In this document: positions 1-26,516 of the stretch, piece by piece
Layout: the number at the start of each line of letters is the position of its first letter
How positions within the stretch are numbered: position 1 is the first letter of the stretch
NCBI GenBank assembly: GCA_045611725.1
Contig: JAZKXQ010000208.1
Coordinates: 1 to 26,516, forward strand
DNA: 26,516 nt
Reading direction: 5' to 3'
Origin: Oscillospiraceae bacterium
Lineage (GTDB): Bacteria; Bacillota; Clostridia; Oscillospirales; Ruminococcaceae
Position numbers and translations under genes: made by a program
The notes under the pieces: model-generated
Told to the model about the DNA's origin: nothing
Databases searched by the model: none
What the model saw: the letters and a program-made list of their open reading frames with translations, nothing else

Positions 1-198
1 ATAACGGATATATTGGCCGTTCATTGAGTATTCGATACCTTCTGTCAATGTAACACCACCTGTATCTTTACGAACACCACGCAAAGATGTCATGTGATCC
101 CATAATTTTGATTGTTTTTTATAGTTGTCTTTCAACCCTGGTAGATATTCATCTACATAGACTGAATACAAATCGTTAAAGTTTGCATTTCCTGCCAT
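1..198 (-). CDS. Major capsid protein, N-terminal part (runs off window start; not in ORF track)
   Basis: Manual translation from ATG at 198: MAGNANFNDLYSVYVDEYLPGLKDNYKKQSKLWDHMTSLRGVRKDTGGVTLTEGIEYSMNGQYIRY. RBS AAGAGGAAA upstream; directly follows the scaffold-like gene; the DN..K...L and GG...E.I.Y pattern resembles N-termini of podovirus-like capsid proteins as I recall them. Confidence 0.72.
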   Translation of the reverse strand, partial: MAGNANFNDLYSVYVDEYLPGLKDNYKKQSKLWDHMTSLRGVRKDTGGVTLTEGIEYSMNGQYIRY

Positions 199-220
199 TG
201 TAATTTCCTCTTATGTTATT

Positions 221-1360
221 TTATTGTCCCAGTTTTGAGTGCACTCTGGCTTTCAAATCTGAGATGGTTTTTGACATATTATTTGGATCGAAGGTAAATT
301 TCTTTTCTTCGGTCGCTGTGTTTGGGGTAGATTTCAGAGATACAGCTTGAAGCTTTTTATTCAAATCTACAGCTGGTTTTGGTTGTTCTACGACTGGAGC
401 TGCAGGTTCGTTTTTGCGTTGAAAGTCCATAAAGAAAGCATAAGCAGATTCCAAGACTTCTTTTGCGGATTTGTCTGGGTTATCTGTTCTTTCAAGGGCT
501 ACTATTTTGTTGAATCTTGGATCATCCAGTAGAGCAATGTCTTGAGGATGAGTATATTTAAAGTCTTCAACAGCTTCCCTTGCTTCTTCGACCACAGCGT
601 CTTCATTTGCAACAGAATTATAGAATTGAGTACGTTCTTGTTGTCTACGATTCTGTGCTTCACGTATCTCATAGTCAATTCTTTGTTGTTCTGAGAATTG
701 GCGTGGAGTTTTCAATTGTTCCTCTGAAATACCATATCTTTGCATAACAGTATTGATCAAGGTTATAGGATCTCTTACTTTGATCACTGTACCGATAGCT
801 TGATTAAGAGTGGCATCTGGATTATCCTCTACCGCAGCAACCCAATCTACTACATTCTTAATTACTTGGTTTTCGGAGATGTTGGCATTACGTGCAGTCT
901 GTTTGATATAAGCATTTGCACTACCAAGTTCTTCTCTGCGTTTTTGTTCTGATGACTGATTCTCTTTGTACTTTGAAGCGAATCTGTCTGCATCTTGAGC
1001 GTTTCTTACCAATGTTGATTTTACACTGTCTGGTAAGTTCTTCCATTCTTTTACTACATCAAGACCAATAGATTTCGGAATATTGTTCTCAGTAGCAAAC
1101 TTTTTCAAATCCTCTTCAGTAGGTTCAGGTTCTTCAGAAGGTTCTTCCTCTTTCACCTCTTCCTTTTTTTCGTCTGCAGGGACTTGGGAATCTTTTACTT
1201 CGTCTTCTTTTTCTTCTGTGACGGTTTCTTCTTCTGGCTTGGCTTCTTCTGTTGGTTTTTCTTCTTCAACGGATTCAGCTTCTTTACCAGCTTCTTCAAT
1301 AGTTGTACGAACTTTTTCAGACAATTCTTCAGCATTTAATAACTTTTCGGTTTTACTCAT
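221..1360 (-). CDS. Capsid scaffolding protein (putative)
   Basis: 379 aa; E/K/P-rich disordered N-terminus, helical or coiled-coil middle, short basic C-terminal helix; immediately upstream of the capsid gene; RBS AAAGGAAAG. Confidence 0.68.
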   Translation of the reverse strand: MSKTEKLLNAEELSEKVRTTIEEAGKEAESVEEEKPTEEAKPEEETVTEEKEDEVKDSQVPADEKKEEVKEEEPSEEPEPTEEDLKKFATENNIPKSIGLDVVKEWKNLPDSVKSTLVRNAQDADRFASKYKENQSSEQKRREELGSANAYIKQTARNANISENQVIKNVVDWVAAVEDNPDATLNQAIGTVIKVRDPITLINTVMQRYGISEEQLKTPRQFSEQQRIDYEIREAQNRRQQERTQFYNSVANEDAVVEEAREAVEDFKYTHPQDIALLDDPRFNKIVALERTDNPDKSAKEVLESAYAFFMDFQRKNEPAAPVVEQPKPAVDLNKKLQAVSLKSTPNTATEEKKFTFDPNNMSKTISDLKARVHSKLGQ

Positions 1361-1427
1361 GTTACTTTCCTTTGTTCTTTATGAGTTATGTTATGTTCTG
1401 GTCTTTTCCTTCTATAAAAGTTTTGCA

Positions 1428-1470
1428 GAAGGGGAAGTTGAGGAAGGAAAGAAGCTCACAAATCCCCTTC
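1428..1470 (-). promoter_or_regulatory. 5' leader hairpin upstream of scaffold gene
   Basis: Minus strand GAAGGGGA pairs with TCCCCTTC (8 bp) around a 27-nt pyrimidine-rich loop that contains an inner TGAG/CTCA pairing. Confidence 0.6.
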
Positions 1471-1494
1471 ATTTTGTTAAGTATCTTTTTTTTC
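1470..1494 (-). promoter_or_regulatory. Candidate phage late promoter L1
   Basis: Minus strand GAAAAAAAAGATACTTAACAAAATG; same motif as at 4760-4788 and 10729-10758; lies before scaffold and capsid genes. Confidence 0.6.
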
Positions 1495-1502
1495 GATATT
1501 TA

Positions 1503-1850
1503 TTATAGAACCCCTGATTCTTCATCCCCACCGGACTCTTCTTCGTCTGATGGATATACTGGAGTTACACCATCTGTAGCATATGCACCCAATGTACCTT
1601 CTGCTGGAACTGCTACATTATGTGTTGATGGAGCAAGTTGTTCAGGTTCAATTGGATAGATGTCATATTCTACATCATAATCGATTACGTTTGCACCTTC
1701 CATTACAGTACGTTCTGGAAGTTCAAGGTCTGTTACTGATGTTTCTTCAAATGGGTTTGGCGTTACTTCACGAGTATTACCCAAGACCAAATCACCATCT
1801 GTGTCAGAAACTACTGTAACTTCATCTACAATTACTTCACTATCTGGCAT
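1503..1850 (-). CDS. Highly acidic hypothetical protein
   Basis: 115 aa with RBS (AAAGGAAAA) and operon spacing; about 29 D/E, 2 R and no K by manual count. Confidence 0.7.
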   Translation of the reverse strand: MPDSEVIVDEVTVVSDTDGDLVLGNTREVTPNPFEETSVTDLELPERTVMEGANVIDYDVEYDIYPIEPEQLAPSTHNVAVPAEGTLGAYATDGVTPVYPSDEEESGGDEESGVL

Positions 1851-1867
1851 GTTATTTTCCTTTATGT

Positions 1868-2224
1868 TTAATCACCCATAAGTTCATCCATAGAGATTTT
1901 TATATTTTCGCCTTCAAGATTTGTTACTTTTGTCTTGAAGTTTGGTGTTTTGGTACTATAAGAAACTGATTTTAATTCCTTATCAACCTCAACCTCAGCA
2001 CTGTCAGCCTGTTGTGGTATTTCACTGGACTGATATTGAACCTCTTCCAAATCTCTGTTCTGAGGCTCTGTAGATAGAACAACAGCTGTCAATACTTCTG
2101 GTTGTTCAATTACCTTTATGGATTCTGTGTTTGTTCCTCCATCTCTATTTACAATCTTATTTTCCAAAGATGTAGAAACAGAATAATTACAATCTACTCT
2201 TAAAATCATATCTTCTCTATTCAT
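1868..2224 (-). CDS. Hypothetical protein (probably virion-associated)
   Basis: 118 aa; TAATG overlap with the upstream tail gene suggests translational coupling. Confidence 0.7.
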   Translation of the reverse strand: MNREDMILRVDCNYSVSTSLENKIVNRDGGTNTESIKVIEQPEVLTAVVLSTEPQNRDLEEVQYQSSEIPQQADSAEVEVDKELKSVSYSTKTPNFKTKVTNLEGENIKISMDELMGD

Positions 2225-3825
2225 TATAAAGCTCCTGTAGATTCATCATAGTGATAAGTAATATCATAAAATTTATAGCTGATATTGTTTGTTTTCATCT
2301 TAAGTCTCAGTGAGAAGTTTCTGGCATAACCTGTACCTGAGTGCCATTTGGCTTGCTCTGCATAACTGGAAGCATCCCCTGCGGTCCAATAAGCGGTACG
2401 ATGGTCTGGTAAATTATCATAATCACCGTCATCTATCCACCAATACGCCAATTTATCTTCGTGTTCATGGTCTATTTCTGCATCATTTATTTCAAAGTAG
2501 AAGTCATCAGTTGTAGTAGAAGGAACCAAACCACTATCACTTGAGAAATCATAATATGTTGTATCTTCAAGGTCTTTCAAAATACTATAGTTTATGTTCA
2601 AATCACCAGTAGCAAGAACACGAGCATTGAATAATTTGAAACCTTTACTGTTGATCGTTCCAAAGTTTGAGTAAGATGTCTGGATTTCTGATACTATATA
2701 TTGATCAGCAGGAATACCATCATTTGTATATACATAGATTCCATCAGACTTACCAAAATACAAATTACCATTATGATTTATAAAACAAGTTGGATCTATG
2801 TCATTGAAAGAAGACCATTTATGAGAAGAAAGATCTACAACCCATTGATTGAATTTATTATCAGCTTTTGGAATGTTGAACAAAATGAAGTCTTCTTGAG
2901 GAACAACCAAAGACTTATAACCATTCAAGTTGAAGTTATTTTCCACCCATGAATCATTGATAGGAGCTGAGAATAAACGATCCGTAGAAACAGAAACACC
3001 TGCAGAAACAACATCTTGGAAAGTAGTAACACCACCAATAGTCATCAATAGTAAGTCATTCATGTATTTGGTGATGAAGTTGTATCCTATAAATGGCATT
3101 GTCAAATAAGTACCATGATATGTGATTTTTGTTGGATCTGAGAAGTCTGTGCACTGATAAACTATAATTTCACCCTTATCAGTAAACATAGCTACATAAT
3201 CCTGCATACCCATACCAGAATCACGTGGAACATTGGTTATTTGTACAAGGTGCCCACCAAGACGAGTTGTACCAATAGCTGTTGTAAGATCAAATACAGA
3301 CACAGTTCCAGTTACGTTTCCAGGAGGCAAATACCAGAATTCCATCTTATTTGCCAATCCAAAGACCAATTGAGAGTTTACTACTGATATGAAAGAGAAG
3401 GTTACAGTTCCAGCTCCGGTTACATCTACAGTATCAATATTATAAGTGTTTTCTGCTGGTGACCAAATCATAATAGATGGGTCAAGAGAGTTGGCAAGGA
3501 ATAAACGATGATTAAATACGCAACCAACCCAATTACCATCAGAAAAACCGTCTTGTGATGTAATCAATTCAAATCTGTGGTTCAATAAATAAACTGTATT
3601 ATCTGTAGCTGCGACAATAATACCAGCATCTTCAAAATCATATAAAAACTCTACAGGATTATTGAAAGATACTACCTTATTTATATGTTTACGTAGCTCT
3701 ATATAACCATCTCTACATATAACATTTTTCGCAGACAATAAGAAAGTATCCTTTGAGTCTGATTTAATGTTTCTCAGATCCAAAGGGAAAGCACCTGCAA
3801 GTTGTTGATATTTTTTACTTGGCAT
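2224..3825 (-). CDS. Tail nozzle / packaged-DNA stabilisation protein (P22 gp10 or T7 gp12-like beta-propeller)
   Basis: 533 aa, beta-rich propeller-like repeats (FNHRLFLAN, VNSQLVFG, YMNDLLLMTIGG, HNGNLYFG); follows the adaptor gene. Confidence 0.68.
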   Translation of the reverse strand: MPSKKYQQLAGAFPLDLRNIKSDSKDTFLLSAKNVICRDGYIELRKHINKVVSFNNPVEFLYDFEDAGIIVAATDNTVYLLNHRFELITSQDGFSDGNWVGCVFNHRLFLANSLDPSIMIWSPAENTYNIDTVDVTGAGTVTFSFISVVNSQLVFGLANKMEFWYLPPGNVTGTVSVFDLTTAIGTTRLGGHLVQITNVPRDSGMGMQDYVAMFTDKGEIIVYQCTDFSDPTKITYHGTYLTMPFIGYNFITKYMNDLLLMTIGGVTTFQDVVSAGVSVSTDRLFSAPINDSWVENNFNLNGYKSLVVPQEDFILFNIPKADNKFNQWVVDLSSHKWSSFNDIDPTCFINHNGNLYFGKSDGIYVYTNDGIPADQYIVSEIQTSYSNFGTINSKGFKLFNARVLATGDLNINYSILKDLEDTTYYDFSSDSGLVPSTTTDDFYFEINDAEIDHEHEDKLAYWWIDDGDYDNLPDHRTAYWTAGDASSYAEQAKWHSGTGYARNFSLRLKMKTNNISYKFYDITYHYDESTGAL

Positions 3826-3828
3826 GTT

Positions 3829-4734
3829 TTATAATCCTGTTACTATATCGCTGTTACTGAATCCATCTGGTACTGGTTTTGAGTGTGTTCTTGAGCCTTT
3901 ACCAATTTTTATTCTTTTTCCAGACTTGGCCAAAGCTTGATATGTACCCAATAGATTCTTATAGCCTGTTTCCAATTCTTGATATGTTGATAGTCCTTTG
4001 TCTTTTTGCCATTTATAAGCTGTACCCAAAGTCAACAATAAATCAGGAAGAATAACTATATCTGTATTATTGGTTACATGTTGTTTTCTTACCCCGTCTG
4101 AATCTTTTACTGGTAGATTTGAGAAGTAGAAGAAAGAAACCTGTGTACCATCTTTGAAGCCTGGGAATAAGAATAAACGCTTTCCTCTCAGCTGGAAGTA
4201 ACCATTATAAGATTTTACTTGATACATACGTCTTTTCTGCCATTCTTCATCATCAATAGCAATCATAGGTAAACGTCTTGAAAAATCTACCAAAGTATTT
4301 ACAGAAATTGATTTATAGTCTGGTATCATCTCATCCAAAGGATATTCACACCAAGAACCCAAACATCTCCAAGTAATTCCATCTGATGTTACACCATCTT
4401 GCCCAGGTTTTAAATTCAAAGTAGCAGGAGAAACAGTGGAAATACCAGATGTAAGAGGCTGATAACGATAACCATCCATAGCATTACTTAAAACATACAC
4501 AGGAATTTGATTTTGATAATATTGTGTACCTTCTGCCCATTCAGAGTATGTTGTAAATGTAAATTCTTCCAACATTTCATGAAAATTTACAGTATCAACC
4601 AATTCGTCCAAAAGGGAATTCAAAACCTTTATATTTTCTTGGACATGTAATTCAGTAGAGTTGAAGTAATTACTGATATTACTATACATACCCTCTCTGG
4701 TCAATATGTTATCAAGAAGTTCTTTTGCTGTCAT
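3829..4734 (-). CDS. Tail tubular protein A / head-tail adaptor
   Basis: 301 aa; helical N-terminus (LLDNILTREG...VLNSLLDEL), YPL..PDY, LFLFP, and C-terminal LPDLLLTLG.AYKW..DKGL.Y pattern typical of podovirus adaptors. Confidence 0.62.
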   Translation of the reverse strand: MTAKELLDNILTREGMYSNISNYFNSTELHVQENIKVLNSLLDELVDTVNFHEMLEEFTFTTYSEWAEGTQYYQNQIPVYVLSNAMDGYRYQPLTSGISTVSPATLNLKPGQDGVTSDGITWRCLGSWCEYPLDEMIPDYKSISVNTLVDFSRRLPMIAIDDEEWQKRRMYQVKSYNGYFQLRGKRLFLFPGFKDGTQVSFFYFSNLPVKDSDGVRKQHVTNNTDIVILPDLLLTLGTAYKWQKDKGLSTYQELETGYKNLLGTYQALAKSGKRIKIGKGSRTHSKPVPDGFSNSDIVTGL

Positions 4735-4759
4735 TTCTATGTCCTGTAATCTATTTGTT

Positions 4760-4788
4760 CTTTACATTTATTAAGTATCTGTTTTTTT
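4760..4788 (-). promoter_or_regulatory. Candidate phage late promoter L2
   Basis: Minus strand AAAAAAACAGATACTTAATAAATGTAAAG in the 71-bp gap before the adaptor and nozzle block. Confidence 0.65.
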
Positions 4789-4805
4789 GGTCGTAGTGTT
4801 TATGT

Positions 4806-5975
4806 TTAATCATTTGTGTATGGGAAACAGTATATAAAACCATTACCATAAAAACCTTCTCCACTTGGGAAAGTTATGCCTGTATTAAAAGTCCAAGTTC
4901 CTGTTGCATATGTGTAAATAGCGTATTGCCCACTATTACTACATACTATAACTTTATTATAATCCGCAGCGATTGATTTTTTACCATTTGGATTTATGTT
5001 ACCAGACACCAAATTACCAAGAGTATTCCAATTTACCCCATCGTCTGTATAATAAATCTTTATAAAACCACTTGAACTACTATCATCATCACCTATAAAG
5101 TACAATCTTCCACGTTCAGGTTCATAAGTCATCATTTCAAGATTTATACCGTAACCACTACCCAAAGACCATATTCTTTGAGCTGACCAAGTATTATTGA
5201 CATTATCAAAAACAACTGGACCATATTTTGAAATAAAAACAAAACCTACATTTGGCATGTAACGACAAGAATAAACACCCTTATATGATGTTATTCCGGC
5301 ATTTATTAAGGCTGTATTGTAATTACTCCAAACATTTGTAAAACTACCAGAAACAAAATTTCCTGAGGCTTGATAATACAAATAACCTGTATCTCCATAA
5401 CTGGAATGAACAATTACTGGTTCCGAATTACTGTTTACAATATAATAATCAGCTATTTGATAACGCAATTTTTGGTTTGCTGATTTTGATCCATTTAAAT
5501 ATTTACCAGTGTTGTAAGCAGTAACACCCCCATAGGTTGAATTATTTGTTGATGTTACAGCAAGCCACATATTTCTGCCATTATTAAAAGTAACACGATC
5601 TCCCCATGCCAATGGATTATTTGGATTGCTATTTCTTGTTCCAAATGGCATATAAGATGAATTTGTGCTCGTTATAGTATCTGACAATATATTATAACAT
5701 ATAACTCTCTGAGCCAATGTAGAACCTGATCCGGAAATTCCTCCAAATTTTACTATTTCTTTTGTCTCGTTTATAAATTCCAAATAATAATAACTCTGAT
5801 TTGATACAGAACTACCTGTTTTTTTTGTCCAATTCAAACCATCTGTAGAAACCAATATGCTTTTATATGGATCACTTGAAGATGTTGCTGCCCAAATATA
5901 ATTATAACTTGGCCCTGGAGGTGTACTTCCTACTGTTTGAAAAGTTGCTGGTGTAAGAGTTCCATAAGAAAACAT
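4806..5975 (-). CDS. Tail-associated beta-propeller protein with BNR/Asp-box motifs (receptor-binding candidate)
   Basis: 389 aa rich in S/T/N/G/Y; Asp-box motifs VSTDGLNWT and YTDDGVNWN; located in the tail-fibre cluster; TAATG coupling. Confidence 0.58.
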   Translation of the reverse strand: MFSYGTLTPATFQTVGSTPPGPSYNYIWAATSSSDPYKSILVSTDGLNWTKKTGSSVSNQSYYYLEFINETKEIVKFGGISGSGSTLAQRVICYNILSDTITSTNSSYMPFGTRNSNPNNPLAWGDRVTFNNGRNMWLAVTSTNNSTYGGVTAYNTGKYLNGSKSANQKLRYQIADYYIVNSNSEPVIVHSSYGDTGYLYYQASGNFVSGSFTNVWSNYNTALINAGITSYKGVYSCRYMPNVGFVFISKYGPVVFDNVNNTWSAQRIWSLGSGYGINLEMMTYEPERGRLYFIGDDDSSSSGFIKIYYTDDGVNWNTLGNLVSGNINPNGKKSIAADYNKVIVCSNSGQYAIYTYATGTWTFNTGITFPSGEGFYGNGFIYCFPYTND

Positions 5976-6241
5976 TATATTACCTTTATCAAAAATCCGT
6001 TTGCGTTTGAAAGAATATCAGAAGCTGTGGTTGGTGTAAATGTATAGTGAGTTGTATCAACAGTAGTCCAAGTTCCAGCAATAGCAGTACCACCAATTAC
6101 TTCTTTTACTGTTTTTGTTGTTGGAGCCTTATTTGTCTCAACAGAAATCACACCAGTAACATCAGTAACCTCATAATCAACCACAATACATGGAACAACT
6201 ACTGAACCTGCTATGATATTATTTCCTTGTCTTATGCTCAT
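5975..6241 (-). CDS. Small tail-associated protein
   Basis: 88 aa, beta-rich and T-rich; RBS AAGGAG; between tail-fibre genes. Confidence 0.6.
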   Translation of the reverse strand: MSIRQGNNIIAGSVVVPCIVVDYEVTDVTGVISVETNKAPTTKTVKEVIGGTAIAGTWTTVDTTHYTFTPTTASDILSNANGFLIKVI

Positions 6242-6252
6242 TTATATTCTCC

Positions 6253-8355
6253 TTAAGCTGCCATACCTGAAACTTTCCATAAACCAATTATACTTGTACC
6301 ATTTGCTGTTGCTGTTGTGTATTCGTCAAGCGTAAAACCAGTTGCTGATTGACTTATTACACATATATGTCTGTTTGCCCATCCACTGACACTTCCATTA
6401 CCAAGAGTTGTATCACTACCCATTGATATATCTATAGAATAATATGCATCAACCATTTCAATTGGTAAAGTTACAGATTTACTATCACCAGAACTTGAAG
6501 TGGTGTTTGTAAAGTTGCTTGTTCTTCCGCCTTGTTCAACCCAGCCATCTGCATATTTACGATACCATGTATAATCATTTGATGATGTTGGTTCCTGAAA
6601 AGCTATTACATTATGTCCAGCAGGTGCCTCATCATCTGTGATATAACAAACCCAATCTGGATGTGTAGAAGCTATATTTTGAGTTGTATATTGAGAAAGT
6701 GTACCAACCCAATCAAAAACATTTGGTGCAGACACATTTGAAGAGTTTGCATTTACGGTTCCTACAGCCTGGATTTCTTGTGATAGATTATTTGTGATTG
6801 TTACATTATCGATACTTACACTTCCGCCACCTCCACCTGCATCAAGAGCTATGGTATCACCTGAGGCTTGGTTAAGTGTGAAAGACCCTTTTGTAACTCC
6901 CCCTTGTGTAATAGTTATCGTAGGATTGTTTACTGTAGGAATTGTAGGAGTACCTGATAGATCTGAATATGAACCCGATGTAGCTACTGTTGCCAAAGAA
7001 GGTGTTCCTGATAAATCTGAGTATACACCAGAAGTCGCTACAGTAGCCAAGGAAGGTTTATTCAAGATTTGTGCAAGACCTGAAGAAGCATTCCAATCAG
7101 CTTGAACGTTACTTACCAAAGAATCATAGGTTGTTACTTTGGCTGATGTAATTGTTGAGTTTATAGCATCCAATTGAGCCTGAGTAAAAGGAGCGTTATT
7201 TACTACATACTGGAAAGCCCATTGTACACCATCATACATATATCTGGTTGTTGCATTACTGTGATCTTCGTCTGATTCTACCAACGCATAGTCATTATTT
7301 GTAAGAGTGTAAGACTGACCTTTATAATAATATGGTCCACTTATCAAAGCAGCATGAGTAGCAAAGTTATCACCCTGAGCATCAGAAGTTACGTAGTTTG
7401 CTGCCATATTTGAGATAGAGCTGTTTACAAAGGCTTTATCAGCAAGTTGGTTTGATGAAGAAGTTGTAGATGGAATGTAGCTTTCAATAGTTGTTACATC
7501 AGAATCAAGAGCATATACTGAAAGATCTGGTTTATTCAAAATTTCACTTACACCAGTAGAAGAATTCCAATCTGAGTTGACCTGAGCTGCTGGTATAGAA
7601 GGTTTATTGGAAAGATCATTATAAGAACCAGAAGTAGCCACAGTTGCAAAAGTAGGTTTATTATTCAAATCACTATAATTACCAGAAGTTGCTACAGTTG
7701 CAAGAGTTGGCTTATTTAAAATCTGAGAAACACCCGACACAGCATTCCAATCACTATTTACTTGAGCAGCTGGGATAGTTGGTTTATTTGATAAGTCATT
7801 GTAGCTCCCAGTAGTCGCAACTGTAGATAGTGATGGTTTGTTCAGAATTTGAGATAAACCGCTATTTGAGTTCCAGTCACTATTTACTTGTCCAGTTGCA
7901 GATATTACAGGATTGGCAGGGTTTGTTTTATCAATTGAAATGTTTGAGCCTTGAGTAATATCTGTCAAAAGAGAAAGATCTGCAGCTGTTTTATTACCAG
8001 ACAACACAACATTATTAATAGAAGGTTTATTCAAAAGAGCTGTATAATCGTTTGTGTTATAGTCTGGTTGTACATTTGTTTGTTCCCAAGAGTAATTTCC
8101 TGAATCTTCTACGCATTCATAAAAATAATTATGGGTAAGACCACCAGAAGTAGCACCTTTATATTGTACCACTTGACCTACATTATCTGCAGAAGCTGTT
8201 GGTAATGTAGTAAACTGGGGTACAGCATCAAAGTTTTCATCTGTAATAATTGAAATATCAGTAGCTCCAATTGTACCACCTTGGACAGCAGCATCATATT
8301 GTGCTCTTGTAAGTTTATTTATATTCAAGGTAGATAATGTTGTTGAAGTAGGCAT
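6253..8355 (-). CDS. Tail fibre protein with NKP(T/S)-type repeats and gp53-like C-terminal domain
   Basis: 700 aa; repeated VNSDWNS.SG.S.ILNKP.LATVATSGSY.DL.NKPTIP units; C-terminal WYRKYADGWVEQGG...VTLPIEM motif typical of tail-fibre tip domains; RBS AAGGAG. Confidence 0.75.
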   Translation of the reverse strand: MPTSTTLSTLNINKLTRAQYDAAVQGGTIGATDISIITDENFDAVPQFTTLPTASADNVGQVVQYKGATSGGLTHNYFYECVEDSGNYSWEQTNVQPDYNTNDYTALLNKPSINNVVLSGNKTAADLSLLTDITQGSNISIDKTNPANPVISATGQVNSDWNSNSGLSQILNKPSLSTVATTGSYNDLSNKPTIPAAQVNSDWNAVSGVSQILNKPTLATVATSGNYSDLNNKPTFATVATSGSYNDLSNKPSIPAAQVNSDWNSSTGVSEILNKPDLSVYALDSDVTTIESYIPSTTSSSNQLADKAFVNSSISNMAANYVTSDAQGDNFATHAALISGPYYYKGQSYTLTNNDYALVESDEDHSNATTRYMYDGVQWAFQYVVNNAPFTQAQLDAINSTITSAKVTTYDSLVSNVQADWNASSGLAQILNKPSLATVATSGVYSDLSGTPSLATVATSGSYSDLSGTPTIPTVNNPTITITQGGVTKGSFTLNQASGDTIALDAGGGGGSVSIDNVTITNNLSQEIQAVGTVNANSSNVSAPNVFDWVGTLSQYTTQNIASTHPDWVCYITDDEAPAGHNVIAFQEPTSSNDYTWYRKYADGWVEQGGRTSNFTNTTSSSGDSKSVTLPIEMVDAYYSIDISMGSDTTLGNGSVSGWANRHICVISQSATGFTLDEYTTATANGTSIIGLWKVSGMAA

Positions 8356-10450
8356 ATTATATTACTCCTTATAAATCGAAATAAATTGTGGCACTTGAAG
8401 CTCCCCACCTTGAGGAATAGAAATCAAGCCCTTCTATAACTGAACGTGCGTCTGCTCTGAAGTGAATAGCTGTTATATTTGTATACATAAACATATCAGT
8501 AAAAGCATTTGAATTTGATACTGTTGTAAGAGCAGGGAAAGAAATAGTTGTAATATATGAACAATTATACATCATTTCTTTACATGCATAACTTCCAGAT
8601 ATTGATGATAAGTTTGTAAATGTTATACTTCTTACAGCTTGAGATTGATAAAACATACCTTCACAAGCAGATGTACCATTTATACTTGTAAGACTTGATA
8701 AATCTACTGTTATAGTGCCTGTTGATTGATATTGGTTTCTTGCGTCTATATTATCAAAAGCATGATAACAAGCCCTTGCACCATTTATTGCAGTAAGATC
8801 AGGGAAACTTATCGTAGATTGATTTTCAAAAGCTTTATGACAAAATGCATATGATAAACCAGAAGCCCCAATTGTTTCAACATCTGTAAAAGTAATTGAT
8901 GGAAGCTTATTTACAGGTATTATTGCACCATTATTATCTACACCACCAATGAAATTATCCAGTGTAGCTCCATATCTTCCACTTACACCATTATCTTTCA
9001 AAAATGCTGGAACTGCTTGATTTGGGTTTGTTCCTATTACAAATTTGGCCATTATTCGTTTGCCCCCCATTCTTTAAAGGTTACTACTGTAGAAATACCC
9101 CAAGCAAGATCTGTACCATCATTTGTCAAGAATTTACCAGCTTGGCCAGATGTTGATGGTATTGTACTTCCTCCAGCATCCAAGGCTATTGTGTCTCCTG
9201 TGGATTGATTCAAAGTAAATGAACCTTTGGTAACACCGCCCTGAGTAATGGTTATTGTTGGGTTATATACTGATGGGATCGTTGGCTTATTACTCAAATC
9301 ATTATAAGACCCAGTTGTAGCTACAGTTGATAATGTAGGCTTATTGAGAATCTGTGCTACGCCACTATTTGCATTCCAGTCGGCATTTACTTGTGCTGCA
9401 GGTATGGTAGGTTTGTTTGATAAGTCATTATATGATCCTGTAGTAGCAACAGTAGCCAAACCAGAAGTAGGAGTATAATCATTTGCATCTTCTGCAGCCA
9501 TAGTTCCCAAGGTTGGCTTATTCAATATTTCAGATAAACCAGATGTAGAATTCCAATCAGCGTTTACTTGACCTGTTGCTGAAATTACTGGGTTTGCTGG
9601 ATTTGTTTTGTCTATTGTGATATTTGATCCTTGAGTAATATCAGATAAAATACCCAAATCTGCAGAAGTCTTATTACCAGAAAGCGTTACAGAATTGATT
9701 GAAGGCTTATTTGATAATGTTGAATAATCTGAAATCCCTGGTTGTACACTTGTTTGAGACCATGAATATACACCACCTTCTTCTATACACTTATAAAAAT
9801 ATCCATTGGTGTATGTTGAATCTGTGACCCCTTTGTATTGTACTATCTGATCTGCATGAGAAATATCTGCTGTTGGCATTGTAACATACTGAGGCACAAA
9901 ATCACCAATCAAACCACCTGCATCCAAAGCAATAGTATCTCCAGAAGCTTGGTTCAAAGAGAAAGATCCTTTTGTTACACCACCTTGAGTAATTACGATG
10001 GTTGGATCATTTACTGTTGGTATGGTTGGGGTTCCAGTAAGATCAGAATAAGCACCTGTAGTAGCAACTGTCGCAAGAGAACTTTGATCAGCTGGTGTAT
10101 AACCCAAAGCACTTGTTACATCTGATGAATTGATCCCTGTAATATATCCAGCATCATTTGTAAAAGCACTTATATTGGTTGGGACTACTGGAATTGTTGG
10201 TTTGTTACTTAAATCATTATAATTGCCTGTTGTTGCCACTGTAGATAAATCAGATGGGTCAACAGGAGTATAACCAAGAGCAGATGTAACGTCAGAAGAA
10301 TTGATACCAGTAATAAAGCCTGAATCATTTGTAAGATCAGAAATGTTATCACCAGGCTGCAAAGCTGTGTCGGCAAGAGCCCCTTGAGCATCTGTAGCAA
10401 GTCCCAAATCAGATGAGGTTTTATTTCCAGATAAGGTAGTTCCGTTTATC
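6830..10450 (-). repeat. Protein-level repeat modules shared by the two tail fibre genes
   Basis: Multiple DWN...ILNKP and LATVAT(T/S)G.Y.DL..KP units; three TITQGGVTKGSF(T/S)LNQ..GDTIALDAGG modules; two (I/L)LxDITQGSNI.IDKTNPANPVISATGQ modules. Confidence 0.85.
8369..9052 (-). CDS. Leucine-rich-repeat / beta-solenoid protein (BspA-like), tail-associated
   Basis: About 26-aa repeats ISFPDLTAINGARACYHAF, VDLSSLTSINGTSACEGMF, ITFTNLSSISGSYACKEMM, ISFPALTTVSNSNAFTDMF. Start moved to ATG at 9052 (TAATG overlap with the upstream stop). Confidence 0.6.
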   Translation of the reverse strand: MAKFVIGTNPNQAVPAFLKDNGVSGRYGATLDNFIGGVDNNGAIIPVNKLPSITFTDVETIGASGLSYAFCHKAFENQSTISFPDLTAINGARACYHAFDNIDARNQYQSTGTITVDLSSLTSINGTSACEGMFYQSQAVRSITFTNLSSISGSYACKEMMYNCSYITTISFPALTTVSNSNAFTDMFMYTNITAIHFRADARSVIEGLDFYSSRWGASSATIYFDL

Positions 10451-10704
10451 TGAGGCTTATTAAGCAACTCATTATAATTATTTGTACCACCTCCACCTCC
10501 CCCAGCAATAGTAGGAAGATCAACATATCTATTTATACCATCACCTACTTTCAAAGTGTTCGTATCTGATGTATATACAATTTCACCTTTATCAGGAACT
10601 GGGTTTGTATCTATCCAGTCCTGTTCTATAGCATTACGAACAACCCCACGTATCTTTTGTTTTTTTGGGGTGGTGGTTATTGAATTTACGATAGAAGAAG
10701 TCAT
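9052..10704 (-). CDS. Tail fibre protein with Mtd_N-like N-terminal domain
   Basis: N-terminal DWIDTNPVPDKGEIVYTSDTNTLKVGDGINRYVDLPTI resembles the major-tropism-determinant N-terminal motif; the rest is the same repeat set as 6253-8355. Confidence 0.75.
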   Translation of the reverse strand: MTSSIVNSITTTPKKQKIRGVVRNAIEQDWIDTNPVPDKGEIVYTSDTNTLKVGDGINRYVDLPTIAGGGGGGTNNYNELLNKPQINGTTLSGNKTSSDLGLATDAQGALADTALQPGDNISDLTNDSGFITGINSSDVTSALGYTPVDPSDLSTVATTGNYNDLSNKPTIPVVPTNISAFTNDAGYITGINSSDVTSALGYTPADQSSLATVATTGAYSDLTGTPTIPTVNDPTIVITQGGVTKGSFSLNQASGDTIALDAGGLIGDFVPQYVTMPTADISHADQIVQYKGVTDSTYTNGYFYKCIEEGGVYSWSQTSVQPGISDYSTLSNKPSINSVTLSGNKTSADLGILSDITQGSNITIDKTNPANPVISATGQVNADWNSTSGLSEILNKPTLGTMAAEDANDYTPTSGLATVATTGSYNDLSNKPTIPAAQVNADWNANSGVAQILNKPTLSTVATTGSYNDLSNKPTIPSVYNPTITITQGGVTKGSFTLNQSTGDTIALDAGGSTIPSTSGQAGKFLTNDGTDLAWGISTVVTFKEWGANE

Positions 10705-10728
10705 ATTTTCAACCTATTTTCTTTATAA

Positions 10729-10758
10729 CTTTACATCTATTAAGTATTCTTTTTTTTC
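10729..10758 (-). promoter_or_regulatory. Candidate phage late promoter L3
   Basis: Minus strand GAAAAAAAAGAATACTTAATAGATGTAAAG; overlaps the stop codon of the sigma-like gene and precedes the tail-fibre block. Confidence 0.62.
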
Positions 10759-11141
10759 TTCCATTTGTGGATAAACTTATCTTGGTAGTCTTTTTTATCA
10801 TCTTCAGTCATCCAGTCTCCATCACAATTTCCGACTGAATAATTGAAAAATAACTCTTCTCTCCTGAGTTGTCTGTCTCTCGTTACCTTTTTGATAATAT
10901 CTCTCCCAATAACAAGCTTCCAAAAACCAACACAATCTTTATGGTTCAAATCATATTGCTTATATTTTTCCAAACACTTCAGTAAAATATCTTGTATTAA
11001 ATCTTCTTTATTTACATATGACGCATTCTTACGATAAACAAAATCACGTATAATCAATAAGAAATACATACATAATTGTTTTGTTGGTTCTTTTTGAGAC
11101 AATTTCAATTCAGCCAAAAATGAGTTGTTATCTATATACAT
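10740..11141 (-). CDS. T4 gp55-like (sigma70 region 2-only) late transcription factor, putative
   Basis: Start moved to ATG at 11141 (TAA-A-ATG coupling), 133 aa. YIDNNSFLAELK...YFLLII...NASYVNKEDLIQDILLKCLEKYKQYD...GFWKLVI follows the gp55-family pattern as I recall it (YV.NK.FL..., F..IA, NF.NY.Y.EDMI.D....C......FD, AYFT.II). Confidence 0.55.
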   Translation of the reverse strand: MYIDNNSFLAELKLSQKEPTKQLCMYFLLIIRDFVYRKNASYVNKEDLIQDILLKCLEKYKQYDLNHKDCVGFWKLVIGRDIIKKVTRDRQLRREELFFNYSVGNCDGDWMTEDDKKDYQDKFIHKWKKKKNT

Positions 11142-11142
11142 T

Positions 11143-11502
11143 TTAATTATTTGCGTCTTCTTGTGGTATTTGTACAATAGTCATCGAGTCTTCGTGCTCG
11201 ACTTTTTTTGGTCCATTACGGTATTCATCAATCAAATCAAACTTTCTTTTTTCGTTATCAGCCTTCAGCATTTCTACTTTTTGCTTCTTCAATCCGATAG
11301 AGATCTTTCCAATTGTTTCGAGGGTTTGTACTCGAAGTTCAAGATCCATATTATTAATATTGTTATGTAAAGACTGTGTAAGCTCTACAATCAAGCAATC
11401 TATATCTCTTTCTACATTATCAGCATTCTTCACTTTTCTATTGGTGTGAAGCTCTTTTATGTAGTCCTTAATATCCTTCTTGACTATTGGTTTTTTGCTC
11501 AT
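11143..11502 (-). CDS. Terminase small subunit candidate
   Basis: 119 aa, helical with a coiled-coil segment and C-terminal KVEHEDSMTIVQIP strand as in many TerS; adjacent to TerL but downstream of it. Confidence 0.42.
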   Translation of the reverse strand: MSKKPIVKKDIKDYIKELHTNRKVKNADNVERDIDCLIVELTQSLHNNINNMDLELRVQTLETIGKISIGLKKQKVEMLKADNEKRKFDLIDEYRNGPKKVEHEDSMTIVQIPQEDANN

Positions 11503-11503
11503 T

Positions 11504-13000
11504 TTATCTTCTTCTTGTTCTTGTAAGATCTATTCCAGGATCAAGTACTCTATCCAAATCATGTTCAATTTCTGTTTGGATAAGTCTTTGTTGTTCTCTA
11601 TAAATTCTCTTGTTCCGTTCTTCTTCTGTTTCAAATCTCTCAGACTCCATAGCGTTTTTCATACCAGTAATTGAATAAATAAAGGCTGATGTCATGTGAG
11701 AGAATTCATCGTGCTTCAATTTTTCACTCTTCCAAACACTATTTATTGGGTCATAGTCATAAATAGACGAGTTTAAGCACTCGATGAGTCTATGAGTAGT
11801 ATCTTTGTTGAAATAGCAATTCTTCAGTTCAGATCGTGCTATATCAATTTGTTCGTTTTGTTTCAATCTTGGGGCTATCCAGACTTGAAATCCGTCCTTT
11901 TCTGCTTGTGCTCTTCTTGTAATTCCCATAGACCATTCAGTGTTATCACCATCATGAGGAAACACCAAACGTCTGATTTGAGGGTAATTTCTTCTCAACC
12001 AATCCCTATAGAAAGGCCAGGATTCCATACTTCTTTCATAACAATCTACAAATCTCCAACGATTATTATAGTATTGATAAACAGTAATAGCAGTCGAGTC
12101 ATAGTGCCCGATGTCAAATGCAGCAAAAGTCTCAAACTGAGGTACTACTTCATATTTTCCTACATGTTCTGGGTATTTATTGAGTTCAGGACCAAAGATC
12201 GAGCCCCTTACCTCGTTGCCATATTGACCAAATAAGAAGCGTTGTTGGTCTGATTTTGGAAGCTTCATAAGGACTTTCTCTATATAATCCTCTTCAATAT
12301 TTTCTATGTTATCAATTGGATTAAGAGTAACAGCTATCATTTCTTTTGGATCAAGCTTTATTTCAGGATCGAGGGGGTTTATATGTTCATGGTATTCTTT
12401 ATAAGTCCAGTGAGATTTGGTGGTAGGATTCAGAACATCAATCTCCATCAACTTACAGAATTTATCTTCTTTATAGTGTTTTACCTTTTGAGCAAGACGT
12501 GTACGAAGCTTCTGGACTGATAAGAAGTTGATTTCACTACATTCATCAAAGAAAAGAGTAGCAAATTCAGTACCCAAAAGTCTTTCTACGTCTTTTTCAT
12601 TACCAATACCACGGAAGATTATTTGAGAACCATTGGGAAGAGTAAAGATAGATTCCCCCCAATTCATCCCATTTCCCATCCAAGCTTTATAAAGAGCAGG
12701 ATATTTGATTTGAAGGACTTTTGGGAAGGTATCACGTATAATAGCTGTTTTCAGAGAATTGAATGTTTGACGGGCTATAAGATGACGAGAACCAGGATAA
12801 AGAACAGCTCTGGACACTACCTTATCAACACTACGAAATGATTTACTGCTACGAGATCCACCCACCAATAAGACTTTCAAAATAGCAGAGTTTTGGTAAA
12901 AGGCTTCATTAAGAGCTTTTACTCGATCTTTTTTACTGTCGAGTTGCTCTTGTGTTATAACACCCTTATCCAGTAATCTACTTATAACATCTGCAATCAT
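11504..13000 (-). CDS. terL: Terminase large subunit
   Basis: Walker A-like GGSRSSKS, Walker B FFDECSE, motif LNP, nuclease motif AAFDIGHYDSTAI, and FPHDG; 498 aa. Confidence 0.92.
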   Translation of the reverse strand: MIADVISRLLDKGVITQEQLDSKKDRVKALNEAFYQNSAILKVLLVGGSRSSKSFRSVDKVVSRAVLYPGSRHLIARQTFNSLKTAIIRDTFPKVLQIKYPALYKAWMGNGMNWGESIFTLPNGSQIIFRGIGNEKDVERLLGTEFATLFFDECSEINFLSVQKLRTRLAQKVKHYKEDKFCKLMEIDVLNPTTKSHWTYKEYHEHINPLDPEIKLDPKEMIAVTLNPIDNIENIEEDYIEKVLMKLPKSDQQRFLFGQYGNEVRGSIFGPELNKYPEHVGKYEVVPQFETFAAFDIGHYDSTAITVYQYYNNRWRFVDCYERSMESWPFYRDWLRRNYPQIRRLVFPHDGDNTEWSMGITRRAQAEKDGFQVWIAPRLKQNEQIDIARSELKNCYFNKDTTHRLIECLNSSIYDYDPINSVWKSEKLKHDEFSHMTSAFIYSITGMKNAMESERFETEEERNKRIYREQQRLIQTEIEHDLDRVLDPGIDLTRTRRR

Positions 13001-13419
13001 AAATATTCAGCCCACTTCGAGGTATAGTACTCGTCTGCGGTCATAGAATAAATGTATAAATAACTTGGATCTTGACGTAAAACACCAGTAAAAAGAAAAC
13101 CAAGCCCTTCTGTAAACCTGACAGACTGAAAGTTATCTATCTCTATAAACACATTACAAATAGAAGCCTTTTGAAAAACATAATTGAGTACTTGGGAAAT
13201 AAATTCTGGATTACAACATGTACGATCTTTTACAATATGATCCATAATTGCAGTATCATCATTTATTTCAACCAAAGCCCAGTATCTTTTATGGTCTGTA
13301 AGTATTTGTTTATCCGAAGAAATAATAAGATGAGGAAGAGACTTTTTTATTACTTCAGCCTCTTCATCAAAACCTTTCATACCATAAGTCAAAACATCAA
13401 ATAAAGGCTTTCTCAACAT
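12997..13419 (-). CDS. GNAT-family acetyltransferase
   Basis: C-terminal N..S.RF.E.LGF...G.LRQ......YSM motif of RimJ/RimL-like GNATs, common in podovirus tail modules; ATGA overlap with terL. Confidence 0.7.
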   Translation of the reverse strand: MLRKPLFDVLTYGMKGFDEEAEVIKKSLPHLIISSDKQILTDHKRYWALVEINDDTAIMDHIVKDRTCCNPEFISQVLNYVFQKASICNVFIEIDNFQSVRFTEGLGFLFTGVLRQDPSYLYIYSMTADEYYTSKWAEYL

Positions 13420-13420
13420 C

Positions 13421-14710
13421 TTACTTCTCCACAGATATATAATCCTTTTGAGAGTTCAGGATCAGGGAAGCTACTTCAAATGCGTTTTTGATTTGAGACT
13501 TAATACAAGCTGCAGAATCAATAATAGTGTCATCTGGTATAATCCTTCCTACCTTTCTCCAAACTGATGAGAAGATTTTACGGTATTTCCATGGTAGTTC
13601 TTTGGATATTCTGTATAATTCATAACCTGCACCTGGAACATATCCTTCTCTGAGGGCTGATAAAGTGGAAAGAATAGTATCTTCAACATGATCTTTCTTT
13701 TCCGACAAACCAGCTACAGAATCAGAACCAACCTTTATTTTGCAGATCTTACTTTCAAACCGTGCAACTCTTTCCTTCACTTGGTTCTTTTCTTCCCCAG
13801 AGTTTTTGTCAGACTTCTTCAATCTTTGGATATAGGCTGATAATTCTTTGGTCTTTTTGAATTCAATCAATGTAGCGTGTCTTCTGATGTCAATTTTGGT
13901 TACACAAGAAGATAGAGTCTGTAGATCCAAGAACAAATCAGCTTTTTTATTTTGAGGGAAGTATGTAGTATCAATATGTACATAGGAGCCAATTCCCTTC
14001 AGTTGATTTTGTTTCATGGCATCTACACACTCTTCGGAGCAACTCCCAATCACCACCAAAGGTTTATGTTGTTGTGCTGCTTGAGAGGCTGGGATAGACA
14101 ATTCAGATAATGTAATTTGATCCTTAATAAAGAAAACTGGATCAGAAAAAACACAAGACCCAGTAGCTGTATTTGCAAAGAAAGGATCAGACATACCCAA
14201 ATTCAAATAGTAGCCTGTCAATTGTTCATATTCAATCCCTGCGTCAAACTTCTCTTCAATAATATAATGCCCATCCACACCATTATGTTTTATAGCTTCT
14301 GTAATAGGTTCAGCAATCTCTCTATCTGAATTGGCAGGAATCATAGCTACGTTAAATAAGTCTTTTTCAACATCTACAGGCATTTTTTCAGCATCAATAG
14401 TAGCAGTAATCCAACCAATAAGATCTTTCAGTTTTGGTAAATCTTTTCTATCAAGTCTTTTTACCATCTCAGAAGCCAAAAGCATAACAGATGTACTACT
14501 ATCACCTGTTTCTTCTACTTGTTTCTTACTGGCCTGACGTAAAAGTTTGAACATGTGCGTTGGGTCTTGGATTTTATAAGCAACAGAGAAACCGTCTTTT
14601 GTGCAGACAGCTTCATTGTTTTTATAGTCAATAGTTACAAGTCTTCCTTTTGGCCCAAGAGTCCCTACAACCAAATCTACCTGTTTTTGAGTTTTCTTAT
14701 CAATTTTCAT
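13421..14710 (-). CDS. groEL: Compact GroEL-like (group I) chaperonin
   Basis: TLGPKG, TKDG.SVA, GDSSTS (for GDGTTT), ANSD, KPLVVI, ERVAR, IKVG, EKKDHVEDT...EGYVPGAG, IIDS; 429 aa versus about 545 for bacterial GroEL. Confidence 0.9.
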   Translation of the reverse strand: MKIDKKTQKQVDLVVGTLGPKGRLVTIDYKNNEAVCTKDGFSVAYKIQDPTHMFKLLRQASKKQVEETGDSSTSVMLLASEMVKRLDRKDLPKLKDLIGWITATIDAEKMPVDVEKDLFNVAMIPANSDREIAEPITEAIKHNGVDGHYIIEEKFDAGIEYEQLTGYYLNLGMSDPFFANTATGSCVFSDPVFFIKDQITLSELSIPASQAAQQHKPLVVIGSCSEECVDAMKQNQLKGIGSYVHIDTTYFPQNKKADLFLDLQTLSSCVTKIDIRRHATLIEFKKTKELSAYIQRLKKSDKNSGEEKNQVKERVARFESKICKIKVGSDSVAGLSEKKDHVEDTILSTLSALREGYVPGAGYELYRISKELPWKYRKIFSSVWRKVGRIIPDDTIIDSAACIKSQIKNAFEVASLILNSQKDYISVEK

Positions 14711-14721
14711 ATCTTTCCTTC

Positions 14722-15279
14722 TTATTTGTTATCCAGTAATTGTTTCAAAAGTCCAGTCAAATCAGCCACTTGTTGTTCCAAAGTTTCAATCTTTTGTTGT
14801 TCTGGAGTCTTTTGTTTTTCTTTATCCTTCCAAACCCTTCCCAATAATTTACATGTATCATCGGGAGAAATTTCAACAGCAAAATCATAAATCAACTGTT
14901 CTTCATCAAATTGAATATCATCTGGAAAACCTGGTCGAAACATTCTGTACATTTGGTTGAATTTTTCTTTCCAGGGGTATAATTCTGATAATTCGCTTGG
15001 TTCATATTGTTTATTTTGAAAGTCTGAAAAAGTGAAGTTACGTTCAAAATCTTCATATGAGTCCTGATAGTAGATTTTATGGCCTGGTTTAAGTCTTGTA
15101 AGAGTCAGTTCACCAGTATTGATTTCCATAAAAGGTACAAGCTCATATAAGTGTTTTTTTGCCTTCAGTGATCCAGTCTTATTATAGCATAAACGAAAGA
15201 CCAATCTATGAGGCATTTGAGATCTGAACTGAGACCTTTTTTCATAATCCATATCATCTTTATAATCAAATTCTGCCAT
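14722..15279 (-). CDS. Conserved-type hypothetical phage protein with C-terminal coiled coil
   Basis: 185 aa; TAATG coupling to groES; C-terminal IETLEQQVADLTGLLKQL coil; resembles from memory proteins normally encoded just after the capsid gene. Confidence 0.65.
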   Translation of the reverse strand: MAEFDYKDDMDYEKRSQFRSQMPHRLVFRLCYNKTGSLKAKKHLYELVPFMEINTGELTLTRLKPGHKIYYQDSYEDFERNFTFSDFQNKQYEPSELSELYPWKEKFNQMYRMFRPGFPDDIQFDEEQLIYDFAVEISPDDTCKLLGRVWKDKEKQKTPEQQKIETLEQQVADLTGLLKQLLDNK

Positions 15280-15518
15280 TATTTATCATCTCCATCTTCT
15301 ACAAACAAAGCATCTTCACCAAAAATATAACTATACCGAGTGTCGATTTTGCGGTTGTTTCCTTTATAAAAATAGACAATACAACCCTCTTGAATATAAT
15401 CAGGCACTTCTACACCAGTTTTTATCACTGTACCTTTGGATAATTCAGATACAGAGAAGTTATTTTGGTCTGCATGTTCTTCAATAATAATAATATCGTG
15501 TAAAGGTATTAAATTCAT
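15279..15518 (-). CDS. groES: GroES-like co-chaperonin
   Basis: MNLIPLHDIIII matches GroES N-terminal M.I.PLHD.V.V; then KGTVIKTG and IQEG.IVYF; 79 aa; one gene upstream of groEL. Confidence 0.75.
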   Translation of the reverse strand: MNLIPLHDIIIIEEHADQNNFSVSELSKGTVIKTGVEVPDYIQEGCIVYFYKGNNRKIDTRYSYIFGEDALFVEDGDDK

Positions 15519-15533
15519 ATGTTTTCCTTCTTG

Positions 15534-15863
15534 TTAAAATGTTCTTGTTGATTCAAGTTTTGTAAGTTGCTTGATTTTCTTTTCTTTATTTCTTATACCA
15601 CGGAGATTTATATTTGATTTTACAGATCTATCTTTTTTACGTCTTGATAAATTGAGTGTTGAATTATTAAGTCTTCTTATAGTCTTTTTCGCTTCTTCAA
15701 ATTCTTCCTTCTCTTGTCTTTCTCTTGTAATCTTTTCTTTCTTTTCCAATTCTTCTACTGATTCTGTAACGTTTCTTTTATTGTTCTTTTCCATCCAGTT
15801 TTGAAGTTCTTGTTCGTTATTTATACTTGTTCCGTCATATGTTGTAAAAGGATCAAAACTCAT
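15534..15863 (-). CDS. Hypothetical protein with basic C-terminus
   Basis: Start moved to ATG at 15863 (RBS AAAGAGGAAAG). FTTYDGTSINNEQELQNWMEKNN resembles small proteins usually found near portal or scaffold genes. Confidence 0.65.
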   Translation of the reverse strand: MSFDPFTTYDGTSINNEQELQNWMEKNNKRNVTESVEELEKKEKITRERQEKEEFEEAKKTIRRLNNSTLNLSRRKKDRSVKSNINLRGIRNKEKKIKQLTKLESTRTF

Positions 15864-15880
15864 TATTCTTTCCTCTTTGT

Positions 15881-16038
15881 GTTGGGGCAGGCCGGACGAA
15901 CTTACTCGCATATCCCCGCTTTCTGTATCCAACCCAAATCAAAAAGGTTGATCCTTCCTGTTGGCGGCCTGATAAACTTTGTGAGAGCTGGAAAAGGTAT
16001 TATCAAAATGGCTTAAAAGTTCGAAAAACCAGCTCTCA
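15881..16038 (-). ncRNA. Candidate structured RNA or 5' leader (unknown class)
   Basis: GC-enriched intergenic stretch with a 10-bp stem TGAGAGCTGG/CCAGCTCTCA (16038-15982) and a 7-bp stem CAGGCCG/CGGCCTG (15971-15888) enclosing further short helices. Confidence 0.4.
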
Positions 16039-16090
16039 TGATATAATAGAACTATATTTAAAAAATTTTTGTATCTTTTTTTTCTTTCTC

Positions 16091-16459
16091 CTATTTATTT
16101 AATTTTGATATAATAAATTCTTGGCATTCTTCAATAGTTCTCCAACAAAAATAATTATACCCTTCTGCTATTAAACGATCTCTCCAGACTTTTTGTTCAG
16201 GTGATAATCTTCCAGTCGGGGCCTTAAGCTCGATGAAAAACACTCCAGTCCTATGAATCACTACAAGATCTGGTATACCCTTTGACCATCCACGAGCTTT
16301 TGACCACTGAGTAAATCTGATTCGCCCCTCTATAGTTGGTATAAAATGCAAAGCTGGACCAACCGCATCTGTCTGAATAGGAATATAATTGTGTTTACGT
16401 AGAAGATTTACCACTTGAACTTGAAGATCGTTTTCTGATTTTATAGTCTTTCTTCTCAT
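16091..16459 (-). CDS. VRR-NUC domain nuclease (Holliday junction resolvase-like)
   Basis: E..LQ..V, GIPDLVVI, FFIELKAPTGRLSPEQKVW...L...G; textbook VRR-NUC PD-(D/E)xK motif. Confidence 0.85.
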   Translation of the reverse strand: MRRKTIKSENDLQVQVVNLLRKHNYIPIQTDAVGPALHFIPTIEGRIRFTQWSKARGWSKGIPDLVVIHRTGVFFIELKAPTGRLSPEQKVWRDRLIAEGYNYFCWRTIEECQEFIISKLNK

Positions 16460-16465
16460 GTCTGT

Positions 16466-16494
16466 ATTATATTATATTTAATAAAAATTTACAA
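16466..16494 (-). promoter_or_regulatory. Sigma70-type promoter
   Basis: TTGTAA-N17-TATAAT, preceded by TTAAAC; the ATG of VRR-NUC begins 7 nt after the -10. Confidence 0.7.
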
Positions 16495-16512
16495 GTTTAA
16501 TAAAAGTCTCTC

Positions 16513-16554
16513 AAATTTGCCCCAGATTGTAAAAAAGTGCATTCAGGCTATAAC
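16513..16554 (-). promoter_or_regulatory. Upstream operator-like element (copy 1)
   Basis: GTTATAGCCTGAA-N13-AATCTG-N2-GCAA; second copy at 18109-18148 on the + strand. Confidence 0.5.
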
Positions 16555-17369
16555 TACTCATCCCCACCTTCAAATTCTTCTGTATGGTCAAAAAAATCGG
16601 GTTCTTGTTCATTTTCATCAGTATCCTTTACTTCATCTTCTTGTTTTTCATCTTCTTCAAACAAAAAGTTCTCAATATTACTTTCTTTTACCACTTTATG
16701 TAGATAGCTTTTGAATACACTTGAGTCTCTACTATATTGTTCACCCCAACAGTTGGTAAGTCTTTTGAAGGCGAGTTTTATTTTCTTTTCTGATTGTCCC
16801 TCAAGGCCGAAGTATTTTACATAATTATCAATCCATTCTCTGACTTCGAGGCCTCTCAGAGAAAAAGAACCCCCACCATTTGGCCCAAAACGATTATAAA
16901 AAGCTTGATCTATATCCTCTATATCGTAGATTTTATCATCTTTTTCATCAAATAACCATCTACACCATATGACTCTCTTATATTCTTCTTTTCTTATGTC
17001 TTCAAATTCTTGTTTTGTAGGAAAAATAAGGTCTTTATAATCAAACCTCTCAACCTGACGTGCAAAAACATCATACCCCCACTTAACAAAATCTGGATGC
17101 CACATATAATCTTCAATATTACGAGCACCGCCCATATAAAGGTCCATAAACACCCTTTCCTTCGCATAACGGTCCGGCCCCCTATTTACTTTGACCATCT
17201 TGAGATTATGTTTTTTTACCACTCCCTTCAGTATTTCTGTTCTTGAGGTACCAGATCCTATAAATTCCTCTTTGCTTCCAATCATGCCGATAAATCTTGA
17301 AAACTCCCTTTCTCCTTTTTGGTAGAGTTGTAGTATTTGTTCTTCTATATCAATCATTTTATTTTTCAA
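16554..17369 (-). CDS. Hypothetical protein with acidic tail
   Basis: 271 aa; TTG start 7 nt after AAGGA (or ATG 12 nt later); no family recognised. Confidence 0.72.
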   Translation of the reverse strand: MKNKMIDIEEQILQLYQKGEREFSRFIGMIGSKEEFIGSGTSRTEILKGVVKKHNLKMVKVNRGPDRYAKERVFMDLYMGGARNIEDYMWHPDFVKWGYDVFARQVERFDYKDLIFPTKQEFEDIRKEEYKRVIWCRWLFDEKDDKIYDIEDIDQAFYNRFGPNGGGSFSLRGLEVREWIDNYVKYFGLEGQSEKKIKLAFKRLTNCWGEQYSRDSSVFKSYLHKVVKESNIENFLFEEDEKQEDEVKDTDENEQEPDFFDHTEEFEGGDE

Positions 17370-17380
17370 GTCGAGTCCTT

Positions 17381-17560
17381 TTATTCTTTCTTAATCACAA
17401 TTTCTACACTACGAACATCATCATGAGACTGCATCTTCAATAAACAATCCTCTATTATATCATCAAAGCTACTATGATCGTAATAATCCAAATCAACGTT
17501 TCTTGTTATTGTTTGAAGTTCTTTACCAATTACTTGTTTGAGTTTTATAACGGCTATCAT
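17381..17560 (-). CDS. Small hypothetical protein, 59 aa (not in ORF track)
   Basis: RBS AAGGAAAG; MIAVIKLKQVIGKELQTITRNVDLDYYDHSSFDDIIEDCLLKMQSHDDVRSVEIVIKKE*; fills the gap up to the RBS of the next gene. Confidence 0.65.
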   Translation of the reverse strand: MIAVIKLKQVIGKELQTITRNVDLDYYDHSSFDDIIEDCLLKMQSHDDVRSVEIVIKKE

Positions 17561-17635
17561 TTTCTTTCCTTGTTTTTTGTTGATGTTATATAGAACCGTT
17601 TTTGAAAGAGAAGAATTTGATAAAAAAAATAAATG

Positions 17636-17934
17636 TTGGTTGGGTTTGGTGAGACTTTATTCCAGAGAGTTCGTTTTGTGGTATACCATCCTTACATAAA
17701 AATGATATAAAAATTGGTTGGGTTTTGGTACGGATTTGTGGGCTCTCAAGGACTCAAAAACAACGTCATAAACACGTCATAACATACGTGTACTCTTTAA
17801 TAGTTAAGAGCTTAAGTACATAAATAATAAAATAAATAGATAAATAACCAAACCAAATAAATAATTAAATAATTAAAATACAAGATTTAAGTTTGGAGCT
17901 TAATAACGAACTATCTGGAATTAACCAAACCAAA
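17636..17934. repeat. Symmetric iteron-like repeats in AT-rich divergent region (origin or control candidate)
   Basis: TTGGTTGGGTTT(T)GGT at 17636 and 17714; opposite-sense TAACCAAACCAAA at 17845 and 17922; central tandem ACGTCATAA; long A/T tract. Confidence 0.5.
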
Positions 17935-18108
17935 ATATATTTCTTTTCTTTGGTTACTTTCTTTGCTTTGTGATAGGGTATAAAAAACAAGATGGTAAAA
18001 GTCCTGATCTGAGATGAAATAGAAAATGTTGTCTTGAGTCCTTTTATAAAATCAAAGATAAGGCACTTTTTTTGAGGCGTGAGTGGGTGTAAATATTTTT
18101 CTGGTATG

Positions 18109-18148
18109 GTTATAGCCTGAAAGTGTTTTTGAATAATCTGAAGCAATT
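18109..18148 (+). promoter_or_regulatory. Upstream operator-like element (copy 2)
   Basis: GTTATAGCCTGAA-N13-AATCTG-N2-GCAA, same spacing as copy 1. Confidence 0.5.
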
Positions 18149-18190
18149 ATAGCATTTTTATTTAATATGAGCTGGATCGAAAAATTAAAC

Positions 18191-18219
18191 TTGCAAGACT
18201 ATTTCTTACATGATATATT
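18191..18219 (+). promoter_or_regulatory. Sigma70-type promoter
   Basis: TTGCAA-N17-TATATT, preceded by TTAAAC, upstream of the + strand module. Confidence 0.6.
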
Positions 18220-18271
18220 TTTTTTCGTAACAAGGTTCTATATATCGTAATGGATGTAAAATCTGTTATTT

Positions 18272-18314
18272 GGGGGTGAGGGTTCTTCTTATCATTTAAT
18301 CCTCCCTCACCTCC
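18272..18314 (+). promoter_or_regulatory. 5' leader hairpin
   Basis: GGGGGTGAGGG/CCCTCACCTCC, 11 bp (one G-U), 21-nt pyrimidine-rich loop. Confidence 0.65.
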
Positions 18315-18374
18315 AAGCAATTTTATAAAAGGATGAAATGATTGCGAAACAAAAAAGAAACAAAAGGAAATGAT

Positions 18375-18803
18375 ATGATAAATTACAAAAAGGGTAAATA
18401 CTCTACCTGCACTTTTACAAACGATGAAATTGATATAGAAAAAAACTTATACCCATTCAGAATTGATGTAAGTTTTTATGGTCTCCCAAATTTATTACGA
18501 TTATTTGGTGTTGGCATTGGTTTTAATGATGTCAAAGGTAAATGGAAAAGAGTTTTTAAATATAAAAGTAACAAACTCACACAAATTTATAATAAAACAG
18601 ATGAAGAATCAGGCAAAACAATAACAGTAAAAAAGATTGATTATATTCCTGCATGCATTATAGACGAATTGATGCATAAAATAATGGATGTGATAAATAG
18701 TGATGATTATATAACGACAATTGAGAAAAAGATACAAGCTGATTATAATAGATCACAAACACAAAAATTTAAAAAACAAAATAAGGAGAAAAACAATGAT
18801 TAA
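18375..18803 (+). CDS. Hypothetical protein
   Basis: Start moved to ATG at 18375 behind AAAAGGAAA; K-rich, possibly nucleic-acid binding; no family recognised. Confidence 0.7.
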   Translation: MINYKKGKYSTCTFTNDEIDIEKNLYPFRIDVSFYGLPNLLRLFGVGIGFNDVKGKWKRVFKYKSNKLTQIYNKTDEESGKTITVKKIDYIPACIIDELMHKIMDVINSDDYITTIEKKIQADYNRSQTQKFKKQNKEKNND

Positions 18804-19653
18804 AATATCTGAAACAAACTTTGATTATGTATTTGAAAATGAACAATTAACAATGAAAATATCAAAAAACATCTGGAAGCAATTACCAAAATCTACTCTT
18901 GGGGATGTATTGAAGGATGGTAATGATACTGTAATTTTTTCCAAGACTCCAAATGGTATAAAAATTCAAAAGACATTCAAAGATAAGTTTTTGGTATTTA
19001 ATACTGATGAATACACTTGGGAATATATCAAAAAGTGGGTAAGACACCCTGAAAAACGTGATGAACTGACAGCTGAATACAAAAACTATATGAAGCCTGA
19101 GGAAGTAGAGAAGAGGAAGATAGAGAAATTTGCTGAGCAGTTTGACCCAAATAATCCAGAAAATCAGAAAAAGAAAGATGAAGCCTATGCAAAGATTGAG
19201 GTTGTTGAAGAGGGGACTGTAGGAGTTTCAGGTGACACAGGAAATAAACCAGAAGAAAAGATATTGACAAGAGAAATGGTTGATACTTTGACTTTTGCTG
19301 AATTGAAAGAGAAAATTGTAAAAGAAAAGTATAAAGCCCCAAATTACGCCAAAAGTCAACAATCTATTTTTTCAGAAGCTTGGAGAAAGAGTCATTGGCA
19401 ACTGAAAAACATGGGTGGAAAGATTGGGTTATTTTGGGATTGTGTTTCTCCTTACGCTTATGATTATCAAATTGTGTGGGATATAATGATAAATATGATC
19501 TTTGAAGAGAAAAACACTTATTATACACACAAAACTTACCAAAACGTAAAAGATCAAGTAAAGTGCTGGGAAGAAAAAGCTCAAAAACAAAATAAACCAA
19601 ATCAAAAAGTAGAAATTGATGTATTAAATGATGTTGAGTTACCTTTTGATTAA
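18796..19653 (+). CDS. Hypothetical protein with SSB-like C-terminal tip
   Basis: Start at ATG 18796 behind AAGGAG; ends VEIDVLNDVELPFD; no family recognised. Confidence 0.72.
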   Translation: MIKISETNFDYVFENEQLTMKISKNIWKQLPKSTLGDVLKDGNDTVIFSKTPNGIKIQKTFKDKFLVFNTDEYTWEYIKKWVRHPEKRDELTAEYKNYMKPEEVEKRKIEKFAEQFDPNNPENQKKKDEAYAKIEVVEEGTVGVSGDTGNKPEEKILTREMVDTLTFAELKEKIVKEKYKAPNYAKSQQSIFSEAWRKSHWQLKNMGGKIGLFWDCVSPYAYDYQIVWDIMINMIFEEKNTYYTHKTYQNVKDQVKCWEEKAQKQNKPNQKVEIDVLNDVELPFD

Positions 19654-19655
19654 AC

Positions 19656-19683
19656 TTGCATCTCACATTAAATTTTGTATAAT
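19656..19683 (+). promoter_or_regulatory. Sigma70-type promoter
   Basis: TTGCAT-N16-TATAAT, preceded by TTAAAC like the other two. Confidence 0.6.
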
Positions 19684-19854
19684 AGTTATGTGTAAGGATC
19701 AGAAATAGAAAAGAAAACTGTGTGGGGTGTTCGCAGTATAAAGACTCTGGAAACCTTGATTGAATCTTGGATAACATAAAGACCACCAACACCCTTTCAA
19801 AAATAAAATTCATTCCGAGATAAAAATTTTTTCAGAATGAGTTCTATTTATTAT

Positions 19855-19905
19855 GAGAGCAAGAGTTTTGTTTTACACTATTGCCTTATTTTGTCTCTTG
19901 CTCTC
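19855..19905 (+). promoter_or_regulatory. 5' leader hairpin
   Basis: GAGAGCAAGAG/CTCTTGCTCTC, perfect 11 bp, 29-nt T-rich loop. Confidence 0.68.
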
Positions 19906-19965
19906 TCCCAATTCAAAACAAATAAAGGCGATGGAAAAATAACAAAAAAAACAAAAGGCAATAAT

Positions 19966-20376
19966 ATGATAAATAATATCCCTGATTTCGCAACATTTAT
20001 AATTCCAATTGAAGCTTATGAAAACGACCATGATCTACCAGCACCAACAAAAAGAAATGAATTGGTGTGGGAAGATGAAGTAAAACCAGAACCAAAGAAA
20101 GATATTGAAAGAAAGGAATTTGGATCTGCTATATTGATTTCTTGTATGGGTAAAACTGTTATAAAAGTCAAAGGTAGAGATGGTAAAGAATATAACAAAT
20201 TTACCATTGATGAAAAGAATGATTCCGATTTGGTAGATTTCCTTGATGGTCGTTATAGTGAATTGAAGATAGGCTCAGACTTATTTACGAAAGATAGTTG
20301 GGGTGGAATAGAAAAAAACAACAAATTCTGGCTATCAAAACGTGAAGCACAAGAATGCCAACAACTATTCAAATAA
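19966..20376 (+). CDS. Hypothetical protein
   Basis: Start moved to ATG at 19966 behind AAAAGG; the longer annotated N-terminus runs through the leader hairpin. Confidence 0.68.
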   Translation: MINNIPDFATFIIPIEAYENDHDLPAPTKRNELVWEDEVKPEPKKDIERKEFGSAILISCMGKTVIKVKGRDGKEYNKFTIDEKNDSDLVDFLDGRYSELKIGSDLFTKDSWGGIEKNNKFWLSKREAQECQQLFK

Positions 20377-20386
20377 GGGGGGTAAA

Positions 20387-21028
20387 ATGAGATTCAACAA
20401 CGGAAGTAATCACTATAAACATACACAAGCAAAATACAAAAGGTTTATAGATGGGGAATGGATGGTTAATGGCTTCACAGATTTTGACTCAACATACTTG
20501 GAAGATGATAGGTTTTTTATTCTCGTGGAAGATAAAAACTATAAAATCCAAAATGAGAAGTCTGCGAAATTCCAACTGAGCAGAATGAAACAATTTGCCA
20601 AGTACTTCTCTCTCCCTTTCCTTGGTATCATGACGAAATCAATTGTTCCTGATATTGATAAACACAAAGAATTGGAATACAAAGCAAGAGTACCACTCCA
20701 CAAATGTAAGGTAGTGGCTCTTGTAACAAATATGTATGATGGAGAAAGACTTGAAACACCGGCGGTAATAACATCTGATGAAAACGCACAAGCCAACTTC
20801 AACTTCAACGATATTCAAGCTTGTTTATTTGAGTGGATGGATAGAAATAAATTGATTACTGAAGCAGAAAAACAACAATATCGTGAACTGTACAAAGTAA
20901 AAAGACAAGAATGGTGGATGAGTGAGTTGCGGGATGAAATTATAACACAACTGGCTGATGAAGGGTTGAATAAAGAAGGAAACGACTACTTGAAGGAACT
21001 TGTTGAAGAAGCAGGAGATATGAAATGA
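20387..21028 (+). CDS. PD-(D/E)xK-like nuclease-fold protein (putative)
   Basis: GFTDFD......FFILVEDK motif; start at ATG 20387 behind AAGGGGGGT. Confidence 0.45.
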   Translation: MRFNNGSNHYKHTQAKYKRFIDGEWMVNGFTDFDSTYLEDDRFFILVEDKNYKIQNEKSAKFQLSRMKQFAKYFSLPFLGIMTKSIVPDIDKHKELEYKARVPLHKCKVVALVTNMYDGERLETPAVITSDENAQANFNFNDIQACLFEWMDRNKLITEAEKQQYRELYKVKRQEWWMSELRDEIITQLADEGLNKEGNDYLKELVEEAGDMK

Positions 21029-21324
21029 TTGTAGGACTTATTATTGTATCTGTATTGTGCATTATTTTGACCGTGGAAGCGTATAAATTGATTGTAAGGT
21101 GTAGGGAGCTTGAATTCAAATTACGATGCGTCAGAGCTGCAAATAAAGAGCAAATAGACAGACAAATAAAAAAGAGAAAAGGGGAACAAGAGAACAAGGC
21201 TGAGAATGATTCTTTATTTGAATGTGGTTTCCCGCCTCCAATTGTGTCTTTACCAAAAAACTTTACATTCAAAAATAAAGTTGACAAGAAAATTAAAAAA
21301 AGGCATAATAAGAGTGCAAAATAA
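21025..21324 (+). CDS. Membrane-anchored hypothetical protein
   Basis: N-terminal hydrophobic stretch MIVGLIIVSVLCIILTV, then K/R-rich; ATGA overlap with the upstream gene. Confidence 0.65.
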   Translation: MIVGLIIVSVLCIILTVEAYKLIVRCRELEFKLRCVRAANKEQIDRQIKKRKGEQENKAENDSLFECGFPPPIVSLPKNFTFKNKVDKKIKKRHNKSAK

Positions 21325-21448
21325 AAAAGCCTGAGGGTAATAATAGGAGGTATGGACAGTTTATGCTGTTGAGTAGTCCTGTCAATAGATGATAAGACAC
21401 ATGAGAGGACGAGGGGGCTTGAAAATTTTGCATCACCTTTGTACAAAT

Positions 21449-21478
21449 AAAAATCCTGGCCTCATGACTGGGATTTTT
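21449..21478. terminator. Intrinsic terminator (possibly bidirectional) ending the + strand module
   Basis: AAAAATCCTGG...CTGGGATTTTT hairpin with A/T tails on both sides. Confidence 0.7.
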
Positions 21479-21482
21479 TAAT

Positions 21483-21510
21483 TTTACTTTCTATTTTATT
21501 GTGTTATTAT
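21483..21510 (+). promoter_or_regulatory. Possible promoter for the small membrane peptide
   Basis: TTTACT-N16-TATTAT with extended TG (GTGTTATTAT), just after the terminator. Confidence 0.4.
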
Positions 21511-21536
21511 GATTATGTAAAACAAGAGGCAATAAA

Positions 21537-21647
21537 ATGATAACATTGACTTTATTACTTTTATCACCACTTATTGGTGCAGGTATTTGGAAAGTTTATA
21601 CAAAATTGGTAGACTGGTTATTTGATTCAGCCTACAAAAACAATTAA
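21537..21647 (+). CDS. Small single-pass membrane peptide, 36 aa (not in ORF track)
   Basis: RBS AAGAGG; MITLTLLLLSPLIGAGIWKVYTKLVDWLFDSAYKNN*; bracketed by two terminators. Confidence 0.62.
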   Translation: MITLTLLLLSPLIGAGIWKVYTKLVDWLFDSAYKNN

Positions 21648-21651
21648 TTAT

Positions 21652-21680
21652 AAATCCCAGCTTTTGACTGGGATTTTCTT
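21652..21680. terminator. Bidirectional intrinsic terminator
   Basis: AAATCCCAG-CTTTTGA-CTGGGATTT, perfect 9-bp stem between the convergent peptide gene and the last ejection gene. Confidence 0.8.
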
Positions 21681-23278
21681 TATTGCATCAAACTCTGCAT
21701 TATTGGTTGTTGATATGTAGTTGGATAATATCTCAATGCTTTATAAAATCTCAAAGGCATTGAGTCTTCTTTTTGTATTGTTTTGATTGGAGTTTGATTG
21801 ATCACTGTTGTTGGTTTTGAATAAGGTTTGATCATTTCTGGTGCTACTGGTTTACCTTCCAACAAAGCACCAACTGTTTTATTCATAACTTCAGGATTTT
21901 TCGCTGCTGCTTTTTGAGCTGTTTTTACTGCGTTTTGTGTAGCATTTGTTGTGGCTTTATTGATCAAGTATTTCTTTGCAGCACTACTTGTTCCGCCTCT
22001 CAATGCATTTTTACCAGCTACAGCCAAGAAACCAGCTCCTGGACCACCAAAAGCATTACCAATAAGTCCAAGTGCAACGTCTCCACCAACTTCCATCCAG
22101 CCAGGTATTTTTGCACTATCAGCAAGAGGTTTATTTACCAACTTATTTGAAACACGTTTTGCCATACCTTCAGTAATCATTCTCTTTTCAAGTATGTCTT
22201 TTGTTTCTTTTGATAAACCTTTACCATATTGATCAATAGCATAATTTACAATTTCACGTACATTTTTCAATTCAACTTCTTCAACCGCATTTTCAGCAGA
22301 TTCGATTGTTGTTTGAGTTGCTTTTGATAGTTTATTGGCTATTTTTGAAAGTATTTGTTTATCGTTTTGATTTGTGATACCAGATGCAACATCATCAATA
22401 GCACTTGTAATTTGATTTTTCCATCCCAAATTTGCCAAATCGTTTACACCCTGCATTATTTCAGAGTTATATAAACCAGCGTTCTTTGGTGTTTCTTTTA
22501 CAAGTTCTGTTGCTACTTTTGCTTGTGTTGCGTAATCATCAGCTTCACCCATCAAAGTAGAAAGGATGTTTATATTTGTTTCACCTTTTGGATTGGTATA
22601 TAATGCTACTTTGCTTGTTTCAGGATCGGCTACTCTCTTCAAGGCTTGGATGGTGTTTGGTATTTTCTTTTCAACCATCTTTTCACCTTGTTTTACTACT
22701 TGTTTTGTAATGAAGTTTTTACCACCATTGATTGCAGCTTTTCCACCTTTTACCAAATATCTACCAGCAACAGGAAGAGCAGCAGAGGCACCACCAACTA
22801 TTGCAGCATCAGCGGCTCTATTTTTCCAATCACCTTCACCCATGCCATAACCATAAGCAGCTCCCATAACAGCTTGAGCTTGAGGAGTTAATGTTGCACC
22901 ACCTGAAATAGCAGCAAGAGCGGCTTCGCCAACTATACCAGCACCAATATTCAATGGATAAGCAACCTCTGGCATGTTTTTGAAAGCACCTTCTGTAGAT
23001 TCTCTGGCATTTTTCAAATATTCATCATAAGACTTATCACCAACCAAAGATCTTACATAGGCTTCTGCTTCGTCTGCATAAGATCCAATAACTGGGATAC
23101 CTTGGGCAAAAGCACGTGCACCACCACCCCAATTTGCACCTCTTTCTGGGTTTACATCAGGGTCGGCACTCAATGTTGCTGGATCAAAATTTGTAGCTTT
23201 ATTGTAGTCCTGCAGAAAGCCTTCCAAATTTTCTTCAGGTACATCAAAAACTTTATTATCCCAAGTCTGTATTCTCAT
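21680..23278 (-). CDS. DNA ejection / internal virion protein (large)
   Basis: 532 aa, Ala/Gly-rich; GARAFAQGIPVIGSYADEAEAYVRSL motif and hydrophobic G/A helices typical of podovirus ejection proteins; last of three such genes. Confidence 0.6.
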   Translation of the reverse strand: MRIQTWDNKVFDVPEENLEGFLQDYNKATNFDPATLSADPDVNPERGANWGGGARAFAQGIPVIGSYADEAEAYVRSLVGDKSYDEYLKNARESTEGAFKNMPEVAYPLNIGAGIVGEAALAAISGGATLTPQAQAVMGAAYGYGMGEGDWKNRAADAAIVGGASAALPVAGRYLVKGGKAAINGGKNFITKQVVKQGEKMVEKKIPNTIQALKRVADPETSKVALYTNPKGETNINILSTLMGEADDYATQAKVATELVKETPKNAGLYNSEIMQGVNDLANLGWKNQITSAIDDVASGITNQNDKQILSKIANKLSKATQTTIESAENAVEEVELKNVREIVNYAIDQYGKGLSKETKDILEKRMITEGMAKRVSNKLVNKPLADSAKIPGWMEVGGDVALGLIGNAFGGPGAGFLAVAGKNALRGGTSSAAKKYLINKATTNATQNAVKTAQKAAAKNPEVMNKTVGALLEGKPVAPEMIKPYSKPTTVINQTPIKTIQKEDSMPLRFYKALRYYPTTYQQPIMQSLMQ

Positions 23279-23296
23279 TTATTGGTCCTCTGATTT

Positions 23297-24289
23297 TTAT
23301 TGTACGATTTTTGCACCATATTTGTTTGCGACATCAATTGGAGCCATGTTTTGTGCAGAGTTTTCACTATATGCACTTCTCAAATCTTGTACTGGTGATT
23401 GTAACATTTTTGCTTCGAATGAGTCCAAAATATTTCTTGCTTCTGCTGGAGTTTTTGCTTCACCAATCTTTTGTTCGAAACGTGCAGCATCCATATCAGA
23501 CATTGAACCAGTACCAGCTTGTCTATTTGCATTTACCAAGACGTTTTTCATAGAGCCTTTCCAAGCTTCAAAATCATCACGAGCCTGTTTTTCTGCATCT
23601 GAAACTCCCAAACCCCACATAGCGTTGGTTCTCCATCTTCCAAAACGTGTTGAATCTTTTTGCATTTCATCAATGTTTTTGAAAGAACTATCAAATCTTG
23701 TACCAATATCTTCAAGGTCTGTACGGAAATTTGTCAAAGGAGAAGATACTACTGTTTGTCCCTTTTCGTTTTTATAAATACCATATTGGACTCCACCACT
23801 TTCAATAGGATCAGTATATTGAGTATCTTCTACAGTAATTTTATTCAATTCTGCATTTTTGGCTGCTGCGGCTTCTTCACGAGCTCTCATAGCATCTTCC
23901 ATTTCTACCTGTTTCAAGAAGTTCAGATAGTTTTCTTTTTCTTGAGCAAGTTTCATGTTGCTTACTTGATTATATGCTTGGAAGCCCTTCAATAAACCAC
24001 CTGTCAAAGCAGACTCAATTGGTAATTCAGATTCAAGACGGCCTTTGTTTTGTGGAGTTGATAACATCTTTTCGACCATTTTATCATCAACTGCACTACC
24101 AATAGCTGTACCGGCATCTCTTGTATCCAACATGGCTCTTTTATATTGATCAGTAGCACCGGCCAAGTTTTTGATCAAATCTTCACGAGTTACAACTATT
24201 GGTTGAGCAATAGTACGTGTTACTTTGTGAGTTGGATATTGACGACTTGAATTTGTTGTATAATTTATATTCATAGCATTTGGATTCAT
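23297..24289 (-). CDS. DNA ejection / internal virion protein (middle)
   Basis: 330 aa, helical with coiled coil; between the other ejection-like genes. Confidence 0.55.
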   Translation of the reverse strand: MNPNAMNINYTTNSSRQYPTHKVTRTIAQPIVVTREDLIKNLAGATDQYKRAMLDTRDAGTAIGSAVDDKMVEKMLSTPQNKGRLESELPIESALTGGLLKGFQAYNQVSNMKLAQEKENYLNFLKQVEMEDAMRAREEAAAAKNAELNKITVEDTQYTDPIESGGVQYGIYKNEKGQTVVSSPLTNFRTDLEDIGTRFDSSFKNIDEMQKDSTRFGRWRTNAMWGLGVSDAEKQARDDFEAWKGSMKNVLVNANRQAGTGSMSDMDAARFEQKIGEAKTPAEARNILDSFEAKMLQSPVQDLRSAYSENSAQNMAPIDVANKYGAKIVQ

Positions 24290-24301
24290 TTTACTACTCC
24301 A

Positions 24302-25042
24302 TTAAGAAACCATGTTACCTGCTGTTTGACCTGCGGCACCACCAATAGAAGAACCTGCGGCTGCCCCCATTGGGCCACCAAAATATGCACCAATCAGTCC
24401 GCCAGCTACAGTACCTATACCACCCAAGATAGAAGATGTTTTACTATTTTTTGTACCCACCTTGGCATTGTAAATATCCATATCTGACTGGAATTTATTA
24501 TTATATGTATCTTGTAATCCAGTAGCACCAATACCTGCATAAGCTTGTGGTTGATAGACTTGAGATTGTACACCACCAATATTATTTATTTGTGCATTTA
24601 TATCAGATAAGGCACGAGAACGAGAATCAACATACGCATTTTGTACTGCTTGATTTATGTTTTTATCCACTTCTTCTTGGACTTGGTTATACGCACGAGA
24701 ACCAATTGGAATGCCTTTGTTGATCAAATCAGAAGATACTTGAGATCTATATCTGTCAATTTCTGGTTGAATATTTGACATAGCGTTTTGAAAATATGTT
24801 TCTGTTGCTGTGTCAGGATTCAAATCCAAATTTTGCACACCAAGATCAATATGTCCCAAACGTAACTTATCTGTTTGATTATAATTGGTTTTTATAGTGT
24901 TTGTTTCAGGATCCCAAGAATAACCACCAAGACCAGATTCATAGTTTGTATATAAATCATTTCTGGCTTGTTCCCTTATTCTATTTTGAGATTCTTGTGC
25001 CCTTTGTTCATCATATTGAGGGGCTTTTGGTGATGATCCCAT
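24302..25042 (-). CDS. DNA ejection / pilot protein (P22 gp7-like)
   Basis: MGSSPKAP N-terminus, Q/N-rich body, Gly-rich hydrophobic C-terminus (LGGIGTVAGGLIGAYFGGPMGAAAG). Confidence 0.62.
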   Translation of the reverse strand: MGSSPKAPQYDEQRAQESQNRIREQARNDLYTNYESGLGGYSWDPETNTIKTNYNQTDKLRLGHIDLGVQNLDLNPDTATETYFQNAMSNIQPEIDRYRSQVSSDLINKGIPIGSRAYNQVQEEVDKNINQAVQNAYVDSRSRALSDINAQINNIGGVQSQVYQPQAYAGIGATGLQDTYNNKFQSDMDIYNAKVGTKNSKTSSILGGIGTVAGGLIGAYFGGPMGAAAGSSIGGAAGQTAGNMVS

Positions 25043-25054
25043 TTATTTCTCCTA

Positions 25055-26516
25055 TTATGCTCTTGTTCCTATTGTTGGAATTGATGGTATTTCAGGATTT
25101 TTTGCTGCATACCAAGCCAACTCAATTTCGTTTGCAGTTTCAAGTTCTTTTCTATCTTCTGCTTGTTGTTTGAGCTTCAATTCTTCTGCATCAACAACCA
25201 TATCTTTCAGTAGTTTATCTTTTTCAACTTGAAGCTTTTCTGTTTGAGCATTCAGTTTTGCTACTTCAATTTGGTTTTGAGTATTATCTTTGTTCCCCTT
25301 TAATTGTAGTTCTGCAGCAGCTTTTTGTGCATCAACTTGAACTTTTTGTGCTTGTGCTTGAGCCTTTGTCAATTCAGCTTGAGCAATTTGATCTTCTACA
25401 GATGGACCTTTGCTTGATTGATTTTGTTGATATTGTTTGATTGCTGAATCTATAGCCTGTTCAAGTAAGTTTTCTACAGTACGACCAACACGGTAACCTC
25501 TGACTGTTGACATAAGTGCTGTTTTGCAGATGATAGCCATTTCTGGAATAGATTGAATCATTTGTGCAGATTGAGTCAACATTTCAAATACAACCTTCCA
25601 TAATTCAACTATTCTTTGTTTATATGATTCATCTGTGTATGCTTTTACTTCTTCAGAGCTGATTTCCAAACGTGTATCTCTCAAACCATTATCTTTCAGT
25701 AATTGGATAGCTGGTAAGAATAATTGAGGGTCTTCTGTTGAGTAATCTATTGTAGAAACTTTGATCAAGGATTCTGGTTCAAACATCTGAGAAATAATTG
25801 AACAAGCGATTTTCAAGATTTCCTGTGTGAAGAATATAACTTTGGATTGGTCTTCTTGTAATCTCTGTGTTCCAAATGTTCCTTTCAGTTTGTTTGTACC
25901 ATATGCTTCTTGAGGATTTGTTTCCCCTTCCAATACATCATATACACCCAAAATACCTTGAACATCTTTAATCAATAAATCACGTTCAGCATTCAAAGAG
26001 GTGATAACATTGATTGCGGCTGTTGGGTCATACCAAGTCATAGCACCAGCCAAACCACCTTTTTCAACATATTTGATTGCGTCTTTTATGGCAACCAAAG
26101 AGTTTTTATTATCTGGGTCAAAGATTTTATCAAAGCCTTCACAAGATTCATCATAGGCACCATAAACACCGATAAGATCCAATGCTTCAAAGATTTCGTT
26201 TGTCAAATAATCAATCTTTTCATATTGATCCAAACATTGTGCATGACGTGGTGTTGGAATAAGGTTATCGTTGAATTCGTCAAACATCAAACCTTCTGGT
26301 ACACATGGGAAGTCAATATCATATGGATAATCTTTTTCTTCCAATAAGTCACCAGATTGCATCACTGGGGCAAAACAATATACTTTCTTTTCTGTTTTAT
26401 CCCATACTTCCCAAATAGAGATAGTATCAGCCCCTCTGTCACGTCTATCAACACCAAATTCGCTCCATACATCCGCAGAGTATTGTAAATCAGTATTGGA
26501 TGTAAAAGGAACTGTG
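25055..26516 (-). CDS. Portal protein (5' end beyond the window)
   Basis: Frame stays open from 26365 to the window end (manual translation ...ISIWEVWDKTEKKVYCF...). FPCVPEGL, EKGGL..A, I.G..D...G.T....A.G...K..FG..RL and Q-rich C-terminal barrel match the podovirus-like portal family as I recall it. Confidence 0.82.
   Translation of the reverse strand, partial: TVPFTSNTDLQYSADVWSEFGVDRRDRGADTISIWEVWDKTEKKVYCFAPVMQSGDLLEEKDYPYDIDFPCVPEGLMFDEFNDNLIPTPRHAQCLDQYEKIDYLTNEIFEALDLIGVYGAYDESCEGFDKIFDPDNKNSLVAIKDAIKYVEKGGLAGAMTWYDPTAAINVITSLNAERDLLIKDVQGILGVYDVLEGETNPQEAYGTNKLKGTFGTQRLQEDQSKVIFFTQEILKIACSIISQMFEPESLIKVSTIDYSTEDPQLFLPAIQLLKDNGLRDTRLEISSEEVKAYTDESYKQRIVELWKVVFEMLTQSAQMIQSIPEMAIICKTALMSTVRGYRVGRTVENLLEQAIDSAIKQYQQNQSSKGPSVEDQIAQAELTKAQAQAQKVQVDAQKAAAELQLKGNKDNTQNQIEVAKLNAQTEKLQVEKDKLLKDMVVDAEELKLKQQAEDRKELETANEIELAWYAAKNPEIPSIPTIGTRA

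What the first reader, a model, noticed from the sequence alone, without database searches (positions are those of the whole stretch)
10740..11141. T4 gp55-like mini sigma factor in a small podovirus-like genome
The 133-aa protein follows the gp55 / sigma region-2 pattern and has no region 4 HTH. gp55-type late sigmas are best known from large T4-like myoviruses, where activation needs gp33 and the gp45 sliding clamp; neither is visible here. It sits between terminase and tail genes, and a matching -35-less motif precedes three structural blocks. Together these suggest a self-contained late transcription switch.
Basis: partly seen in the sequence, partly recalled or inferred. Interest (0 to 1): 0.8.

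Follow-up and report, generated by a model that had tools for sequence, protein, structure and literature searches.

The report
Clamp-free gp55-like mini sigma factor
A roughly 35-kb uncultured gut or rumen phage encodes a 133-residue relative of the phage T4 late sigma factor gp55 that lacks T4's sliding-clamp tether and helper genes, and it probably redirects the host RNA polymerase to a phage-specific motif found in front of every virion gene block.

Summary
Window 10740-11141 (minus strand) is a real 133-aa gene under strong purifying selection (dN/dS about 0.08).

- **Family.** It belongs to the T4 gp55 family by three tests. Profile-profile comparison against gp55-like proteins gives 98.5% probability (E 3e-15). 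A family profile hits T4 gp55 (PDB 7D7C) at E 1e-11. A confident model (pLDDT 92) superposes best on gp55 (Z 11.7, 116 residues), then on sigma region-2 domains.
- **What is missing.** It has no region 3/4 and no T4-type clamp-binding C-terminus; its tail is basic.
- **Genome context.** A complete 35,087-bp relative shows no gp33, clamp or polymerase gene.
- **Polymerase docking.** A predicted complex with the binned host's beta-prime places its 2.2-like helix on the clamp helices (ipSAE 0.80; best control 0.00). This may reflect likeness to solved complexes.
- **Promoter-like motif.** A5-N2-RATACTTAAYA occurs three times in the window and six times in the complete relative. It is always on the coding strand, between genes, ahead of virion blocks. 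No sigma-70-type promoter lies there. It is not T4's TATAAATA.

That the protein acts as a late sigma is inferred, not shown. No expression data could be obtained. Earlier notes of this scan describe similar mini-sigmas with an A-tract/ACTAAT motif in other roughly 30-kb rumen phages. Verdict: a new variant of a known kind.

The parts
10740..11141 (-). Gene for the 133-aa gp55-family mini sigma (P0001). It comprises a sigma region-2-like bundle (about residues 2-92), a helix-loop-helix (about 93-132) and a basic tail, KWKKKKNT.
10729..10757 (-). Motif copy L1 (A-tract + AATACTTAATA + GATGTAAAG). It overlaps the last six codons and the stop codon of the sigma gene and ends 24 nt before the tail-fibre start codon.
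4760..4788 (-). Motif copy L2 (A-tract + GATACTTAATA + AATGTAAAG), 25 nt upstream of the 301-aa tail protein gene (3829-4734).
1466..1494 (-). Motif copy L3 (A-tract + GATACTTAACA), 105 nt upstream of the 379-aa gene (221-1360). In the complete relative that gene precedes the major head protein gene.
11143..11502 (-). 119-aa gene (P0025) of unknown function, abutting the sigma gene (stop codon one base before the sigma ATG). A homologue sits immediately upstream of the mini-sigma gene in all three lineages examined. It is a candidate cofactor, by inference only.
   Evidence: no family or structure hit
16466..16494 (-). Sigma-70-type promoter-like site (TTGTAA-17-TATAAT) ahead of the VRR-NUC gene. 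It is the candidate host-sigma promoter of the operon that ends with the mini-sigma gene. No motif copy lies upstream of that operon.
   Evidence: consensus match only
11504..13000 (-). Large terminase gene, upstream neighbour in the same operon (context).
9052..10704 (-). Tail-fibre gene, the first gene downstream of motif L1 (context; candidate first late gene of that unit).

Best explanation
The 133-aa protein is a trimmed, divergent member of the T4 gp55 family of late sigma factors. It is made from a host-sigma-dependent operon (VRR-NUC nuclease, GroES/GroEL-like pair, terminase, 119-aa protein, sigma). It docks through its region-2.2-like helix (residues about 43-58) on the clamp helices of the host RNA polymerase beta-prime subunit. 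Its following helix-loop-helix lies near the zipper and lid, as in gp55. It directs the polymerase to late promoters that lack a -35 element and whose invariant core is RATACTTAAYA, preceded by five to eight A's. Those promoters head all six virion and lysis transcription units of the roughly 35-kb genome. Unlike T4, it has no sliding-clamp-binding tail and the phage has no gp33 or clamp gene, so it would work in a clamp-independent (T4 'basal') mode.

Shown by computation: homology, fold, the layout of the predicted interface, and the distribution and conservation of the motif. Inferred: that it acts as a sigma, that the motif is its promoter, where transcription starts, and that the clamp plays no part.
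For: **Homology**
- A profile of the P0001 clade (19 sequences) against 103 gp55-like proteins gives hhalign probability 98.5%, E 3.3e-15, over columns 2-92.
- A profile including distant relatives hits T4 gp55 (PDB 7D7C chain F, residues 9-135) at E 1.1e-11 and SigH region 2 at 1.3e-6.
- 8 of 11 family members match PHROG 234, 'late sigma transcription factor'.
- One relative found by the clade profile (P0023) matches gp55 genes in 1852 phage records, mostly of T4-type phages.

**Fold**
- The model has pLDDT 92.3.
- The best PDB match is gp55: Foldseek probability 1.00, TM 0.57; Z 11.7, rmsd 2.7 A, 116 residues.
- Next come sigma-2 domains at Z 8-10.

**Key residues**
- gp55 positions N13, R57, F86 and Y97 (the -10 pockets, PMC7892883) align with N5, R37, Y63 and F73.
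- E70 and D74 (clamp-helix contacts) align with D47 and D51.

**Predicted complex** with beta-prime 1-480 of the binned genome
- ipSAE 0.80 against a best control of 0.00. This mark was reached by 58 of 80 solved complexes and 2 of 110 mismatched pairs. Runs agree in at least 47% of contacts; partner pLDDT is at least 72.
- Contacts run from beta-prime 380-407 (clamp helices) to sigma residues 43-58 and 18-24.
- Lower-confidence contacts run from residues 93-105 to the zipper (35-38) and lid (361-362).

**Motif**
- [AG]ATACTTAA occurs 19 times in the related phage DNA scanned (about 100 kb in all). Every copy is on the coding strand and between genes; the position counts rest on 18 of them in 95 kb.
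- All 7 hits of AGATACTTAAYA in the 2.2-Mb bin lie on phage-derived contigs.
- The six sites in the complete relative precede the portal, a 64-aa ORF (directly after a terminator-like hairpin that follows the head gene), a 162-aa fibre or decoration gene, the 379-aa gene, the tail protein and the tail fibre.
- The core is invariant across strains while the flanks vary.
- No sigma-70-type promoter lies at these sites.

**Selection:** dN/dS is 0.08-0.09.
Against: - Start sites and timing are therefore unknown.
- P0001 alone scores below Pfam's Sigma70_r2 cut-off.
- Three of gp55's seven pocket residues (L54, H95, T99) and one of three clamp-helix contacts (E77) are replaced.
- The motif is not TATAAATA.
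- The motif could equally be a duplex site centred near -22 ahead of the variable TGTAwAr element, read by a different protein.
- The deep alignment used for the confident model consists largely of gp55-like proteins.
- The complex may score well because sigma-2 and gp55 complexes with beta-prime are already solved.
- The host link rests on binning only; no CRISPR spacer matches.
Confidence: 0.62

Rival explanations
1. The motif is a duplex binding site centred near -22 for a separate phage activator, for example the conserved 119-aa neighbour or an unannotated early protein. That activator would help host sigma-A use the weak, variable TGTAwAr element as a -10, as I recall the Lpa site working at phage P1 late promoters. 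The gp55-like protein would then have another role, such as competing with host sigma for beta-prime to shut off host transcription.
For: If TGTAwAr (TGTATAAT before the portal gene) is taken as the -10, RATACTTAAYA falls at about -27 to -17 and the A-tract at about -34 to -30 (positions counted). P1 Lpa is described as binding a conserved sequence centred at -22 (PMC3152322). The 119-aa gene is always next to the sigma gene.
Against: The TGTAwAr element is missing or degenerate in a third of the sites, while ATACTTAA is invariant. An invariant 8-nt core is what a gp55-type sigma that reads only a -10 element predicts. The protein keeps four of gp55's seven DNA-pocket positions (N5, R37, Y63, F73). 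No DNA-binding family was found for the 119-aa protein.
Confidence: 0.15
2. It is a true late sigma but not self-contained. Like T4 gp55 or phage Mu C, it would depend on a DNA-tracking or other co-activator supplied by the host (the beta clamp) or by an unrecognised phage protein such as the 119-aa neighbour acting as a gp33 analogue.
For: T4 gp55 alone gives only weak, supercoil-dependent basal transcription (PMC2988020). Phage Mu is reported to enlist the host beta clamp for late transcription (PMC12867686, title and abstract only). The 119-aa gene is tightly linked to the sigma gene in three lineages.
Against: The hydrophobic-acidic clamp-binding epitope that ends T4-type gp55 proteins is replaced by a basic tail. 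By eye I saw no clamp-binding-type peptide in the protein. The 119-aa protein shows no similarity to gp33 or to anything solved.
Confidence: 0.15
3. The gene is a decayed or exapted remnant of gp55 with no role in transcription, and the motif is unrelated (for example a processing or packaging signal).
For: The individual Pfam and PHROG scores are weak, and the family is very small: 8 representatives in 1.8 billion proteins.
Against: dN/dS is about 0.08. The model is confident and gp55-like. The polymerase-contact helix is retained. The gene's position is syntenic across phages whose sigma proteins are only 37-38% identical. The six co-oriented intergenic motif copies sit ahead of gene blocks, which does not suit a packaging site.
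Confidence: 0.05

Closest known systems
Bacteriophage T4 gp55 late sigma factor (PDB 7D7C/7D7D), acting with gp33 and the gp45 sliding clamp
   Same: - Sigma region-2-like domain followed by a helix-loop-helix, with no regions 3/4.
- N-terminal Y-x-x-N segment.
- Acidic 2.2-like helix predicted to sit on the beta-prime clamp helices.
- Presumed recognition of a short promoter element without a -35.
- Best sequence-profile and structural match.
   Different: - 133 aa against 185 aa.
- The C-terminal hydrophobic-acidic clamp-binding epitope is replaced by a basic tail.
- No gp33, gp45, clamp loader or DNA polymerase in the roughly 35-kb genome.
- Pocket residues H95, T99 and L54 are replaced.
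- The candidate promoter is A-tract + RATACTTAAYA, not TATAAATA.
- The gene sits next to the terminase rather than between uvsW and genes 47/46, as in T4-type contexts.
- The putative host is a Clostridia bacterium.
Sigma factors of phages phiEco32 (gp36) and 7-11, which I recall as podoviruses
   Same: A phage without its own RNA polymerase encodes a sigma that retargets host polymerase to phage promoters (PMC8948821, PMC4331800; abstracts).
   Different: From my own knowledge, those are two-domain ECF-like sigmas (regions 2 and 4) reading -35/-10 promoters in roughly 77-kb genomes. This one has region 2 only and belongs to the gp55 family.
Bacillus phage SPO1 gp28 and gp33/gp34 sigma cascade
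   Same: Successive replacement of host sigma-A by phage sigmas for middle and late genes in a Bacillota host (PMC3152322; PMC13401047 abstract).
   Different: SPO1 is a large myovirus. From my own knowledge its sigmas are not of the gp55 family and recognise bipartite promoters. SPO1 late transcription is reported to need a gp45-like protein.
Phage P1 Lpa late promoters
   Same: A conserved element immediately upstream of the -10 (centred at -22) marks late promoters. This is the model for the main rival reading (PMC3152322).
   Different: Lpa is an activator working with host sigma-70 and SspA, not a sigma-like protein. No Lpa relative was detected here.

Membership tests
T4 gp55 late sigma family | Sequence-detectable sigma region-2 homology domain (gp55 segment 2) | tested here: met
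   hhalign of the clade against gp55-like proteins: probability 98.5%, E 3.3e-15. Family profile against PDB gp55: E 1.1e-11. P0001 alone against PHROG 234: only E 0.027.
T4 gp55 late sigma family | Conserved N-terminal segment 1 (T4 Y10; N13 pocket residue) | tested here: met
   Y2 and N5 are invariant across the family alignment and align with Y10 and N13. The aromatic at T4 position 23 is a serine here.
T4 gp55 late sigma family | Fold: sigma-2 bundle plus helix-loop-helix as in 7D7C | tested here: met
   Model pLDDT 92.3. Best match 7d7c_F: Z 11.7, rmsd 2.7 A, 116 residues aligned (model 2-119, gp55 10-152). The model's alignment is rich in gp55-like sequences.
T4 gp55 late sigma family | Helix H3 acidic residues (E70, D74, E77) that dock on the beta-prime clamp helices | tested here: inconclusive
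   D47 and D51 are kept; E77 aligns with L54. The predicted complex places residues 43-58 on beta-prime 380-407: ipSAE 0.80, best control 0.00. The mark was reached by 58 of 80 solved complexes and 2 of 110 mismatched pairs; runs agree in at least 47% of contacts; partner pLDDT at least 72. This is a prediction only and may reflect solved look-alikes.
T4 gp55 late sigma family | Pocket residues reading the -10-like element (N13, L54, R57, F86, H95, Y97, T99) | tested here: inconclusive
   N5, R37, Y63 and F73 are kept or conservatively replaced. F34, V71 and K75 differ (residue list from PMC7892883).
T4 gp55 late sigma family | C-terminal hydrophobic-acidic sliding-clamp-binding epitope (segment 4) | tested here: not met
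   The C-terminus is KFIHKWKKKKNT (basic). The T4-type sequence aligned beside it ends in SLDFLY plus acidic residues.
T4 gp55 late sigma family | Partner genes gp33 and gp45 (with clamp loader) in the same genome | tested here: not met
   No PHROG or Pfam hit to a clamp, gp33, clamp loader or polymerase among the ORFs of 79 aa or more in the window, or in the remaining 9 kb of the complete 35,087-bp relative. Very divergent analogues cannot be excluded.
T4 gp55 late sigma family | Late promoters with TATAAATA at -13 to -6 | tested here: not met
   TATAAATA has 6 matches against 2.9 expected. By comparison with the ORF table, all four minus-strand copies lie inside coding sequence; the other two are on the + strand. 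The recurrent intergenic element is RATACTTAAYA.
Sigma-70 family (Pfam Sigma70_r2 / r4) | Region 2 above Pfam's gathering score | tested here: not met
   19.7 bits against a cut-off of 24. The structural similarity to sigma-2 domains is nevertheless clear: Z 8-10 over about 88 residues.
Sigma-70 family (Pfam Sigma70_r2 / r4) | Region 4 helix-turn-helix for the -35 element | tested here: not met
   The protein is 133 aa. The model shows only the sigma-2 bundle and one helix-loop-helix. There is no Sigma70_r4 hit.

The most novel reading that the evidence does not exclude
In this clade of small phages the clamp tether of gp55 has been replaced by a short basic DNA-anchoring tail: KWKKKKNT here, a NUMOD3 DNA-binding motif in relative P0018, and a Lys/Arg-rich tail in P0019. 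That tail would grip the A-tract lying directly upstream of the -10-like core. Together with the always-adjacent 119-aa protein, acting as a gp33-like or anti-sigma partner, it would form a two-gene late switch that needs no clamp and is not coupled to replication. That would make it one of the smallest free-standing promoter-specificity devices known for a bacterial RNA polymerase.
Probability: 0.2. Interest if true: 0.72.

Novelty: new variant of a known kind. Interest (0 to 1): 0.55.

Why it matters
[quoted passage not shown] There it is tied to DNA replication through the sliding clamp. Here the same protein family appears in a roughly 35-kb phage assigned by binning to a Clostridia genome. 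It lacks the clamp-binding peptide, gp33 and any clamp gene, and it comes with its own distinct promoter element.

If confirmed, this would show that the sigma-2-only design can work as a free-standing late switch. It would supply a natural 133-residue sigma with a compact, defined promoter for dissecting how little of a sigma is needed. It would also give a simple rule for annotating late operons in a clade of uncultured gut and rumen phages. The literature searches here returned no paper describing a gp55 relative of this kind. Notes of this scan report similar cases on other DNA.

Tried and rejected
- **T4-type late promoters.** TATAAATA gives 6 hits against 2.9 expected, and none is intergenic ahead of a gene block. 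Rejected.
- **Direct tblastn of the protein against 50,697 phage records.** No match.
- **Search of one genome per 185,579 species.** No relative outside the window's own genome.
- **hhalign of the shallow close-homologue profile against a single gp55.** Uninformative (Neff 1.2, E 0.17). Replaced by the family-against-family comparison.
- **First AlphaFold model from 17 near-identical sequences.** It was mediocre (pLDDT 71.5). It gave only weak, though sigma-enriched, fold matches. Superseded by the deep-alignment model.
- **The 119-aa neighbour as gp33.** No Pfam, PHROG, PDB-sequence or Atlas support. Function left open.
- **The 228-aa plus-strand ORF (20342-21028, the same length as gp45) as a clamp.** No support.
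- **CRISPR-spacer or other short matches linking the phage to the binned genome.** None outside phage contigs.
- **Promoter co-variation in phages with diverged sigmas (L010, L011).** Each has a similar TAACTAAT-TGT(A/T)AAG element right after its sigma gene. Too little sequence is held to tell repeats from chance.
- **Contexts of the short bridging homologues P0020 and P0021.** The contigs are too short to be informative.
- **Complex prediction.** The machine was unreachable at the first try; the same request was accepted later.

Full report
**What is at the coordinates.** Window 10740-11141, read on the minus strand, is an open frame of 133 codons from ATG to TAA. It follows the 119-aa ORF at 11143-11502, whose stop codon lies one base before its ATG, and that ORF follows the large terminase gene (11504-13000). 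Thirty-five bases downstream begins a 550-aa tail-fibre gene (9052-10704). Sixteen homologues at 79-98% identity exist in metagenomes. Comparing the gene between strains gives dN/dS of 0.08-0.09, so it is a real gene under strong constraint.

**The phage.** The window is a whole 26.5-kb contig of a fragmented 2.2-Mb metagenome bin. A relative about 90% identical, IMG/VR UViG_3300028888_000034, is 35,087 bp with overlapping ends and is rated complete.
- The window covers all of it except about 9 kb. That missing part holds the portal N-terminus, LRR proteins, a collagen-like fibre, a holin, a glycine-rich protein and the major head protein.
- No DNA or RNA polymerase, clamp, clamp loader or gp33-like gene was found in either part.
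- The head protein is about 30% identical to those of Myxococcus phages Mx8/Mx9 and Stenotrophomonas phage BUCT555. From memory those are short-tailed phages. 'Small, podovirus-like' is therefore reasonable, but the genome is about 35 kb.
- The bin's beta-prime is 72-75% identical to those of Oscillospiraceae, Acutalibacteraceae and Clostridiales MAGs, and its GC content matches the phage's (33.6% against 34.8%). Binning is the only host link.
- The bin contains pieces of at least one further strain of the phage.

**Is it a gp55-type sigma?** Taken alone, the protein gives only borderline matches:
- Pfam Sigma70_r2 at E 7e-4, below the curated cut-off.
- PHROG sigma family 1740 at 6e-4 and the gp55 family 234 at 0.027.

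An exhaustive profile search of 1.8 billion representatives found only eight clusters. Two are clear relatives (P0018, P0019, E about 1e-22). Five are more distant (E 6e-8 to 5e-4). One of these, P0023, matches gp55 genes in 1852 phage records, mostly of T4-type phages.

Three independent tests then settle the relationship.
1. A profile of the P0001/P0018/P0019 clade, compared with a profile of 103 other gp55-like proteins, gives 98.5% probability, E 3.3e-15, over residues 2-92.
2. A family profile hits the solved T4 gp55 (7D7C chain F, residues 9-135) at E 1.1e-11.
3. With a 115-sequence alignment the AlphaFold model reaches pLDDT 92.3.
   - Its best PDB match is gp55: Foldseek probability 1.00, TM 0.57; Z 11.7, rmsd 2.7 A over 116 residues, spanning both the sigma-2 bundle and the following helix-loop-helix.
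   - It is followed by about 25 sigma region-2 domains at Z 8-10.

Caveat: that alignment is rich in gp55-like sequences, so the model is not independent of the sequence result.

Other gp55-like hits that I inspected sit in classic T4-type contexts, uvsW-55-47/46. The P0001 clade, next to a terminase in a small genome, is the unusual one.

**Residue-level comparison.** The functional residues come from the gp55 cryo-EM paper (PMC7892883) and the alignments.

| T4 gp55 residue | Role | Here |
|---|---|---|
| N13 | -10 pocket | N5 (invariant in the family) |
| R57 | -10 pocket | R37 |
| F86 | -10 pocket | Y63 |
| Y97 | -10 pocket | F73 |
| L54 | -10 pocket | F34 (changed) |
| H95 | -10 pocket | V71 (changed) |
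| T99 | -10 pocket | K75 (changed) |
| E70 | clamp-helix contact | D47 |
| D74 | clamp-helix contact | D51 |
| E77 | clamp-helix contact | L54 (changed) |

The T4 C-terminal clamp-binding epitope (hydrophobic-acidic; PMC2988020) is absent. The protein ends in KWKKKKNT. P0019 also ends in a Lys/Arg-rich tail. P0018 carries a NUMOD3 DNA-binding motif there.

**Predicted docking on RNA polymerase.** I folded the protein (11-row alignment) with residues 1-480 of the bin's beta-prime (24-row alignment).
- Median ipSAE was 0.80 against 0.00 for the best of three controls. That mark was reached by 58 of 80 solved complexes and 2 of 110 mismatched pairs. Runs agreed in at least 47% of contacts, and partner pLDDT was at least 72.
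- The confident contacts join beta-prime 380-407 to sigma residues 43-58 and 18-24. I identify beta-prime 380-407 as the clamp helices by their DLNDLYRRVINRNNRL...EKRMLQEAVDAL sequence.
- Lower-confidence contacts join sigma 93-105 to beta-prime 35-38 and 361-362, which I take to be the zipper and lid.
- This is the arrangement described for gp55. Because such complexes are solved, the pass shows likeness and does not prove that this copy binds.

**The promoter-like motif.**
- In the complete relative there are six. They lie before the portal gene, before a 64-aa ORF (directly after a terminator-like hairpin that follows the head gene), before a 162-aa fibre or decoration gene, before the 379-aa gene upstream of the head gene, before the 301-aa tail protein, and before the tail fibre.
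- The related phage DNA scanned (about 100 kb in all) holds 19 occurrences of [AG]ATACTTAA. All are on the coding strand and all lie between genes.
- Position counts on 18 of them (95 kb) give A at five consecutive positions (16-18 of 18), two variable bases, an invariant ATACTTAA with R before and YA after, then a looser TGTAwAr.
- In the 2.2-Mb bin, AGATACTTAAYA occurs seven times, all on phage-derived contigs.
- No sigma-70-type -35/-10 pair lies at L1-L3.
- T4's TATAAATA does not mark any gene block.
- L1 overlaps the last six codons of the sigma gene, so the Lys-rich tail and the A-tract are the same DNA.
- The operon that contains the sigma gene (about 17.5 to 10.7 kb) has no motif copy. 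It does have a TTGTAA-17-TATAAT site at 16494-16466.
- This layout fits a cascade in which host sigma makes the mini sigma, and the mini sigma then turns on virion and lysis genes.

**What remains open.**
- The invariant 8-11-nt core could be the -10-like element read as single-stranded DNA, as with gp55. That is my preferred reading, because the invariant element is the same size as T4's.
- It could instead be a duplex site at about -22 ahead of the variable TGTAwAr, read by something else.
- The adjacent 119-aa gene has homologues immediately upstream of the mini-sigma gene in all three lineages, but it matches no known family or structure. Calling it a cofactor is speculation.
- Divergent relatives carry a similar TAACTAAT-TGT(A/T)AAG element right after their sigma genes. 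Too little of those genomes is held to test co-variation.

**Comparison and novelty.** The protein belongs to the gp55 family by sequence and fold. It fails three features that define the T4 system: the clamp-binding epitope, the gp33/gp45 partners, and the TATAAATA promoter. It therefore works like gp55 in its clamp-independent basal mode rather than like the full T4 late machinery.

[quoted passage not shown] My literature searches returned no paper describing a gp55 relative of this kind. Earlier unchecked notes of this same scan describe gp55-like mini sigmas with an AAAAAACTAATTTA motif in about 30-kb rumen phages. That resembles the A-tract plus ACT(T)AAT core seen here, so this is probably one member of a wider, still unpublished group. 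I class it as a new variant of a known kind, of moderate interest.

Noticed in passing
window 11143-11502 (-); L010:1-456; L011:9639-9998: A 119-aa protein of unknown function always sits immediately upstream of the mini-sigma gene. This holds in three lineages whose sigmas are only 37-38% identical (pairwise E 2e-16 and 7e-10). It has no Pfam, PHROG or PDB match.
   Followed up: partly
window 17636-17647, 17714-17725 (-) and 17845-17856, 17922-17933 (+): There are two exact copies of AAACCCAACCAA on the minus strand. Two near-copies (TAACCAAACCAA) lie on the plus strand. All lie in the non-coding stretch of roughly 17.6-17.9 kb, next to the divergent early region. At up to 2 mismatches the window holds 13 matches against about 4 expected. 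They could be iterons of an origin or operator sites.
   Followed up: partly
window 13421-15518 (-): A shortened GroEL-like protein (429 aa, Cpn60_TCP1 hit on residues 12-88 only) lies with small neighbouring ORFs in the same operon as the terminase and sigma genes. It is conserved in relatives (L003, L011). Another note of this scan already covers it.
   Followed up: no
G000 contigs C345, C320, C344, C119, C67, C374: The same bin holds fragments of at least one further strain of this phage, 80-90% identical to the window's. This suggests strain mixtures broke the assembly. The phage contigs may have been binned by coverage or composition rather than by physical linkage.
   Followed up: partly
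L009 about 14540-14585 (G001 about 32540-32585, minus strand): A terminator-like hairpin (CCCCTC...GAGGGG followed by a T-run) follows the major head gene. It is immediately followed by a motif copy, as expected if the motif starts a new transcript after termination.
   Followed up: no
window 6800-10250: The two tail-fibre genes (6253-8355 and 9052-10704) share several families of internal 65-216-nt repeats at 61-78% identity, indicating modular, recombining fibre domains.
   Followed up: no
L010:481-966 (protein P0018): One mini-sigma relative carries a C-terminal NUMOD3 motif, a DNA-binding module of homing endonucleases, at the position where T4 gp55 carries its clamp-binding peptide.
   Followed up: partly

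Follow-up and report, generated by a model that had tools for sequence, protein, structure and literature searches.

Chaperonins are unusually uniform in size, with Cpn60 subunits of ~520–580 residues and Cpn10 subunits of ~95–105. Two departures from the cellular system bear on the locus described here: the engineered GroEL mutant SR1 (R452E/E461A/S463A/V464A), which forms a single ring, and the T4 co-chaperonin gp31, whose mobile loop is longer and whose partner is the host GroEL. Giant phages encode Cpn60 homologues of their own (EL gp146, OBP gp246 and AR9 gp228), which have roughly full-length sequences, belong to phages of at least 200 kb and work without a co-chaperonin; the OBP and AR9 proteins have been described as forming single rings. 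The preliminary description of our locus took these two modes, GroES alone or a GroEL that works without GroES, to be the only ones in characterised phages, a premise that is outdated. Of 337 virome contigs with a GroEL gene, 133 also had one for a co-chaperonin, the two genes standing in either order and some of the contigs being podovirus-like; for virome GroES, loss of the roof and departures from the canonical loop residues are also reported (Marine et al., 2017; PMC5649160). An isolate, Flavobacterium phage vB_FspM_immuto, likewise has annotated adjacent genes for GroES (101 aa) and GroEL (544 aa). In the crAss-like phages cr108_1 and phi14:2, whose chaperonins cover most of our Cpn60 query (94–97%), no GroES is annotated beside GroEL, and an ES and GroES profile search, run on cr108_1, found nothing. 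Phage pairs of GroES and GroEL are already known, and what stands out in the locus analysed here is the small size of its pair.

The window, by which we mean the whole stretch of 26,516 nucleotides that was analysed, is a phage fragment interrupted in the portal and the major capsid protein (MCP) genes. A complete relative (G021; 35,087 bp, terminally repeated and rated 100% complete by CheckV) has a 99% identical Cpn60 and 82–96% nucleotide identity along the window; its MCP homologue (323 aa, G021 positions 32619–33590) matches phrog_9953 ‘major head protein’ (9e-52) and its full-length portal has ~680 aa. By tblastn the window portal is closest to the portals of Mx8/Mx9 and of Brucella Tb-type podoviruses (23–26% identity), and this, together with the ~35 kb of the complete relative, agrees with the earlier designation as a small podovirus-like phage. 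An 8 kb nucleotide search gave no match among 50,697 phage records, so that no close cultured relative exists in this set. The phage is widespread in gut metagenomes of cattle, sheep and goat, close relatives of the window being found in 20 runs from 15 studies. The host, in contrast, could not be read reliably from metagenome bins, as relatives were binned with Alphaproteobacteria, Christensenellaceae and Methanobrevibacter, besides the Clostridia-like bin of the window itself.

The genes for the Cpn10 homologue (ES), the intervening protein X and the Cpn60 homologue (EL; distinct from phage EL) were found where they had been reported, co-oriented, tightly spaced and just upstream of terL (Table 1). 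In order of transcription the array reads ES-X-EL-p140-terL, with terL last. One base is common to the stop codon of ES and the start codon of X (TAATG), the 11 nt gap between X and EL contains AAGGA, EL and p140 are spaced by 1 nt, and p140 and terL overlap by 4 nt. The other genes assigned to the array in the preliminary description fared less well. What had been called a GNAT is p140, for which we found one weak acyltransferase-like match (phrog_4470, E = 5.6e-4) and zero Pfam or NCBIfam matches. It occupies the usual position of a small terminase subunit, and a gene of 139–147 aa directly precedes terL in those near-clade loci that show terL (L008, L014, L045 and L046); p140 is 68–74% identical in pairwise alignment to the copies in L045 and L046, the two for which homology was checked. 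The terS gene that had been claimed was not found, and the 145-aa ORF fits the claimed ‘sigma-like’ gene, but weakly. A promoter and terminator scan of positions 11000–19000 was uninformative, with 27 promoter-like sites, fewer than the 34.5 in shuffled sequence. Contigs of a sheep-gut metatranscriptome, a library in which DNA may be present, match EL (13871–14552) and ES (15407–15730), and in two raw RNA runs there were 0 to 1 reads.

Table 1. Annotated features of the window and the evidence on which each assignment is based.
Feature	Coordinates	Strand	Evidence
Cpn10/GroES homologue ES, 79 aa (P0003)	15279-15518	-	profile-profile alignment, PHROG, predicted fold
Gene X, 185 aa (P0002)	14722-15279	-	orphan
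Cpn60/GroEL homologue EL, 429 aa (P0001)	13421-14710	-	PF00118, phrog_5725
p140, 140-aa gene between EL and terL	12997-13419	-	weak phrog_4470 match
terL, large terminase subunit, 498 aa	11504-13000	-	PF04466 (6.9e-12), PF03237, phrog_979 (7.6e-25)
145-aa ORF	10740-11177		weak fit to ‘sigma-like’
Head-module gene, 379 aa, directly upstream of the MCP gene	221-1360	-	local phmmer
Major capsid protein, first 66 codons, cut by contig end	1-198	-	MCP family match (6.8e-15)
Portal gene, cut by contig end	25055-26516	-	phrog_12082 (8e-59), tblastn

Judged from its sequence, EL is a Cpn60 homologue in which the ATP-site residues of group I are retained. It passes the Pfam Cpn60_TCP1 model (PF00118; 71.7 bits, cut-off 34.3), matches phrog_5725 ‘chaperonin groEL’ at 1.3e-57 and has Hsp60 and GroEL as its best matches in a phmmer search of the PDB (1e-25 to 3e-29). 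The NCBIfam GroEL models (TIGR02348 equivalog and GroEL subfamily) score it at 123–137 bits, far below their cut-offs of 352–582 and far above the CCT and thermosome models. In the PDB search, phage EL gp146 (6tmt) reached 5.9e-16 and 6hdd, which we take to be the OBP chaperonin, 1.3e-7, against 3e-29 for the cellular proteins, so the giant-phage group is more distant. EL and ES have the same two folds as GroEL/GroES of E. coli and mitochondrial Hsp60/Hsp10, but EL is ~120 residues shorter than E. coli GroEL, lacking (in GroEL numbering) residues 2–11 (the N-terminal strand), 110–119, 297–317 (a 21-residue apical segment), 428–437, 450–474 and 480–487, as well as the C-terminal Gly-Gly-Met tail, with residues 529–548 left without a counterpart. 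Among 11 family members T30, G32, P33, D52, D87, T89, T90, D398, G414 and G416 of the ATP site are retained or substituted conservatively (two T-to-S), position 495 is D or E, and N479/A480 are not conserved or deleted. The motifs LGPxG, TKDG and GDxxT, the catalytic aspartate of VED and the I-D of the C-terminal segment are also retained. The deletion of 480–487 adjoins the nucleotide-contacting N479/A480, and since both this segment and residues 2–11 are gone, ring assembly and ATPase activity of EL cannot be assumed.

The inter-ring contacts E434, R452, E461, S463 and V464 are missing in all 11 EL-family members aligned, and the deletion of 110–119 adjoins A109, in the K105/A109 inter-ring region. 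Given this loss of ring-joining segments, EL most likely forms one ring. All four residues mutated in SR1 fall within the deleted segment 450–474, so that for EL one would naturally expect a single ring working with a lid, although in EL whole helices have been removed by natural deletion whereas SR1 has four point changes.

ES is a Cpn10 homologue by profile alignment, PHROG matches and predicted fold. As a single sequence it has zero above-threshold matches in Pfam, PHROG or NCBIfam, including PF00166 at its gathering threshold of 21.1 bits; within the family, PF00166 is matched by three of ten members (E = 0.011 or weaker) and phrog_3188 ‘co-chaperonin GroES’ by nine of the ten (best 4.7e-5). 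Aligned with hhalign to host GroES, the family profile reaches a probability of 88.7% (E = 2.5e-6), the alignment spanning the full length (columns 1–92 of 94), and it also matches a canonical GroES encoded beside a full-length GroEL on another contig (L044, E = 0.008). The AF2 model (pLDDT 86.8) has Cpn10 or gp31 structures in its top 28 Foldseek rows against the PDB, with T4 gp31 (1g31) among them at a TM by query of 0.73, and against Swiss-Prot GroES accounts for 30 of 30 among the matches listed (TM by query 0.63–0.77). ES is 18 residues shorter than E. coli GroES. About nine of these are missing from the mobile loop, which has about half the usual length (~18) and is without the canonical glycine with three small hydrophobic residues after it (G-I-V-L type), and about eight from the roof region, where the hairpin is absent, as it is in T4 gp31, RB49 CocO and the roofless virioplankton GroES proteins. 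Both terminal strands are retained, the N-terminal one as MNxxPLxD. F21, V23, S24 and L26 are conserved in the family, and F21, V23 and L26 may substitute for the missing loop motif.

The partner surface on EL has changed as well. In the hydrophobic groove between helices H and I, which in group I chaperonins takes up both substrate and the GroES loop, F204 is kept and L259 is L, I or V, while L234 and L237 are S or A, with the caveat that the alignment register of helix H is uncertain. Y203 is F only in the clade of the window and A in a distant clade; V263/V264 are K with Q or T in the former and V with S, A or Q in the latter. As the loop of ES is halved and without its motif, and the GroES-binding hydrophobic residues of helix H are replaced in EL, the canonical docking mode may be lost.

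Both chaperonin genes and X are present in 24 of 24 related loci with enough flank, even though the gene order is shuffled (ES-X-EL, EL-x-ES-X, EL-...-X-ES and EL-ES-x-X) and homing-endonuclease insertions and rearrangements have occurred between EL and ES; in none of these loci are the genes apart, and the module is always upstream of terL and beside head genes. Sequence identity drops in parallel, from 51 to 34% for EL, 61 to 21% for ES and 39 to 22% for X. We found 24 intact Cpn60 family clusters (423–452 aa), all with PF00118 and the same deletion pattern. The dN/dS ratios of 0.06–0.12 for EL, 0.04–0.16 for ES and 0.13–0.18 for X, next to 0.065–0.083 for terL, are rough since dS is above 1. 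The relatives were checked for the pseudogenisation that the preliminary description had named as refuting its proposal, and none was seen. The short Cpn60 family is monophyletic, its very long stem measuring 1.85 changes per site, and the pair is kept in two deep subclades with 34% Cpn60 identity between them; the sister group in the tree is not to be trusted owing to long-branch attraction to crAss-like sequences. The window pair resembles the virioplankton and immuto operons in having both subunits side by side in a phage genome, but wherever a check is possible those pairs are of full size and close to cellular GroEL (in the tree, the GroEL proteins of immuto and of a Vibrio phage group with bacteria), their hosts are marine and not gut bacteria, and for none of them is a conserved third gene comparable to X reported.

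What is the role of X then? In its AF2 model (pLDDT 84.8) the N-terminal domain is alpha/beta and is joined by a charged linker to a long helix at the C-terminus. Neither the single sequence nor all members together gave a Pfam, PHROG or NCBIfam family, its Atlas features were below noise level, and fold searches (Foldseek against PDB, BFVD and AFDB clusters, Atlas shape search, VIA-align wide) yielded nothing, with a best Z of 3.6 and a best TM of 0.34. The family has only 15 representatives among 1.84 billion proteins and is nearly confined to the chaperonin-pair clade. The middle gene is linked to the pair in all relatives examined: it is at most one gene away from ES in every relative with gene calls, and ~0.5 kb or less away in 14 further loci. 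The only distant X-like proteins (P0166 and P0167) are encoded between major capsid and tail genes, on contigs without a visible chaperonin. In the distant clade X is followed directly by a homologue (343–400 aa) of the 379-aa head-module gene of the window; two of these (358 aa in L006, 400 aa in L012) match window positions 224–1378 at 1e-21 to 2e-29 by local phmmer. We also considered X as the small terminase subunit and dropped this assignment on account of the alpha/beta N-domain, the lack of an HTH signal and the capsid-to-tail position of the distant relatives. Because the neighbours of these relatives are head and tail genes, X is better read as a morphogenesis protein than as a subunit of the chaperonin, and as such it may be a chaperonin client. 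The earlier suggestion that X is a substrate or adaptor is still speculation.

Chaperonin and co-chaperonin homologues, co-oriented and both reduced, are thus present in a ~35-kb podovirus-like phage, as proposed. In our view they probably represent a reduced phage chaperonin of group I type, in which a single-ring Cpn60 and a matched Cpn10 lid fold the phage's own structural proteins. The pair, sitting in what would be the head-morphogenesis and packaging array of a ruminant-gut phage, would work through a 429-aa Cpn60 that binds and hydrolyses ATP via its retained residues and, having lost the ring-joining segments, assembles as one ring. The 79-aa Cpn10, which keeps the core of GroES together with the edge strands from which a heptamer would be built, most likely serves this ring as its matched lid, as the interface is altered on both sides and the genes are always co-inherited. 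The likely job, which we infer from where the genes lie and from the precedents of T4, lambda and phage EL, is the folding of one or more structural proteins of the phage independently of the host chaperonin, with MCP and portal as candidate clients. X would then be a co-inherited morphogenesis protein, perhaps a client, outside the machine.

Alternatively, EL and ES could work apart, ES acting on host GroEL like T4 gp31 and EL functioning without a lid like the chaperonins of phages EL, OBP and AR9. Both modes exist in characterised phages (PMC7185714, PMC9598537), and the replaced helix-H hydrophobics of the phage Cpn60 would fit a lidless protein; a 1:1 complex prediction gave no support for the pair either (score 0.00, controls not run), a result that counts neither for nor against binding. 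We nevertheless consider separate action unlikely. A loop ~9 residues short and without the glycine-hydrophobic-hydrophobic-hydrophobic motif is a poor fit to a canonical host GroEL, the loop of gp31 has changed in the opposite direction and, unlike gp31, ES travels with its own Cpn60. The two genes stay together in all 24 loci despite the rearrangements and homing-endonuclease insertions, and in sequence EL stands closer to cellular group I (1e-29) than to phage EL gp146 (6e-16) or 6hdd (1e-7). Still less likely, in our opinion, is a three-part machine with X as an obligatory component, for example as an adaptor that delivers substrates or as an additional cap compensating for the truncated loop and apical domain. 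X and ES are translationally coupled through the overlap of start and stop codons, X always lies near ES and is under purifying selection, and its family is almost confined to the clade, but the capsid-to-tail location of P0166 and P0167 with no chaperonin gene in view, and the position of distant-clade X before the head-module gene, fit a structural or morphogenesis role, and no fold or family hint ties X to chaperones. A new minimal architecture of a single 429-aa ring, a short-looped 79-aa lid and X as obligatory adaptor, clamp or substrate carrier is equally doubtful. A decaying remnant, that is, a degraded captured bacterial groESL operon which has lost its chaperonin function and is on its way out, could account for the large deletions in both proteins and for scores far under the curated GroEL and Cpn10 thresholds. 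Against it stand the intact Cpn60 clusters with their common deletion pattern and invariant ATP-site residues, dN/dS ratios as low as that of terL and the retention of the pair across two deep subclades at 34% identity, and we regard this explanation as highly improbable.

The pair is a strongly reduced variant of a known phage chaperonin pair, from a lineage that has been trimmed by a fifth and yet is under strong selection. It shows what evolution can dispense with, namely the contact between the rings, a portion of the apical domain, the GGM tail, the roof and one half of the mobile loop, and it offers a ready-made minimal system in which to study the structure and mechanism of single-ring function, cavity size and lid docking. 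If the three-part, single-ring reading were true, no smaller ATP-driven folding cage would be known, and this one would be dedicated to a single structural protein of the phage. The phage spends ~6% of its 35-kb genome on a folding module of its own.

The window, which makes up the entire contig C208 of a 2.2-Mb, 477-contig MAG, is phage DNA and an incomplete piece of a genome (Table). On its minus strand, ORFs of 79, 185, 429, 140 and 498 aa, the last being the large terminase (terL), follow in succession with a 1-base overlap (79/185 aa), gaps of 11 nt (185/429) and 1 nt (429/140) and a 4-base overlap (140/498). The first three encode a Cpn10 protein, an orphan protein (X) and a Cpn60 protein, and fit exactly the GroES-X-GroEL arrangement at 13421-15518 of the preliminary description.

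Table. Features of the window and of related contigs L006, L010, L012 and L014
Feature	Positions	Strand	Remarks
Major capsid			first 66 codons only; cut by left contig end
Amidase-like protein, 533 aa	2224-3825	-	phrog_5107 at 2e-35; after the 301-aa tail protein
Tail protein, 301 aa	3829-4734	-	phrog_6013
Tail-fibre-like paralogue, 700 aa	6253-8355	-
Tail-fibre-like paralogue, 550 aa	9052-10704	-	Mtd_N domain (PF18454), like tropism-determining fibres
145-aa ORF	10740-11177	-	two genes downstream of terL
Cpn60, 429 aa	13421-14710	-
X, 185 aa	14722-15279	-
Cpn10, 79 aa	15279-15518	-
ORF listed as 132 aa	15534-15932	-	TTG start; directly upstream of Cpn10
VRR-NUC nuclease	16091-16459	-	PF08774 at 5.9e-11; three genes upstream of Cpn10; also in relative L046
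Divergent block, five ORFs	18342-21324	+	153, 310, 179, 228, 99 aa; opposite GC/AT skew
Portal	25055-26516	-	phrog_12082 at 8e-59; cut by right contig end
L006, phage integrase	8327-9343		just upstream of Cpn60
L010, NUMOD3/HNH homing endonucleases	5825-6223; 9919-10437		one lies between Cpn60 and X
L012, NUMOD3/HNH homing endonuclease	8964-9287
L014, NUMOD3/HNH homing endonuclease	14030-14515

The Cpn60 protein scores above the Pfam Cpn60_TCP1 threshold; in PHROG, its match is the 'chaperonin groEL' family (1.3e-57). Its closest solved structures in the PDB are mitochondrial Hsp60 and bacterial GroEL (3e-29 to 1e-25); phage EL gp146 reaches 5.9e-16, and the other structure of a phage chaperonin, 6hdd, which we take to be that of OBP, 1.3e-7. 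GroEL models also rank top in NCBIfam, yet with 123-137 bits against cut-offs of 352-582. Judged from these matches and sub-cut-off scores, the protein belongs to the Cpn60 superfamily, closest to group I, and is no ordinary GroEL.

Alignment of E. coli groL (fetched together with groS) and the host GroEL with 11 members of this short family revealed that residues 2-11, 110-119, 297-317 (in the apical domain), 428-437, 450-474, 480-487 and 529-548 (the Gly-Gly-Met tail) of E. coli GroEL are absent. The ATP site is kept: T30, G32, P33, D52, D87, T89, T90, D398, G414 and G416 are retained or conservatively replaced in all 11 members, and D495 is D or E. Every one of the inter-ring contacts E434, R452, E461, S463 and V464 falls inside the deletions, and the last four are the residues altered in the engineered single-ring GroEL SR1. 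Because these contacts are deleted, we predict that the ring is single. The R197-E386 pair is not conserved in the short family. In the GroES/substrate groove F204 and L259 are retained and L234 and L237 are replaced by S or A, while Y203 is F in the window's subclade and A in the distant one, and V263/V264 have become K plus Q or T in the former and V plus S, A or Q in the latter.

The Cpn10 protein was not named by any single-sequence search, the only PDB matches being two chains of Thermus Cpn10 (E about 0.3). Ten aligned diverged homologues, gathered from related loci, match an alignment of nine cellular GroES from the MAG and its relatives over the full length in hhalign (88.7% probability, E 2.5e-6). 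PF00166 is matched by three of the ten and phrog_3188 ('co-chaperonin GroES') by nine, and the family profile also matches a canonical GroES on contig L044. Searches with the AF2 model (pLDDT 86.8) found exclusively Cpn10 and T4 gp31 among the best 28 PDB rows, and GroES in all 30 Swiss-Prot matches listed (TM by query 0.63-0.77). This protein is also reduced: from D8 to the Gly closing the next strand there are 27 residues, compared with 36 in E. coli GroES (97 aa), and the roof-hairpin stretch has 10 instead of 18. MNxxPLxD at the N terminus and the strand at the C terminus, the parts that build the heptamer in GroES, are both retained. In the aligned homologues the loop lacks a Gly with three hydrophobic residues after it; there F21, V23, S24 and L26 are conserved or nearly invariant and model confidence falls to 78-79, in line with a flexible loop. 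We infer that the Cpn10 protein is a matched lid for the Cpn60; a single complex prediction run neither supports nor opposes their binding.

X, lying between the two, has no family match in Pfam, PHROG or NCBIfam, and its predicted model has no recognisable fold in structure libraries. When 1.84 billion proteins were searched exhaustively with a profile, 15 representatives came up. Two distant ones among these are found on short contigs, in the orders capsid, 158-aa gene, X-like, tail protein and X-like, tail protein, amidase-like protein, neither with a chaperonin gene in view. In the distant clade the gene next after X is homologous to the 379-aa gene that stands ahead of the capsid gene in the window. 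Since head and tail genes neighbour these X genes, X looks like a member of the head/tail morphogenesis set that now stands beside the co-chaperonin gene. X may act as a client or an adaptor, or its place next to the Cpn10 gene could be historical.

The short Cpn60 family comprises 24 clusters of 423-452 aa, nameless except for one 'hypothetical protein'. All 24 are intact, and the pseudogenisation in relatives that would have spoken against a working pair is not seen. Neighbourhoods were fetched for members down to 34% identity, together with a further 14 loci from IMG/VR and GTDB MAG contigs, and all three genes are present at every related locus with enough flank. The order Cpn10-X-Cpn60 of the window recurs in L045 and L046; elsewhere we find Cpn60-118aa-Cpn10-X (L008), Cpn60-...-X-Cpn10 (L010, with an inserted NUMOD3 homing endonuclease, and L014), Cpn60-Cpn10-96aa-X (L006, L011, L013) and Cpn60-...-Cpn10-107aa-X (L012). 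The shuffling is partly explained by homing-endonuclease genes inserted at different sites. The Cpn10 and X genes are separated by at most one gene at all loci with gene calls, and identity to the window drops in parallel for all three proteins. Compared pairwise, the window, L045 and L046 give dN/dS values, rough because dS is near saturation, of 0.04-0.16 for Cpn10, 0.13-0.18 for X, 0.06-0.12 for Cpn60 and 0.065-0.083 for terL; the trio is under purifying selection.

In a phylogeny that also includes GroELs of bacteria and phages, the short family groups into a single clade (SH-aLRT 97-98) that splits into the two subclades; the stem of the clade measures 1.85 changes per site. GroELs of Flavobacterium and Vibrio phages nest among bacterial sequences. 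The 195.8-kb Vibrio phage VB_VaC_SRILMA carries a full-length GroEL between its tail sheath and tail tube genes; this clusters with E. coli GroEL and, unlike the short family, was apparently captured recently from a gammaproteobacterial host.

An IMG/VR relative with a 99% identical Cpn60 is 35,087 bp long, has 127-bp terminal repeats and is rated 100% complete; related records span 34-38 kb. It supplies the 9 kb absent from the window, with the remaining portal, tail-fibre-like genes, holin and capsid gene. No tape measure or sheath was seen among the phage genes examined, and the closest cultured portal relatives (23-26% identity) belong to Mx8/Mx9, Brucella Tb-type and other podoviruses. 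Elsewhere in the window, the ORF directly upstream of Cpn10 probably starts at an internal codon, since its counterpart in L045 and L046 has 108-109 aa. The 145-aa ORF, probably the 'sigma-like gene' of the preliminary description, weakly matches sigma-70 region-2/ECF sigma models (E 1e-4 to 1e-3) and phrog_1740 (8.6e-4). The tail-fibre-like paralogues have PHROG families 9729, 17509 and 24985 in common. The amidase-like/tail-protein pair, which probably represents a tail-associated lysin, is conserved clade-wide and adjoins X-like genes in distant contigs L053 and L054; the divergent block, whose five ORFs have no family matches, is probably an early or regulatory region.

Close relatives of the stretch are found in gut metagenomes of goat, cattle and sheep, and the stretch is present in 20 runs from 15 studies. 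A second, 4.5-kb contig of the same MAG bin (C320) carries an X homologue and a Cpn60 80% identical to that of the window; as two related phages share one bin, the bin is poor evidence of the host. A distant-clade member lies on the 61.4-kb contig CASETE010000014.1 of an uncultured proteobacterium, which may indicate a host. Integrase is present in distant-clade members, and this subclade may be temperate.

The preliminary description assumed that characterised phage chaperonins are either GroES-only or GroES-independent GroEL paralogues of giant phages. This premise is outdated: 133 of 337 GroEL-bearing virome contigs carry a co-chaperonin gene, in both orders, and virome GroES include roofless clusters and non-canonical loop residues (Marine et al., 2017, PMC5649160), and an annotated groES-groEL pair is known from Flavobacterium phage vB_FspM_immuto. 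Neither a GroEL of ~430 aa nor the Cpn10-X-Cpn60 trio was described in the literature we searched. The observed arrangement itself is confirmed, and the idea of a private folding machine stands in part. Both homologues are present, reduced and co-inherited; phage pairs were already known, and the distinguishing feature here is the strong reduction of both partners. Phage structural proteins would be the chaperonin's candidate clients.

Follow-up and report, generated by a model that had tools for sequence, protein, structure and literature searches.

A naturally minimised and putatively single-ring GroEL encoded with a GroES-like partner in small tailed phages of gut microbiomes

The phage locus and its chaperonin operon

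The stretch of DNA analyzed here, the window, is one entire contig (C208, 26.5 kb) in a 2.2-Mb metagenome-assembled genome, the host of which was assigned by binning only. A terminase large subunit, a portal, tail and tail-fibre proteins and an amidase are encoded in the window and identify it as phage DNA. A candidate capsid protein lies at 23297–24289. Near-identical sequence is carried by viral and metagenomic contigs of 35.1–35.3 kb, and the sequence of the window also occurs in gut metagenomes of goats, cattle and sheep across many studies. The carriers of the chaperonin gene pair described below are a lineage of tailed phages with genomes of approximately 35–38 kb, found in ruminant and other gut microbiomes. 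The same assembly holds a second copy of the mini-GroEL module (contig C320, 80% identical) and, on contig C231, a canonical GroES-GroEL pair.

The chaperonin genes lie on the reverse strand in a compact operon that continues into the terminase gene. At its head, a gene at 15534..15932 encodes a charged protein of 132 aa, and a homologue of this protein lies between mini-GroEL and mini-GroES in the related locus L009. It is followed by the gene for a Cpn10-fold protein of 79 aa, mini-GroES (15279..15518), and by a gene for a companion protein of 185 aa (14722..15279), which sits between mini-GroES and mini-GroEL. The companion has homologues in loci L031, L009 and L035–L038 and comes after mini-GroES in every related locus examined (approximately seven loci with flanking sequence); searches of Pfam, PHROGs and the ESM Atlas returned no assignment for it. 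Next is the gene for mini-GroEL (13421..14710), a Group I chaperonin homologue of 429 aa and approximately 48 kDa. Only six in-frame codons precede its ATG and a Shine-Dalgarno sequence, AAGAAGGAAA, is located immediately 5' of it; therefore, the start is firm. An identical Shine-Dalgarno sequence serves the mini-GroES gene. One nucleotide past the mini-GroEL stop is the start of a gene for an acetyltransferase-like protein of 140 aa (12997..13419; phrog_4470, 5.6e-4), which is also conserved beside the terminase gene in related loci. The terminase large subunit gene (11504..13000; Pfam Terminase_3 and Terminase_6N) overlaps its upstream neighbor by 4 nt, and its presence shows that the operon with the chaperonin genes is the one for packaging and morphogenesis. 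Among raw RNA reads from two runs, essentially none fell on the mini-GroEL locus. RNA-library support for the locus comes from a few contigs in one sheep-gut metatranscriptome, which could reflect carried-over DNA.

The reduced GroEL and its GroES-like partner

Mini-GroEL was matched by the Pfam family PF00118 with 71.7 bits (cut-off 34.3), although the alignment covers residues 12–88 only, and by phrog_5725, "chaperonin groEL", at 1.3e-57 over residues 11–375. BLASTP against E. coli GroEL gave 27% identity (E = 2e-30, residues 12–372), and phmmer matched mini-GroEL to solved GroEL/Hsp60 structures at up to 1e-29. AlphaFold2, run with a 77-sequence alignment, returned a model with a pLDDT of 95.1 in which the equatorial, intermediate and apical domains are all present. 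Foldseek matched this model to GroEL/Hsp60 at E values of about 1e-29, and VIA-align (Z 32) placed 423–428 of the 429 residues onto GroEL/Hsp60 residues 13 to approximately 527, the full 428 onto GroEL 13–530. These data indicate that mini-GroEL is a true GroEL homologue. Because VIA-align places nearly all of its residues, the predicted structure is a clean structural subset of GroEL, with no rearrangement. We also considered that the deletions described below could be an alignment artefact, and rejected this because the structural aligner maps 428/429 residues.

Residues were mapped with a MAFFT L-INS-i alignment of mini-GroEL and its family members against E. coli K-12 GroEL (L001:3026-4669), and GroEL numbering is used unless stated otherwise. 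Mini-GroEL lacks residues 1–13, 111–118, 299–319, 428–434, 438–447, 464–489 and 527–548, so that 22% of GroEL residues are absent overall, 43 of them in the three segments 428–434, 438–447 and 464–489. An earlier first-pass annotation of the window, aligned by eye, had described the gene as a minimal GroEL, and the formal alignment agrees with it in every particular that could be compared. Part of the N terminus and the GGM tail were indeed missing (1–13 and 527–548); the C terminus falls three residues beyond the position of D523, and the GGM tail is likewise absent from the whole family. The loss of about 20 aa of the apical segment after D291 proved to be a deletion of 21 aa, 299–319, that starts eight residues past D291 (mini-GroEL D262); its junction, C269|V270 in mini-GroEL, is at 13901..13906 on the reverse strand, and family members retain 6–13 of the 27 residues in 296–322. 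The span G414–D495 had been counted as 39 aa, and it is exactly 39 (mini-GroEL G360–D398, 13517..13633, reverse strand). This remnant is without helix O, helix Q and the 476–485 hairpin. In the stretch between helices N and R, the model has just two short helices (mini-GroEL 374–380 and 382–387) in place of the helices O, P and Q and the beta-hairpin of GroEL; helix Q of GroEL comprises residues 462–471 (PMC7185714). The first-pass annotation did not list the loss of eight residues (111–118) from the end of helix D, with its junction at P92|K93 in mini-GroEL (14432..14437, reverse strand). Helix D has 14 residues in the model compared with 21 in GroEL, and 8 of the 16 residues in 105–120 remain in every one of the 38 family members.

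None of the nine classical inter-ring contact residues is kept in mini-GroEL. K105, A108 and A109 are replaced by D, D and L; E434 is deleted and D435 is W; and R452, E461, S463 and V464 correspond to S, I, P and a deletion. The region that carries these last four residues had been reported as removed, and the premise is stronger than was stated at the time: both GroEL ring-ring contact sites, not one, are deleted or replaced, across the whole monophyletic family. The accompanying expectation of altered allostery is well founded, in that the salt bridge has lost both R197 (L here) and E386 (V), and the alignment has a gap at K327. Of the hinge residues, glycines G192 and G410 are kept and G375 is K. 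The stem loop (mini-GroEL 21–39) and the C-terminal strand are kept, and the N-terminal strand is gone.

The ATP site retains T30, G32, P33, K51, D52, D87, T90, D398, G414, G416 and D495, including the four aspartates (D52, D87, D398 and D495; mini-GroEL D39, D70, D344 and D398) that the by-eye alignment had also found in place. Changes at the site are conservative (G88S, T89S, T91S and G415A). The adenine-pocket residues N479, A480 and A481 fall inside the deleted hairpin, and nucleotide affinity may differ as a result of the loss of N479 and A480, which had gone unlisted earlier. The phosphate-binding loop, GDGTTT in GroEL (G86–T91), reads GDSSTS as first reported (G69-D70-S71-S72-T73-S74 of mini-GroEL; 14489..14506, reverse strand). 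Across the family, D70 and T73 are invariant, and positions 71, 72 and 74 are occupied by G/S/A/N, T/S and S/G/A/L, respectively. The GDSSTS version is confined to one subclade, and the majority of the family reads GDGTT. We therefore rejected GDSSTS as a sign of an inactive ATPase; it is a conservative Ser/Thr/Gly variant and carries little weight. In the apical domain, the helix H/I groove residues Y199, Y203, F204, L234, L237, L259, V263 and V264 are M, F, F, S, A, V, K and Q in mini-GroEL, and other subclades of the family retain more hydrophobic positions in this groove.

Mini-GroES begins MNLIPLHD, compared with MNIRPLHD in GroES, and BLASTP aligned it with E. coli GroES at E = 8e-5. Its AlphaFold2 model has a pLDDT of 84, and the top Foldseek matches were exclusively Cpn10 proteins. 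In a wide VIA search with the model, GroES scored Z 9.5, T4 gp31 9.2 and Hsp10 9.1, followed by a chain of 7ekq at Z 8.5, presumably a Cpn10-type subunit from plastids; the next match scored 6.6. Comparison with a GroES alignment by hhalign gave 85% probability (E = 5.7e-6). The Pfam Cpn10 family (PF00166) gave no match to the 79-aa ORF even at E values up to 10, a whole-genome search included. In the hhalign alignment, the mobile loop of mini-GroES is approximately nine residues shorter than that of GroES, and F21-S22-V23 falls on I25-V26-L27; a gap of 7–8 residues at GroES 45–55 means that the roof hairpin is lacking. Related loci share the loop motif F-x-[VI]-S-[DE]-L.

A Cpn10-fold gene of 74–81 residues is present at every mini-GroEL locus examined (approximately seven), and none of these loci carries only one of the two genes. 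In four loci with mini-GroELs 35% identical to that of the window (L035–L038; contigs of 5, 27, 38 and 38 kb), the 74–81-aa homologue overlaps the stop codon of mini-GroEL. Locus L009, with a mini-GroEL approximately 43–46% identical, has the mini-GroES homologue one gene farther on, and L031 carries the same module. Linkage is kept in distant loci and is therefore as old as the family. The predicted fold and the gene linkage together suggest a physical pairing of mini-GroES with mini-GroEL, and this putative cognate lid, which the first-pass annotation did not list, changes the mechanistic picture.

A family of minimised GroELs under purifying selection

Approximately 38 metagenomic relatives of mini-GroEL, 420–457 aa in length, were collected, and every one of them shares the deletions in helix D, the apical segment, helix O and helix Q. 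HMMER, run exhaustively against 1.84 billion representatives, returned 15 clusters of 364–457 aa at E values from 1e-37 to 1e-239 and one further member of 753 aa that contains an intein; ordinary GroELs (520–550 aa) appeared from approximately 1e-30. A second search yielded 24 members of 423–452 aa, every one of them on a contig of 36 kb or less. In a FastTree phylogeny of 99 sequences, the mini-GroELs formed a single clade with SH-like support of 100 and a stem length of 0.64. Judged from this clade, the shared deletions arose once. Basal subclades retain the hairpin; therefore, reduction was stepwise.

Estimates of dN/dS for unsaturated pairs were 0.05–0.16, which indicates purifying selection on the family. 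Inteins are typically located in indispensable active sites. The intein-containing member (P0007) has a LAGLIDADG intein precisely between GDG and TTS of the P-loop, as expected of such a site. Variation within the family is highest where the protein would face a second ring (2.3–2.5 bits, compared with a mean of 1.87 and 1.4 for the ATP site), and these segments differ in length between subclades by up to approximately 20 residues. Taken together, these patterns indicate that mini-GroEL is a selected, intact and minimised chaperonin with a conserved ATPase core.

Scans of viral contigs with four family members (P0002, P0004, P0005 and P0006) gave no match. The GenBank phage collection (INPHARED release) contains zero members of the mini family, with a best identity of 27.7%, and the genuine GroEL-bearing phage genomes listed in that release are all at least 60 kb. 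Searching the full-text literature for natural phage GroELs of truncated or minimal form yielded nothing beyond the papers on EL, OBP and AR9 and a virioplankton survey. That survey required GroEL to span residues 8–514 (PMC5649160), and so could not have reported the mini forms. Mini-GroEL and mini-GroES would be the smallest natural chaperonin pair that we found described.

Ring state, lid and relation to known chaperonins

The best reading of the sequences is that mini-GroEL is probably a single-ring machine. We propose that it assembles as one GroEL-like ring, which would hydrolyze ATP without inter-ring negative cooperativity or trans-ring signaling and would be capped by its own mini-GroES, with its short loop and no roof. 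Wild-type GroES traps engineered single-ring GroEL, which works only once the lid binds less tightly (PMC5575113). Because an engineered single ring needs such a lid to cycle, we infer by analogy that the short loop, in which F-x-V/I replaces IVL, and the less hydrophobic H/I groove (L234S, L237A, V263K and V264Q) could make mini-GroES a weakly binding lid that releases itself. The location in the packaging and morphogenesis operon suggests that the pair would most likely fold or assemble one or a few phage virion proteins. We lean, by a little, towards this whole picture of a naturally minimised single-ring chaperonin pair with its own weak lid. A bolder version is held only tentatively: that this is an obligate single-ring encapsulating chaperonin, the smallest complete machine known (approximately 48 + 9 kDa), in which the lid is released without a second-ring signal, the short loop and de-hydrophobised groove have co-evolved, and ring geometry and cavity may differ from those of GroEL.

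Loss of the E. coli contacts is not proof of a single ring, because phage EL gp146 pairs its rings 1:1 through other residues (PMC7185714) and mitochondrial Hsp60 forms transient double rings (PMC7174398). The main rival reading is accordingly a double ring with a new and smaller interface, either 1:1, as in EL gp146 and Group II chaperonins, or transient, as in mitochondrial Hsp60. Alternative interfaces have precedents among proteins without the GroEL contacts (PMC7185714, PMC5934643), and EL also has a shortened helix D yet is double-ring in the apo state. Mini-GroEL, however, has lost whole secondary-structure elements rather than single residues, and the base-facing segments that remain are the least conserved and differ by up to approximately 20 residues in length, unlike a maintained interface; we regard a double ring as unlikely. 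It is also conceivable that the two proteins act separately, with mini-GroEL working as a holdase or foldase independently of a co-chaperonin in the manner of EL gp146, OBP gp246 and AR9 gp228, and the 79-aa protein retooling host GroEL in the manner of T4 gp31. All three characterized phage GroELs function without a co-chaperonin (PMC9598537), the H/I groove of mini-GroEL is poorly hydrophobic, a canonical GroES-GroEL pair lies on another contig of the assembly, and T4 gp31, which is among the top structural matches of the 79-aa protein (Z 9.2), is also roofless (PMC5649160). Such a division of labor is distinctly unlikely given that the two genes are adjacent or overlapping down to 35% identity, that neither occurs alone among the approximately seven family loci and that the loop, shorter by approximately nine residues, would make the apical domain of a canonical GroEL harder to reach.

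The proposal that mini-GroEL is decaying, or has become something other than a chaperonin, with neither rings nor ATPase activity, and is kept by chance or for a structural or scaffolding use, would account for the absence of 22% of residues, part of the adenine pocket among them, for the GDSSTS P-loop and for a Pfam alignment limited to residues 12–88. It is very unlikely in the face of dN/dS values of 0.05–0.16, a model with a pLDDT of 95 and every domain intact, catalytic Asp, Thr and Gly residues that are invariant in the family, a deep monophyletic family with the partner gene conserved in all members examined, and a P-loop intein in one member.

The proposed single-ring pair can be set against known systems. 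E. coli GroEL/GroES (PDB: 1AON) shares the three-domain fold of mini-GroEL (426 residues aligned at Z 30.8) and has a separate gene for a Cpn10-fold lid, but GroEL is 548 aa long compared with 429 for mini-GroEL, and the lid 97 aa compared with 79. The single-ring mutant SR1 reportedly carries R452E/E461A/S463A/V464A, and mini-GroEL has a non-native residue or none at each of these positions. In SR1, point mutations leave the equatorial domain complete, whereas mini-GroEL has lost whole elements naturally and is only predicted to be single-ring; in the functional variants of SR1 (PMC5575113), the single ring needs a weak lid to cycle, which is the logic suggested here. Mitochondrial Hsp60/Hsp10 is a natural Group I system that works as single rings with a dedicated Cpn10 and without negative inter-ring cooperativity (PMC7174398, PMC8292379). 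Hsp60 is the top sequence match of mini-GroEL among solved structures and a top-tier structural match, but it is full length (approximately 550 aa), can still form double-ring "footballs" and has none of the deletions.

Among phage chaperonins, those of OBP and AR9 are single-ring heptamers (PMC7185714, PMC9598537), and EL gp146 has a shortened helix D, a loop in place of helix Q and neither the R197–E386 nor the D83–K327 bridge (PMC7185714, PMC9598537). Unlike mini-GroEL, the EL and AR9 chains are full length (558 and 562 aa, respectively), and EL, OBP and AR9 are jumbo phages with co-chaperonin-independent chaperonins, whereas mini-GroEL comes from a genome of approximately 35 kb with an adjacent Cpn10-fold gene. 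The phmmer matches of mini-GroEL to EL (6e-16) and OBP (1e-7) are much weaker than those to cellular GroELs, and AR9 GroEL was placed outside the mini clade in the tree. The crAss-like GroELs (cr108_1, 494 aa; Cellulophaga phi14:2, 490 aa) and other metagenomic GroELs of 457–508 aa show partial loss of helices O and Q, with 8–19 of 31 residues left in 460–490, but retain the N terminus, the whole of helix D and the greater part of the apical segment. In the tree, the GroELs of 458–511 aa with this partial loss are scattered, which points to independent partial reductions. Small ORFs beside the crAss-like phage GroELs were not GroES-like by either of two HMMs. T4 gp31 has a longer mobile loop and acts on host GroEL. 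Together with RB49 CocO and the roofless virioplankton GroES clusters (PMC5649160), it belongs to the Cpn10-fold phage co-chaperonins that, like mini-GroES, have no roof. In basal loci of the mini family, the gene order, GroEL then GroES, is that of the marine "GroEL>GroES" clade (PMC5649160).

The need for two rings and the minimal encapsulating structure have been studied for decades, mainly through SR1 and its suppressors and through mitochondrial Hsp60. The phage family described here amounts to a natural deletion experiment in which approximately a quarter of the equatorial domain, including both ring-ring sites, and part of the apical domain have been removed, and an ATPase core and a putatively co-evolving lid have been kept under purifying selection. 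With two genes that total approximately 1.5 kb of coding sequence, the pair would be a compact test system for single-ring cycling, the tuning of lid affinity and cavity requirements, and might find use as a small orthogonal folding helper in protein expression. Its presence in this lineage also means that carriage of chaperonins is not limited to large phages.

A companion of the mini-GroES gene and other neighbours

The mini-GroES gene is followed by a gene for a protein of ~185 amino acids in every related locus, here at 14722-15279 on the minus strand and elsewhere at L009:5208-5783, L035:4400-4951, L036:9771-10343, L037:4360-4911, and L038:5635-6201; in the basal subclade, the two genes are separated by a conserved ORF of 96 aa. 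No assignment for this companion was obtained from Pfam, PHROG, or Atlas. It carries a C-terminal coiled coil and may serve the chaperonin either as a third component or as a substrate.

Between mini-GroEL and the terminase lies a 140-aa acetyltransferase-like ORF (12997-13419, minus strand; phrog_4470, E = 5.6e-4). Its counterpart in related phages is conserved adjoining TerL, in some cases downstream of it.

Contigs from one sheep-gut metatranscriptomic library matched 13871-14552 and 15407-15730 at ~95-98% identity, spanning parts of mini-GroEL and of the mini-GroES and 132-aa genes. These matches hint that the genes are transcribed; DNA carry-over is a possible alternative source of the contigs.

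Further members of the mini family

The same assembly holds another phage contig, C320, with a mini-GroEL of 428 aa (L005:475-1761, minus strand) that is 80% identical to the one described here and is flanked by the same neighbours; therefore, either the binning joined two related phages or both infect one host. A 449-aa family member, P0002, is deposited at NCBI as a hypothetical protein from a Methanobrevibacter metagenome-assembled genome, and its source is probably a phage contig from a gut sample that was mis-binned into the archaeal genome.

The metagenomic family member P0007, a mini-GroEL homologue of 753 aa, contains an intein of ~325 aa that includes a LAGLIDADG homing endonuclease and is positioned exactly within the phosphate loop (…VGDG/C…HN/TTS…). 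To our knowledge, no intein has been reported in a GroEL-type chaperonin.

Partial trimming in other phage GroELs

In many divergent GroELs, 457-508 aa long, much of the region comprising helix O, helix Q, and the hairpin has been lost independently (P0033, P0051, P0054, P0066, P0090, P0121, P0147, and others). Among them are those of the crAss-like phages cr108_1 (L002:5959-7443) and phi14:2 (L003:3976-5448), beside which a search for a Cpn10-like gene found none. Trimming of the ring-ring face appears to be recurrent among phage GroELs.
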